A stretch of DNA of 64,000 bases. It comes from Laetmonice hystrix. Its lineage: Eukaryota. The notes beneath the pieces are model-generated. The model saw only the letters and a list, made by a program, of their open reading frames with translations. It did not search any database and was not told the origin of the DNA. The position numbers and the translations under genes were made by a program. How positions within the stretch are numbered: the first letter of the stretch is position 1; the number at the start of each line of letters is the position of its first letter. Where the stretch lies: positions 25,484,001 through 25,548,000 of the forward strand of contig OZ249436.1 in the NCBI GenBank assembly GCA_965235115.1. Reading direction: 5' to 3'. Below, piece by piece: positions 1 through 64,000 of the stretch.

Positions 1-478
1 TTTGGGAACATAGACATTAATGGTTTCGAGACGGTGCAGTGTGGACTCACTGTCAAGAGTAATACCAATTCATGGACATTTACTTATTGTTACCGTTAGT
101 TGTTATTTTCTACCATATCTATTCCCATGACAATGCAGTGTGGGCTCATTGTCAAAAATGGGACATTAATGGTTTCGAGACGGTGCAGTGAGGGCTCACT
201 GTCAAGAGTAATACCAATTCATGGACATTTACTTATTGTTACCGTTAGTTGTAATTTTCTACCATATCTATTCCCATGACAATGCAGTGTGGGCTCATTG
301 TCAAGAATGGGATGGTGACACCCTTTCTGTTCAGAAATAACCTAATTGTCCTAAACCTTTAATTAATGTTGGACACGTGCAGTGTGGGCTCACTGTCCAA
401 CTTATATTTTTAATATTATAATAAACGGGTGTTGCCCAAATAACAACATTATCTGTTTCCGAGTGTTGCCTGCATAAA
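1..478 (+). mobile_element. 3' terminal repeat (block B2) of a split-direct-repeat (Ngaro/DIRS-like) element, same family as 2823-10368, opposite orientation; truncated by the window start
   Basis: Near-exact reverse complement of ~2820-3297 (a couple of mismatches). Ends ...gttgcctgcataaa and joins the satellite at (gctt)aa|taccattatacc. Confidence 0.85.
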
Positions 479-2822
479 TACCATTATACCATCAACTCGC
501 ATTACAGGCCTAATGCGAAGCTCCTAGCCTAAAACGAGTTTCCAATTAATTTAAAGTTAACAAGATGCACTAATAATCGATTCCAAGCCTAATTAGGCCA
601 TTGCTAGTTGGATAACCAAATCTCATACAAAATACACCCTCCCGGCAGATGACCTGAGAATATTCAACTCTTATGTCCGATATATCCCTGTCCGCTTAGT
701 AGCACCCAGCCGGGCCCCCATTTTGACATTGCAACACCAATACAGCAAGTGGCCAGCTAACAGCACAAATAACAGGATTCAGGGCTTCCTACCACGTTAC
801 AAGTCACAATAGATTGCTGCCTGTCGTAAAAATATACCAGACCATTTTAAAAAGTCACAGAACCCCAATCCGGCCCTAGTATGTCACTCCCAGTACCAAT
901 ACACGCTGGAAGCACCATCAACTGAAATTCAGGCCTAGAACCCACCTCTCTCTACCAATATCATGCACCTAGTCCGTATACGAGGTTGTAATTTACTTTA
1001 ATCAACGGGCTGCGCCGCAGCAACCCACTCTGGTCTTTGCAATCTTTTTCAATATGCGTTAACATTTGTGACCAGCTCAACGCGCCTTGTAAAATTTTTC
1101 AAAGTGCGTAAAAGTGTGTGTCCACCCCGACACGCTTTCCAAACCACTATACCCACCGAGCGACATCCACTCAAATACAGGCTTCGACCGATCCTCACTA
1201 TGCCAATAATCCGCAACAAGGCAAATTCAGTCAATGCAAGCTGGAAAATCGAATGTCACACCTAATGCTTCCCCCCCCCCAGCACGTTAACTGAAAATAA
1301 TCAACTAGCTTGAAAACTAGAATATAGCTTTGTTTAGCTAACAATCTACTCTCCCAGCGCCATCAACTCGCATACAGGCGTAAAAGCAAACGCACTGCCC
1401 CATATAATGCTCCCAGCCTAAAACGATGTTGCAATTAATTTAAAATTAACAAGATGCACTAGTCATCCGATCCAAGCCTAATTACGTCATTGCTAGTTTC
1501 ATAACCAAATCTCACAGAAAATACCCCACCCGGGCACATAACCTGAAAATATTCAACGTTTATCTCCAATGTATCCCTGTGCACCTAGTAGCACCCAAGC
1601 GAGCCCAATTTTGACATTCCAACACAAATACCGCAAATACCCGCCTAATGGCACAAAAAACTTTCTACCCTGTTGCAAGTCACATTAGCTTGCTGCTTGT
1701 CGTAAAAAATGGTGCAGACCATTTCTAAAGTCACAGTACCCCACTCCCGGCCTAATATTACGTTTCAGTATCCATATACGCTGCAAGCGGCAGGAACTCG
1801 AATACAGGCCTAAAAGTAACCCCAGTCTAGCAATATCATACTCCCATGCCATATACGAGCTTGTAATTATCTTTAATTAATGGGCTCCGCAGCACCAACC
1901 CACTGCATTAACATTTGTTTACCAGCTTAACACACCTTGTAAAATTTTTTCAAGTGCGTAAAAATGCGTGTCCACCTCCACATACTTTAAAAATCACTAT
2001 ACCCACCCAGCGACATCCACTCTACTACGCGCCTAAAAGGAACTTCACTGTCCCATTTGATTCTCCAGCACGTATAGGATGTTTCAAGTAACATTCATCC
2101 ACGGTCTGGCCCAATAACGTGCAACAAGGCATAGTAAGTCAATGCGAGCTCGCATGTCAAACCTAACCCGCCCCCCAGCACATGAGCTGAAAATATTCAA
2201 ATAGCTTGAAAACTAGAATATAGCTTTGCTTAATACCATTATACCATCAACTCGCATTACAGGCCTAATGCGAAGCTCCCAGCCTAAAACGAGTTTCCAA
2301 TTAATTTAAAGTTAACAAGATGCACTAATAATCGATTCCAAGCCTAATTAGGCCATTGCTAGTTGGGTAACCAAATCTCATACAAAATACACCCTCCCGG
2401 CAGATGACCTGAGAATATTCAACTCTTATGTCCGATATATCCCTGTCCGCTTAGTAGCACCCAGCCGGGCCCCCATTTTGACATTGCAACACCAATACAG
2501 CAAGTGCCCAGCTAACAGCACAAATAACAGGATTCAGGGCTTCCTACCACGTTACAAGTCACAATAGATTGCTGCCTGTCGTAAAAATATACCAGACCAT
2601 TTTAAAAAGTCACAGAATCCCAATCCGGCCCTAATATGTCACTCCCAGTACCAATACACGCTGGAAGCACCATCAACTGAAATTCAGGCCTAGAACCCAC
2701 CTCTCTCTACCAATATCATGCACCTAGTCCGTATACGAGGTTGTAATTTACTTTAATCAACGGGCTGCGCCGCAGCAACCCACTCTGGTCTTTGCAATCT
2801 TTTTCAATATGCGTTAACATTT
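479..2822. repeat. 1.75-kb macrosatellite, ~1.3 units between two element copies
   Basis: 479-1067 recurs about 1755 bp later (~2234-2822); same unit as the rest of the window. Confidence 0.97.
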
Positions 2823-2993
2823 ATGCAGGCAACACTCGGAAACAGATAATGTTGTTATTTGGGCAACACCCGTTTATTATAATATTAAAAATATAAGTTG
2901 GACAGTGAGCCCACACTGCACGTGTCCAACATTAATTAAAGGTGTAGGACAATTAGGTTATTTCTGAACAGAAAGGGTGTCACCATCCCATTC

Positions 2994-3291
2994 TTGACAA
3001 TGAGCCCACACTGCATTGTCATGGGAATAGATATGGTAGAAAATTACAACTAACGGTAACAATAAGTAAATGTCCATGAATTGGTATTACTCTTGACAGT
3101 GAGCCCTCACTGCACCGTCTCGAAACCATTAATGTCCCATTTTTGACAATGAGCCCACACTGCATTGTCATGGGAATAGATATGGTAGAAAATTACAACT
3201 AACGGTAACAATAAGTAAATGTCCATGAATTGGTATTACTCTTGACAGTGAGTCCACACTGCACCGTCTCGAAACCATTAATGTCTATGTT
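2994..3291. repeat. 149-bp tandem duplication inside block B (also in the other B copies), carrying repeated hairpin motifs
   Basis: ttgacaatgagcccacactgcattgtca starts at 2994 and again at 3143. Confidence 0.85.
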
Positions 3292-5579
3292 CCCAAATCT
3301 AAAAATAGGAACATTATCGTTAAAAAATATGTGTTAAAGGGTTAAAAATGTGTTGAACAGTTAAATGTGAGTGGCGACGCAGAGCCCATCAAACAGATGA
3401 CCTAAGGCGGCAGGTGGGGCGGTGAAGGCACTGAAAACCGTTACCCTGCGTGTCTTGAAGAAAGTGGGAAGATTCAAGGACAACGTCACGGTCGTCAACC
3501 GGTTGCGGCATGATGCATGATGGGATTCGGCGTGACATAATTATTCAACACATGACCCAGAAAGTTGTTGCCATGACGGCACTGATTCAGACAGTAGGCC
3601 TCTCGTGTTTTCCTGCATAAAATTCGTTGAACCTTCGATTACAACGTGCCTTTATGCAGGCAACACTCGGAAACAGATAATGTTGTTATTTGGGCAACAC
3701 CCGTTTATTATAATATTAAAAATATAAGTTGGACAGTGAGCCCACACTGCACGTGTCCAACATTAATTAAAGGTGTAGGACAATTAGGTTATTTCTGAAC
3801 AGAAAGGGTGTCACCATCCCATTCTTGACAATGAGCCCACACTGCATTGTCATGGGAATAGATATGGTAGAAAATTACAACTAACGGTAACAATAAGTAA
3901 ATGTCCATGAATTGGTATTACTCTTGACAGTGAGCCCTCACTGCACCGTCTCGAAACCATTAATGTCCCATTTTTGACAATGAGCCCACACTGCATTGTC
4001 ATGGGAATAGATATGGTAGAAAATTACAACTAACGGTAACAATAAGTAAATGTCCATGAATTGGTATTACTCTTGACAGTGAGTCCACACTGCACCGTCT
4101 CGAAACCATTAATGTCTATGTTCCCAAATCTAAAAATAGGAACATTATCGTTAAAAAATATGTGTTAAAGGGTTAAAAATGTGTTGAACAGTTAAATGTG
4201 AGTGGCGACGCAGGCCACTAACCTGCTTGGAACAAGCAGGTGGAGCCACCCACAACACACAGTGCAGGGATGCAGGGAAATGAAACGCCTATTCTGCAAC
4301 CGATGCAAATCATCTGCTTTCCCTTGTTTCCTTGATTCTTTGAAGGTCAAGTTGAGTTAATGATTGTGTCACAAATATTATGGTATGAAACTCAACCATG
4401 GAGTTTCAAACATATTCCCCACACAGGGCAACTGCAAAAAGAATGGAGGTATAGCTCCAATAAAAACATCTTGTCGATCCAACGAAGATGGACACCGGCT
4501 AGGCCTATTATCTAGTCAGATCCGAAAAACCGCTCCAAATCCCATTTTAACTGAAGCGTCCATACGGAGTTTCAAGGAGACACCGCGATTGTTGGTGAAA
4601 AGCATTCTTTGCTAATATTATATGATCATACAGATCACACACGTAGATCTGCTCTTGCACCACTGCATCTGGCCACAGCAAGAATGGTCTGGAAGAGACT
4701 GGGAGTACCCAGTCGAGGCTCAGGCCGGGCCGAACTCCTATCTCCAACCTCCCTGAACAGTCGTAAATGGGAACCGTCTGGACACCAGCCGCGAATCCTT
4801 GCGAAATAGTCGAGGCCGACCCGGTTCCACTTAACCCACAATGAGACGCTCCCTCTTGCATGGGGGCATGGAGATCGGAGAATTCCGTGGGAGCTTGGGC
4901 TTGGACCTCAATCGTGTAGTCGCCATCATGAACAGAAGCCGTACAAGGGAACATGGCCAGGGTAACAACCCGCTCATTGAAGTTGATTGAATTGAAGGGC
5001 TCATTGTAGAGCCAAAGTCAATGACAAAACGCCCAGATTGAATAATTCATGTTGTGTATAACATTGGCCGAATAGGGGAAGTATAATATTATACTGAATA
5101 ATTCATTTAGCATAATGTAAATCGTTACGTAATATACGATTATGAAATTAAACTGATATCTACGAATTTGATGATAGAGATAAGCCTAGATGATATGTCA
5201 GTCAGTGGCGAAAAACCATGGTTTACATGTAATAATAATACATATACATGTATAATAACATAAATGTAATATAATATAAATTGAACGTAAATCAAATGTT
5301 AGGCACACATGTGATACTGATAGGCTGCTAATCCAGGGGAAACCCACGATCTCCCAATGGCCTATACGGCCAACAAAATATTGTTAATATTATAATAATG
5401 TATCTCTGAAGCAGCAAAAAGTAAAATAAATGTAAAAGAGACTGAACATTCGAACTGCTGTCGCGCTGATCCAACAGAACACTCGATGGTCTCTCAATGG
5501 CTGAGCCTAACAGTGAACACAACATTTATGTCGTGAACGCATCACATCAGTCGATGTAATTGCAACGTAAACAAAATGG

Positions 5580-6640
5580 TTAAATGTGAGCCAGATCCTA
5601 GATGGGCTGCAAACTCAGGACAGTCGAATCCCAACGATCTTTCATTGGCATTGGCATATATGCAGTGGCCAATATCAATTAACTATAATGTTGTATCACT
5701 GAAGCAAAAATTATAATAATATAAATATTAAGAGACTGAAAATTTGCGACTGGTATGTCATATGAGGCCAATATCAAGTAAATATAATATTGCATCACTG
5801 AAGCAAAGACAAAGTATATTATATAATCTCAATAAAAAGACTATGTATCGTGTACATGTCACATCAACAGTAATGAAGTAAAGTAATACAGTATGAAGTG
5901 AAATCAATCAGTCGGGTAAATGTGAGCCAGACATGAGAAGGGCTGCTAATTTAGCATAAGCCCAACGATCCCTCAATGTCACATCAGGCCAATATCAAGT
6001 AAATATATTGCATCACTGAAGCAGAGACAAAGTATAATATCTCAATAAAAGAGTCTATGTATCGTGAATATATCACATCAACTGAGGTAATATAATATGA
6101 ATTGAAACAAATCAATTGGGTAAATGTGAGCCAGACATAAGAAGGGGCCGCTAATCCAGCATAAGCCCAACGATCTCTTAATGTCATATCAGGGCAATAG
6201 CAATAATATATTGTATCGCCGAAGCAAACACAAAGTATTGAAACAAAATCAATTGGGTAAATGTGAGCCAGACATGAGAACTCAGAGAAGGGCTGCTAAT
6301 CCAGGATAAGCCCAACGATCTCTTAAGGTCATATCAGGACAAAAGCAATAATATATTGTATCGCCGAAGCAAACACAAAGTATTGAAACAAAAATCAATT
6401 GGCTAAAATGTGAGCCAGACATGAGAAAGGCTGCTAATCTAGCATAAGCCCAACGATCTCTCAATGTCATATCAGGCCAATAGAATAATATATTGTATCA
6501 TCAAAGCAAAAACAAAGTATTGAAACAAAATCAATCGGGTAAACTAAATGTGAGCCAGACATGAGAAGGGGGTGATAATCCAGCATAAGCCCAACGATCT
6601 CTCAATGTCATATCAGGCCGATAGAATAATATATTGTATC
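5580..6640. repeat. Degenerate tandem repeats (~135-200 bp, ~6 copies) inside family-1 element
   Basis: Recurring aaatgtgagccagacatgagaag...agcccaacgatctctcaatgtcatatcaggcc near 5582, 5918, 6122, 6259, 6407 and 6547. Confidence 0.85.
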
Positions 6641-6679
6641 ACCGAAGCGAAGTAAAATGTAGCAATAAAAAAAAAAAAT

Positions 6680-9200
6680 TAATAAAGACTGAAAGAAAAC
6701 TGGAACTGCTGATCAAAGAGAAAACCCAATAGTTTCCTGATGACAGAGCCCAACACAAAAATATATACGAGATATAAATCCCATTAATATCAATCATAAT
6801 CAAATGTGACCAATAATGAAGAGAACCAAACGGTCTCCCAATAAGGTCTAAATATAGCAATAACAAGGTGTATAATGTAGCCATAATAAAAATATAAAGA
6901 CTGAATAGAAAGTTGGAACTACTGATCAAAGAGAAAACATTATAGTCTCTTGATGACAGAGCCCAACACAAAATACGGGATATAAATCCCATTAATATCA
7001 ATCATAATAAAATGTGACCAATAATGAAGAGAACCAAACGGTCTCCCAATAAGGTCTAAATATAGCAATAATAAGGTGTATAATGTAGCGATAATAAAAA
7101 TATAAAGACTGAAAAGAAAACTGGAACTACTGATCAAAGAGAAAACATTATAGTCTCTCTATGACAGAGCCCAACACAAAAATATATATGCGGGATATAA
7201 ATCCCATTAATATCAATCATAATAAAATGTGACCAATAATGAAGAGAACCAAACGGTCTCCCAATAAGGTCTAAATATAGCAATAATAAGGTGTATAATG
7301 TAGCGATAATAAAAATATAAAGACTGAAAAGAAAACTGGAACTACTGATCAAAGAGAAAACATTATAGTCTCTCTATGACAGAGTCCAACACAAAAATAT
7401 ATATGCGGGATATAAATCCCATTAATATCAATCAATCATAATAAAATGTGACCAATAATGAAGAGAACCAAACGGTCTCCCAATAAGGTCTAAATATAGC
7501 AATAATAAGGTGTATAATATAGCAATAATAAAAATATAAAGACTGAAAAGAAAATTGGAACTACTGATCAAAGAGAAAATATGATAGTCTCTCGATGACA
7601 GAGCCCAACACAAAAATATATATACGGGATATAAATCCCATTAATATCAATCAATCATAATAAAATGTGACCAATAATGAAGAGAACCAAACGGTCTCCC
7701 AAAAAGGTCTATAGCAATAATAAGGTGTATAATGTAGCAATAACAAACATATAAAGACTGAAAAGAAAAATGGAACTGCTGATCAAAGAGAAAACAGTAT
7801 AGTCTCTCGATGACAGAGCCCAACGCAAAAATATATATACGGGATATAAATCCCATTAATATCAATCATAATCAAATGTGACCAATAATGAAGAGAACCA
7901 AACGGTCTCCCAATAAGGTCTATAGCAATAATAAGGTGTATAATGTAGCAATAATAAACATACAAAGACTGAAAGGAAAATTGGAACTGCTGATCAAAGA
8001 GAAAACATGATAGTCTCTCGATGACAGAGCCCAAAACAAAAATACGGGATATAAATCCCATTAATATCAATCATAATAAAATGTGACCAATAATGAAGAG
8101 AACCAAACGGTCTCCCAATAAGGTCTATAGCAATAATAAGGTGTATAATGTAGCAATAACAAACATATAAAGACTGGAAAGAAAATTGGAACTGCTGATC
8201 AAAGAGAAAACATGATAGTCTCTCGATGACAGAGCCCAACACAAAAATACGGGATATAAATCCCATTAATATCAATCATAATCAAATGTGACCAATAATG
8301 AAGAGAACCAAACGGTCTCCCAATAAGGTCTATAGCAATAATAAGGTGTATAATGTAGCAATAACAAACATATAAAGACTGGAAAGAAAATTGGAACTAC
8401 TGATCAAAGAGAAAACAGTATAGTCTCTCGATGACAGAGCCCAACGCAAAAATATATATACGGGATATAAATCCCATTAATATCAATCATAATAAAATGT
8501 GACCAATAATGAAGAGAACCAAACGGTCTCCCAATAAGGTCTATAGCAATAATGTGTATAATGTAGCGATAATAAACATAAAGACTGAAAAGAAAATTGG
8601 AACTTCTGATCAAAGAGAAAACAGTATAGTCTCTCGATGACAAAGCCCAACGCAAAAATATATATACGGGATATAAATCCCATTAATATCAATCATAATA
8701 AAATGTGACCAATAATGAAGAGAACCAAACGGTCTCCCAATAAGGTCTATAGCAATAATAAGGTGTATAATGTAGCAATAATAAACATATAAAGACTGAA
8801 AAGAAAATTGGAACTACTGATCAAAGAGAAAACATGATAGTCTCTCGATGACAGAGCCCAACGCAAAAATATACGGGATATAAATCCCATTAATATATCA
8901 AAAATAATAAAATGTGACCAATAATGAAGAGAACCAAACGGTCTCCCAATAAGGTCTATAGCAATAATAAGGTGTATACTGTAGCAATAATAAACATATA
9001 AAGACTGAAAAGAAAATTGGAACTACTGATCAAGGAGAAAACATGATAGTCTCTCGATGACAGAGCCCAACACAAAAATAAGTAATCTAAATCCCATTAA
9101 TATCAATCGTAATAAAATGTGACCAATAATAAAGAGAACCAAATGGTCTCCCAATAAGGTCTAAATATAGCAATCATAAGGTGTATAATGTATCAATAAA
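6680..9200. repeat. ~205-220 bp A-rich tandem repeat, 12 copies, inside family-1 element
   Basis: Marker gaaccaaa(c/t)ggtctccc recurs 12 times between ~6825 and ~9150. The repeated minus-strand ORFs here are by-products of the repeat. Confidence 0.95.
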
Positions 9201-10368
9201 AAATATATATATACAACACACGTAGCCAGATTAATTAAACAGGCCCCGTAATGTACAGTATATACGGGATACATATCAATCATCATTCACAAATATGCTG
9301 TAAATTGTAATGTATCAATAATGTATAAAGAAACCGTGGCCAATAGAATGAATTTAATGTAGGCCTAACAATATATCAGGTTAAGGTAGCATTTATACAA
9401 TAATTTACATGTGTAGGAAAACATTGGCAATAGGAAATAACCACTGAATGATGGATGAAAACAAAACGGTCACTCTTGTAGATCTACTCCCGCAAGACAA
9501 AATTCAATGGCATTTTAATAGACACGACACGTAGCCACCCGTCCTCAGAGCCAACGTCAAACACTAAGTCAATAAGTGACTAACGAGGTTACTAGATTCT
9601 AAACTAGTAGATATCATATAGTCATAACTAACGTCGTTAGATTAAACGCTAATGTAGGCTCAGGCTAAGTATCAAATTCATGACATAAGACAAGTCGATC
9701 CAGTTAGACCGGCTAGCCTGACTAGCCTAGTGACAGTGTCTATCATTATCAATCAACTAGATCTAGTCTATAACAAAACTACAGCCACATTCACTAGATC
9801 TAGATCTACCCCGATAGTAAAGAACTAACGGTGACGTTAAATTCGGATTCACTTTAGAACTAAACTCCTTGGGTATCTGTGACAGGACGACGAAGATGAA
9901 TGCTGTCACTAAGACAAGTAAGAGTAAGAATCAAGACGTACCCAGACGCCATTTTGCTTAGCCTAGCCCTAGGCCTAACTCCTAGGAGATATAAAGATGG
10001 CTAAACCTAGGCCAACAGACTATGCCTAGAAAATGAAAGCAAGTACAAAAGACGGGTGACCATTTTATAAAGACGTGACTAGAAACTCAACCTCGGATGA
10101 ACTAAAATTAAGACGATTGAGAGTGATAAAATGCGACCGTTGCCACTGAAAACCGTTACCCTGCGTGTCTTGAAGAAAGTGGGAAGATTCAAGGACAACG
10201 TCACGGTCGTCAACCGGTTGCGGCATGATGCATGATGGGATTCGGCGTGACATAATTATTCAACACATGACCCAGAAAGTTGTTGCCATGACGGCACTGA
10301 TTCAGACAGTAGGCCTCTCGTGTTTTCCTGCATAAAATTCGTTGAACCTTCGATTACAACGTGCCTTT

Positions 10369-13300
10369 GTGACCAGCTCAACGCGCCTTGTAAAATTTTT
10401 CAAAGTGCGTAAAAGTGTGTGTCCACCCCGACACGCTTTCCAAACCACTATACCCACCGACCGACATCCACTCAAATACAGGCTTCGACCGATCCTCACT
10501 GTGCCAATAATCCGCCACAAGGCAAATTCAGTCAATGCAAGCTGGAAAATCGAATGTCACACCTAATGCTTCCCCCCCCCCCCCCAGCACGTTAACTGAA
10601 AATAATCAACTAGCTTGAAAACTAGAATATAGCTTTGTTTAGCTAACAATCTACTCTCCCAGCGCCATCAACTCGCATACAGGCGTAAAAGCAAACGCAC
10701 TGCCCCATATAATGCTCCCAGCCTAAAACGATGTTGCAATTAATTTAAAATTAACAAGATGCACTAGTAATCCGATCCAAGCTTAATTACGTCATTGCTA
10801 GTTTCATAACCGAATCTCACAGAAAATACCCCACCCGGGCACATAACCTGAAAATATTCAACTTTTATCTCCAATGTATCCCTGTGCACCTAGTAGCACC
10901 CAAGCGGGCCCAATTTTGACATTCCAACACAAATACCGCAAATACCCGCCTAATGGCACAAAAAACTTTCTACCCCGTTGCAAGTCACATTAGCTTGCTG
11001 CTTGTCGTAAAAAATGGTGCAGACCATTTCTAAAGTCACAGTACCCCACTCCCGGCCTAATATTACGTTTCAGTATCCATATACGCTGCAAGCGGCAGGA
11101 ACTCGAATACAGGCCTAAAAGTAACCCCAGTCTAGCAATATCATACTCCCATGCCATATACGAGCTTGTAATTATCTTTAATTAATGGGCTCCGCAGCAC
11201 CAACCCACTGCATTAACATTTGTTTACCAGCTTAACGCACCTTGTAAAAATTTTTTAAGTGCGTAAAAATGCGTGTCCACCTCCACATACTTTAAAAATC
11301 ACTATACCCACCCAGCGACATCCACTCTAATACACGCCTAAAAGGAACTTCACTGTCCCATTTGATTCTCCAGCCCGTATAGGATGTTTCAAGTAACATT
11401 CATCCACGGTCTGAGCCAATACCCTGCAACAAGGCAGAGTAAGTCAATGCGAGCTTGCATGTTAAACCTAACCCGCCCCCAGCACATGAGCTGAAAATAT
11501 TCAAATAGCTTGAAAACTAGAATATAGCGTTGCTTAATACCATTATACCGCATTACAGGCCTAATGCGAAGCTACCAGCCTAAAACGAGGTTCCAATTAA
11601 TTTAAAATTAACAAGATGCACTAATAATCGATTCCAAGCCTAATTAGGCCATTGCTAGTTGGATAACCAAATCTCATACAAAATACACCCTCCCGGGAGA
11701 TGACCTGAGAATATTCAACTCTTATGTCCGATATATCCCTGTCCGCTTAGTAGCACCCAGCCGGGCCCCCATTTTGACATTGCAACACCAATACAGCAAG
11801 TGCCCAGCTAACAGCACAAATAACAGGATTCAGGGCTTCCTACCACGTTACAAGTCACAATTGATTGCTGCCTGTCGTAAAAATATACCAGCCATTTTTA
11901 TAAGTCACAGAACCCCAATCCGGCCCTAATATGTCACTCCCAGTACCAATAAACGCTGAAAGCACCATCAACTGAAATCCAGGCCTAGAACCCACCTCTC
12001 TCTACCAATATCATGCACCTAGTCCGTATACGAGGTTGTAATTTACTTTAATCAACGGGCTGCGCCGCAGCAACCCACTCTGGTTTTTGCAATATTTTTC
12101 AATATGCATTAACATTTATGACCAGCTCAACGCGCCTTGTAAAATTTTTCAAAGTGCGTAAAAGTGTGTGTCCATCCCTACACGCTTTCCAAACCACTAT
12201 ACCCACCGAGCGACATCCACTCAAATACCGGCTTCGACCGATCCTCACTGTGCCAATAATCCGCCACAAGGCAAATTCAGTCAATGCAAGCTGGAAAATC
12301 GAATGTCAAACCTAATACTCCCCCCCCAGCACATTAACTGAAAATAATCAACTAGCTTGAAAACTAGAATATAGCTTTGTTTAGCTAACAATCTACTCTC
12401 CCAGCGCCATCAACTCGCATACAGGCGTAAAAGCAAACGCACCGCCCCATATAATGCTCCCAGCCTAAAACGATGTTGCAATTAATTTAAAATTAACCAG
12501 ATGCACTAGTAATCCGATCCAAGCTTAATTACGTCATTGCTAGTTTCATAATCAAATCTCACAGAAAATACCCCACCCGGGCACATAACCTGAAAATATT
12601 CAACTTTTATCTCTAATGTATCCCTGTGCACCTAGTAGCACCCAAGCGGGCCCAATTTTGACATTCCAACACAAATACCGCAAATACCCGCCTAATGGCA
12701 CAAAAAACTTTCTACCCCGTTGCAAGTCACATTAGCTTGCTGCTTGTCGTAAAAAATGGTGCAGACCATTTCTAAAGTCACAGTACCCCACTCCCGGCCT
12801 AATATTACGTTTGAGTATCCATATACGCTGCAAGCGGCAGGAACTCGAATACAGGCCTAAAAGTAACCCCAGTCTAGCAATATCATACTCCCATGCCATA
12901 TACGAGCTTGTAATTATCTTTAATTAATGGGCTCCGCAGCACCAACCCACTCCATTAACATTTGTTTACCAGCTTAGCGCACCTTGTAAAATTTTTTCAA
13001 GTGCGTAAAAATGCGTGTCCACCTCCACATACTTTAAAAATCACTATACCCACCCAGCGACATCCACTCTAATACACGCCTAAAAGGAACTTCACTGTCC
13101 CATTTGATTCTCCAGCACGTATAGGATGTTTCAAGTAACATTCATCCACGGTCTGGCCCAATAACGTGCAACAAGGCATAGTAAGTCAATGCGAGCTCGC
13201 ATGTCAAACCTAACCCGCCCCCCAGCACATGAGCTGAAAATATTCAAATAGCTTGAAAACTAGAATATAGCTTTGCTTAATACCATTATACCATCAACTC

Positions 13301-16300
13301 GCATTACAGGCCTAATGCGAAGCTCCCAGCCTAAAACGAGTTTCCAATTAATTTAAAGTTAACAAGATGCACTAATAATCGATTCCAAGCCTAATTAGGC
13401 CATTGCTAGTTGGATAACCAAATCTCATACAAAATACACCCTCCCGGCAGATGACCTGAGAATATTCAACTCTTATGTCCGATATATCCCTGTCCGCTTA
13501 GTAGCACCCAGCCGGGCCCCCATTTTGACATTGCAACACCAATACAGCAAGTGCCCAGCTAACAGCATAAATAACAGGATTCAGGGCTTCCTACCACGTT
13601 ACAAGTCACAATAGATTGCTGCCTGTCGTAAAAATATACCAGACCATTTTAAAAAGTCACAGAACCCCAATCCGGCCCTAATATGTCACTCCCAGTACCA
13701 ATACACGCTGGAAGCACCATGAACTGAAATTCAGGCCTAGAACCCACCTCCCTCTACCAATATCATGCACCTAGTCGGTATACGAGGTTGTAATTTACTT
13801 TAATCAACGGGCTGCGCCGCAGCAACCCACTCTGGTTTTTGCAATATTTTTCAATATGCATTAACATTTATGACCAGCTCAATGCGCCTTGTAAAATTTT
13901 TCAAAGTGCGTAAAAGTGTGTGTCCACCCCTACACGCTTTCCAAACCACTATACCCACCGAGCGACATCCACTCAAATACCGGCTTCGACCGATCCTCAC
14001 TGTGCCAATAATCCGCCACAAGGCAAATTCAGTCAATGCAAGCTGGAAAATCGAATGTCAAACCTAATACTCCCCCCCCAGCACATTAACTGAAAATAAT
14101 CAACTAGCTTGAAAACTAGAATATAGCTTTGTTTAGCTAACAATCTACTCTCCCAGCGCCATCAACTCGCATACAGGCGTAAAAGCAAACGCACTGCCCC
14201 ATATAATGCTCCCAGCCTAAAACGATGTTGCAATTAATTTAAAATTAACAAGATGCACTAGTTATCCGATCCAAGCCTAATTACGTCATTGCTAGTTTCA
14301 TAACCAAATCTCACAGAAAATACCCCACCCGGGCACATAACCTGAAAATATTCAACTTTTATCTCCAATGTATCCCTGTGCACCTAGTAGCACCCAAGCG
14401 GGCCCAATTTTGACATTCCAACACAAATACCGCAAATACCCGCCTAATGGCACAAAAAACTTTCTACCCCGTTGCAAGTCACATTAGCTTGCTGCTTGTC
14501 GTAAAAAATGGTGCAGACCATTTCTAAAGTCACAGTACCCCACTCCCGGCCTAATATTACGTTTCAGTATCCATATACGCTGCAAGCGGCAGGAACTCGA
14601 ATACAGGCCTAAAAGTAACCCCAGTCTAGCAATATCATACTCCCATGCAATATACGAGCTTGTAATTATCTTTAATTAATGGGCTCCGCAGCACCAACCC
14701 ACTGCATTAACATTTGTTTAACAGCTTAACGCACCTTGTAAAATTTGTTCAAGTGCGTAAAAATGCGTGTTCACCTCCACATACTTTAAAAATCACTATA
14801 CCCACCCAGCGACATCCACTCTAATACACGCCTAAAAGGAACTTCACTGTCCCATTTGATTCTCCAGCACGTATAGGATGTTTCAAGTAACATTCATCCA
14901 CGGTCTGGCCCAATAACGTGCAACAAGGCATAGTAAGTCAATGTGAGCTCGCATGTCAAACCTAACCCGCCCCCCAGCACATGAGCTGAAAATATTCAAA
15001 TAGCTTGAAAACTAGAATATAGCTTTGCTTAATACCATTATACCATCAACTCGCATTACAGGCCTAATGCGAAGCTCCCAGCCTAAAACGAGTTTCCAAT
15101 TAATTTAAAGTTAACAAGATGCACTAATAATCGATTTCAAGCCTAATTAGGCCATTGCTAGTTGGATAACAAAATCTCATACAAAATACACCCTCCCGGC
15201 AGATGACCTGAGAATATTCAACTCTTATGTCCGATATATCCCTGTCCGCTTAGTAGCACCCAGCCGGGCCCCCATTTTGACATTGCAACACTAATACAGC
15301 AAGTGCCCAGCTAACAGCACAAATAACAGGATTCAGGGCTTCCTACCACGTTACAAGTCACAATAGATTGCTGCCTGTCGTAAAAATATACCAGACCATT
15401 TTAAAAAGTCACAGAACCCCAATCCGGCCCTAGTATGTCACTCCCAGTACGAATAGACGCTGGAAGCACCATCAACTGAAATTCAGGCCTAGAACCCACC
15501 TCTCTCTACCAATATCATGCACCTAGTCCGTATACGAGGTTGTAATTTACTTTAATCAACGGGCTGCGCCGCAGCAACCCACTCTGGTCTTTGCAATCTT
15601 TTTCAATATGCGTTAACATTTGTGACCAGCTCAACGCGCCTTGTAAAATTTTTCAAAGTGCGTAAAAGTGTGTGTCCACCCCGACACGCTTTCCAAACCA
15701 CTATACCCACCGAGCGACATCCACTCAAATACAGGCTTCGACCGATCCTCACTGTGCCAATAATCCGCCACAAGGCAAATTCAGTCAATGCAAGCTGGAA
15801 AATCGAATGTCAAACCTAATGCTCCCCCCCCAGCACGTTAACTGAAAATAATCAACTAGCTTGAAAACTAGAATATAGCTTTGTTTAGCTAACAATCTAC
15901 TCTCCCAGCGCCATCAACTCGCATACAGGCGTAAAAGCAAACGCACTGCCCCATATAATGCTCCCAGCCTAAAACGATGTTGCAATTAATTTAAAATTAA
16001 CAAGATGCACTAGTTATCCGATCCAAGCCTAATTACGTCATTGCTAGTTTCATAACCAAATCTCACAGAAAATACCCCACCCGGGCACATAACCAGAAAA
16101 TATTCAACTTTTATCTCCAATGTATCCCTGTGCACCTAGTAGCACCCAAGCGGGCCCAATTTTGACATTCCAACACAAATACCGCAAATACCCGCCTAAT
16201 GGCACAAAAAACTTTCTACCCCGTTGCAAGTCACATTAGCTTGCTGCTTGTCGTAAAAAATGGTGCAGACCATTTCTAAAGTCACAGTACCCCACTCCCG

Positions 16301-19300
16301 GCCTAATATTACGTTTCAGTATCCATATACGCTGCAAGCGGCAGGAACTCGAATACAGGCCTAAAAGTAACCCCAGTCTAGCAATATCATACTCCCATGC
16401 AATATACGAGCTTGTAATTATCTTTAATTAATGGGCTCCGCAGCACCAACCCACTGCATTAACATTTGTTTAACAGCTTAACGCACCTTGTAAAATTTGT
16501 TCAAGTGCGTAAAAATTCGTGTTCACCTCCACATACTTTAAAAATCACTATACCCACCCAGCGACATCCACTCTAATACACGCCTAAAAGGAACTTCACT
16601 GTCCCATTTGATTCTCCAGCACGTATAGGATGTTTCAAGTAACATTCATCCACGGTCTGGCCCAATAACGTGCAACAAGGCATAGTAAGTCAATGTGAGC
16701 TCGCATGTCAAACCTAACCCGCCCCCCAGCACATGAGCTGAAAATATTCAAATAGCTTGAAAACTAGAATATAGCTTTGCTTAATACCATTATACCATCA
16801 ACTCGCATTACAGGCCTAATGCGAAGCTCCCAGCCTAAAACGAGTTTCCAATTAATTTAAAGTTAACAAGATGCACTAATAATCGATTCCAAGCCTAATT
16901 AGGCCATTGCTAGTTGGATAACCAAATCTCATACAAAATACACCCTCCCGGCAGATGACCTGAGAATATTCAACTCTTATGTCCGATATATCCCTGTCCG
17001 CTTAGTAGCACCCAGCCGGGCCCCCATTTTGACATTGCAACACCAATACAGCAAGTGCCCAGCTAACAGCACAAATAACAGGATTCCGGGCTTCCTACCA
17101 CGTTACAAGTCACAATAGATTGCTGCCTGTCGTAAAAATATACCAGACCATTTTAAAAAGTCACAGAACCCCAATCCGGCCCTAATATGTCACTCCCAGT
17201 ACCAATACACGCTGGAAGCACCATCAACTGAAATTCAGGCCTAGAACCCACCTCTCTCTACCAATATCATGCACCTAGTCCGTATACGAGGTTGTAATTT
17301 ACTTTAATCAACGGGCTGCGCCGCAGCAACCCACTCTGGTCTTTGCAATCTTTTTCAATATGCGTTAACATTTGTGACCAGCTCAACGCGCCTTGTAAAA
17401 TTTTTCAAAGTGCGTAAAAGTGTGTGTCTACCCCGACACGCTTTCCAAACCACTATACCCACCGAGCGACATCCACTCAAATACAGGCTTCGACCGATCC
17501 TCACTGTGCCAATAATCCGCCACAAGGCAAATTCAGTCAATGCAAGCTGGAAAATCGAATGTCAAACCTAATGCTCCCCCCCCAGCACGTTAACTGAAAA
17601 TAATCAACTAGCTTGAAAACTAGAATATAGCTTTGTTTAGCTAACAATCTACTCTCCCAGCGCCATCAACTCGCATACAGGCGTAAAAGGAAACGCACTG
17701 CCCCATATAATGCTCCCAGCCTAAAGCGATGTTGCAATTAATTTAAAATTAACAAGATGCACTAGTAATCCGATCCAAGCCTAATTACGTCATTGCTAGT
17801 TTCATAACCAAATCTCACAGAAAATACCCCACCCGGGCACATAACCTGGAAATATTTAACTTTTATCTCCAATGTATCCCTGTGCACCTAGTAGCACCCA
17901 AGCGGGCCCAATTTTGACATTCCAACACAAATACCGCAAATACCCGCCTAATGGCACAAAAAACTTTCTACCCCGTTGCAAGTCACATTAGCTTGCTGCT
18001 TGTCGTAAAAAATGGTGCAGACCATTTCTAAAGTCACAGTACCCCACTCCCGGCCTAATATTACGTTTGAGTATCCATATACGCTGCAAGCGGCAGGAAC
18101 TCGAATACAGGCCTAAAAGTAACCCCAGTCTAGCAATATCATACTCCCATGCCATATACGAGCTTGTAATTATCTTTAATTAATGGGCTCCGCAGCACCA
18201 ACCCACTGCATTAACATTTGTTTAACAGCTTAACGCACCTTGTAAAATTTTTTCAAGTGCGTAAAAATGCGTGTCCACCTCCACATACTTTAAAAATCAC
18301 TATACCCACCCAGCGACATCCACTCTAATACACGCCTAAAAGGAACTTCACTGTCCCATTTGATTCTCCAGCACGTATAGGATGTTTCAAGTAACATTCA
18401 TCCACGGTCTGGCCCAATAACGTGCAACAAGGCATAGTAAGTCAATGCGAGCTCGCATGTCAAACCTAACCCGCCCCCCAGCACATGAGCTGAAAATATT
18501 CAAATAGCTTGAAAACTAGAATATAGCTTTGCTTAATACCATTATACCATCAACTCGCATTACAGGCCTAATGCGAAGCTCCCAGCCTAAAACGAGTTTC
18601 CAATTAATTTAAAGTTAACAAGATGCACTAATAATCGATTCCAAGCCTAATTAGGCCATTGCTAGTTGGATAACCAAATCTCATACAAAATACACCCTCC
18701 CGGCAGATGACCTGAGAATATTCAACTCTTATGTCCGATATATCCCTGTCCGCTTAGTAGCACCCAGCCGGGCCCCCATTTTGACATTGCAACACCAATA
18801 CAGCAAGTGCCCAGCTAACAGCACAAATAACAGGATTCAGGGCTTCCTACCACGTTACAAGTCACAATAGATTGCTGCCTGTCGTAAAAATATACCAGAC
18901 CATTTTAAAAAGTCACAGAACCCCAATCCGGCCCTAATATGTCACTCCCAGTACCAATAGACGCTGGAAGCACCATCAACTGAAATTCAGGCCTAGAACC
19001 CACCTCTCTCTACCAATATCATGCACCTAGTCCGTATACGAGGTTGTAATTTACTTTAATCAACGGGCTGCGCCGCAGCAACCCACTCTGGTCTTTGCAA
19101 TCTTTTTCAATATGCGTTAACATTTGTGACCAGCTCAACGCGCCTTGTAAAATTTTTCAAAGTGCGTAAAAGTGTGTGTCCACCCCGACACGCTTTCCAA
19201 ACCACTATACCCACCGAGCGACATCCACTCAAATACAGGCTTCGACCGATCCTCACTGTGCCAATAATCCGCCACAAGGCAAATTCAGTCAATGCAAGCT

Positions 19301-22300
19301 GGAAAATCGAATGTCAAACTTAATGCTCCCCCCCCCAGCACGTTAACTGAAAATAATCAACTAGCTTGAAAACTAGAATATAGCTTTGTTTAGCTAACAA
19401 TCTACTCTCCCAGCGCCATCAACTCGCATACAGGCGTAAAAGCAAACGCACTGCCCCATATAATGCTCCCAGCCTAAAGCGATGTTGCAATTAATTTAAA
19501 ATTAACAAGATGCACTAGTAATCCGATCCAAGCCTAATTACGTCATTGCTAGTTTCATAACCAAATCTCACAGAAAATACCCCACCCGGGCACATAACCT
19601 GAAAATATTCAACTTTTATCTCCAATGTATCCCTGTGCACCTAGAAGCACCCAAGCGGGCCCAATTTTGACATTCCAACACAAATACCGCAAATAGCCGC
19701 CTAATGGCACAAAAAACTTTCTACCCCGTTGCAAGTCACATTAGCTTGCTGCTTGTCGTAAAAAATGGTGCAGACCATTTCTAAAGTCACAGTACCCCAC
19801 TTCCGGCCTAATATTACGTTTCAGTATCCATATACGCTGCAAGCGGCAGGAACTCGAATACAGGCCTAAAAGTAACCCCAGTCTAGCAATATCATACTCC
19901 CATGCCATATACGAGCTTGTAATTATCTTTAATTAATGGGCTCCGCAGCACCAACCCACTGCATTAACATTTGTTTAACAGCTTAACGCACCCTGTAAAA
20001 TTTGTTCAAGTGCGTAAAAATGCGTGTCCACCTCCACATACTTTAAAAATCACTATACCCACCCAGCGACATCCACTCTAATACACGCCTAAAAGGAACT
20101 TCACTGTCCCATTTGATTCTCCAGCACGTATAGGATGTTTCAAGTAACATTCATCCACGGTCTGGCCCAATAACGTGCAACAAGGCATAGTAAGTCAATG
20201 CGAGCTCGCATGTCAAACCTAACCCGCCCCCCAGCACATGAGCTGAAAATATTCAAATAGCTTGAAAACTAGAATATAGCTTTGCTTAATACCATTATAC
20301 CATCAACTCGCATTACAGGCCTAATGCGAAGCTCCCAGCCTAAAACGAGTTTCCAATTAATTTAAAGTTAACAAGATGCACTAATAATCGATTCCAAGCC
20401 TAATTAGGCCATTGCTAGTTGGATAACCAAATCTCATACAAAATACACCCTCCCGGCAGATGACCTGAGAATATTCAACTCTTATGTCCGATATATCCCT
20501 GTCCGCTTAGTAGCACCCAGCCGGGCCCCCATTTTGACATTGCAACACCAATACAGCAAGTGCCCAGCTAACAGCACAAATAACAGGATTCAGGGCTTCC
20601 TACCACGTTACAAGTCACAATAGATTGCTGCCTGTCGTAAAAATATACCAGACCATTTTAAAAAGTCACAGAACCCCAATCCGGCCCTAGTATGTCACTC
20701 CCAGTACCAATAGACGCTGGAAGCACCATCAACTGAAATTCAGGCCTAGAACCCACCTCTCTCTACCAATATCATGCACCTAGTCCGTATACGAGGTTGT
20801 AATTTACTTTAATCAACGGGCTGCGCCGCAGCAACCCACTCTGGTCTTTGCAATCTTTTTCAATATGCGTTAACATTTGTGACCAGCTCAACGCGCCTTG
20901 TAAAATTTTTCAAAGTGCGTAAAAGTGTGTGTCCACCCCGACACGCTTTCCAAACCACTATACCCACCGAGCGACATCCACTCAAATACAGGCTTCGACC
21001 GATCCTCACTGTGCCAATAATCCGCCACAAGGCAAATTCAGTCAATGCAAGCTGGAAAATCGAATGTCAAACCTAATGCTCCCCCCCCAGCACGTTAACT
21101 GAAAATAATCAACTAGCTTGAAAACTAGAATATAGCTTTGTTTAGCTAACAATCTACTCTCCCAGCGCCATCAACTCGCATACAGGCGTAAAAGCAAACG
21201 CACTGCCCCATATAATGCTCCCAGCCTAAAACGATGTTGCAATTAATTTAAAATTAACAAGATGCACTAGTCATCCGATCCAAGCCTAATTACGTCATTG
21301 CTAGTTTCATAACCAAATCTCACAGAAAATACCCCACCCGGGCACATAACCTGAAAATATTCAACTTTTATCTCCAATGTATCCCTGTGCACCTAGTAGC
21401 ACCCAAGCGGGCCCAATTTTGACATTCCAACACAAATACCGCAAATACCCGCCTAATGGCACAAAAAACTTTCTACCCCGTTGCAAGTCACATTAGCTTG
21501 CTGCTTGTCGTAAAAAATGGTGCAGACCATTTCTAAAGTCACAGTACCCCACTCCCGGCCTAATATTACGTTTGAGTATCCATATACGCTGCAAGCGGCA
21601 GGAACTCGAATACAGGCCTAAAAGTAACCCCAGTCTAGCAATATCATACTCCCATGCCATATACGAGCTTGTAATTATCTTTAATTAATGGGCTCCGCAG
21701 CACCAACCCACTGCATTAACATTTGTTTAACAGCTTAACGCACCTTGTAAAATTTGTTCAAGTGCGTAAAAATGCGTGTCCACCTCCACATACTTTAAAA
21801 ATCACTATACCCACCCAGCGACATCCACTCTAATACACGCCTAAAAGGAACTTCACTGTCCCATTTGATTCTCCAGCACGTATAGGATGTTTCAAGTAAC
21901 ATTCATCCACGGTCTGGCCCAATAACGTGCAACAAGGCATAGTAAGTCAATGCGAGCTCGCATGTCAAACCTAACCCGCCCCCCAGCACATGAGCTGAAA
22001 ATATTCAAATAGCTTGAAAACTAGAATATAGCTTTGCTTAATACCATTATACCATCAACTCGCATTACAGGCCTAATGCGAAGCTCCCAGCCTAAAACGA
22101 GTTTCCAATTAATTTAAAGTTAACAAGATGCACTAATAATCGATTCCAAGCCTAATTAGGCCATTGCTAGTTGGATAACCAAATCTCATACAAAATACAC
22201 CCTCCCGGCAGATGACCTGAGAATATTCAACTCTTATGTCCGATATATCCCTGTCCGCTTAGTAGCACCCAGCCGGGCCCCCATTTTGACATTGCAACAC

Positions 22301-25300
22301 CAATACAGCAAGTGCCCAGCTAACAGCACAAATAACAGGATTCAGGGCTTCCTACCACGTTACAAGTCACAATAGATTGCTGCCTGTCGTAAAAATATAC
22401 CAGACCATTTTAAAAAGTCACAGAACCCCAATCCGGCCCTAGTATGTCACTCCCAGTACCAATAGACGCTGGAAGCACCATCAACTGAAATTCAGGCCTA
22501 GAACCCACCTCTCTCTACCAATATCATGCACCTAGTCCGTATACGAGGTTGTAATTTACTTTAATCAACGGGCTGCGCCGCAGCAACCCACTCTGGTCTT
22601 TGCAATCTTTTTCAATATGCGTTAACATTTGTGACCAGCTCAACGCGCCTTGTAAAATTTTTCAAAGTGCGTAAAAGTGTGTGTCCACCCCGACACGCTT
22701 TCCAAACCACTATACCCACCGAGCGACATCCACTCAAATACAGGCTTCGACCGATCCTCACTGTGCCAATAATCCGCCACAAGGCAAATTCAGTCAATGC
22801 AAGCTGGAAAATCGAATGTCAAACCTAATGCTCCCCCCCCCCAGCACGTTAACTGAAAATAATCAACTAGCTTGAAAACTAGAATATAGCTTTGTTTAGC
22901 TAACAATCTACTCTCCCAGCGCCATCAACTCGCATACAGGCGTAAAAGCAAACGCACTGCCCCATATAATGCTCCCAGCCTAAAACGATGTTGCAATTAA
23001 TTTAAAATTAACAAGATGCACTAGTCATCCGATCCAAGCCTAATTACGTCATTGCTAGTTTCATAACCAAATCTCACAGAAAATACCCCACCCGGGCACA
23101 TAACCTGAAAATATTCAACTTTTATCTCCAATGTATCCCTGTGCACCTAGTAGCACCCAAGCGGGCCCAATTTTGACATTCCAACACAAATACCGCAAAT
23201 ACCCGCCTAATGGCACAAAAAACTTTCTACCCCGTTGCAAGTCACATTAGCTTGCTGCTTGTCGTAAAAAATGGTGCAGACCATTTCTAAAGTCACAGTA
23301 CCCCACTCCCGGCCTAATATTACGTTTGAGTATCCATATACGCTGCAAGCGGCAGGAACTCGAATACAGGCCTAAAAGTAACCCCAGTCTAGCAATATCA
23401 TACTCCCATGCCATATACGAGCTTGTAATTATCTTTAATTAATGGGCTCCGCAGCACCAACCCACTGCATTAACATTTGTTTAACAGCTTAACGCACCTT
23501 GTAAAATTTTTTCAAGTGCGTAAAAATGCGTGTCCACCTCCACATACTTTAAAAATCACTATACCCACCCAGCGACATCCACTCTAATACACGCCTAAAA
23601 GGAACTTCACTGTCCCATTTGATTCTCCAGCACGTATAGGATGTTTCAAGTAACATTCATCCACGGTCTGGCCCAATAACGTGCAACAAGGCATAGTAAG
23701 TCAATGCGAGCTCGCATGTCAAACCTAACCCGCCCCCCAGCACATGAGCTGAAAATATTCAAATAGCTTGAAAACTAGAATATAGCTTTGCTTAATACCA
23801 TTATACCATCAACTCGCATTACAGGCCTAATGCGAAGCTCCCAGCCTAAAACGAGTTTCCAATTAATTTAAAGTTAACAAGATGCACTAATAATCGATTC
23901 CAAGCCTAATTAGGCCATTGCTAGTTGGATAACCAAATCTCATACAAAATACACCCTCCCGGCAGATGACCTGAGAATATTCAACTCTTATGTCCGATAT
24001 ATCCCTGTCCGCTTAGTAGCACCCAGCCGGGCCCCCATTTTGACATTGCAACACCAATACAGCAAGTGCCCAGCTAACAGCACAAATAACAGGATTCAGG
24101 GCTTCCTACCACGTTACAAGTCACAATAGATTGCTGCCTGTCGTAAAAATATACCAGACCATTTTAAAAAGTCACAGAACCCCAATCCGGCCCTAATATG
24201 TCACTCCCAGTACCAATAGACGCTGGAAGCACCATCAACTGAAATTCAGGCCTAGAACCCACCTCTCTCTACCAATATCATGCACCTAGTCCGTATACGA
24301 GGTTGTAATTTACTTTAATCAACGGGCTGCGCCGCAGCAACCCACTCTGGTCTTTGCAATCTTTTTCAATATGCGTTAACATTTGTGACCAGCTCAACGC
24401 GCCTTGTAAAATTTTTCAAAGTGCGTAAAAGTGTGTGTCCACCCCGACACGCTTTCCAAACCACTATACCCACCGAGCGACATCCACTCAAATACAGGCT
24501 TCGACCGATCCTCACTGTGCCAATAATCCGCCACAAGGCAAATTCAGTCAATGCAAGCTGGAAAATCGAATGTCACACCTAATGCTTCCCCCCCCCAGCA
24601 CGTTAACTGAAAATAATCAACTAGCTTGAAAACTAGAATATAGCTTTGTTTAGCTAACAATCTACTCTCCCAGCGCCATCAACTCGCATACAGGCGTAAA
24701 AGCAAACGCACTGCCCCATATAATGCTCCCAGCCTAAAACGATGTTGCAATTAATTTAAAATTAACAAGATGCACTAGTCATCCGATCCAAGCCTAATTA
24801 CGTCATTGCTAGTTTCATAACCAAATCTCACAGAAAATACCCCACCCGGGCACATAACCTGAAAATATTCAACTTTTATCTCCAATGTATCCCTGTGCAC
24901 CTAGTAGCACCCAAGCGAGCCCAATTTTGACATTCCAACACAAATGCCGCAAATACCCGCCTAATGGCACAAAAAACTTTCTACCCCGTTGCAAGTCACA
25001 TTAGCTTGCTGCTTGTCGTAAAAAATGGTGCAGACCATTTCTAAAGTCACAGTACCCCACTCCCGGCCTAATATTACGTTTGAGTATCCATATACGCTGC
25101 AAGCGGCAGGAACTCGAATACAGGCCTAAAAGTAACCCCAGTCTAGCAATATCATACTCCCATGCCATATACGAGCTTGTAATTATCTTTAATTAATGGG
25201 CTCCGCAGCACCAACCCACTGCATTAACATTTGTTTAACAGCTTAACGCACCTTGTAAAATTTTTTCAAGTGCGTAAAAATGCGTGTACACCTCCACATA

Positions 25301-25549
25301 CTTTAAAAATCACTATACCCACCCAGCGACATCCACTCTAATACACGCCTAAAAGGAACTTCACTGTCCCATTTGATTCTCCAGCCCGTATAGGATGTTT
25401 CAAGTAACATTCATCCACGGTCTGGCCCAATAACGTGCAACAAGGCATAGTAAGTCAATGCGAGCTCGCATGTCAAACCTAACCCGCCCCCCAGCACATG
25501 AGCTGAAAATATTCAAATAGCTTGAAAACTAGAATATAGCTTTGCTTAA
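10369..25549. repeat. 1.75-kb macrosatellite array (~8.7 units)
   Basis: ORF-track landmarks recur at 12118, 13870, 15622, 17374, 19126, 20879, 22631 and 24385 (period 1752-1754). Confidence 0.98.
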
Positions 25550-26817
25550 AGGAGACATCTAAGAGTTTTCCGACTTGGTAAGGTGCCAACTTTTAATGAG
25601 CTGAGTCACGTGACCGCCGTGACGTAATTTACGCAACCCACTGTAGCTTCTAGGCCGTGCTAAGCCTATAGTAGACAGGCTAGACACGACCGTGAAGAGA
25701 AGTTTGACATGTTTAACGTGTCTGAAGACAGCAACAACCCTGTCAAGCCTACTTGTTCGAGAGAGTAAATAAAAATGGAGCACGAGGAGTAAGTTTGACA
25801 GAGCCAGAGGTGTTTGAAAGCTCTTCCGACGGACGTACATTTGAGTAGGCGAGCGCCGAAAGCGAGAGCCTTTATACAGTGGCAGGGGTGGGGTGGGGGG
25901 TCCAAGCGGTCTTCCCCAGAAATATTTGCAATACAATTTTCAGTAGAAATCGATCGCCCGTAATCCCTTGACATTTCCACCAGAATACGGCACGAGATAC
26001 AGGATCAGGGCTGTCAGGACCTAGAATGAAAGCCCGCTATTGGGCTACTAACTCGCCCGGGCCATCGGGCCCTCGACGCCGGGAAGCTGAGATTGTCAGT
26101 GCCGTGCCCTGCGGGCGGCGAAGGGAACCGGCGGAGATGTCTGGGTACGTACCTTCCAGCATAGGCGTACGGTACTTCTTAGTTGACAATCTAAATACTG
26201 GAAATAGTATTTAAACGTTCTACAATTTACACATTTTAAGAAACTGTGTATTGGGATTGCGGAATTCCCACTCTGGGATGATCAACGGAACCATGTCTAC
26301 TACTGTCACCGGTCGGTCGGGAGTCGGGACCCGTGCTGATTGACGCTCACACGCAGTGTGGTGGAAACTCATCCCACACGGTTTTTGGCTTGTGTTGAGC
26401 ATCCATAAACAACACAGCATACCATATCCCTGCCTGCTACCACAGACTATAACTTAGTCAGGGCCAATGAGATAGATATAGCGTCTAGAGCTCTATTCAT
26501 CTCGTTGGTCTGTGCTGTAAACAATGCAGCTGAAGCTGCGGAACCAAAGTGAGGTTGCGTATATGACGTCACATTACAGAATTCCGACAGCGGCCTTTAG
26601 AAATATGCATATGGCAAGCGACTGTTGAGGCGTGTATTATTTGTTAAAAAATAGCATTCACACACGAAATTTAACATGTTTATGATATGGTTGTGGTTGC
26701 ACATGGACCTAAGGAAGGCGTCTAGACACTTTTGGCCAAGATTTAGGTTAGTATTCGCTTAGTATTTGTTAGTCACAAAACGGGGTCAAAACGCGTCAAA
26801 ACTCTTAGATGTCTCCT
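25550..26817. mobile_element. Non-autonomous Kolobok-type DNA transposon (1268 bp)
   Basis: TTAA TSD at 25546-25549 and 26818-26821 (single TTAA in empty units). Perfect 20-bp TIR aggagacatctaagagtttt / aaaactcttagatgtctcct. 5'-AG (RR) terminus fits Kolobok rather than piggyBac (5'-YY). THAP-start relic inside. Confidence 0.8.
26361..26425 (-). pseudogene. Frameshifted relic of a THAP zinc-finger N-terminus (probable Kolobok transposase start)
   Basis: Minus strand reads ATG GTA TGC TGT GTT GTT TAT GGA TGC TCA (MVCCVVYGCS...), then after a frameshift GMSFH. This matches the THAP start M-x-x-C-x-V-x-G-C...G-x-S-F-H. Confidence 0.6.
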
Positions 26818-29800
26818 TTAATACCATTATACCATCAACTCGCATTACAGGCCTAATGCGAAGCTCCCAGCCTAAAACGAGTTTCCAATTAATTTAAAGT
26901 TAACAAGATGCACTAATAATCGATTCCAAGCCTAATTAGGCCATTGCTAGTTGGATAACCAAATCTCATACAAAATACACCCTCCCGGCAGATGACCTGA
27001 GAATATTCAACTCTTATGTCCGATATATCCCTGTCCGCTTAGTAGCACCCAGCCGGGCCCCCATTTTGACATTGCAACACCAATACAGCAAGTGCCCAGC
27101 TAACAGCACAAATAACAGGATTCAGGGCTTCCTACCACGTTACAAGTCACAATAGATTGCTGCCTGTCGTAAAAATATACCAGACCATTTTAAAAAGTCA
27201 CAGAACCCCAATCCGGCCCTAATATGTCACTCCCAGTACCAATAGACGCTGGAAGCACCATCAACTGAAATTCAGGCCTAGAACCCACCTCTCTCTACCA
27301 ATATCATGCACCTAGTCCGTATACGAGGTTGTAATTTACTTTAATCAACGGGCTGCGCCGCAGCAACCCACTCTGGTCTTTGCAATCTTTTTCAATATGC
27401 GTTAACATTTGTGACCAGCTCAACGCGCCTTGTAAAATTTTTCAAAGTGCGTAAAAGTGTGTGTCCACCCCGACACGCTTTCCAAACCACTATACCCACC
27501 GAGCGACATCCACTCAAATACAGGCTTCGACCGATCCTCACTGTGCCAATAATCCGCCACAAGGCAAATTCAGTCAATGCAAGCTGGAAAATCGAATGTC
27601 ACACCTAATGCTTCCCCCCCCCCCAGCACGTTAACTGAAAATAATCAACTAGCTTGAAAACTAGAATATAGCTTTGTTTAGCTAACAATCTACTCTCCCA
27701 GCGCCATCAACTCGCATACAGGCGTAAAAGCAAACGCACTGCCCCATATAATGCTCCCAGCCTAAAACGATGTTGCAATTAATTTAAAATTAACAAGATG
27801 CACTAGTCATCCGATCCAAGCCTAATTACGTCATTGCTAGTTTCATAACCAAATCTCACAGAAAATACCCCACCCGGGCACATAACCTGAAAATATTCAA
27901 CTTTTATCTCCAATGTATCCCTGTGCACCTAGTAGCACCCAAGCGAGCCCAATTTTGACATTCCAACACAAATGCCGCAAATACCCGCCTAATGGCACAA
28001 AAAACTTTCTACCCCGTTGCAAGTCACATTAGCTTGCTGCTTGTCGTAAAAAATGGTGCAGACCATTTCTAAAGTCACAGTACCCCACTCCCGGCCTAAT
28101 ATTACGTTTGAGTATCCATATACGCTGCAAGCGGCAGGAACTCGAATACAGGCCTAAAAGTAACCCCAGTCTAGCAATATCATACTCCCATGCCATATAC
28201 GAGCTTGTAATTATCTTTAATTAATGGGCTCCGCAGCACCAACCCACTGCATTAACATTTGTTTACCAGCTTAACGCACCTTGTAAAATTTTTTCAAGTG
28301 CGTAAAAATGCGTGTCCACCTCCACATACTTTAAAAATCACTATACCCACCCAGCGACATCCACTCTAATACACGCCTAAAAGGAACTTCACTGTCCCAT
28401 TTGATTCTCCAGCCCGTATAGGATGTTTCAAGTAACATTCATCCACGGTCTGGCCCAATAACGTGCAACAAGGCATAGTAAGTCAATGCGAGCTCGCATG
28501 TCAAACCTAACCCGCCCCCCAGCACATGAGCTGAAAATATTCAAATAGCTTGAAAACTAGAATATAGCTTTGCTTAATACCATTATACCATCAACTCGCA
28601 TTACAGGCCTAATGCGAAGCTCCTAGCCTAAAACGAGTTTCCAATTAATTTAAAGTTAACAAGATGCACTAATAATCGATTCCAAGCCTAATTAGGCCAT
28701 TGCTAGTTGGGTAACCAAATCTCATACAAAATACACCCTCCCGGCAGATGACCTGAGAATATTCAACTCTTATGTCCGATATATCCCTGTCCGCTTAGTA
28801 GCACCCAGCCGGGCCCCCATTTTGACATTGCAACACCAATACAGCAAGTGCCCAGCTAACAGCACAAATAACAGGATTCAGGGCTTCCTACCACGTTACA
28901 AGTCACAATAGATTGCTGCCTGTCGTAAAAATATACCAGACCATTTTAAAAAGTCACAGAACCCCAATCCGGCCCTAATATGTCACTCCCAGTACCAATA
29001 GACGCTGGAAGCACCATCAACTGAAATTCAGGCCTAGAACCCACCTCTCTCTACCAATATCATGCACCTAGTCCGTATACGAGGTTGTAATTTACTTTAA
29101 TCAACGGGCTGCGCCGCAGCAACCCACTCTGGTCTTTGCAATCTTTTTCAATATGCGTTAACATTTGTGACCAGCTCAACGCGCCTTGTAAAATTTTTCA
29201 AAGTGCGTAAAAGTGTGTGTCCACCCCGACACGCTTTTCAAACCACTATACCCACCGAGCGACATCCACTCAAATACAGGCTTCGACCGATCCTCACTGT
29301 GCCAATAATCCGCCACAAGGCAAATTCAGTCAATGCAAGCTGGAAAATCGAATGTCAAACCTAATGCTCCCCCCCCCAGCACGTTAACTGAAAATAATCA
29401 ACTAGCTTGAAAACTAGAATATAGCTTTGTTTAGCTAACAATCTACTCTCCCAGCGCCATCAACTCGCATACAGGCGTAAAAGCAAACGCACTGCCCCAT
29501 ATAATGCTCCCAGCCTAAAGCGATGTTGCAATTAATTTAAAATTAACAAGATGCACTAGTAATCCGATCCAAGCCTAATTACGTCATTGCTAGTTTCATA
29601 ACCAAATCTCACAGAAAATACCCCACCCGGGCACATAACCTGAAAATATTCAACTTTTATCTCCAATGTATCCCTGTGCACCTAGTAGCACCCAAGCGGG
29701 CCCAATTTTGACATTCCAACACAAATACCGCAAATAGCCGCCTAATGGCACAAAAAACTTTCTACCCCGTTGCAAGTCACATTAGCTTGCTGCTTGTCGT

Positions 29801-29926
29801 AAAAAATGGTGCAGACCATTTCTAAAGTCACAGTACCCCACACCCGGCCTAATATTACGTTTCAGTATCCATATACGCTGCAAGCGGCAGGAACTCGAAT
29901 ACAGGCCTAAAAGTAACCCCAGTCTA
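26818..29926. repeat. 1.75-kb macrosatellite
   Basis: Unit landmarks at 27411 and 29167. Confidence 0.97.
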
Positions 29927-30885
29927 TAGATAACGTCACTAAATTGTACGCAAAAACATTAAGTTGCCGGTACGTTTTGTGCAGTTTCGCGGCCTGTATC
30001 GCCAATAATAAACATATACCATCGATTTATATCTCGTTCTCTTCCTGAGATAACAACCAATACAGTCATGTAACTTTTCAGTAAATTCCGTTAGAAGTAA
30101 ACAAGACAGGAGCGTGTGACCGGCTCGGAAAATGTTCCGAAATGTTCAATTTTTGCCGACTTTATGTCAAATAATTGTCAATATCAGCTTCAATAAAGAT
30201 GCTATCTTATCGTAAACAAAGTATGGTGTGTAAAACTAAATTTTGCTTCAGATGGTACCACTCTTACGATTATCGGTGGAATTTTTTTCAAATAAGGATC
30301 AACGGAAGACGAGCGCGAAATTTGAAGAATATGCCATATTTTTCCGTAATTCTTTGGATCTGGTGACGTGACAATGCGCGTGGTCAATTCCAAAATATCA
30401 CCGCTTCTTATCAATGTTAGGCAGTATCGAAACAAGGTTAAAATTAATTAAAACTATACCTTTACAAAGCTGACATCGACAGTTTACTGTCATCGTGTTT
30501 TCAACGCACGAGCACACGCTGAAGCCGGTTTGAACGGAAGTGAAGTTACTCTTACCAAACATTGAGAACCAGGATGTTGACCTGTGTATTTTTCTTCCTG
30601 GGTCACAGCTGTCAATCTATAATAATGCGCTAAATGTAGCACGGTTCAGTCAATGTTTATTCTGTATTTACACATTTATTTATCTTCTTACATTGTGATC
30701 CGCTAGTAGACATCATAATAAACAATCTGTGTTAACAGTGAGAGTGTAAAGCCCCAACTTATAGAGATAGCAGTGAATGTGTGCGAGTATCATCAGTATG
30801 AGTTTCGTCTGCTCGTGCGGCGATCGCCGTTGTACCGACACAATCTTCCCGTTCTCACCGGCATGCCGTGTCAGCTCCCGGCAGT

Positions 30886-33800
30886 ATGGAGAGCCAGTGC
30901 CGTGTATGCTTTGCGTACGGCTGTACACAAAGCAATCATCACCGTTGCAGCAAATGTGGGGTCAAAGGCCACACCCAGAGGACTTGTTTGAACACCATTG
31001 TTCCTGAGCCAAGTCACTTGCCGACTCCTGCTCCCCCCATACCTTTGAGGCGGGATTCAACGAAAGCCCTGACTCAGGTAAGCCAAAGGCAAAGGCTAAT
31101 TTAAGTAGGGGGTTAATGTGAATGATGAATCACCCGCTATTTTTTATGTGAGCATGTGAAATGAAGGGGTGCCTATTAAATCTAAATAATAAATATATAA
31201 TTGATACTAATTATCAAACATGGAATGAAATAAATCACAGTAAATTACAGAAAATATTCTAAGACTATTTATATTAAAAGTTCTTGTCTAGACTAACGTT
31301 ATGGCTATTCTGAACTTCACTGGTTGGTACCCTGAGGCGGTGGGGATGGGGGAGGGGATGGCGGCTAAGTACTGTGACTTGTAAGTGTAAGGCCTGTGCG
31401 AAATATTTGGCTTTACCTATATTCATTTTGGGTGGAGGCTTTCCATTAAAAATGTAGTTCTAATAAAACTTCACACATGTAAAGACCTGCATATTATGTG
31501 GCATGAAAGTGAATTAGTATTATAAAACACCATAGATACACGCACACTCACCCAAATTTATTTACATTTGAACACAGACACTTGACCAGATTTCCTCTCA
31601 AATTTGCAAATATCTTTTATCTCGTTTTAAAAATGATAGGTTAAAATTTTAATTCTAAGCCCCAGATACGCACACCCAAAAAGGAAAGGTTGCCATCCCA
31701 ATTTTTATTACACATATTTAATAGCAACATTTTAAGAAGTTTGGAAATCTGTCTCTTGAAAATGTTATTAAGTTCTGGTGCTTGAGGTCTGGGGTTGTTG
31801 TATTCCCATGCTGCTAAACATTAATAACTAGGCATTAAAAAAAATTGAAGGAATTTAGTGTTTGGTGTTATTCTCATACAAATGGTGGCCTGCGTATTTA
31901 TCTACTATTATCTTCATCACTTAGTAGTTTTTTTAATTGGATTACAGGAAGAAGTGGACATGGCTTCTCGTGTTATCCTTGGATGCCAGAACGAATACCA
32001 AGATCTAAGAGAGACCCCTTTGGACAGGTATCAATCATCCTCTTGAAATATTATTCTCTCAAATTATCATGCATTATGTGAACTTTTACGTAAATTTTCC
32101 AATACTCATTCTTACTTTAATACAGAGCTAGTCGTCTAACAGGTCTGGGAAAATCCACCCTGCACAAAATGAAAGAGTGTTTAGACAATGGGGAACATCC
32201 CCAAGCAGTAACTGACAGGCGTGGAAAGTGGCAGCGGCAAGAACCAAGGATGCTCCTCGCCAAAGTATATGGTTAATTAAATAGTAACCACTCACTATAT
32301 AGGACTTGCCTTGTGAATAAAAGAAATACTATGCACAGAGTTTACAAACAGGACGCAAATTGTTGTACTGCACTCTACTGGAACATATTATAAGTTCAAA
32401 TTGATTTTTCTATGAAAATCTGTTCAGCATTTAGCCCATACAGTATCCAGGTGTTCCTTAAGTAGAGGTGTTCCCTATCGGAGGTTTTACTGTATTTTTT
32501 CAAGTATTTACAGTTAAAGCATTAGGAATGAAAATCTCTTTTTCCCCCTCTCAATCTCTTAAATGATTATTCAGTCTCAATTTGCCTGGATTCGCAATGT
32601 TTCAATGCATAAGTAGAAACTGAAGACATTATAATTCTTTGATCTACATGTGTACTATGGGATTTTTTGTAAAGGTCAACAAGTGCATCAGCCTGATGCA
32701 CAAGAATGGGATTATGTCATCCATTCCCAAACTTGCCACAAATCTGGATTTCTACGAGGGAATCAGAGTAAGTGTTGAATATCTTATATAATCAATGTAG
32801 TGCACGACAATTTGCAGTAACCTATAGAATTTGGCAGAAGTAGCAGCTAAATGTCCAAACAGACCATGCATTGAGAGACAATTTGAAAAATTCTCATGGA
32901 CACTTTAAAAGATATATAGCAAATATTTTATATACAAATAAAATTACTTTTTTTTGTGACATCTCATACCTTCAATGCACTGTCACAACATACAAATAAC
33001 AACATTTGGTTTACATGTACATGTATATAGAATTATAAGAAAGGTATAATAATTAGAGGAAACTCGTCTCTGATATGGGATCCTGTATCAGACTCGGCGG
33101 CAAGAGTGAAGATCCACATCGGCACTCGTGCTTCCTGTGTATAGTTCATTATTTCATTTGTTTTTTAGCTCTCACACGCCACCCTTCGCCGTATCCTGAC
33201 AAAGATTGGATACAGGTACACCACCCCTGGCTCCTCACAAGTGCAGTTGGCGAAGGAAAACAAAGACATGAAAGACTATAGGCTGTCATACTTGGAGGCA
33301 ATAACCAAGGCCAGGGAAACTCGAGAGGTGGTTTATCTAGATGAATCTTACGTAAACCAACGGCACCAGTCCAACCGCTGTTGGATAAAGAGTGATGTTA
33401 AGGTAGGATGTTTGCTATTTATGTGACTTCTTAAGGAACCCATTAAAACACTTCCTGGAAATTCACCAGAAGAATTTCAGCCAATAGTCCATCTACATAA
33501 CCTCCAAAAGTGGTAATTTTTCATAGGTATACATCCCAGCTGGTAAAGGCCGCAGATATATATTATATGCTGCCGGATCTAGGAACGGATGGGTCGGGGA
33601 CCCAGTCATCTTCCCACATCGTGACAGAGGGGACTATCACGATGCTATGAATGCCAACCACTTCGAGGTAGGTTTTGTGATTTTCTCTGGAGAAATCACA
33701 ATACCTGCAGACTAAAACACTTTTCTTTTGTACCACAATTGTCATGAAAGCAGACAACTGGGTTGGGGTGAAAATCGGCCACTTATTCACTGATGTTCTA

Positions 33801-36678
33801 TTCGTCATAAATCGGTTAAAGCAGAACTTATGAGAAAAATCAGTTTCTGTATAAAAATGGTTGCATGGATGGAAACTACACTTCACAGTTCTTTCACTAT
33901 TACATGTGATAGGAGCTGTTCACCAAGACCTGTGAGCAGGCGGAAGAACTTCTGGGCCCTTGTGCCATAATTTTGGACAACGCCGCCTACCACAAACGCT
34001 TAACATCAGAAACTGACCGGGTCACCTACTGGCAAAGGCTACCAGCAAAGGAGGTGCTTTCTGCTTGGCAGGAAAAAAAGGTACATCTAGTGAGGTTAAT
34101 CTGATTAATATGATGGAACTATTCACAAATCTTATCTTTAGAACATACAACGCTGATAATTGCAGCACAGAGTGGGCATGCAGAAATAAATCACTTGTTA
34201 CACAAAGGCTTGATTTCTAGTTTTATGTTTAAAGGTACCAGGGCAGGAAAAGTATGAGGGTCCTCCTGTCAAATCAAAAAAGCAAGTAATGGACTGGCTT
34301 AAGACACATCGTCCCCAAGGTAAATATACTTAGTGCTGCATTACACATGCATCTAAAAATTAATACAAGTGTCATAACTAGAGTCCTTGATGTGCTTTGC
34401 TGTGCTGTGTAGGTATTCATTTTATTCCTTTAATCGTAGTCCTGGAGTAGTATTACAAACTCTTCCAAACTCTCATTCTAAATTCTGATTCTACAACCTC
34501 CTCAACTTTCCTCCACATAATAATGAGTGTCCCCACACTTTTACAAGTCTTTTACAGTCATTGGCAGGACCATGACACTTGACAGGCCTTCTCACGTTGA
34601 CTGTCTTCATTTTATTTAATGAAGTGAGGATTTCATACAATCTGCTATTATAATATCAAGTGTACATATCATACTCAACCACGATGGCACATAATTTATT
34701 ATGAGATATTCTCAGATATATGACTTTGGATAAAAGAATGTCCAATCTCGATGGAACATTGATGATTTTTTTAATCTCCAATGTAAACGTTCAATATCAG
34801 GACTAAGGTGAGAGCCACATACATATACTTTCATTATATATCTGGCTTGTAGAAAACCTTTCTAGGATATAATACTGTAAATCAGGAGATTTTCACAACA
34901 TTTGGTTTTTGGACCTTTCGCAGCATCTAATTTTTGCAAATTTCAAACTTTTCTCGAAAGAGGCACCTTTCTTTCCTGGTTCATCACTAGCACTTTCCAA
35001 CAGAGACAGGTGCCCGTTTGTTAAGTCATAATGTTTGGCAATAATTTACTCTGTGTGGGACAGAACTGTGGCCAGCAACTACTGCGGTGCCACAAAGTAT
35101 GCATGCACCTTAATGTTACAATGGTTCTGACATCACAGAACCTCCTGGGCAATCTGTAAAAAAAGACAAGTGTGCCAAGTTTAGCTGACTGGTGATTAAA
35201 GTTTGCCTAAGGTAGAGGGAGATTATATCACACCTTGAGATCACTTTACTTCTCCGACTATCACCCATGTAGAGACCATTGCAAACTTCATGATGTGCAT
35301 GGAACTTCTTCCTGTGCCTAAGTTTTAGGGAATTCTTTTGTTTCTCACCAAATACGAAATTACACGTGAGAATTACACAGTTTACAGTATGTATGTATGT
35401 ACTACGTATATGTTTAAAGTTCTATTATTTACACAGGTGTGTGCCAGATAAAGGCCATAGCCATGAAACATGGACATAGCATCATATATCTCCCACCTTA
35501 CCACCCTGAACTCAATGCAATCGAGACGGCATGGGCAGTGGTGAAAAACCATGTTGCAAGGCAAAACCATGCCAACGTAACGTTTGCAGACCTCCACTCC
35601 ACAATTTTGGAAGGATTTAAAAAGGTATCACTGCAGACCTGGGTGCAACTGGACGCAAAAGTTCTCAAGGAAGAGCAGGTACAGGGTTGGGGTCAAATAC
35701 GTAATTGTATAATTTGTATTTGTATTTAAATACGCCATTTTTCACTGTATTTGTATTTATTTGTATTTGAAAATTTTAAAAATGACCGTATTTGTATTTA
35801 TTTGTATTTGGTTCTGATATTTGAAATATTTGATCAAATACAGTCAAATACAGGCGTGTCCCCCCCAACAAATATCTGTAATATACAGCTGCTCACTTGA
35901 CACAGTCATGCCATTCACTGGTACAGTGTATTGTCCATATATTAGTACAAATTCTTTATATATTTACACTGAAATATTTCACTTCTGATTATGAATGTTT
36001 AATCACGGTGATATACCACATTCAATATGATTCAAAACTTCAAGTAAATATTAAGTAATATTTGATTGCCGGTGGCCAGAATATTTGTATTTATTTGTAT
36101 TTGAATCCCAAATATTTGTATTTGATTCAAATTTCAAATACAATATTTGTATTTTTTGAAAAAGACGGTATTTGTATTTATTTGTATTTGAAAAGCTCTA
36201 TTTGACCCCAACCTTGAGCAGTTACAACACCAGCAGCTGAAGGAGGATAAGGCCAAAGAGGAAGCCTTTCGAGACCTCCATCCCGACCTTATCTTCAATA
36301 CGGGTTCTGATAGCGGTGAGTATTAATGGTATTAACAAGAAATACACTAGGATATTTTACACTAACATCTTTCCAGACAAAACTTCCAGATTGTAGCCTC
36401 CAAATGTGTAAGACTGCCCATGGTTTATCAATGATGTCAAATAATTTTTTGTATTGCATCACATAAGTTGACTAAATTTCACATGATCCTTTTTTTAAGA
36501 TGATGACAGTGATGATGACCTTCTGGAGGAGCTGGCAGACGGCATAGATGGTCATGGTGGTGTGGATGGTGAGGCGGAGGGTGAGATGCCGGTGTGCCCA
36601 CATGGTGGACTGCTGCCACAGGAGGAGGACGCAGTCTCTGCCCTGCTGGCATTGGGTATAAATAACAGTAGAGTCTAG
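30886..36678 (+). CDS. Spliced DDE transposase, 11 exons, 548 aa, DD91E, with N-terminal CCHC knuckle, HTH region and acidic tail
   Basis: Exons 30886-31077, 31948-32027, 32126-32264, 32675-32767, 33169-33402, 33527-33667, 33913-34080, 34235-34319, 35437-35678, 36222-36315, 36500-36678. All introns are GT-AG and phases are consistent; total 1647 nt with no internal stop. Motifs: CSKCGVKGHTQRTC; RASRLTGLGKSTLHKM (HTH-like); LSHATLRRILTKIGYRY; VVYLDESY (D at 33340); PAGKGRRYILYAAGS; GDYHDAMNANHFE; IILDNAAYH (D at 33976); YLPPYHPELNAIETAW (E at 35523). The start codon and first exons are less certain than the catalytic exons. Confidence 0.85.
35682..36216. mobile_element. hAT-type MITE (535 bp) forming intron 9 of the transposase
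   Basis: TIRs cagggttggggtcaaata / tatttgaccccaaccttg (17/18). 8-bp TSD agcaggta (35674-81) / agcagtta (36217-24). Repeated subterminal gtatttgtattt motifs. Confidence 0.85.
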
Positions 36679-36702
36679 TAGCAATAGGTACGGGATTGAG
36701 TC

Positions 36703-36970
36703 TTACTCTTGAGCCGGTACCGTATGCAGTCTTTTCCAGTGAGGATCTGACGAGATCTTGTACGATTCATGTAGAAACTTGTATGTCTCGGTTAAGTCTG
36801 TTTTGCACCTTCTACTGGCTAACGTACTGAATTCGACTGGTTCGGGGCAGAGTCTATAGAACTGTCTTTGACTTTGTACCTTTTCCAGAGCGTTGATATC
36901 TTTTGCTAGGTGAGGGTTCCATACAGTAGATCCATATTCTAAATACTCCATACTCCAGGTGAGGTCTCAC
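36703..36970 (-). pseudogene. Decayed fragment of a CR1/L2-group non-LTR retrotransposon ORF2 C-terminus
   Basis: VRPHLEYG / LEYGSTVWNPHLAKDINALEKVQ...TLASRRCKTDLTETYKFLH resembles the post-RT motif VRPHLEY..W.P....DI..LEKVQ....L..RR...DL.ETYK.L; frameshifted. Confidence 0.7.
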
Positions 36971-37612
36971 TTGTGAGTTGTGTTGTGTATGATGATGAGT
37001 GTGAATACACAATTTGTTTTGTTGACGTGCAGTAAAAGGGCGGTGTCTTAAATAAACATAATGGAAACATTGTCTCTGGGTTGTCTCTGTTAGTCTGTAT
37101 ATCATTTTTGGTGACGATGTCAAATGGGCCATCCAGCACTGACAGTCACAGCAGTCAGTGTCAGTGACAGCAGTGCCAGTTGCCCATCGCACGAGTTGGT
37201 CACTGCAGTTCAGCATTTTCCCCAAAGCAATCATCTATCTGTGTTTATGGGACAATCTTAGGATAATCTATACATCTTAAGACACGATACCGTGAACAAT
37301 CATCGCTCTTTTCGGTTTAAATCCGTAGTTACCAAAGTGCTTCCGTGCATTCCACAGGCACAGTCAGTGGAGGGTTGCGCGGGAGTGAGCGATAATACAG
37401 GAATTTCCGGGGGGCGCTGACCTCGCGGTTGCATCCTCCCGATTAAAATTAATAAAAAAGACAACTTTTTATATATGTATTCACTATTTATCTCAATAGC
37501 GTATTGTTACAGATTTAGAAGTGCTTATCACTTCAGTTCTGTAATTTGCATAAGAGATTCCTTGAGTCTAAGTGGACCGACGTTGCTGTTTACAATTTGG
37601 TGGCGCCATCTA

Positions 37613-40600
37613 TAGCAATATCATACTCCCATGCCATATACGAGCTTGTAATTATCTTTAATTAATGGGCTCCGCAGCACCAACCCACTGCATTAACATT
37701 TGTTTAACAGCTTAACGCACCTTGTAAAATTTGTTCAAGTGCGTAAAAATGCGTGTCCACCTCCACATACTTTAAAAATCACTATACCCACCCAGCGACA
37801 TCCACTCTAATACACGCCTAAAAGGAACTTCACTGTCCCATTTGATTCTCCAGCACGTATAGGATGTTTCAAGTAACATTCATCCACGGTCTGGCCCAAT
37901 AACGTGCAACAAGGCATAGTAAGTCAATGCGAGCTCGCATGTCAAACCTAACCCGCCCCCCAGCACATGAGCTGAAAATATTCAAATAGCTTGAAAACTA
38001 GAATATAGCTTTGCTTAATACCATTATACCATCAACTCGCATTACAGGCCTAATGCGAAGCTCCCAGCCTAAAACGAGTTTCCAATTAATTTAAAGTTAA
38101 CAAGATGCACTAATAATCGATTCCAAGCCTAATTAGGCCATTGCTAGTTGGATAACCAAATCTCATACAAAATACACCCTCCCGGCAGATGACCTGAGAA
38201 TATTCAACTCTTATGTCCGATATATCCCTGTCCGCTTAGTAGCACCCAGCCGGGCCCCCATTTTGACATTGCAACACCAATACAGCAAGTGCCCAGCTAA
38301 CAGCACAAATAACAGGATTCAGGGCTTCCTACCACGTTACAAGTCACAATAGATTGCTGCCTGTCGTAAAAATATACCAGACCATTTTAAAAAGTCACAG
38401 AACCCCAATCCGGCCCTAATATGTCACTCCCAGTACCAATAGACGCTGGAAGCACCATCAACTGAAATTCAGGCCTAGAACCCACCTCTCTCTACCAATA
38501 TCATGCACCTAGTCCGTATACGAGGTTGTAATTTACTTTAATCAACGGGCTGCGCCGCAGCAACCCACTCTGGTCTTTGCAATCTTTTTCAATATGCGTT
38601 AACATTTGTGACCAGCTCAACGCGCCTTGTAAAATTTTTCAAAGTGCGTAAAAGTGTGTGTCCACCCCGACACGCTTTCCAAACCACTATACCCACCGAG
38701 CGACATCCACTCAAATACAGGCTTCGACCGATCCTCACTGTGCCAATAATCCGCCACAAGGCAAATTCAGTCAATGCAAGCTGGAAAATCGAATGTCAAA
38801 CCTAATGCTCCCCCCCCCAGCACGTTAACTGAAAATAATCAACTAGCTTGAAAACTAGAATATAGCTTTGTTTAGCTAACAATCTACTCTCCCAGCGCCA
38901 TCAACTCGCATACAGGCGTAAAAGCAAACGCACTGCCCCATATAATGCTCCCAGCCTAAAGCGATGTTGCAATTAATTTAAAATTAACAAGATGCACTAG
39001 TCATCCGATCCAAGCCTAATTACGTCATTGCTAGTTTCATAACCAAATCTCACAGAAAATACCCCACCCGGGCACATAACCTGAAAATATTCAACTTTTA
39101 TCTCCAATGTATCCCTGTGCACCTAGTAGCACCCAAGCGGGCCCAATTTTGACATTCCAACACAAATACCGCAAATACCCGCCTAATGGCACAAAAAACT
39201 TTCTACCCCGTTGCAAGTCACATTAGCTTGCTGCTTGTCGTAAAAAATGGTGCAGACCATTTCTAAAGTCACAGTACCCCACTCCCGGCCTAATATTACG
39301 TTTGAGTATCCATATACGCTGCAAGCGGCAGGAACTCGAATACAGGCCTAAAAGTAACCCCAGTCTAGCAATATCATACTCCCATGCCATATACGAGCTT
39401 GTAATTATCTTTAATTAATGGGCTCCGCAGCACCAACCCACTGCATTAACATTTGTTTACCAGCTTAGCGCACCTTGTAAAATTTTTTCAAGTGCGTAAA
39501 AATGCGTGTCCACCTCCACATACTTTAAAAATCACTATACCCACCCAGCGACATCCACTCTAATACACGCCTAAAAGGAACTTCACTGTCCCATTTGATT
39601 CTCCAGCACGTATAGGATGTTTCAAGTAACATTCATCCACGGTCTGGCCCAATAACGTGCAACAAGGCATAGTAAGTCAATGCGAGCTCGCATGTCAAAC
39701 CTAACCCGCCCCCCAGCACATGAGCTGAAAATATTCAAATAGCTTGAAAACTAGAATATAGCTTTGCTTAATACCATTATACCATCAACTCGCATTACAG
39801 GCCTAATGCGAAGCTCCCAGCCTAAAACGAGTTTCCAATTAATTTAAAGTTAACAAGATGCACTAATAATCGATTCCAAGCCTAATTAGGCCATTGCTAG
39901 TTGGATAACCAAATCTCATACAAAATACACCCTCCCGGCTGATGACCTGAGAATATTCAACTCTTATGTCCGATATATCCCTGTCCGCTTAGTAGCACCC
40001 AGCCGGGCCCCCATTTTGACATTGCAACACCAATACAGCAAGTGCCGAGCTAACAGCACAAATAACAGGATTCAGGGCTTCCTACCACGTTACAAGTCAC
40101 AATAGATTGCTGCCTGTCGTAAAAATATACCAGACCATTTTAAAAAGTCACAGAACCCCAATCCGGCCCTAATATGTCACTCCCAGTACCAATAGACGCT
40201 GGAAGCACCATCAACTGAAATTCAGGCCTAGAACCCACCTCTCTCTACCAATATCATGCACCTAGTCCGTATACGAGGTTGTAATTTACTTTAATCAACG
40301 GGCTGCGCCGCAGCAACCCACTCTGGTCTTTGCAATCTTTTTCAATATGCGTTAACATTTGTGACCAGCTCAACGCGCCTTGTAAAATTTTTCAAAGTGC
40401 GTAAAAGTGTGTGTCCACCCCGACACGCTTTCCAAACCACTATACCCACCGAGCGACATCCACTCAAATACAGGCTTCGACCGATCCTCACTGTGCCAAT
40501 AATCCGCCACAAGGCAAATTCAGTCAATGCAAGCTGGAAAATCGAATGTCACACCTAATGCTTCCCCCCCCCCCCAGCACGTTAACTGAAAATAATCAAC

Positions 40601-41515
40601 TAGCTTGAAAACTAGAATATAGCTTTGTTTAGCTAACAATCTACTCTCCCAGCGCCATCAACTCGCATACAGGCGTAAAAGCAAACGCACTGCCCCATAT
40701 AATGCTCCCAGCCTAAAACGATGTTGCAATTAATTTAAAATTAACAAGATGCACTAGTCATCCGATCCAAGCCTAATTACGTCATTGCTAGTTTCATAAC
40801 CAAATCTCACAGAAAATACCCCACCCGGGCACATAACCTGAAAATATTCAACTTTTATCTCCAATGTATCCCTGTGCACCTAGTAGCACCCAAGCGAGCC
40901 CAATTTTGACATTCCAACACAAATGCCGCAAATACCCGCCTAATGGCACAAAAAACTTTCTACCCCGTTGCAAGTCACATTAGCTTGCTGCTTGTCGTAA
41001 AAAATGGTGCAGACCATTTCTAAAGTCACAGTACCCCACTCCCGGCCTAATATTACGTTTGAGTATCCATATACGCTGCAAGCGGCAGGAACTCGAATAC
41101 AGGCCTAAAAGTAACCCCAGTCTAGCAATATCATACTCCCATGCCATATACGAGCTTGTAATTATCTTTAATTAATGGGCTCCGCAGCACCAACCCACTG
41201 CATTAACATTTGTTTACCAGCTTAACGCACCTTGTAAAATTTTTTCAAGTGCGTAAAAATGTGTGTCCACCTCCACATACTTTAAAAATCACTATACCCA
41301 CCCAGCGACATCCACTCTAATACACGCCTAAAAGGAACTTCACTGTCCCATTTGATTCTCCAGCCCGTATAGGATGTTTCAAGTAACATTCATCCACGGT
41401 CTGGCCCAATAACGTGCAACAAGGCATAGTAAGTCAATGCGAGCTCGCATGTCAAACCTAACCCGCCCCCCAGCACATGAGCTGAAAATATTCAAATAGC
41501 TTGAAAACTAGAATA
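37613..41515. repeat. 1.75-kb macrosatellite
   Basis: Landmarks at 38608 and 40361. Confidence 0.97.
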
Positions 41516-41729
41516 AGGACTCGACGCCACACGTCGGGTACCTTTATGTAGGCAAAACGAAGACTTTAATTGGTACTATATGCTTATACAATACCAAAAG
41601 TATGTTGTAGTATAGCGTATGAGGCTTCTGTCGATTCTTCCGGTCTCCATATTGGTTCTCGGACAGGATCTCACGTTATATCAGAAGGAAGGAAACGGAA
41701 GAATGGAACCGGGAACCCTGGGTGAGAGG

Positions 41730-41736
41730 TATAAAT
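41730..41736 (+). promoter_or_regulatory. Candidate TATA box in block A of family-2 element (copy at 45823-45829)
   Basis: gg-TATAAAT-acgg lies about 25-35 bp upstream of a pyrimidine-rich ctctctcctcaga stretch, an LTR-like promoter layout; positional inference only. Confidence 0.35.
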
Positions 41737-43706
41737 ACGGAAAACCGTCGACGCAGTACCCTCTCTCCTCAGACTACACGAGCGTTCTCTACGTTTCAAA
41801 GGCTCGCCGCGATCAGACGACCTTTGTTCCTCACACTACGGGTGAGTTCGTTCTACTGTTGGGTATTCCGTCAAGCGTAGAGTAGCTTATTGCGTGTATT
41901 TCGGTTTATGACTTTCTGCAACACCTCTGGTGTATGTCTAAACAGATTCAGTAACTTTCTTGTGGATCCGAAATAGGCCAAGAGGGCGCACAGTTCACTG
42001 TATACGGGACCAACCCGTCCTTTGTTATTCGGTCGGTAGGACTCACGTAGTTGAGACGAAAGGTCATGTGTGGGTTGGAGTGTTGTTTATCGCCACATTT
42101 TGCGTTCGATCGACAACGTTTGCGGGCCAATGTTCTGTAGTTGTACCTTTCTTTGTCCTCTGCATTGAGCCACAGGGATTTCAGTCTGTATTACCACAGG
42201 GCAGTTGTGGTTCAGATACGGTCACCGGAGTTTTCGACAGTATTGGACAGGACGGTATATAAAATCGGTAGGTTTCCTGGATTAGTTTAGACGTTATGAG
42301 GATAATAGTGACATTGATAGGGTTAACCATTAATTGTACGCCAGTCTTTGTCCTGTGTATTTAGTCATTAGGATTTTCAGTTTGTATTAGCACGGGACAG
42401 TTATGGTCCATCTGCGGTTTGCACCGGAGGGTTTCGACTGAATTGAACGATGTATAAGTTAGTGGTTTCCCAGGATGGTTTAGACTTTATGTGATTGTAG
42501 TAACATTGTTATACGTTTAACGATGTGTGTAAATTCGTACCAGTCTTTGTCCTCCGTTCGGAGGCACTAGGATTTCAGTCGGCATTACCACGCTCTGGGA
42601 TTTCTTTTCGACTGAACTGGACGATGTATGAATTAGTGGTTCAGGGAATTAGTGTATCAATTGGGGGCGGTGTACCCCAGTTCCGTCTTTACACCGTTGG
42701 TGGTTGTGCATGTGCAGTTTAGATGTTGTGTTCTGGGGTCGCCCCTCATTGGTGGGTTTTACTTTATGTCATGTTATGTTATGTTACGTTGTGTAATGTT
42801 ATGTTATGCGTGGGTTCCGTCTCTCCTGGGGCAACCGTAACCTTTGTCGGGAGTAGAGGTAGTGTTCCCAAAGCATGTTGTACTTGGATTTTCGGCTGGG
42901 GTCCGGTGTCCCGGGGTTCCGTCGTCCCCGCCGTATGTTGTCAGCTAGGGCACTTCGAGGAAGTGAGGTTGTGTTCCCCGGGCGGCCTCGCGGGGTCCAT
43001 TATTAGTGGTCGTGTTTCGCCACCCTAGGTTTCATATAGGAGTGTGCTTAGTAAAACTCGTCTCTTGTCCAGTACTTCAGTGGATAGGCTATTTTACGGA
43101 TATGTGTTTTGTTTAGTTCGTCCACATCTTCGGACTTCGGTGTGAACCCCCTTTTCCTTCGATATTACCCAGTAATCTTGTTTAATTTTACCTGACCAAT
43201 CATGTTTAGTGGACCAGCATAATATCTGGGTAATAGCAAGATGTCCGCTTTAGTTATTTTAGGCGAGTTACGATCTCCACTCAGCTGGCCGCTTCCATTA
43301 GGTCACGGGTATTAATGTTATAATGTAGACTATAATCTTTATTATACTGTTGTCGTTACTCAAATGGATTGTATTGAGTGAGATTGTGTTCCTTTGGGTT
43401 CCGTCTCTCCTTAAGTTGTTGAAGTTAGTGATGCTGTGTTCCCATGTGGGTTCCGTCACTCCTCAAATTATGCTGGAATCTTGTTCCTAAGAGTTCTGTT
43501 GATCCTCAAATGGTGTACCCAAGCAGTGGGGTTGTTTCTGTGCGTTTTGTGGCTCACATTTGTTAAAAAGTGGATTCCTATTCCAATGGACCCCGTCACT
43601 CCATTTTATTAAGGTTCTGTCGCTTGTGTCCCCTAGTTATTTAGAAGTGAGGTTATGTTCAAGTGGTTCCATCACTTAATTTTATAATTTTATATTATGA
43701 TAAATA

Positions 43707-43738
<32 letters not shown>
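43707..43738. repeat. (ATT)n microsatellite in an AT-rich low-complexity tract (~43680-43910)
   Basis: About 10 consecutive att units. Confidence 0.9.
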
Positions 43739-46508
43739 GTTGTCTTATTATTTTAGTGGTTTATTATTTTTAGTAGTCTTATTTTATTATTATTTTAATT
43801 ATCAATTTTATAGTATTGTTATAAAATATTAATTTTTAATTATTATCCCATTTATTACGATTATGATTCATTTTATTACTGTTTTATTTATAATTATTAT
43901 TATAATAACTGTACCTCAAGTTTCCGTCACTCATTTTATTACTATTAATGGGAGTATGTTCCTGAGGATCCGTCTAGGGATGCGAGGTTGTTGGATCACT
44001 CCGCTTTCTAATACTTTGTGTGGGGGGTGCGGTGTCTTGAGAGACCGTCACTCATATTAGCCTGGTTATCAGGAGTTAGATTGTGTTTTAATGGGGTCTG
44101 TCACTCCAGTTTATTACTATTATTGGCTGGGTGTTTCCAAGGATCCGTTACTGATTATGTCCTGACTGAGAGCTGGATTGTGTTCATATAGGCCTACTCC
44201 GTGTCAGTTGGGTGGTATTCCTGCGGTACCATCCCTCATATTTTCCTGGTTAATTAGGAGTTGCGTTGTGTTCTAATGGAGACCGTCACTCCAATTTATT
44301 ACCTTTGTGATGGATACCGTGTCTGTCCATGTACCTTTCTAAAGTTTATCACCTATAGTCTTATTGTTCAAAATTACTGCTTGGAATATTTATTGCTCTT
44401 CCAGTGTTCGCTTCGAAGCGTGGTGCCTTCTACCAGAGTTTTTCTTAGGAGGTTATCCGGTGGGAAATATGTTGTATAGTATGTCAGCGACGACATACAA
44501 TTTGAATTTCCAGTCGTTCCGCCAGTGTGAGTTACCCTTTAAGTTACGTTACGGGTAGTGCAGGAGTGTCGGGCTCTGTAGCATTATCTAGTTTTGGTAA
44601 GGTAAGGTGACTGGACGAGGAGGAAGAAGAAGTAACATCGGTTGGACAGGAGTGTACTCTCGTCTGGCCTCAACCACATACCTCCTTGGATGTTGACCTG
44701 GAAGCTTGGCGTTTATTGAACAGTACCGTGGTTGGAGTTGTTATTAGTAGTAGTATTATTTTCTAATTTGGCCCCAAGTGAAGTGGAATGGAGGTGGGGC
44801 CACATTGTTTCCCGGGTTTTCGGTTATCATAATTTTCATAATCTCAACATAAGGATTAATAATGTTTTACGTTGGATGTTGTCCTTTGGGTTCGACTAGC
44901 TGGATGTGATACTCAGCCTGTCATGGGAATTTAAGTCGTTCATCAGCAATTTGACAAGATTCAAAGCTTTATTGTATTCAAGTTGCAGGTACGGAGGCGA
45001 TGCCAATTTCGGACAGGGAATGATTGGATCCATGTTAATTGTTGACAGTGGGTTATCGGAACGCGGTGGGTCTGGAGATGATTGGTTCCGGATCTTTCAA
45101 CTCCCATAACCGGACGTTAGCGCTCAATTGAGGCTTCTGGTGAGGTATCGGTTGGATGCGTTCGGACTGTAAGCTTGCCTTCTTTGGTGGCTCCAGCTGC
45201 ATCTTCGATCCAGCTTAGTGGCCTTGTTGTCTCCACCTAATAAGGCAGGACTATAAGTAATAGGCCTACCCATGGAATTTTGGCCAATGTATCTCCATAT
45301 ATCTATAATGTATTATCAATTGTCATTATCTATTATCAGTTGTCATTATATATTATTACTATGTTATTTATACAGTTATATATAATAGTATGTTATTTAT
45401 ACTTGTTATATATTATATTATAGTATATTAATATATCATTTATATGTGTTATATATATTTATCATTTACCATCTTATATGATGTAATGTTTTGTATGTGG
45501 GATTGTATGTAGAGTCTCCCCAGTTGGGGATGATCGACGGGTTACGCAATAAAAATGTAACCTACTATACTTTTCACATACAGCCTCTGAGTTTTGACTA
45601 CATAAATAAGGACTCGACGCCACACGTCGGGTACCTTTATGTAGGCAAAACGAAGACTTTAATTGGTACTATATGCTTATACAATACCAAAAGTATGTTG
45701 TAGTATAGCGTATGAGGCTTCTGTCGATTCTTCCGGTCTCCATATTGGTTCTCGGACAGGATCTCACGTTATATCAGAAGGAAGGAAACGGAAGAATGGA
45801 ACCGGGAACCCTGGGTGAGAGGTATAAATACGGAAAACCGTCGACGCAGTACCCTCTCTCCTCAGACTACACGAGCGTTCTCTACGTTTCAAAGGCTCGC
45901 CGCGATCAGACGTCCCACCTCCGCCCCGACTCCTCCATACCTCCCTGAGGACACTGGGGATATTTCGTCGTAGCGTCTTTGACCACGTTCATGGGGTCAT
46001 AATTATGACCAGGGGTTGGTTAAGGGTGGTACCGGGGTCAGCGTGGTCTGCCCGGGCTTTTTGCGGGGTTATACAGGGATGTGGGTCGTGGGAGGGAACT
46101 CGTGGTCTAGGACTGTGTGGGCCTTGTTGTCTCCACCTAATAAGGCAGGACTATAAGTAATAGGCCTACCCATGGAATTTTGGCCAATGTATCTCCATAT
46201 ATCTATAATGTATTATCAATTGTCATTATCTATTATCAGTTGTCATTATATATTATTACTATGTTATTTATACAGTTATATATAATAGTATGTTATTTAT
46301 ACTTGTTATATATTATATTATAGTATATTAATATATCATTTATATGTGTTATATATATTTATCATTTACCATCTTATATGATGTAATGTTTTGTATGTGG
46401 GATTGTATGTAGAGTCTCCCCGGTTGGGGATGATCGACGGGTTACGCAATAAAAATGTAACCTACTATACTTTTCACATACAGCCTCTGAGTTTTGACTA
46501 CATAAATA

Positions 46509-49500
46509 TAGCTTTGCTTAATACCATTATACCATCAACTCGCATTACAGGCCTAATGCGAAGCTCCCAGCCTAAAACGAGTTTCCAATTAATTTAAAGT
46601 TAACAAGATGCACTAATAATCGATTCCAAGCCTAATTAGGCCATTGCTAGTTGGGTAACCAAATCTCATACAAAATACACCCTCCCGGCAGATGACCTGA
46701 GAATATTCAACTCTTATGTCCGATATATCCCTGTCCGCTTAGTAGCACCCAGCCGGGCCCCCATTTTGACATTGCAACACCAATACAGCAAGTGCCCAGC
46801 TAACAGCACAAATAACAGGATTCAGGGCTTCCTACCACGTTACAAGTCACAATAGATTGCTGCCTGTCGTAAAAATATACCAGACCATTTTAAAAAGTCA
46901 CAGAACCCCAATCCGGCCCTAATATGTCACTGCCAGTACCAATAGACGCTGGAAGCACCATCAACTGAAATTCAGGCCTAGAACCCACCTCTCTCTACCA
47001 ATATCATGCACCTAGTCCGTATACGAGGTTGTAATTTACTTTAATCAACGGGCTGCGCCGCAGCAACCCACTCTGGTCTTTGCAATCTTTTTCAATATGC
47101 GTTAACATTTGTGACCAGCTCAACGCGCCTTGTAAAATTTTTCAAAGTGCGTAAAAGTGTGTGTCCACCCCGACACGCTTTCCAAACCACTGTACCCACC
47201 GAGCGACATCCACTCAAATACAGGCTTCGACCGATCCTCACTGTGCCAATAATCCGCCACAAGGCAAATTCAGTCAATGCAAGCTGGAAAATCGAATGTC
47301 AAACCTAATGCTCCCCCCCCCCCAGCACGTTAACTGAAAATAATCAACTAGCTTGAAAACTAGAATATAGCTTTGTTTAGCTAACAATCTACTCTCCCAG
47401 CGCCATCAACTCGCATACAGGCGTAAAAGCAAACGCACTGCCCCATATAATGCACCCAGCCTAAAGCGATGTTGCAATTAATTTAAAATTAACAAGATGC
47501 ACTAGTAATCCGATCCAAGCCTAATTACGTCATTGCTAGTTTCATAACCAAATCTCACAGAAAATACCCCACCCGGGCACATAACCTGAAAATATTCAAC
47601 TTTTATCTCCAATGTATCCCTGTGCACCTAGTAGCACCCAAGCGGGCCCAATTTTGACATTCCAACACAAATACCGCAAATAGCCGCCTAATGGCACAAA
47701 AAACTTTCTACCCCGTTGCAAGTCACATTAGCTTGCTGCTTGTCGTAAAAAATGGTGCAGACCATTTCTAAAGTCACAGTACCCCACTCCCGGCCTAATA
47801 TTACGTTTCAGTATCCATATACGCTGCAAGCGGCAGGAACTCGAATACAGGCCTAAAAGTAACCCCAGTCTAGCAATATCATACTCCCATGCCATATACG
47901 AGCTTGTAATTATCTTTAATTAATGGGCTCCGCAGCACCAACCCACTGCATTAACATTTGTTTAACAGCTTAACGCACCTTGTAAAATTTGTTCAAGTGC
48001 GTAAAAATGCGTGTCCACCTCCACATACTTTAAAAATCACTATACCCACCCAGCGACATCCACTCTAATACACGCCTAAAAGGAACTTCACTGTCCCATT
48101 TGATTCTCCAGCACGTATAGGATGTTTCAAGTAACATTCATCCACGGTCTGGCCCAATAACGTGCAACAAGGCATAGTAAGTCAATGCGAGCTCGCATGT
48201 CAAACCTAACCCGCCCCCCAGCACATGAGCTGAAAATATTCAAATAGCTTGAAAACTAGAATATAGCTTTGCTTAATACCATTATACCATCAACTCGCAT
48301 TACAGGCCTAATGCGAAGCTCCCAGCCTAAAACGAGTTTCCAATTAATTTAAAGTTAACAAGATGCACTAATAATCGATTCCAAGCCTAATTAGGCCATT
48401 GCTAGTTGGATAACCAAATCTCATACAAAATACACCCTCCCGGCAGATGACCTGAGAATATTCAACTCTTATGTCCGATATATCCCTGTCCGCTTAGTAG
48501 CACCCAGCCGGGCCCCCATTTTGACATTGCAACACCAATACAGCAAGTGCCCAGCTAACAGCACAAATAACAGGATTCAGGGCTTCCTACCACGTTACAA
48601 GTCACAATAGATTGCTGCCTGTCGTAAAAATATACCAGACCATTTTAAAAAGTCACAGAACCCCAATCCGGCCCTAATATGTCACTCCCAGTACCAATAG
48701 ACGCTGGAAGCACCATCAACTGAAATTCAGGCCTAGAACCCACCTCTCTCTACCAATATCATGCACCTAGTCCGTATACGAGGTTGTAATTTACTTTAAT
48801 CAACGGGCTGCGCCGCAGCAACCCACTCTGGTCTTTGCAATCTTTTTCAATATGCGTTAACATTTGTGACCAGCTCAACGCGCCTTGTAAATTTTTTCAA
48901 AGTGCGTAAAAGTGTGTGTCCACCCCGACACGATTTCCAAACCACTATACCCACCGAGCGACATCCACTCAAATACAGGCTTCGACCGATCCTCACTGTG
49001 CCAATAATCCGCCACAAGGCAAATTTAGTCAATGCAAGCTGGAAAATCGAATGTCAAACCTAATGCTCCCCCCCCCCCAGCACGTTAACTGAAAATAATC
49101 AACTAGCTTGAAAACTAGAATATAGCTTTGTTTAGCTAACAATCTACTCTCCCAGCGCCATCAACTCGCATACAGGCGTAAAAGCAAACGCACTGCCCCA
49201 TATAATGCTCCCAGCCTAAAGTGATGTTGCAATTAATTTAAAATTAACAAGATGCACTAGTAATCCGATCCAAGCCTAATTACGTCATTGCTAGTTTCAT
49301 AACCAAATCTCACAGAAAATACCCCACCCGGGCACATAACCTGAAAATATTCAACTTTTATCTCCAATGTATCCCTGTGCACCTAGTAGCACCCAAGCGG
49401 GCCCAATTTTGACATTCCAACACAAATACCGCAAATACCCGCCTAATGGCACAAAAAACTTTCTACCCCGTTGCAAGTCACATTAGCTTGCTGCTTGTCG

Positions 49501-52500
49501 TAAAAAATGGTGCAGACCATTTCTAAAGTCACAGTACCCCACTCCCGGCCTAATATTACGTTTCAGTATCCATATACGCTGCAAGCGGCAGGAACTCGAA
49601 TACAGGCCTAAAAGTAACCCCAGTCTAGCAATATCATACTCCCATGCCATATACGAGCTTGTAATTATCTTTAATTAATGGGCTCCGCAGCACCAACCCA
49701 CTGCATTAACATTTGTTTAACAGCTTAACGCACCTTGTAAAATTTGTTCAAGTGCGTAAAAATGCGTGTCCACCTCCACATACTTTAAAAATCACTATAC
49801 CCACCCAGCGACATCCACTCTAATACACGCCTAAAAGGAACTTCACTGTCCCATTTGATTCTCCAGCACGTATAGGATGTTTCAAGTAACATTCATCCAC
49901 GGTCTGGCCCAATAACGTGCAACAAGGCATAGTAAGTCAATGCGAGCTCGCATGTCAAACCTAACCCGCCCCCCAGCACATGAGCTGAAAATATTCAAAT
50001 AGCTTGAAAACTAGAATATAGCTTTGCTTAATACCATTATACCATCAACTCGCATTACAGGCCTAATACGAAGATCCCAGCCTAAAACGAGTTTCCAATT
50101 AATTTAAAGTTAACAAGATGCACTAATAATCGATTCCAAGCCTAATTAGGCCATTGCTAGTTGGATAACAAAATCTCATACAAAATACACCCTCCCGGCA
50201 GATGACCTGAGAATATTCAACTCTTATGTCCGATATATCCCTGTCCGCTTAGTAGCACCCAGCCGGGCCCCCATTTTGACATTGCAACACCAATACAGCA
50301 AGTGCCCAGCTAACAGCACAAATAACAGGATTCAGGGCTTCCTACCACGTTACAAGTCACAATAGATTGCTGCCTGTCGTAAAAATATACCAGACCATTT
50401 TAAAAAGTCACAGAACCCCAATTCGGCCCTAGTATGTCACTCCCAGTACCAATAGACGCTGGAAGCACCATCAACTGAAATTCAGGCCTAGAACCCACCT
50501 CTCTCTACCAATATCATGCACCTAGTCCGTATACGAGGTTGTAATTTACTTTAATCAACGGGCTGCGCCGCAGCAACCCACTCTGGTCTTTGCAATCTTT
50601 TTTAATATGCGTTAACATTTGTGACCAGCTCAACGCGCCTTGTAAAATTTTTCAAAGTGCGTAAAAGTGTGTGTCCACCCCGACACGCTTTCCAAACCAC
50701 TATACCCACCGAGCGACATCCACTCAAATACAGGCTTCGACCGATCCTCGCTGTGCCAATAATCCGCCACAAGGCAAATTCAGTCAATGCAAGCTGGAAA
50801 ATCGAATGTCAAACCTAATGCTCCCCCCCCCCAGCACGTTAACTGAAAATAATCAACTAGCTTGAAAACTAGAATATAGCTTTGTTTAGCTAACAATCTA
50901 CTCTCCCAGCGCCATCAACTCGCATACAGGCGTAAAAGCAAACGCACTGCCCCATATAATGCTCCCAGCCTAAAGCGATGTTGCAATTAATTTAAAATTA
51001 ACAAGATGCACTAGTAATCCGATCCAAGCCTAATTACGTCATTGCTAGTTTCATAACCAAATCTCACAGAAAATACCCCACCCGGGCACATAACCTGAAA
51101 ATATTCAACTTTTATCTCCAATGTATCCCTGTGCACCTAGTAGCACCCAAGCGGGCCCAATTTTGACATTCCAACACAAATACCGCAAATACCCGCCTAA
51201 TGGCACAAAAAACTTTCTACCCCGTTGCAAGTCACATTAGCTTGCTGCTTGTCGTAAAAAATGGTGCAGACCATTTCTAAAGTCACAGTACCCCACTCCC
51301 GGCCTAATATTACGTTTCAGTATCCATATACGCTGCAAGCGGCAGGAACTCGAATACAGGCCTAAAAGTAACCCCAGTCTAGCAATATCATACTCCCATG
51401 CCATATACGAGCTTGTAATTATCTTTAATTAATGGGCTCCGCAGCACCAACCCACTGCATTAACATTTGTTTAACAGCTTAACGCACCTTGTAAAATTTG
51501 TTCAAGTGCGTAAAAATGCGTGTCCACCTCCACATACTTTAAAAATCACTATACCCACCCAGCGACATCCACTCTAATACACGCCTAAAAGGAACTTCAC
51601 TGTCCCATTTGATTCTCCAGCACGTATAGGATGTTTCAAGTAACATTCATCCACGGTCTGGCCCAATAACGTGCAACAAGGCATAGTAAGTCAATGCGAG
51701 CTCGCATGTCAAACCTAACCCGCCCCCCAGCACATGAGCTGAAAATATTCAAATAGCTTGAAAACTAGAATATAGCTTTGCTTAATACCATTATACCATC
51801 AACTCGCATTACAGGCCTAATGCGAAGCTCCCAGCCTAAAACGAGTTTCCAATTAATTTAAAGTTAACAAGATGCACTAATAATCGATTCCAAGCCTAAT
51901 TAGGCCATTGCTAGTTGGATAACCAAATCTCATACAAAATACACCCTCCCGGCAGATGACCTGAGAATATTCAACTCTTATGTCCGATATATCCCTGTCC
52001 GCTTAGTAGCACCCAGCCGGGCCCCCATTTTGACATTGCAACACCAATACAGCAAGTGCCCAGCTAACAGCACAAATAACAGGATTCAGGGCTTCCTACC
52101 ACGTTACAAGTCACAATAGATTGCTGCCTGTCGTAAAAATATACCAGACCATTTTAAAAAGTCACAGAACCCCAATCCGGCCCTAATATGTCACTCCCAG
52201 TACCAATAGACGCTGGAAGCACCATCAACTGAAATTCAGGCCTAGAACCCACCTCTCTCTACCAATATCATGCACCTAGTCCGTATACGAGGTTGTAATT
52301 TACTTTAATCAACGGGCTGCGCCGCAGCAACCCACTCTGGTCTTTGCAATCTTTTTCAATATGCGTTAACATTTGTGACCAGCTCAACGCACCTTGTAAA
52401 ATTTTTCAAAGTGCGTAAAAGTGTGTGTCCACCCCGACACGCTTTCCAAACCACTATACCCACCGAGCGACATCCACTCAAATACAGGCTTCGACCGATC

Positions 52501-55500
52501 CTCACTGTGCCAATAATCCGCCACAAGGCAAATTCAGTCAATGCAAGCTGGAAAATCGAATGTCAAACCTAATGCTCCCCCCCCCCCAGCACGTTAACTG
52601 AAAATAATCAACTAGCTTGAAAACTAGAATATAGCTTTGTTTAGCTAACAATCTACTCTCCCAGCGCCATCAACTCGCATACAGGCGTAAAAGCAAACGC
52701 ACTGCCCCATATAATGCTCCCAGCCTAAAGCGATGTTGCAATTAATTTAAAATTAACAAGATGCACTAGTAATCCGATCCAAGCCTAATTACGTCATTGC
52801 TAGTTTCATAACCAAATCTCACAGAAAATACCCCACCCGGGCACATAACCTGAAAATATTCAACTTTTATCTCCAATGTATCCCTGTGCACCTAGTAGCA
52901 CCCAAGCGGGCCCAATTTTGACATTCCAACACAAATACCGCAAATAGCCGCCTAATGGCACAAAAAACTTTCTACCCCGTTGCAAGTCACATTAGCTTGC
53001 TGCTTGTCGTAAAAAATGGTGCAGACCATTTCTAAAGTCACAGTACCCCACTCCCGGCCTAATATTACGTTTCAGTATCCATATACGCTGCAAGCGGCAG
53101 GAACTCGAATACAGGCCTAAAAGTAACCCCAGTCTAGCAATATCATACTCCCATGCCATATACGAGCTTGTAATTATCTTTAATTAATGGGCTCCGCAGC
53201 ACCAACCCACTGCATTAACATTTGTTTAACAGCTTAACGCACCTTGTAAAATTTGTTCAAGTGCGTAAAAATGCGTGTCCACCTCCACATACTTTAAAAA
53301 TCACTATACCCACCCAGCGACATCCACTCTAATACACGCCTAAAAGGAACTTCACTGTCCCATTTGATTCTCCAGCACGTATAGGATGTTTCAAGTAACA
53401 TTCATCCACGGTCTGGCCCAATAACGTGCAACAAGGCATAGTAAGTCAATGCGAGCTCGCATGTCAAACCTAACCCGCCCCCCAGCACATGAGCTGAAAA
53501 TATTCAAATAGCTTGAAAACTAGAATATAGCTTTGCTTAATACCATTATACCATCAACTCGCATTACAGGCCTAATGCGAAGCTCCCAGCCTAAAACGAG
53601 TTTCCAATTAATTTAAAGTTAACAAGATGCACCAATAATCGATTCCAAGCCTAATTAGGCCATTGCTAGTTGGATAACCAAATCTCATACAAAATACACC
53701 CTCCCGGCAGATGACCTGAGAATATTCAACTCTTATGTCCGATATATCCCTGTCCGCTTAGTAGCACCCAGCCGGGCCCCCATTTTGACATTGCAACACC
53801 AATACAGCAAGTGCCCAGCTAACAGCACAAATAACAGGATTCAGGGCTTCCTACCACGTTACAAGTCACAATAGATTGCTGCCTGTCGTAAAAATATACC
53901 AGACCATTTTAAAAAGTCACAGAACCCCAATCCGGCCCTAATATGTCACACCCAGTACCAATAGACGCTGGAAGCACCATCAACTGAAATTCAGGCCTAG
54001 AACCCACCTCTCTCTACCAATATCATGCACCTAGTCCGTATACGAGGTTGTAATTTACTTTAATCAACGGGCTGCGCCGCAGCAACCCACTATGGTCTTT
54101 GCAATCTTTTTCAATATGCGTTAACATTTGTGACCAGCTCAACGCGCCTTGTAAAATTTTTCAAAGTGCGTAAAAGTGTGTGTCCACCCCGACACGCTTT
54201 CCAAACCACTATACCCACCGAGCGACATCCACTCAAATACAGGCTTCGACCGATCCTCACTGTGCCAATAATCCGCCACAAGGCAAATTCAGTCAATGCA
54301 AGCTGGAAAATCGAATGTCACACCTAATGCTTCCCCCCCCCCAGCACGTTAACTGAAAATAATCAACTAGCTTGAAAACTAGAATATAGCTTTGTTTAGC
54401 TAACAATCTACTCTCCCAGCGCCATCAACTCGCATACAGGCGTAAAAGCAAACGCACTGCCCCATATAATGCTCCCAGCCTAAAACGATGTTGCAATTAA
54501 TTTAAAATTAACAAGATGCACTAGTCATCCGATCCAAGCCTAATTACGTCATTGCTAGTTTCATAACCAAATCTCACAGAAAATACCCCACCCGGGCACA
54601 TAACCTGAAAATATTCAACTTTTATCTCCAATGTATCCCTGTGCACCTAGTAGCACCCAAGCGAGCCCAATTTTGACATTCCAACACAAATGCCGCAAAT
54701 ACCCGCCTAATGGCACAAAAAACTTTCTACCCCGTTGCAAGTCACATTAGCTTGCTGCTTGTCGTAAAAAATGGTGCAGACCATTTCTAAAGTCACAGTA
54801 CCCCACTCCCGGCCTAATATTACGTTTGAGTATCCATATACGCTGCAAGCGGCAGGAACTCGAATACAGGCCTAAAAGTAACCCCAGTCTAGCAATATCA
54901 TACTCCCATGCCATATACGAGCTTGTAATTATCTTTAATTAATGGGCTCCGCAGCACCAACCCACTGCATTAACATTTGTTTAACAGCTTAACGCACCTT
55001 GTAAAATTTTTTCAAGTGCGTAAAAATGCGTGTCCACCTCCACATACTTTAAAAATCACTATACCCACCCAGCGACATCCACTCTAATACACGCCTAAAA
55101 GGAACTTCACTGTCCCATTTGATTCTCCAGCCCGTATAGGATGTTTCAAGTAACATTCATCCACGGTCTGGCCCAATAACGTGCAACAAGGCATAGTAAG
55201 TCAATGCGAGCTCGCATGTCAAACCTAACCCGCCCCCCAGCACATGAGCTGAAAATATTCAAATAGCTTGAAAACTAGAATATAGCTTTGCTTAATACCA
55301 TTATACCATCAACTCGCATTACAGGCCTAATGCGAAGCTCCCAGCCTAAAACGAGTTTCCAATTAATTTAAAGTTAACAAGATGCACTAATAATCGATTC
55401 CAAGCCTAATTAGGCCATTGCTAGTTGGGTAACCAAATCTCATACAAAATACACCCTCCCGGCAGATGACCTGAGAATATTCAACTCTTATGTCCGATAT

Positions 55501-58500
55501 ATCCCTGTCCGCTTAGTAGCACCCAGCCGGGCCCCCATTTTGACATTGCAACACCAATACAGCAAGTGCCCAGCTAACAGCACAAATAACAGGATTCAGG
55601 GCTTCCTACCACGTTACAAGTCACAATAGATTGCTGCCTGTCGTAAAAATATACCAGACCATTTTAAAAAGTCACAGAACCCCAATCCGGCCCTAATATG
55701 TCACTGCCAGTACCAATAGACGCTGGAAGCACCATCAACTGAAATTCAGGCCTAGAACCCACCTCTCTCTACCAATATCATGCACCTAGTCCGTATACGA
55801 GGTTGTAATTTACTTTAATCAACGGGCTGCGCCGCAGCAACCCACTCTGGTCTTTGCAATCTTTTTCAATATGCGTTAACATTTGTGACCAGCTCAACGC
55901 GCCTTGTAAAATTTTTCAAACTGCGTAAAAGTGTGTGTCCACCCCGACACGCTTTCCAAACCACTATACCCACCGAGCGACATCCACTCAAATACAGGCT
56001 TCGACCGATCCTCACTGTGCCAATAATCCGCCACAAGGCAAATTCAGTCAATGCAAGCTGGAAAATCGAATGTCAAACCTAATGCTCCCCCCCCCCAGCA
56101 CGTTAACTGAAAATAATCAACTAGCTTGAAAACTAGAATATAGCTTTGTTTAGCTAACAATCTACTCTCCCAGCGCCATCAACTCGCATACAGGCGTAAA
56201 AGCAAACGCACTGCCCCATATAATGCTCCCAGCCTAAAGTGATGTTGCAATTAATTTAAAATTAACAAGATGCACTAGTAATCCGATCCAAGCCTAATTA
56301 CGTCATTGCTAGTTTCATAACCAAATCTCACAGAAAATACCCCACCCGGGCACATAACCTGAAAATATTCAACTTTTATCTCCAATGTATCCCTGTGCAC
56401 CTAGTAGCACCCAAGCGGGCCCAATTTTGACATTCCAACACAAATACCGCAAATAGCCGCCTAATGGCACAAAAAACTTTCTACCCCGTTGCAAGTCACA
56501 TTAGCTTGCTGCTTGTCGTAAAAAATGGTGCAGACCATTTCTAAAGTCACAGTACCCCACTCCCGGCCTAATATTACGTTTCAGTATCCATATACGCTGC
56601 AAGCGGCAGGAACTCGAATACAGGCCTAAAAGTAACCCCAGTCTAGCAATATCATACTCCCATGCCATATACGAGCTTGTAATTATCTTTAATTAATGGG
56701 CTCCGCAGCACCAACCCACTGCATTAACATTTGTTTAACAGCTTAACGCACCTTGTAAAATTTGTTCAAGTGCGTAAAAATGCGTGTCCACCTCCACATA
56801 CTTTAAAAATCACTATACCCACCCAGCGACATCCACTCTAATACACGCCTAAAAGGAACTTCACTGTCCCATTTGATTCTCCAGCACGTATAGGATGTTT
56901 CAAGTAACATTCATCCACGGTCTGGCCCAATAACGTGCAACAAGGCATAGTAAGTCAATGCGAGCTCGCATGTCAAACCTAACCCGCCCCCCAGCACATG
57001 AGCTGAAAATATTCAAATAGCTTGAAAACTAGAATATAGCTTTGCTTAATACCATTATACCATCAACTCGCATTACAGGCCTAATGCGAAGCTCCCAGCC
57101 TAAAACGAGTTTCCAATTAATTTAAAGTTAACAAGATGCACTAATAATCGATTCCAAGCCTAATTAGGCCATTGCTAGTTGGATAACCAAATCTCATACA
57201 AAATACACCCTCCCGGCAGATGACCTGAGAATATTCAACTCTTATGTCCGATATATCCCTGTCCGCTTAGTAGCACCCAGCCGGGCCCCCATTTTGACAT
57301 TGCAACACCAATACAGCAAGTGCCCAGCTAACAGCACAAATAACAGGATTCAGGGCTTCCTACCACGTTACAAGTCACAATAGATTGCTGCCTGTCGTAA
57401 AAATATACCAGACCATTTTAAAAAGTCACAGAACCCCAATCCGGCCCTAATATGTCACTCCCAGTACCAATAGACGCTGGAAGCACCATCAACTGAAATT
57501 CAGGCCTAGAACCCACCTCTCTCTACCAATATCATGCACCTAGTCCGTATACGAGGTTGTAATTTACTTTAATCAACGGGCTGCGCCGCAGCAACCCACT
57601 CTGGTCTTTGCAATCTTTTTTAATATGCGTTAACATTTGTGACCAGCTCAACGCGCCTTGTAAAATTTTTCAAAGTGCGTAAAAGTGTGTGTCCACCCCG
57701 ACACGCTTTCCAAACCACTATACCCACCGAGCGACATCCACTCAAATACAGGCTTCGACCGATCCTCACTGTGCCAATAATCCGCCACAAGGCAAATTCA
57801 GTCAATGCAACCTGGAAAATCGAATGTCAAACCTAATGCTCCCCCCCCCAGCACGTTAACTGAAAATAATCAACTAGCTTGAAAACTAGAATATAGCTTT
57901 GTTTAGCTAACAATCTACTCTCCCAGCGCCATCAACTCGCATACAGGCGTAAAAGCAAACGCACTGCCCCATATAATGCTCCCAGCCTAAAGCGATGTTG
58001 CAATTAATTTAAAATTAACAAGATGCACTAGTAATCCGATCCAAGCCTAATTACGTCATTGCTAGTTTCATAACCAAATCTCACAGAAAATACCCCACCC
58101 GGGCACATAACCTGAAAATATTCAACTTTTATCTCCAATGTATCCCTGTGCACCTAGTAGCACCCAAGCGGGCCCAATTTTGACATTCCAACACAAATAC
58201 CGCAAATACCCGCCTAATGGCACAAAAAACTTTCTACCCCGTTGCAAGTCACATTAGCTTGCTGCTTGTCGTAAAAAATGGTGCAGACCATTTCTAAAGT
58301 CACAGTACCCCACTCCCGGCCTAATATTACGTTTCAGTATCCATATACGCTGCAAGCGGCAGGAACTCGAATACAGGCCTAAAAGTAACCCCAGTCTAGC
58401 AATATCATACTCCCATGCCATATACGAGCTTGTAATTATCTTTAATTAATGGGCTCCGCAGCACCAACCCACTGCATTAACATTTGTTTAACAGCTTAAC

Positions 58501-61500
58501 GCACCTTGTAAAATTTGTTCAAGTGCGTAAAAATGCGTGTCCACCTCCACATACTTTAAAAATCACTATACCCACCCAGCGACATCCACTCTAATACACG
58601 CCTAAAAGGAACTTCACTGTCCCATTTGATTCTCCAGCACGTATAGGATGTTTCAAGTAACATTCATCCACGGTCTGGCCCAATAACGTGCAACAAGGCA
58701 TAGTAAGTCAATGCGAGCTCGCATGTCAAACCTAACCCGCCCCCCACCACATGAGCTGAAAATATTCAAATAGCTTGAAAACTAGAATATAGCTTTGCTT
58801 AATACCATTATACCATCAACTCGCATTACAGGCCTAATGCGAAGCTCCCAGCCTAAAACGAGTTTCCAATTAATTTAAAGTTAACAAGATGCACTAATAA
58901 TCGATTCCAAGCCTAATTAGGCCATTGCTAGTTGGATAACCAAATCTCATACAAAATACACCCTCCCGGCAGATGACCTGAGAATATTCAACTCTTATGT
59001 CCGATATATCCCTGTCCGCTTAGTAGCACCCAGCCGGGCCCCCATTTTGACATTGCAACACCAATACAGCAAGTGCCCAGCTAACAGCACAAATAACAGG
59101 ATTCAGGGCTTCCTACCACGTTACAAGTCACAATAGATTGCTGCCTGTCGTAAAAATATACCAGACCATTTTAAAAAGTCACAGAACCCCAATCCGGCCC
59201 TAATATGTCACTCCCAGTACCAATAGACGCTGGAAGCACCATCAACTGAAATTCAGGCCTAGAACCCACCTCTCTCTACCAATATCATGCACCTAGTCCG
59301 TATACGAGGTTGTAATTTACTTTAATCAACGGGCTGCGCCGCAGCAACCCACTCTGGTCTTTGCAATCTTTTTCAATATGCGTTAACATTTGTGACCAGC
59401 TCAACGCACCTTGTAAAATTTTTCAAAGTGCGTAAAAGTGTGTGTCCACCCCGACACGCTTTCCAAACCACTATACCCACCGAGCGACATCCACTCAAAT
59501 ACAGGCTTCGACCGATCCTCACTGTGCCAATAATCCGCCACAAGGCAAATTCAGTCAATGCAAGCTGGAAAATCGAATGTCAAACCTAATGCTCCCCCCC
59601 CAGCACGTTAACTGAAAATAATCAACTAGCTTGAAAACTAGAATATAGCTTTGTTTAGCTAACAATCTACTCTCCCAGCGCCATCAACTCGCATACAGGC
59701 GTAAAAGCAAACGCACTGCCCCATATAATGCTCCCAGCCTAAAGCGATGTTGCAATTAATTTAAAATTAACAAGATGCACTAGTAATCCGATCCAAGCCT
59801 AATTACGTCATTGCTAGTTTCATAACCAAATCTCACAGAAAATACCCCACCCGGGCACATAACCTGAAAATATTCAACTTTTATCTCCAATGTATCCCTG
59901 TGCACCTAGTAGCACCCAAGCGGGCCCAATTTTGACATTCCAACACAAATACCGCAAATAGCCGCCTAATGGCACAAAAAACTTTCTACCCCGTTGCAAG
60001 TCACATTAGCTTGCTGCTTGTCGTAAAAAATGGTGCAGACCATTTCTAAAGTCACAGTACCCCCACTCCCGGCCTAATATTACGTTTCAGTATCCATATA
60101 CGCTGCAAGCGGCAGGAACTCGAAAACAGGCCTAAAAGTAACCCCAGTCTAGCAATATCATACTCCCATGCCATATACGAGCTTGTAATTATCTTTAATT
60201 AATGGGCTCCGCAGCACCAACCCACTGCATTAACATTTGTTTAACAGCTTAACGCACCTTGTAAAATTTGTTCAAGTGCGTAAAAATGCGTGTCCACCTC
60301 CACATACTTTAAAAATCACTATACCCACCCAGCGACATCCACTCTAATACACGCCTAAAAGGAACTTCACTGTCCCATTTGATTCTCCAGCACGTATAGG
60401 ATGTTTCAAGTAACATTCATCCACGGTCTGGCCCAATAACGTGCAACAAGGCATAGTAAGTCAATGCGAGCTCGCATGTCAAACCTAACCCGCCCCCCAG
60501 CACATGAGCTGAAAATATTCAAATAGCTTGAAAACTAGAATATAGCTTTGCTTAATACCATTATACCATCAACTCGCATTACAGGCCTAATGCGAAGCTC
60601 CCAGCCTAAAACGAGTTTCCAATTAATTTAAAGTTAACAAGATGCACTAATAATCGATTCCAAGCCTAATTAGGCCATTGCTAGTTGGATAACCAAATCT
60701 CATACAAAATACACCCTCCCGGCAGATGACCTGAGAATATTCAACTCTTATGTCCGATATATCCCTGTCCGCTTAGTAGCACCCAGCCGGGCCCCCATTT
60801 TGACATTGCAACACCAATACAGCAAGTGCCCAGCTAACAGCACAAATAACAGGATTCAGGGCTTCCTACCACGTTACAAGTCACAATAGATTGCTGCCTG
60901 TCGTAAAAATATACCAGACCATTTTAAAAAGTCACAGAACCCCAATCCGGCCCTAATATGTCACTCCCAGTACCAATAGACGCTGGAAGCACCATCAACT
61001 GAAATTCAGGCCTAGAACCCACCTCTCTCTACCAATATCATGCACCTAGTCCGTATACGAGGTTGTAATTTACTTTAATCAACGGGCTGCGCCGCAGCAA
61101 CCCACTCTGGTCTTTGCAATCTTTTTCAATATGCGTTAACATTTGTGACCAGCTCAACGCGCCTTGTAAAATTTTTCAAAGTGCGTAAAAGTGTGTGTCC
61201 ACCCCGACACGCTTTCCAAACCACTATACCCACCGAGCGACATCCACTCAAATACAGGCTTCGACCGATCCTCACTGTGCCAATAATCCGCCACAAGGCA
61301 AATTCAGTCAATGCAAGATGGAAAATCGAATGTCACACCTAATGCTTCCCCCCCCCCCCCCAGCACGTTAACTGAAAATAATCAACTAGCTTGAAAACTA
61401 GAATATAGCTTTGTTTAGCTAACAATCTACTCTCCCAGCGCCATCAACTCGCATACAGGCGTAAAAGCAAACGCACTGCCCCATATAATGCTCCCAGCCT

Positions 61501-64000
61501 AAAACGATGTTGCAATTAATTTAAAATTAACAAGATGCACTAGTCATCCGATCCAAGCCTAATTACGTCATTGCTAGTTTCATAACCAAATCTCACAGAA
61601 AATACCCCACCCGGGCACATAACCTGAAAATATTCAACTTTTATCTCCAATGTATCCCTGTGCACCTAGTAGCACCCAAGCGAGCCCAATTTTGACATTC
61701 CAACACAAATGCCGCAAATACCCGCCTAATGGCACAAAAAACTTTCTACCCCGTTGCAAGTCACATTAGCTTGCTGCTTGTCGTAAAAAATGGTGCAGAC
61801 CATTTCTAAAGTCACAGTACCCCACTCCCGGCCTAATATTACGTTTGAGTATCCATATACGCTGCAAGCGGCAGGAACTCGAATACAGGCCTAAAAGTAA
61901 CCCCAGTCTAGCAATATCATACTCCCATGCCATATACGAGCTTGTAATTATCTTTAATTAATGGGCTCCGCAGCACCAACCCACTGCATTAACATTTGTT
62001 TAACAGCTTAACGCACCTTGTAAAATTTGTTCAAGTGCGTAAAAATGCGTGTCCACCTCCACATACTTTAAAAATCACTATACCCACCCAGCGACATCCA
62101 CTCTAATACACGCCTAAAAGGAACTTCACTGTCCCATTTGATTCTCCAGCACGTATAGGATGTTTCAAGTAACATTCATCCACGGTCTGGCCCAATAACG
62201 TGCAACAAGGCATAGTAAGTCAATGCGAGCTCGCATGTCAAACCTAACCCGCCCCCCAGCACATGAGCTGAAAATATTCAAATAGCTTGAAAACTAGAAT
62301 ATAGCTTTGCTTAATACCATTATACCATCAACTCGCATTACAGGCCTAATGCGAAGCTCCCAGCCTAAAACGAGTTTCCAATTAATTTAAAGTTAACAAG
62401 ATGCACTAATAATCGATTCCAAGCCTAATTAGGCCATTGCTAGTTGGATAACCAAATCTCATACAAAATACACCCTCCCGGCAGATGACCTGAGAATATT
62501 CAACTCTTATGTCCGATATATCCCTGTCCGCTTAGTAGCACCCAGCCGGGCCCCCATTTTGACATTGCAACACCAATACAGCAAGTGCCCAGCTAACAGC
62601 ACAAATAACAGGATTCAGGGCTTCCTACCACGTTACAAGTCACAATAGATTGCTGCCTGTCGTAAAAATATACCAGACCATTTTAAAAAGTCACAGAACC
62701 CCAATCCGGCCCTAATATGTCACTCCCAGTACCAATAGACGCTGGAAGCACCATCAACTGAAATTCAGGCCTAGAACCCACCTCTCTCTACCAATATCAT
62801 GCACCTAGTCCGTATACGAGGTTGTAATTTACTTTAATCAACGGGCTGCGCCGCAGCAACCCACTCTGGTCTTTGCAATCTTTTTCAATATGCGTTAACA
62901 TTTGTGACCAGCTCAACGCGCCTTGTAAAATTTTTCAAAGTGCGTAAAAGTGTGTGTCCACCCCGACACGCTTTCCAAACCACTATACCCACCGAGCGAC
63001 ATCCACTCAAATACAGGCTTCGACCGATCCTCACTGTGCCAATAATCCGCCACAAGGCAAATTCAGTCAATGCAAGCTGGAAAATCGAATGTCAAACCTA
63101 ATGCTCCCCCCCCCCAGCACGTTAACTGAAAATAATCAACTAGCTTGAAAACTAGAATATAGCTTTGTTTAGCTAACAATCTACTCTCCCAGCGCCATCA
63201 ACTCGCATACAGGCGTAAAAGCAAACGCACTGCCCCATATAATGCTCCCAGCCTAAAGCGATGTTGCAATTAATTTACAATTAACAAGATGCACTAGTAA
63301 TCCGATCCAAGCCTAATTACGTCATTGCTAGTTTCATAACCAAATCTCACAGAAAATACCCCACCCGGGCACATAACCTGAAAATATTCAACTTTTATCT
63401 CCAATGTATCCCTGTGCACCTAGTAGCACCCAAGCGGGCCCAATTTTGACATTCCAACACAAATACCGCAAATAGCCGCCTAATGGCACAAAAAACTTTC
63501 TACCCCGTTGCAAGTCACATTAGCTTGCTGCTTGTCGTAAAAAATGGTGCAGACCATTTCTAAAGTCACAGTACCCCACTCCCGGCCTAATATTACGTTT
63601 CAGTATCCATATACGCTGCAAGCGGCAGGAACTCGAATACAGGCCTAAAAGTAACCCCAGTCTAGCAATATCATACTCCCATGCCATATACGAGCTTGTA
63701 ATTATCTTTAATTAATGGGCTCCGCAGCACCAACCCACTGCATTAACATTTGTTTAACAGCTTAACGCACCTTGTAAAATTTGTTCAAGTGCGTAAAAAT
63801 GCGTGTCCACCTCCACATACTTTAAAAATCACTATACCCACCCAGCGACATCAACTCTAATACACGCCTAAAAGGAACTTCACTGTCCCATTTGATTCTC
63901 CAGCACGTATAGGATGTTTCAAGTAACATTCATCCACGGTCTGGCCCAATAACGTGCAACAAGGCATAGTAAGTCAATGCGAGCTCGCATGTCAAACCTA
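46509..64000. repeat. 1.75-kb macrosatellite array (~10 units), runs off the window end
   Basis: Landmarks at 47111, 48866, 50621, 52375, 54130, 55885, 57639, 59392, 61145 and 62904. Confidence 0.98.

What the first reader, a model, noticed from the sequence alone, without database searches (positions are those of the whole stretch)
30886..36678. Intact, intron-rich (10 introns) DD91E transposase in a recently inserted element
Seen: 11 phase-compatible exons give 548 aa with no stop, and 91 residues (34+28+29) lie between the second D and the E, versus 34 in Tc1/mariner. The element sits in a barely diverged satellite unit with a clean TA TSD, so it moved recently. Established: the Sailor (DD82E) group of IS630/Tc1/mariner has such long spacing; most Tc1/mariner transposases have few or no introns. 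Inference: an active Sailor-like lineage that ORF-based scans would miss, since the ORF track shows only fragments.
Basis: partly seen in the sequence, partly recalled or inferred. Interest (0 to 1): 0.7.

Follow-up and report, generated by a model that had tools for sequence, protein, structure and literature searches.

The report
Ten-intron Sailor transposon gaining an intron
A cut-and-paste jumping gene of the known Sailor group sits in a young satellite repeat of an invertebrate and carries an unbroken transposase gene split by ten introns, one of which was visibly created when a smaller jumping element landed inside it.

Summary
A 7,686-bp element (29927-37612) with 22-bp terminal inverted repeats sits at a TA in a satellite unit that is 0.11% from consensus. 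Eleven GT-AG exons give 548 aa with a DD91E triad. Uninterrupted homologues align across all exons, and exon 8 cannot be skipped. The protein groups with Sailor-type transposases, in a distinct clade (DD88-91E, N-terminal zinc-knuckle pattern). DD91E itself is already reported in Sailor.

Sibling copies and a 76%-identical relative lack it and read through in frame, so it is a recent, precise intron gain inside a transposase. (2) Intron 5 is shared by relatives only 46-67% identical, so the intron-bearing lineage is old. (3) All 23 empty satellite sites show that the duplication is TA, not the TATA published for Sailor.

Not shown: transcription, splicing or present activity (no RNA run was listed). 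No identical twin copy was evident. Verdict: new variant of a known kind.

The parts
29925..29926 (+). left TA target-site duplication
   Evidence: 23 of 23 empty units hold one TA here
29927..37612 (+). whole element, 7,686 bp
   Evidence: satellite match stops at 29926 and resumes at 37613
29927..29948 (+). left TIR (starts TAG)
   Evidence: 18 of 22 match to right TIR
30886..31077 (+). exon 1: start codon; CX2CX4CX4H plus CX2CX4HX4C zinc-knuckle pattern
   Evidence: same pattern in P0052; no Pfam hit, so the zinc role is inferred from the pattern
31948..32027 (+). exon 2
   Evidence: junction 1-2 aligns without a gap to P0111
32126..32264 (+). exon 3, first helix-turn-helix region
   Evidence: helices in the model of homologue P0052
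32675..32767 (+). exon 4, second helix-turn-helix region
   Evidence: HTH_33 in P0052 159-196, E 5e-4, below cut-off
33169..33402 (+). exon 5 with first catalytic D (D226)
33527..33667 (+). exon 6
33913..34080 (+). exon 7 with second D (D315) and 34 spacer residues
34235..34319 (+). exon 8, 28 spacer residues; required for frame
35437..35678 (+). exon 9 with catalytic E (E407)
   Evidence: DDE_3 E 2.6e-9; 78% to P0001
35679..36221 (+). intron 9 (543 nt): 3 nt of left TSD copy + MITE + 5 nt of right TSD copy
   Evidence: (joint skipping 543 nt in 3 of 3 runs)
35682..36216 (.). 535-bp non-autonomous MITE, 18-bp TIRs (17 of 18), flanked by an 8-bp duplication 35674-35681 / 36217-36224 (7 of 8); hAT-like by TSD length (recalled)
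   Evidence: repeated in the sample's contigs
36222..36315 (+). exon 10
   Evidence: ungapped continuation in P0001
36500..36678 (+). exon 11: acidic tail, short terminal helix motif, stop
   Evidence: same tail layout in P0052 and P0111
37591..37612 (-). right TIR
37613..37614 (+). right TA target-site duplication

Best explanation
This is a full-length cut-and-paste DNA transposon of the Sailor group (IS630/Tc1/mariner hyperfamily), from an apparently undescribed clade with DD88-91E spacing, an N-terminal zinc-knuckle pattern and an acidic tail. SHOWN: the ends, the TA duplication, an unbroken 11-exon frame, the DDE triad, a mariner-type fold for a homologue, and the MITE origin of intron 9. 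INFERRED from Tc1/mariner biochemistry (recalled): the host spliceosome removes the ten introns; the transposase binds the 22-bp TIRs through its helix-turn-helix region, excises the element and inserts it at TA, which is duplicated. INFERRED for the introns: DNA transposition has no reverse-transcription step that strips introns, so a long-lived, low-copy lineage can accumulate them. Intron 9 shows one route. A MITE inserted at an exonic AG|GT; its 8-bp duplication gave a donor on the left and an acceptor on the right, so splicing restores the frame exactly. One base of the right copy later changed from G to T. That change, set against the 0.11% divergence of the host unit, suggests the element jumped into the satellite after it had gained intron 9. 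About 0.9 for identity and gene model, 0.85 for the origin of intron 9, 0.5 that this copy still makes working transposase.
For: Gene model and ends. Colinear single-ORF homologues. Tree of 41 rows: model + P0052 + P0051 + P0111 at 99/99; inside a 33-row set of eukaryote-type long-spacer proteins at 96/94; all 38 long-spacer rows against 3 IS630 DD34E rows at 97/95. The AlphaFold model of P0052 (pLDDT 77) best matches Mos1, Sleeping Beauty and SETMAR (Foldseek E 5e-9; Z 17.0, rmsd 2.9, 187 aligned to SETMAR). Intron 9: contigs in 3 of 3 runs (one sample) join 35679 to 36223, 102 letters on the shorter side, 17 other letters in 295 in run X1; the reported four-letter ambiguity fits only a G at the duplicated position; P0001 runs ungapped over model 378-489 at 76% and has an Asp (G-starting) codon there. 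Old intron-bearing lineage: 8 of 66 exon-5 hits, each a separate 50%-identity cluster, stop matching at residue 247-249 and run into unrelated sequence after K/Q/R-V; 2 of the 8 also begin at the intron-4 acceptor. All 3 joints inside the coding span other than the MITE's own (31459-31492, 31615-31693, 34441-34901) and all 12 listed short indels lie in introns (49 indel rows not shown). The AGGT route of intron gain is described in PMC3443670 (passages).
Against: Splicing is inferred from DNA and homology only. The intron-9 acceptor has the weakest pyrimidine score of the ten (5.0 against 6-11.5, my simple score); if intron 9 is retained, a 474-aa protein with the whole DDE core is still made, so selection for splicing it may be weak. 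Contigs identical to the window copy have about the depth of the unique left-junction contig (35.9/33.7/22.4 against 37.4/41.3/24.8), a weak hint against an identical twin; contig depth is not a copy number. Listed exonic differences to sibling contigs are 5 replacement and 2 silent, and exon versus non-exon difference is 6 of 401 against 32 of 1,042, Fisher p 0.10 (only 40 of 168 rows were shown), so purifying selection is not demonstrated. The AU test does not reject a position outside all other long-spacer rows (p 0.248). The trees lack Tc1, pogo, Gambol, Zator and TP36 rows. Whether P0052, P0111 and P0051 are intronless genes or spliced transcripts is unknown.
Confidence: 0.75

Rival explanations
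1. Same element, but this copy is silent or was moved by another Sailor copy's enzyme. The open frame is inherited from a recently working ancestor and has not yet decayed.
For: No identical twin evident and siblings 2-6% diverged; no dN/dS signal; location inside a large satellite array, where silencing is common (recalled).
Against: The window copy keeps Gly99, which P0052, P0111 and P0049 share, while the sibling contigs change it; 548 codons and 20 splice sites are unbroken despite 2-6% distance to siblings.
Confidence: 0.35
2. Intron 9 is not spliced. The MITE truncates the protein at 474 aa, removing the acidic tail, and is tolerated because the catalytic core is complete.
For: Weak pyrimidine tract and a tandem alternative acceptor at 36218; read-through stop after 16 more residues.
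Against: Donor CAG|GTACAG and acceptor CAG are canonical and splicing restores the ancestral frame with no gap; exons 10-11 are still open, and the tail is kept in P0052 and P0111.
Confidence: 0.25
3. The insertion is old, and its flanks look young only because gene conversion keeps homogenising the satellite.
For: The array is strongly homogenised (most units under 0.7% from consensus); the nested MITE already has a changed TSD base and indels against its family.
Against: Both flanks match consensus right up to the TA, and the host unit is tied for the least diverged of 20. No second unit carrying the element is in the window.
Confidence: 0.12
4. A domesticated host gene, like the TIR-less TLEWI genes of bivalves, whose introns reflect long residence at one locus.
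For: Intron-rich, low copy, intact frame; TLEWI shows this pattern (10.1101/656579).
Against: Both TIRs and a clean TA duplication inside a satellite unit; several diverged siblings.
Confidence: 0.03

Closest known systems
Sailor (DD82E) superfamily of IS630-Tc1-mariner (Shi et al. 2021, PMC8533490; read parts 1-3 of 6 of the text, passages, and searches and two parts of the supplement)
   Same: Long D-E spacer (published range 78-111; DD91E listed for a red alga, four oomycetes and a springtail); motifs around D, D and E; short TIRs; ends reading TATA-G (the Crassostrea entry ends TATA-GATAA, as this left end does); low copy number.
   Different: Ten introns (the paper's main text has 'intron' only in a reference title and 'exon' not at all); 7.7 kb against 1.38-6.98 kb; N-terminal zinc-knuckle pattern ('zinc' 0 times); five clade-typical motifs found 0 times in its supplement (alignment gaps could hide them); the true duplication is TA.
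TLEWI, Tc1-like elements with introns in bivalves (Puzakov et al., 10.1101/656579; part 1 of 4 and passages)
   Same: ITm transposase split by spliceosomal introns, low copy, marine invertebrate setting.
   Different: TLEWI are DD36E, have 3-6 exons, lack TIRs and TSDs and are thought domesticated; this one is DD91E with 11 exons, TIRs and a fresh TSD.
Intron gain by transposon insertion at an AGGT protosplice site, and Introners (PMC3443670, PMC11282704, PMC12130899; passages only)
   Same: A TIR element becomes an intron; splice sites come from the target duplication; coding sequence is restored.
   Different: Here both splice sites come from the TSD, the host gene is itself a transposase, and the pre-insertion state survives in sibling copies. 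That this MITE family makes introns in many genes, as an Introner does, was not testable.
CACTA transposases (PMC4158355; abstract only)
   Same: Mobile DDE transposase genes with several introns and intron turnover.
   Different: Different superfamily; one to six exons, with loss prevailing.

Membership tests
Sailor | D-E spacer of 78-111 residues | tested here: met
   91; closest relatives 88, 90, 90
Sailor | Motifs I/VVYLDET, VIIMDNA, HCELNPIEL | tested here: met
   VVYLDES, AIILDNA, HPELNAIET in the model
Sailor | Groups with Sailor apart from IS630 | tested here: met
   38 long-spacer rows against 3 IS630 rows at 97/95; the bacterial rows share the HPELQPIE motif and DD82E with the paper's bacterial Sailor entries
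Sailor | Nested in Sailor to the exclusion of Tc1/mariner, pogo, Gambol, Zator, TP36 | tested here: inconclusive
   Nested at 96/94, but AU p 0.248 for a position outside the other long-spacer rows; only one partial mariner row was tried and fell on a very long branch; the other groups were not available
Sailor | TIRs of 18 bp or more | tested here: met
   22 bp, 18 of 22
Sailor | Ends flanked by TATA (the paper's 'TSD') | tested here: met
   Both ends read TATA. Only TA is duplicated (23 of 23 empty sites); the inner TA belongs to the TIR. The paper's own Eupelmus annulatus entry, tabulated TACA/TACA, starts TACA and ends TGTA, so it is inverted there too (one entry checked)
Sailor | Transposition activity | not testable with these tools
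   Needs an excision or integration assay
Tc1/mariner proper | DD34-41E/D | tested here: not met
   Spacer 91; the fold of a homologue is nevertheless mariner-like
TLEWI | DD36E signature | tested here: not met
TLEWI | Lack of TIRs and TSD | tested here: not met
hAT-type MITE (intron 9) | 8-bp TSD and short TIRs (feature recalled) | tested here: met
   543 nt skipped minus 535 nt between TIR ends = 8; 7 of 8 identical; TIR 17 of 18
hAT-type MITE (intron 9) | Autonomous hAT partner with the same TIRs; 8-bp TSD at other copies | not testable with these tools
   No genome held
Introner (intron 9 MITE) | Many similar introns created across unrelated genes | not testable with these tools
   No genome held

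The most novel reading that the evidence does not exclude
An old, still-mobile Sailor clade, spread over many invertebrate lineages and missed by ORF-based surveys, has gone from intronless to ten introns while staying autonomous. It gains introns by absorbing nested MITEs at AG|GT sites (intron 9 clearly, intron 7 perhaps) and keeps jumping afterwards. Its copies would then be a natural series of before-and-after intron gains inside one genome, with splicing as a possible control on transposase production.
Probability: 0.35. Interest if true: 0.72.

Novelty: new variant of a known kind. Interest (0 to 1): 0.56.

Why it matters
Most new introns have no traceable source. Here the source element, its target duplication and the uninterrupted ancestral sequence all survive, inside a gene small enough to test in a minigene. 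Ten introns in a transposase with intact ends exceeds the intron-bearing ITm cases I found in print (3-6 exons, no TIRs), and such elements escape ORF- and TBLASTN-based transposon surveys. The satellite's many empty sites give a clean reading of the Sailor target duplication (TA), which removes one of the published differences between Sailor and Tc1/mariner.

Tried and rejected
No RNA holder was listed: no evidence either way on expression. No whole genome is held, so copies could not be counted. Exon 7 plus read-through found no homologue among proteins of 34-111 aa. The 80 kept loci of 207 from JGI metagenomes and 1 viral locus held no member of this clade (best long match 31%, no DNA match). 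P0052 had no match in plasmids. Scans for the MITE TIR gave 3 and 5 single unpaired matches in viral and prokaryote collections, about what chance gives; not followed. ESM Atlas gave nothing usable for the D-E spacer. The PDB sequence search gave only Sleeping Beauty at E 0.09. Earlier-finding look-ups by words, sequence and nearby place returned nothing. Rejected: my first reading that the left TSD copy had mutated T to G to create the donor; the sibling joint and P0001 show that G is ancestral. Rejected: reading the mosaic of identical and 2-3% diverged stretches in the sample's contigs as gene conversion; merged contig paths between copies explain it as well. Alternative donors for exon 3 (32271, 32283) break the frame. 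P0049 runs across intron sites 2-5 and loses similarity near site 6, but this is ambiguous and not counted as evidence. Literature searches for a prior description: Sailor and intron-bearing ITm; 0 papers; TE-made introns; none of the listed titles or abstract starts describes a MITE-made intron in a transposase. The library lacks subscription journals and Repbase, where multi-exon ITm families may be recorded; bioRxiv supplements were not readable.
Full report
1. Observation. The window is mostly an array of a 1,753-bp satellite. One unit is interrupted between 29926 and 37613 by 7,686 bp. The empty site holds a single TA in 23 of 23 other units; the filled site has TA on both sides, and the element itself begins and ends with TA, so both junctions read TATA. 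The ends are imperfect inverted repeats, 18 of 22. With the element removed, the host unit differs from the consensus of 19 other units at 2 of 1,753 bases, tied lowest. Eleven exons from the ATG at 30886 to the stop at 36678 give 548 aa; all ten introns are GT-AG, of 870, 98, 410, 401, 124, 245, 154, 1,117, 543 and 184 nt, in phases 0,2,0,0,0,0,0,1,0,1. D226, D315 and E407 give DD91E.

2. The gene model is independently supported. Pfam sees only exon 9 (DDE_3, E 2.6e-9; 1 significant hit among 12 pieces scanned), which bears out the point that ORF scans would miss the gene. A search with exon 5 gave 66 proteins. One, P0052 (570 aa, one ORF), aligns to model residues 5-484 at 36%, E 1e-102; P0051 aligns to 169-457 at 40%. 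A search with P0052 added P0111. The alignment runs through every exon, including the cysteine/histidine pattern of exon 1 (P0052 only), the exon 1-2 junction, exon 8, and the acidic tail with its short terminal motif. Skipping exon 8 shifts the frame and ends the protein at 353 aa. In contigs of one sample (3 runs), the large and small indels listed fall in introns or non-coding ends (49 indel rows not shown). No RNA run was listed, so splicing itself is inferred.

3. Family. The spacer, the motifs and the ends fit Sailor as described in PMC8533490. DD91E is already in its Table S6. A careful tree of 41 rows and 260 columns joins the model with P0052, P0051 and P0111 at 99/99, places them among 33 eukaryote-type long-spacer rows at 96/94, and separates all long-spacer rows from three IS630 rows at 97/95. 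For this tree I hand-picked rows from 92 candidates and kept 3 near-identical bacterial rows; a quick tree of 75 rows gave the same four-row clade, but with a bacterial row as its sister. An AU test does not reject a position outside all other long-spacer rows (p 0.248), and Tc1, pogo, Gambol, Zator and TP36 were not in the tree. So: Sailor in the broad sense, a long-branched clade of its own, exact position open. The spliced protein could not be folded; the homologue P0052 folds at mean pLDDT 77 and best matches Mos1, Sleeping Beauty and SETMAR. Its zinc-knuckle region is low-confidence in that model, and Pfam does not call it.

4. Target duplication. The Sailor paper names a 4-bp TATA TSD as a difference from Tc1/mariner. 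Here the empty sites show that only TA is duplicated. The paper's table lists TACA, TATT, TAAA and TAGA on both sides for other members, and the one non-palindromic entry whose two ends I could see starts TACA and ends TGTA. That is an inverted match, so the two inner bases belong to the TIR. This is one element plus one published entry, but it is a direct test.

5. Intron 9 is a nested MITE. Positions 35682-36216 carry 18-bp TIRs (17 of 18) and are flanked by AGCAGGTA and AGCAGTTA. The donor GT lies in the left copy and the acceptor AG in the right copy. In 3 of 3 runs a contig joins 35679 to 36223, skipping 543 nt (535 + 8), with about 6% other differences, so these are sibling copies without the MITE (likeness threshold 85). 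The joint is reported with four letters fitting either side, which fits only a G at the position where the two copies differ. P0001, 76% identical, runs ungapped across the site and has an Asp codon there, also G-starting; its ORF begins inside intron 8 and ends just past the intron-10 donor, so it shares introns 8 and 10 but not 9. The MITE therefore landed on an AG|GT protosplice site, the route described in PMC3443670, and the right copy later changed from G to T. One change in 16 duplicated bases would be unlikely (about 2%) at the host unit's 0.11% divergence, so the MITE probably came before the jump into the satellite. That step is inference. If intron 9 were retained, the protein would end at 474 aa with the catalytic core whole, so splicing here needs RNA proof.

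6. Age and spread of the introns. Eight of the 66 exon-5 hits (46-67% identical, each its own 50% cluster) stop matching at residue 247-249 and continue into unrelated sequence and, mostly, an early stop; two of them also start at the intron-4 acceptor. Intron 5 is thus shared by distant relatives, while P0052, P0111 and P0051 are uninterrupted (genomic or transcript-derived, unknown). Three of ten junctions are AG|GT today, four with ancestral intron 9. Intron 7 is bounded by a perfect 8-bp direct repeat, longer than any of 90 mismatched donor-acceptor pairs (maximum 6), a weak hint of a second, older insertion. Against uniqueness: 35 of 80 metagenome Sailor loci show at least one intron-sized gap, mostly from one lineage. 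Of 6 loci examined, 3 gave two clean GT-AG introns, 2 gave one and 1 gave none; the sites map to model residues about 184 and 264, not shared with this gene. Sailor genes do gain introns elsewhere; ten is the unusual part.

7. Activity. For: intact frame, splice sites and ends, young flanks, and retention of a conserved glycine that siblings have changed. Against or missing: no transcript data; contigs identical to this copy have about the depth of the junction contig, a weak hint that it has no identical twin; no significant selection signal in the part of the variant table shown. A more abundant repeat matches the right subterminal region on both sides of a 93-nt gap (depth 838 and 1,094 in 2 of 3 runs) and may be a non-autonomous relative. 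The runs are one sample and may be the window's own source.

8. Mechanism and verdict. Most likely an autonomous or recently autonomous Sailor transposon that needs host splicing and moves by mariner-type cut-and-paste into TA (chemistry recalled, not tested). Each ingredient has a precedent: Sailor with DD91E, intron-bearing ITm genes (TLEWI, 3-6 exons, no TIRs), multi-exon CACTA transposases (1-6 exons), and TE-made introns. The combination was not found in my searches, which cover open-access papers only. Earlier notes on this genome suggest an annelid host (unchecked); the Sailor table has one annelid entry, DD83E and 1.9 kb. Novelty: new variant of a known kind. Interest 0.56: solid and useful to transposon and intron specialists, short of surprising until splicing and mobility are shown.

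Noticed in passing
P0119, P0145, P0187, P0066, P0137 (relatives); corresponds to window exons 7-8: The long D-E spacer of canonical Sailor proteins matches Pfam HeH/LEM (PF12949) in 5 of 8 scanned, E 1e-6 to 0.6, all below the curated cut-off and all between D2 and E; 3 of the 8 were picked because they already carried that label. The Sailor paper found no homology for this insert. This clade's proteins show no such hit but are helical there. It may be an extra DNA-binding module.
   Followed up: partly
window 34073-34084 and 34231-34238 (intron 7 ends): Perfect 8-bp direct repeat across both junctions of intron 7; no TIR is visible inside. Possibly an older TSD-made intron.
   Followed up: partly
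L014 1459-1592 and 1832-1923; L017; L024: A separate Sailor lineage in metagenome contigs has two GT-AG introns (134 nt and about 92 nt, 243 nt in L017) at fixed positions.
   Followed up: yes
PMC8533490 Data S1, Adoxophyes entry: By eye, a short GT-AG intron follows the catalytic E motif in this published Sailor element; the paper does not mention it.
   Followed up: no
window 25550-26817: 1,268-bp insertion in the satellite with a TTAA duplication and 20-bp TIRs starting AGGAG; Kolobok-like by recalled features.
   Followed up: partly
window 41516-46504: 4,989-bp insertion with internal duplications (45220-45608 = 46120-46508; 41512-41819 = 45605-45912) and microsatellites. It lies at unit position about 563; two other interruptions are at about 575-578, suggesting a local hotspot.
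   Followed up: partly
window 1-476 and 2823-10365: Composite insertion with 149-, 145- and 205-bp tandem arrays; 1-476 is an inverted 99.6% copy of 2822-3297 and of 3653-4128.
   Followed up: partly
window 36703-36999, minus strand: Broken stretch just after the stop codon resembling the C-terminal part of a LINE reverse transcriptase (motif recalled). No Pfam hit; Atlas gave unnamed eukaryotic clusters at 0.92 with recognition below threshold.
   Followed up: partly
window 32441-32492 (intron 3): 52-bp TA-flanked remnant with CAGT...ACTG ends; loose contig ends at 32449-32497 show it is repeated elsewhere.
   Followed up: partly
window 34441-34901 (intron 8): 459 nt present here are missing in a sibling contig in 3 of 3 runs; no TSD seen.
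   Followed up: partly
window 37447-37541: High-depth contigs match both sides of this gap near the right end; possibly a non-autonomous family using the same end.
   Followed up: no
window 36216-36221: Tandem acceptor (GAG CAG) at the end of intron 9; the upstream AG would add one Gln.
   Followed up: partly

Follow-up and report, generated by a model that had tools for sequence, protein, structure and literature searches.

The window analysed here, a 64-kb stretch of the Laetmonice hystrix genome, is a 1.75-kb satellite array broken by five insertions. Two of these are complete elements without genes, and each carries a fold-back at the junction between its internal repeats. What is this fold-back, and could it be the site at which a recombinase supplied by other elements acts? 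Both complete elements have the layout A1...B1 A2 spacer B2 (Table 1). With either one excised in silico, the satellite was regenerated exactly, with 21 matching sites for each element, and target-site duplications were absent at both of the empty satellite sites rebuilt in this way. A tblastn search found no match to a remnant of reverse transcriptase (RT) or tyrosine recombinase (YR) in either family. Most junction copies among the matches listed were 98-100% identical, in family 1 as in family 2 genome-wide, and by this sequence identity both families appear to be young.

The satellite itself is dimeric, with a unit of about 1755 bp (e.g. 13253-15004) built of 866- and 889-bp halves that are about 65% alike; its units are about 98% identical and show a strong C-over-G skew. 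It is a repeated target of mobile elements and possibly centromeric. One of the other insertions (25550-26817, 1.27 kb) has terminal inverted repeats and a TTAA duplication, and occupies a satellite position identical to that of the family-1 end at 478; from its RR ends we take it to be Kolobok-like. Another, of 7.7 kb (29927-37612), contains pieces of a DDE transposase, presumably of the IS630/Tc1 group, with a YLPPYHPELNAIE-type motif at 35418-35729.

Table 1. Coordinates of the elements, junctions and associated motifs in the window.
Feature	Position	Strand	Basis or remark
Family-2 element, gene-less, split direct repeats	41513..46506	+	self-BLAST
Family-2 repeats	A1 41513-41819, B1 45220-45606, A2 45606-45912, B2 46120-46506	+	self-BLAST
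Family-2 left arm (B1 repeat, 3' end)	45591..45606	+	
Family-2 spacer, 29 nt (start of repeat A2)	45607..45635	+	
Family-2 right arm (within A2)	45636..45651	+	
Family-2 inner stem	45612-45619 / 45625-45632	+	5-nt apical loop
AATAAA, candidate polyadenylation signal of B	45548..45553	+	59 nt before crossover, distance equal in family 1
Second motif common to both families, predicted three-stem junction across 5' boundary of B1	45186..45237	+	
Family-1 element, gene-less, internal minisatellites	2820..10366	-	self-BLAST
Family-1 repeats	A1 10366-10144, B1 4216-3651, A2 3650-3429, B2 3386-2820	-	self-BLAST
Family-1 B1-A2 junction	3605..3666	-	left arm 3666-3651, spacer 3650-3622, right arm 3621-3605
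Second motif, family-1 counterpart	about 4250-4200	-	
Second family-1 copy, 3' end (B repeat)	1..478	+	left arm 463-478

At the family-2 junction, the initial annotation had described arms complementary at 15 of 16 positions, a 29-nt spacer and an inner stem, and all three were confirmed. The spacer opens with a short non-Watson-Crick loop before the inner stem, and the last A of the left arm (45606) is the single base in common with the target. At the family-1 junction, the 29-nt spacer held but the 16-bp arms did not: the arms are 16 and 17 nt long, pair at 12/16 positions when ungapped and require a 1-nt bulge. The family-1 inner stem also carries one bulged base. The left arms are identical between the families at 13/16 positions, with the compensatory G-C to A-T swap as reported. 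The further statement that the families share no other similarity proved wrong, since the start of B1 includes 39 nt that are 82% identical and the partner recombinases of the two families are 44-45% identical.

Single-stranded DNA folding of the element sense strands gave z-scores of -8.3 for family 2 and -4.9 for family 1, and none of 200 shuffles was as good. The pattern CTRCATAAA-N20..40-TTTATGYAG occurred at 83 sites in the 627-Mb genome, against 3 for the reversed control. A 29-nt spacer was present in 48 of the 50 sites listed out of these 83, so the spacing is fixed within families, as had been anticipated. The looser pattern CATAAA-N20..40-TTTATG was uninformative (2622 genome sites against 4748 in the control). 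A chance origin of the fold-back was rejected. The AATAAA upstream of the left arm is, by its sequence, likely the polyadenylation signal of B. The second shared motif (Table 1) was also found in four loci (L161, L164, L167 and L168) directly after the YR stop, with its short joiners conserved, and the identity between B1 and B2 starts within its last stem. From its predicted structure, it is a candidate signal for setting the B boundary, through an RT stop, priming or strand transfer. An Rfam search placed this motif in no family, the two weak matches obtained being far short of the gathering score.

Coding partners with the same junction were found for family 2 (L075 and L164) and for family 1 (L168 and L167). 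They carry RT/RNase H and YR, which bears out the expectation that the motif is present in recombinase-coding elements. Their ORFs encode a GDSL/SGNH hydrolase and a gag-like protein, RT/RNase H and YR, the last three in that order, with the gag-like ORF assigned by position alone and without a Pfam match. No methyltransferase (Dam) domain was matched in the partner RT ORFs; Dam was detected in 2/2 DIRS1-like controls. Lipase_GDSL_2 matches were obtained in L075, L241, L242 and L243. A hydrolase ORF upstream of gag was seen in these four loci (in L075 at 3708-4352) and in L039, L049 and L057; in L242, it is separated from gag by a minisatellite of about 210 bp that also occurs in window family 1. 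In a quick tree, which held no named Ngaro reference sequences, the two partner groups formed one seven-row clade (support 97) and the split-repeat lineages were separate from ITR/ICR elements.

By their layout and partner features, the window elements appear to be ordinary non-autonomous Ngaro-type retrotransposons, and we assume that such derivatives are TOC1-like. The layout is assigned to Ngaro because of the split direct repeats, the gag-RT/RNase H-YR order and the lack of a methyltransferase, features given in the available text of PMC9210276 and PMC4157794. A PAT-like retrotransposon was ruled out, the methyltransferase domain not being found, and a DIRS1-like identity was ruled out by direct split repeats in place of ITR and ICR. 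No relative was found in the viral contigs searched. According to the available parts of PMC9210276, PMC8547959 and PMC4157794, published Ngaro elements share with those described here the layout A1-[gag, RT/RNase H, YR]-B1 A2 B2, the SGNH/GDSL hydrolase, the lack of a methyltransferase and of target duplication, and the occurrence of solo A-B pieces. They differ in that the hydrolase ORF lies after YR in Xenopus Ngaro and upstream of gag here, and in that the target overlap is a strict trinucleotide in published Ngaro and one strict base here.

We then mapped crossovers without regard to folding, taking the position at which the match between B1 and B2 ceases, in YR-bearing loci of the same genome. 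In the set L161-L240, 22/80 loci had no downstream repeat, and near-duplicates as well as tandem, short or edge-truncated repeats were dropped. The resulting sample consists of 35 junctions, one per family: 33 from YR loci (four of them from L031-L070) and those of the two window families. They represent four YR lineages and one unplaced family, and the families are related, so that the counts below are not independent. Seven extended loci added no further usable junction.

In a strand-neutral search, the end of the outer Watson-Crick stem coincided with the mapped crossover in 27/35 families (shifted controls 10/245) and lay within 1 nt of it in 32/35 (controls 27/245). With DNA parameters, the last bases of B were paired 19-50 nt into A at a probability above 0.5 in 30/35 (shifted controls 47/943); with RNA parameters, a fold was obtained in 34/35. 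After the outer stem comes a short mismatched loop and then the inner stem, the unpaired 5' and 3' loop lengths commonly totalling about 7-9 nt. Arm spacing was 22-37 nt in the 29 junctions where it was measurable, which rules out a fixed 29-nt rule: the 29-nt spacing belongs to the clade of the window families, and the architecture is the constant. A Watson-Crick-only ungapped arm score, later superseded by partition-function and gapped searches, reached p<=0.05 in just 16/35 families, though the combined p was 2e-16. One locus (L234) folds differently, and the fold was absent at a doubtful repeat in L163.

The predicted covariation of the stems was examined in 18 junctions chosen by their CATAAA core and was borne out. 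In this alignment, 88% of cells were paired, 9/16 pairs had double changes, and all three distal inner-stem pairs covaried. Slid registers reached 36-50%, and 0/500 shuffles were as high, a figure that is no probability, the rows being related and chosen by motif. CATAAA and TTTATG were invariant in both arms of these rows, which had been picked by that motif. Metagenome contigs supplied 80 further loci, of which 6 allowed an independent junction call; five of these six Ngaro junctions fold alike, and that of L085 shows no fold. Three more metagenome junctions, L081, L118 and L132, came from the motif search and entered only the alignment and the mismatch counts.

Similar structures were seen elsewhere. 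A fold-back with 16-bp arms and a 28-nt spacer at L038:4027-4086 (L020:27-86) sits between a NADAR ORF and a CryptonA-type YR (DUF3504). L042 and L066 (G000:C5, about 36.67-36.71 Mb) belong here as well: in L042 a YR element combines a B repeat with the junction fold, no RT being found within 10 kb, and a similar ORF pair forms a 6.2-kb tandem array.

Isolated mismatches in the stems were strongly asymmetric. On the sense strand we counted 40 G·T and 6 A·C in the strand-neutral search (controls 149:129), in the outer stem 19:2 and in the inner stem 21:4. By lineage the ratios were 8:1, 6:0, 3:2 and 23:2, with 0:1 in the unplaced family; the metagenome set gave 6:3 for isolated mismatches and 5:6 over all mismatches of six junctions. 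The sense strand also had the lower DNA folding energy in 27/35 families (controls 374/943). Because isolated G·T exceeds A·C by 40 to 6, one strand, the sense strand in Ngaro, appears to be the folding one, a bias that folded DNA and folded RNA would produce alike. That the bias is weak in the 3:2 lineage and among the metagenome junctions counts against a folded-strand reading.

Eight ITR/ICR elements of the same genome showed an outer stem, loop and inner stem as in the Ngaro junction. The fold was read on the ICR sequence as given, equivalent to the circle junction's antisense strand, and this orientation was picked after both strands had been viewed; framed on the sense strand, these junctions gave no consistent spanning stem. 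The stem end met the crossover in 5/8 and lay within 1 nt of it in 7/8 (controls 3/72 and 9/72). Fold scores were 32-45, the controls having their 95th percentile at 27.5, the mismatches were G·T 5 and A·C 0 (controls 64:37), and the folding strand was the more stable one in 8/8. In the terms of the available text of PMC3266345, the divergent ITR (8-36 bp), already known, forms the outer stem, and the right extension (rE, 24-50 nt in rE-only elements), known as well, forms the spacer, and the layout of ITR plus rE at the circle junction equals the arms plus spacer of Ngaro. In six DIRS1-like table rows of the same source, start and end differ at the middle base alone. In the parts of PMC7192593 at hand, a hairpin near the 3' end of DIRS-1 is proposed as RT primer and the junction is called self-complementary. 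The ITR, right extension and hairpin have been published separately in these sources, with the YR substrate assumed to be double-stranded. The Ngaro unit is reversed relative to the DIRS1-like one and has its hairpin at the 5' end, so it would be unable to act as a 3' self-primer, and this orientation argues against RT priming as a role common to both classes.

In Ngaro and DIRS1-like elements alike, the polarity in which the internal junction copy folds is that of the RNA, as a function in RNA would also predict. The hairpin might accordingly act in RNA, only at the internal B1-A2 junction, with YR using ordinary duplex DNA beside the crossover. It could let transcripts continue to B2 by hiding the GU-rich element that follows the polyadenylation signal of B1, or it could guide template switching by reverse transcriptase. 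The G·T bias on the RNA-sense strand and the RNA-parameter folds in 34/35 agree with such a role, as do the second predicted structure at the other boundary of B, the DIRS1-like fold in RNA polarity at the ICR, and a polyadenylation hexamer 30-90 nt upstream of the junction in 27/35 families (control 12/210). However, no hexamer is present within 120 nt in one lineage of five families and in three metagenome junctions, and most of these keep the fold; the ICR of DIRS1-like elements repeats the ends in inverted form, so that masking of a polyadenylation signal there seems improbable; and both the exact stem end at the crossover and the fixed loop-plus-inner-stem geometry are left unexplained. 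We consider an exclusive role in RNA unlikely; an RNA role may be a second function alongside that of a recombination site.

A stem that ends at the junction is also what a nick-sealing splint would require. The fold could keep both termini of a linear single-stranded cDNA together for circle ligation, as the Ngaro counterpart of the DIRS-1 ICR and not as an integration substrate, and DIRS-1 cDNA is indeed described as mostly linear, single-stranded and ICR-dependent (available text of PMC7192593). Against this, first-strand cDNA is antisense, which in Ngaro is the worse-folding strand (the sense strand being lower in energy in 27/35), and DIRS1-like elements own an ICR splint yet still carry the fold. 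We regard the splint as very improbable.

What the elements share with their targets was determined from the ends of genomic copies by counting pattern matches manually; since each pattern closes with W, some sites are missed. At family-1 right ends (among the matches listed, 100 of 147), CATAAA was kept in 62/63 non-junction sites, followed by T 24, A 22, G 14 and C 2. At family-2 right ends it was kept in 71/73, followed by T 43, A 19, G 8 and C 1. Left ends kept the last A in 45/45 copies of family 1, with the two preceding bases being A in 38 (middle A) and 36. In family 2 (among the matches listed, 100 of 176, with one truncated copy dropped and a tandem trio counted once), the last A was kept in 33/33 and the preceding bases were A in 25 (middle A) and 32. 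There was a mild preference for a matching next base (T 61% against 39%, Fisher p 0.015). Element and target therefore share one strict base, and the target is mostly A-N-A. The crossover at AA/T given by the initial annotation stands for the three window copies and fails genome-wide, where the base after CATAAA varies; this free next base rules out a strict AA/T or trinucleotide target.

Both the one-base overlap and the position of the stem end, one pair further on, would follow from a cut at CATAA/A on the folding strand. Judged by the flank data alone, cleavage one base later or on the opposite strand is an equally good fit, and the folding strand was chosen for the cut because of the wobble bias.

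The two arms might instead be inverted YR sites in duplex DNA, with the inner hairpin alone extruding as a small cruciform and bringing the arm distance to a near-normal 7-8 nt. This would suit the loop lengths, which commonly sum to about 7-9 nt, the invariant CATAAA and TTTATG in both arms (in rows chosen by that motif), and the Cre-like YR. Duplex binding, however, does not predict that mismatches of the outer stem be strand-biased too (G·T 19, A·C 2). Second cleavage, at the right arm, would moreover give ends without the hairpin or with an extra one, and neither product was found: 77/77 right arms keep the hairpin, and 29/29 B-end-plus-hairpin copies run on into A. We find duplex arms quite unlikely. 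A loxP-type duplex core has a 6-8 bp spacer between inverted arms and full spacer homology; a site of that type was ruled out by the 22-37 nt spacer and the one shared base.

Among 32 family-1 junction copies, 29 had an upstream A at 5.9-13.9 kb and 3 were uninformative, and none of the 29 informative copies was a permuted insertion (A-spacer-B-A-internal-B). About half would be expected to be permuted from a two-junction duplex circle, so the two identical junctions of this supposed free circle are not used equally. This absence fits none of the proposed mechanisms cleanly. Solo A-spacer-B copies of family 1 are common. On G000:C29, family-1 A repeats start at 5876801, 5881123 and 5885445, a spacing of 4.3 kb, each matching the last 17 nt of B; this series is possibly insertion into the element's own junction, like cassette arrays.

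The initial annotation had proposed a cis site for a YR acting in trans, possibly recognised as a folded strand, and the crossover-matched stem end, the wobble bias and the one-base overlap support it. A model of the partner YR (pLDDT 93) was nearest to Cre (Z 23.4, rmsd 2.8, 277 aligned), with Z 17.8, rmsd 3.0 and 260 aligned against the integron integrase 2a3v. In a weak profile alignment (E 0.19), at the presumed place of the I2 helix insertion of integron integrases, YR 249-313 aligned to XerD 201-265 without net insertion. Being nearer to Cre than to the integron integrase counts against an attC-like reading; CTX-phi uses ordinary XerC/D, so a Cre-like YR is no obstacle to a folded strand.

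As described in the available text of PMC3518468 and PMC3053210, integron attC resembles the junction in its two duplexes parted by an unpaired spacer, its variable terminal loop, its single folding strand (in silico here), and its crossover one base from the outer-box end. In attC, recombination takes place between G and TT of GTTRRRY, with GNT as the secondary sites, to which the A-N-A targets here are similar (PMC3518468, same limits). The attC boxes RYYYAAC and GTTRRRY are absent here, the core being CATAAA and TTTATG, and membership in attC was rejected for this reason. As to attC's extrahelical bases, family-1 inner stems have one bulged base (T, G or C) and those of family 2 none. Also unlike the integron, the YR is Cre-like, there is no attI platform and the site is carried by a retroelement. 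CTX-phi attP(+) matches the mechanism proposed here in its folded strand, just one pair of strand exchanges, no homology beside the second site, resolution by replication and the sufficiency of standard YRs (available text of PMC3442271). It differs in relying on host XerC/D and a fixed dif site, as against an element-encoded YR and near-random A-N-A targets. On present evidence, then, the junction fold would work like attC or attP(+), yet it is no attC.

We therefore propose, at somewhat better than an even chance, that the fold is a YR recombination site of the attC/CTX type, read as one folded strand in a single strand exchange. The B-A junction would be the site for a YR that coding Ngaro partners provide in trans. 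On the sense strand, the outer stem, formed by the last bases of B and a stretch 22-37 nt into A, would be the first YR site, the short mismatched loop the overlap region and the inner stem the second YR site. We infer that the folded molecule is DNA and that YR most likely cuts it one base before the outer-stem end (CATAA/A). The cut strand would be joined to a target in which one matching base is required and A-N is preferred before it, and host replication or repair would complete the insertion, as for integron attC and CTX attP(+). In Ngaro, cruciform extrusion or strand displacement may make the sense strand single-stranded. In DIRS1-like elements, the folded strand would be the first-strand cDNA, which the available text of PMC7192593 reports as single-stranded and antisense. 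That the folding strand of Ngaro is RNA-sense, and the single-stranded DIRS-1 cDNA antisense in that source, speaks against folded DNA. The wider proposition that all YR retrotransposons, Ngaro and DIRS1-like, share one homologous attC-like folded site at the circle junction, in either orientation, and integrate by single strand exchange with one-base homology and a Cre-like enzyme, is tentative, and we place it a little below an even chance.

In the full-text literature searched, a junction fold-back was described for no Ngaro element, nor was an attC-like reading offered for DIRS elements. A word search for the Ngaro fold-back was negative in the available text of PMC7192593, PMC9210276, PMC8547959, PMC6681497, PMC3783388, PMC4157794, PMC13465315 and PMC3266345. 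The junction fold is thus a conserved cis element undescribed in the literature searched. The standing model is a double-stranded circle recombining at a trinucleotide, and the specificity of DIRS recombinases was stated in 2020 as never tested (PMC7192593, in the part available). The present finding names a 60-nt substrate, its strand, a likely cut and mutations to try, and so makes this an oligonucleotide-scale question. If the proposal is true, the DIRS1 ITR/rE ends and the Ngaro split repeats would be one site in two orientations, and the fold would provide a structural tag for detecting gene-less members. Folded-strand recombination, as in bacterial integrons and the CTX phage, would then also drive a widespread order of eukaryotic retrotransposons, as a eukaryotic, retroelement-borne counterpart of integron recombination.
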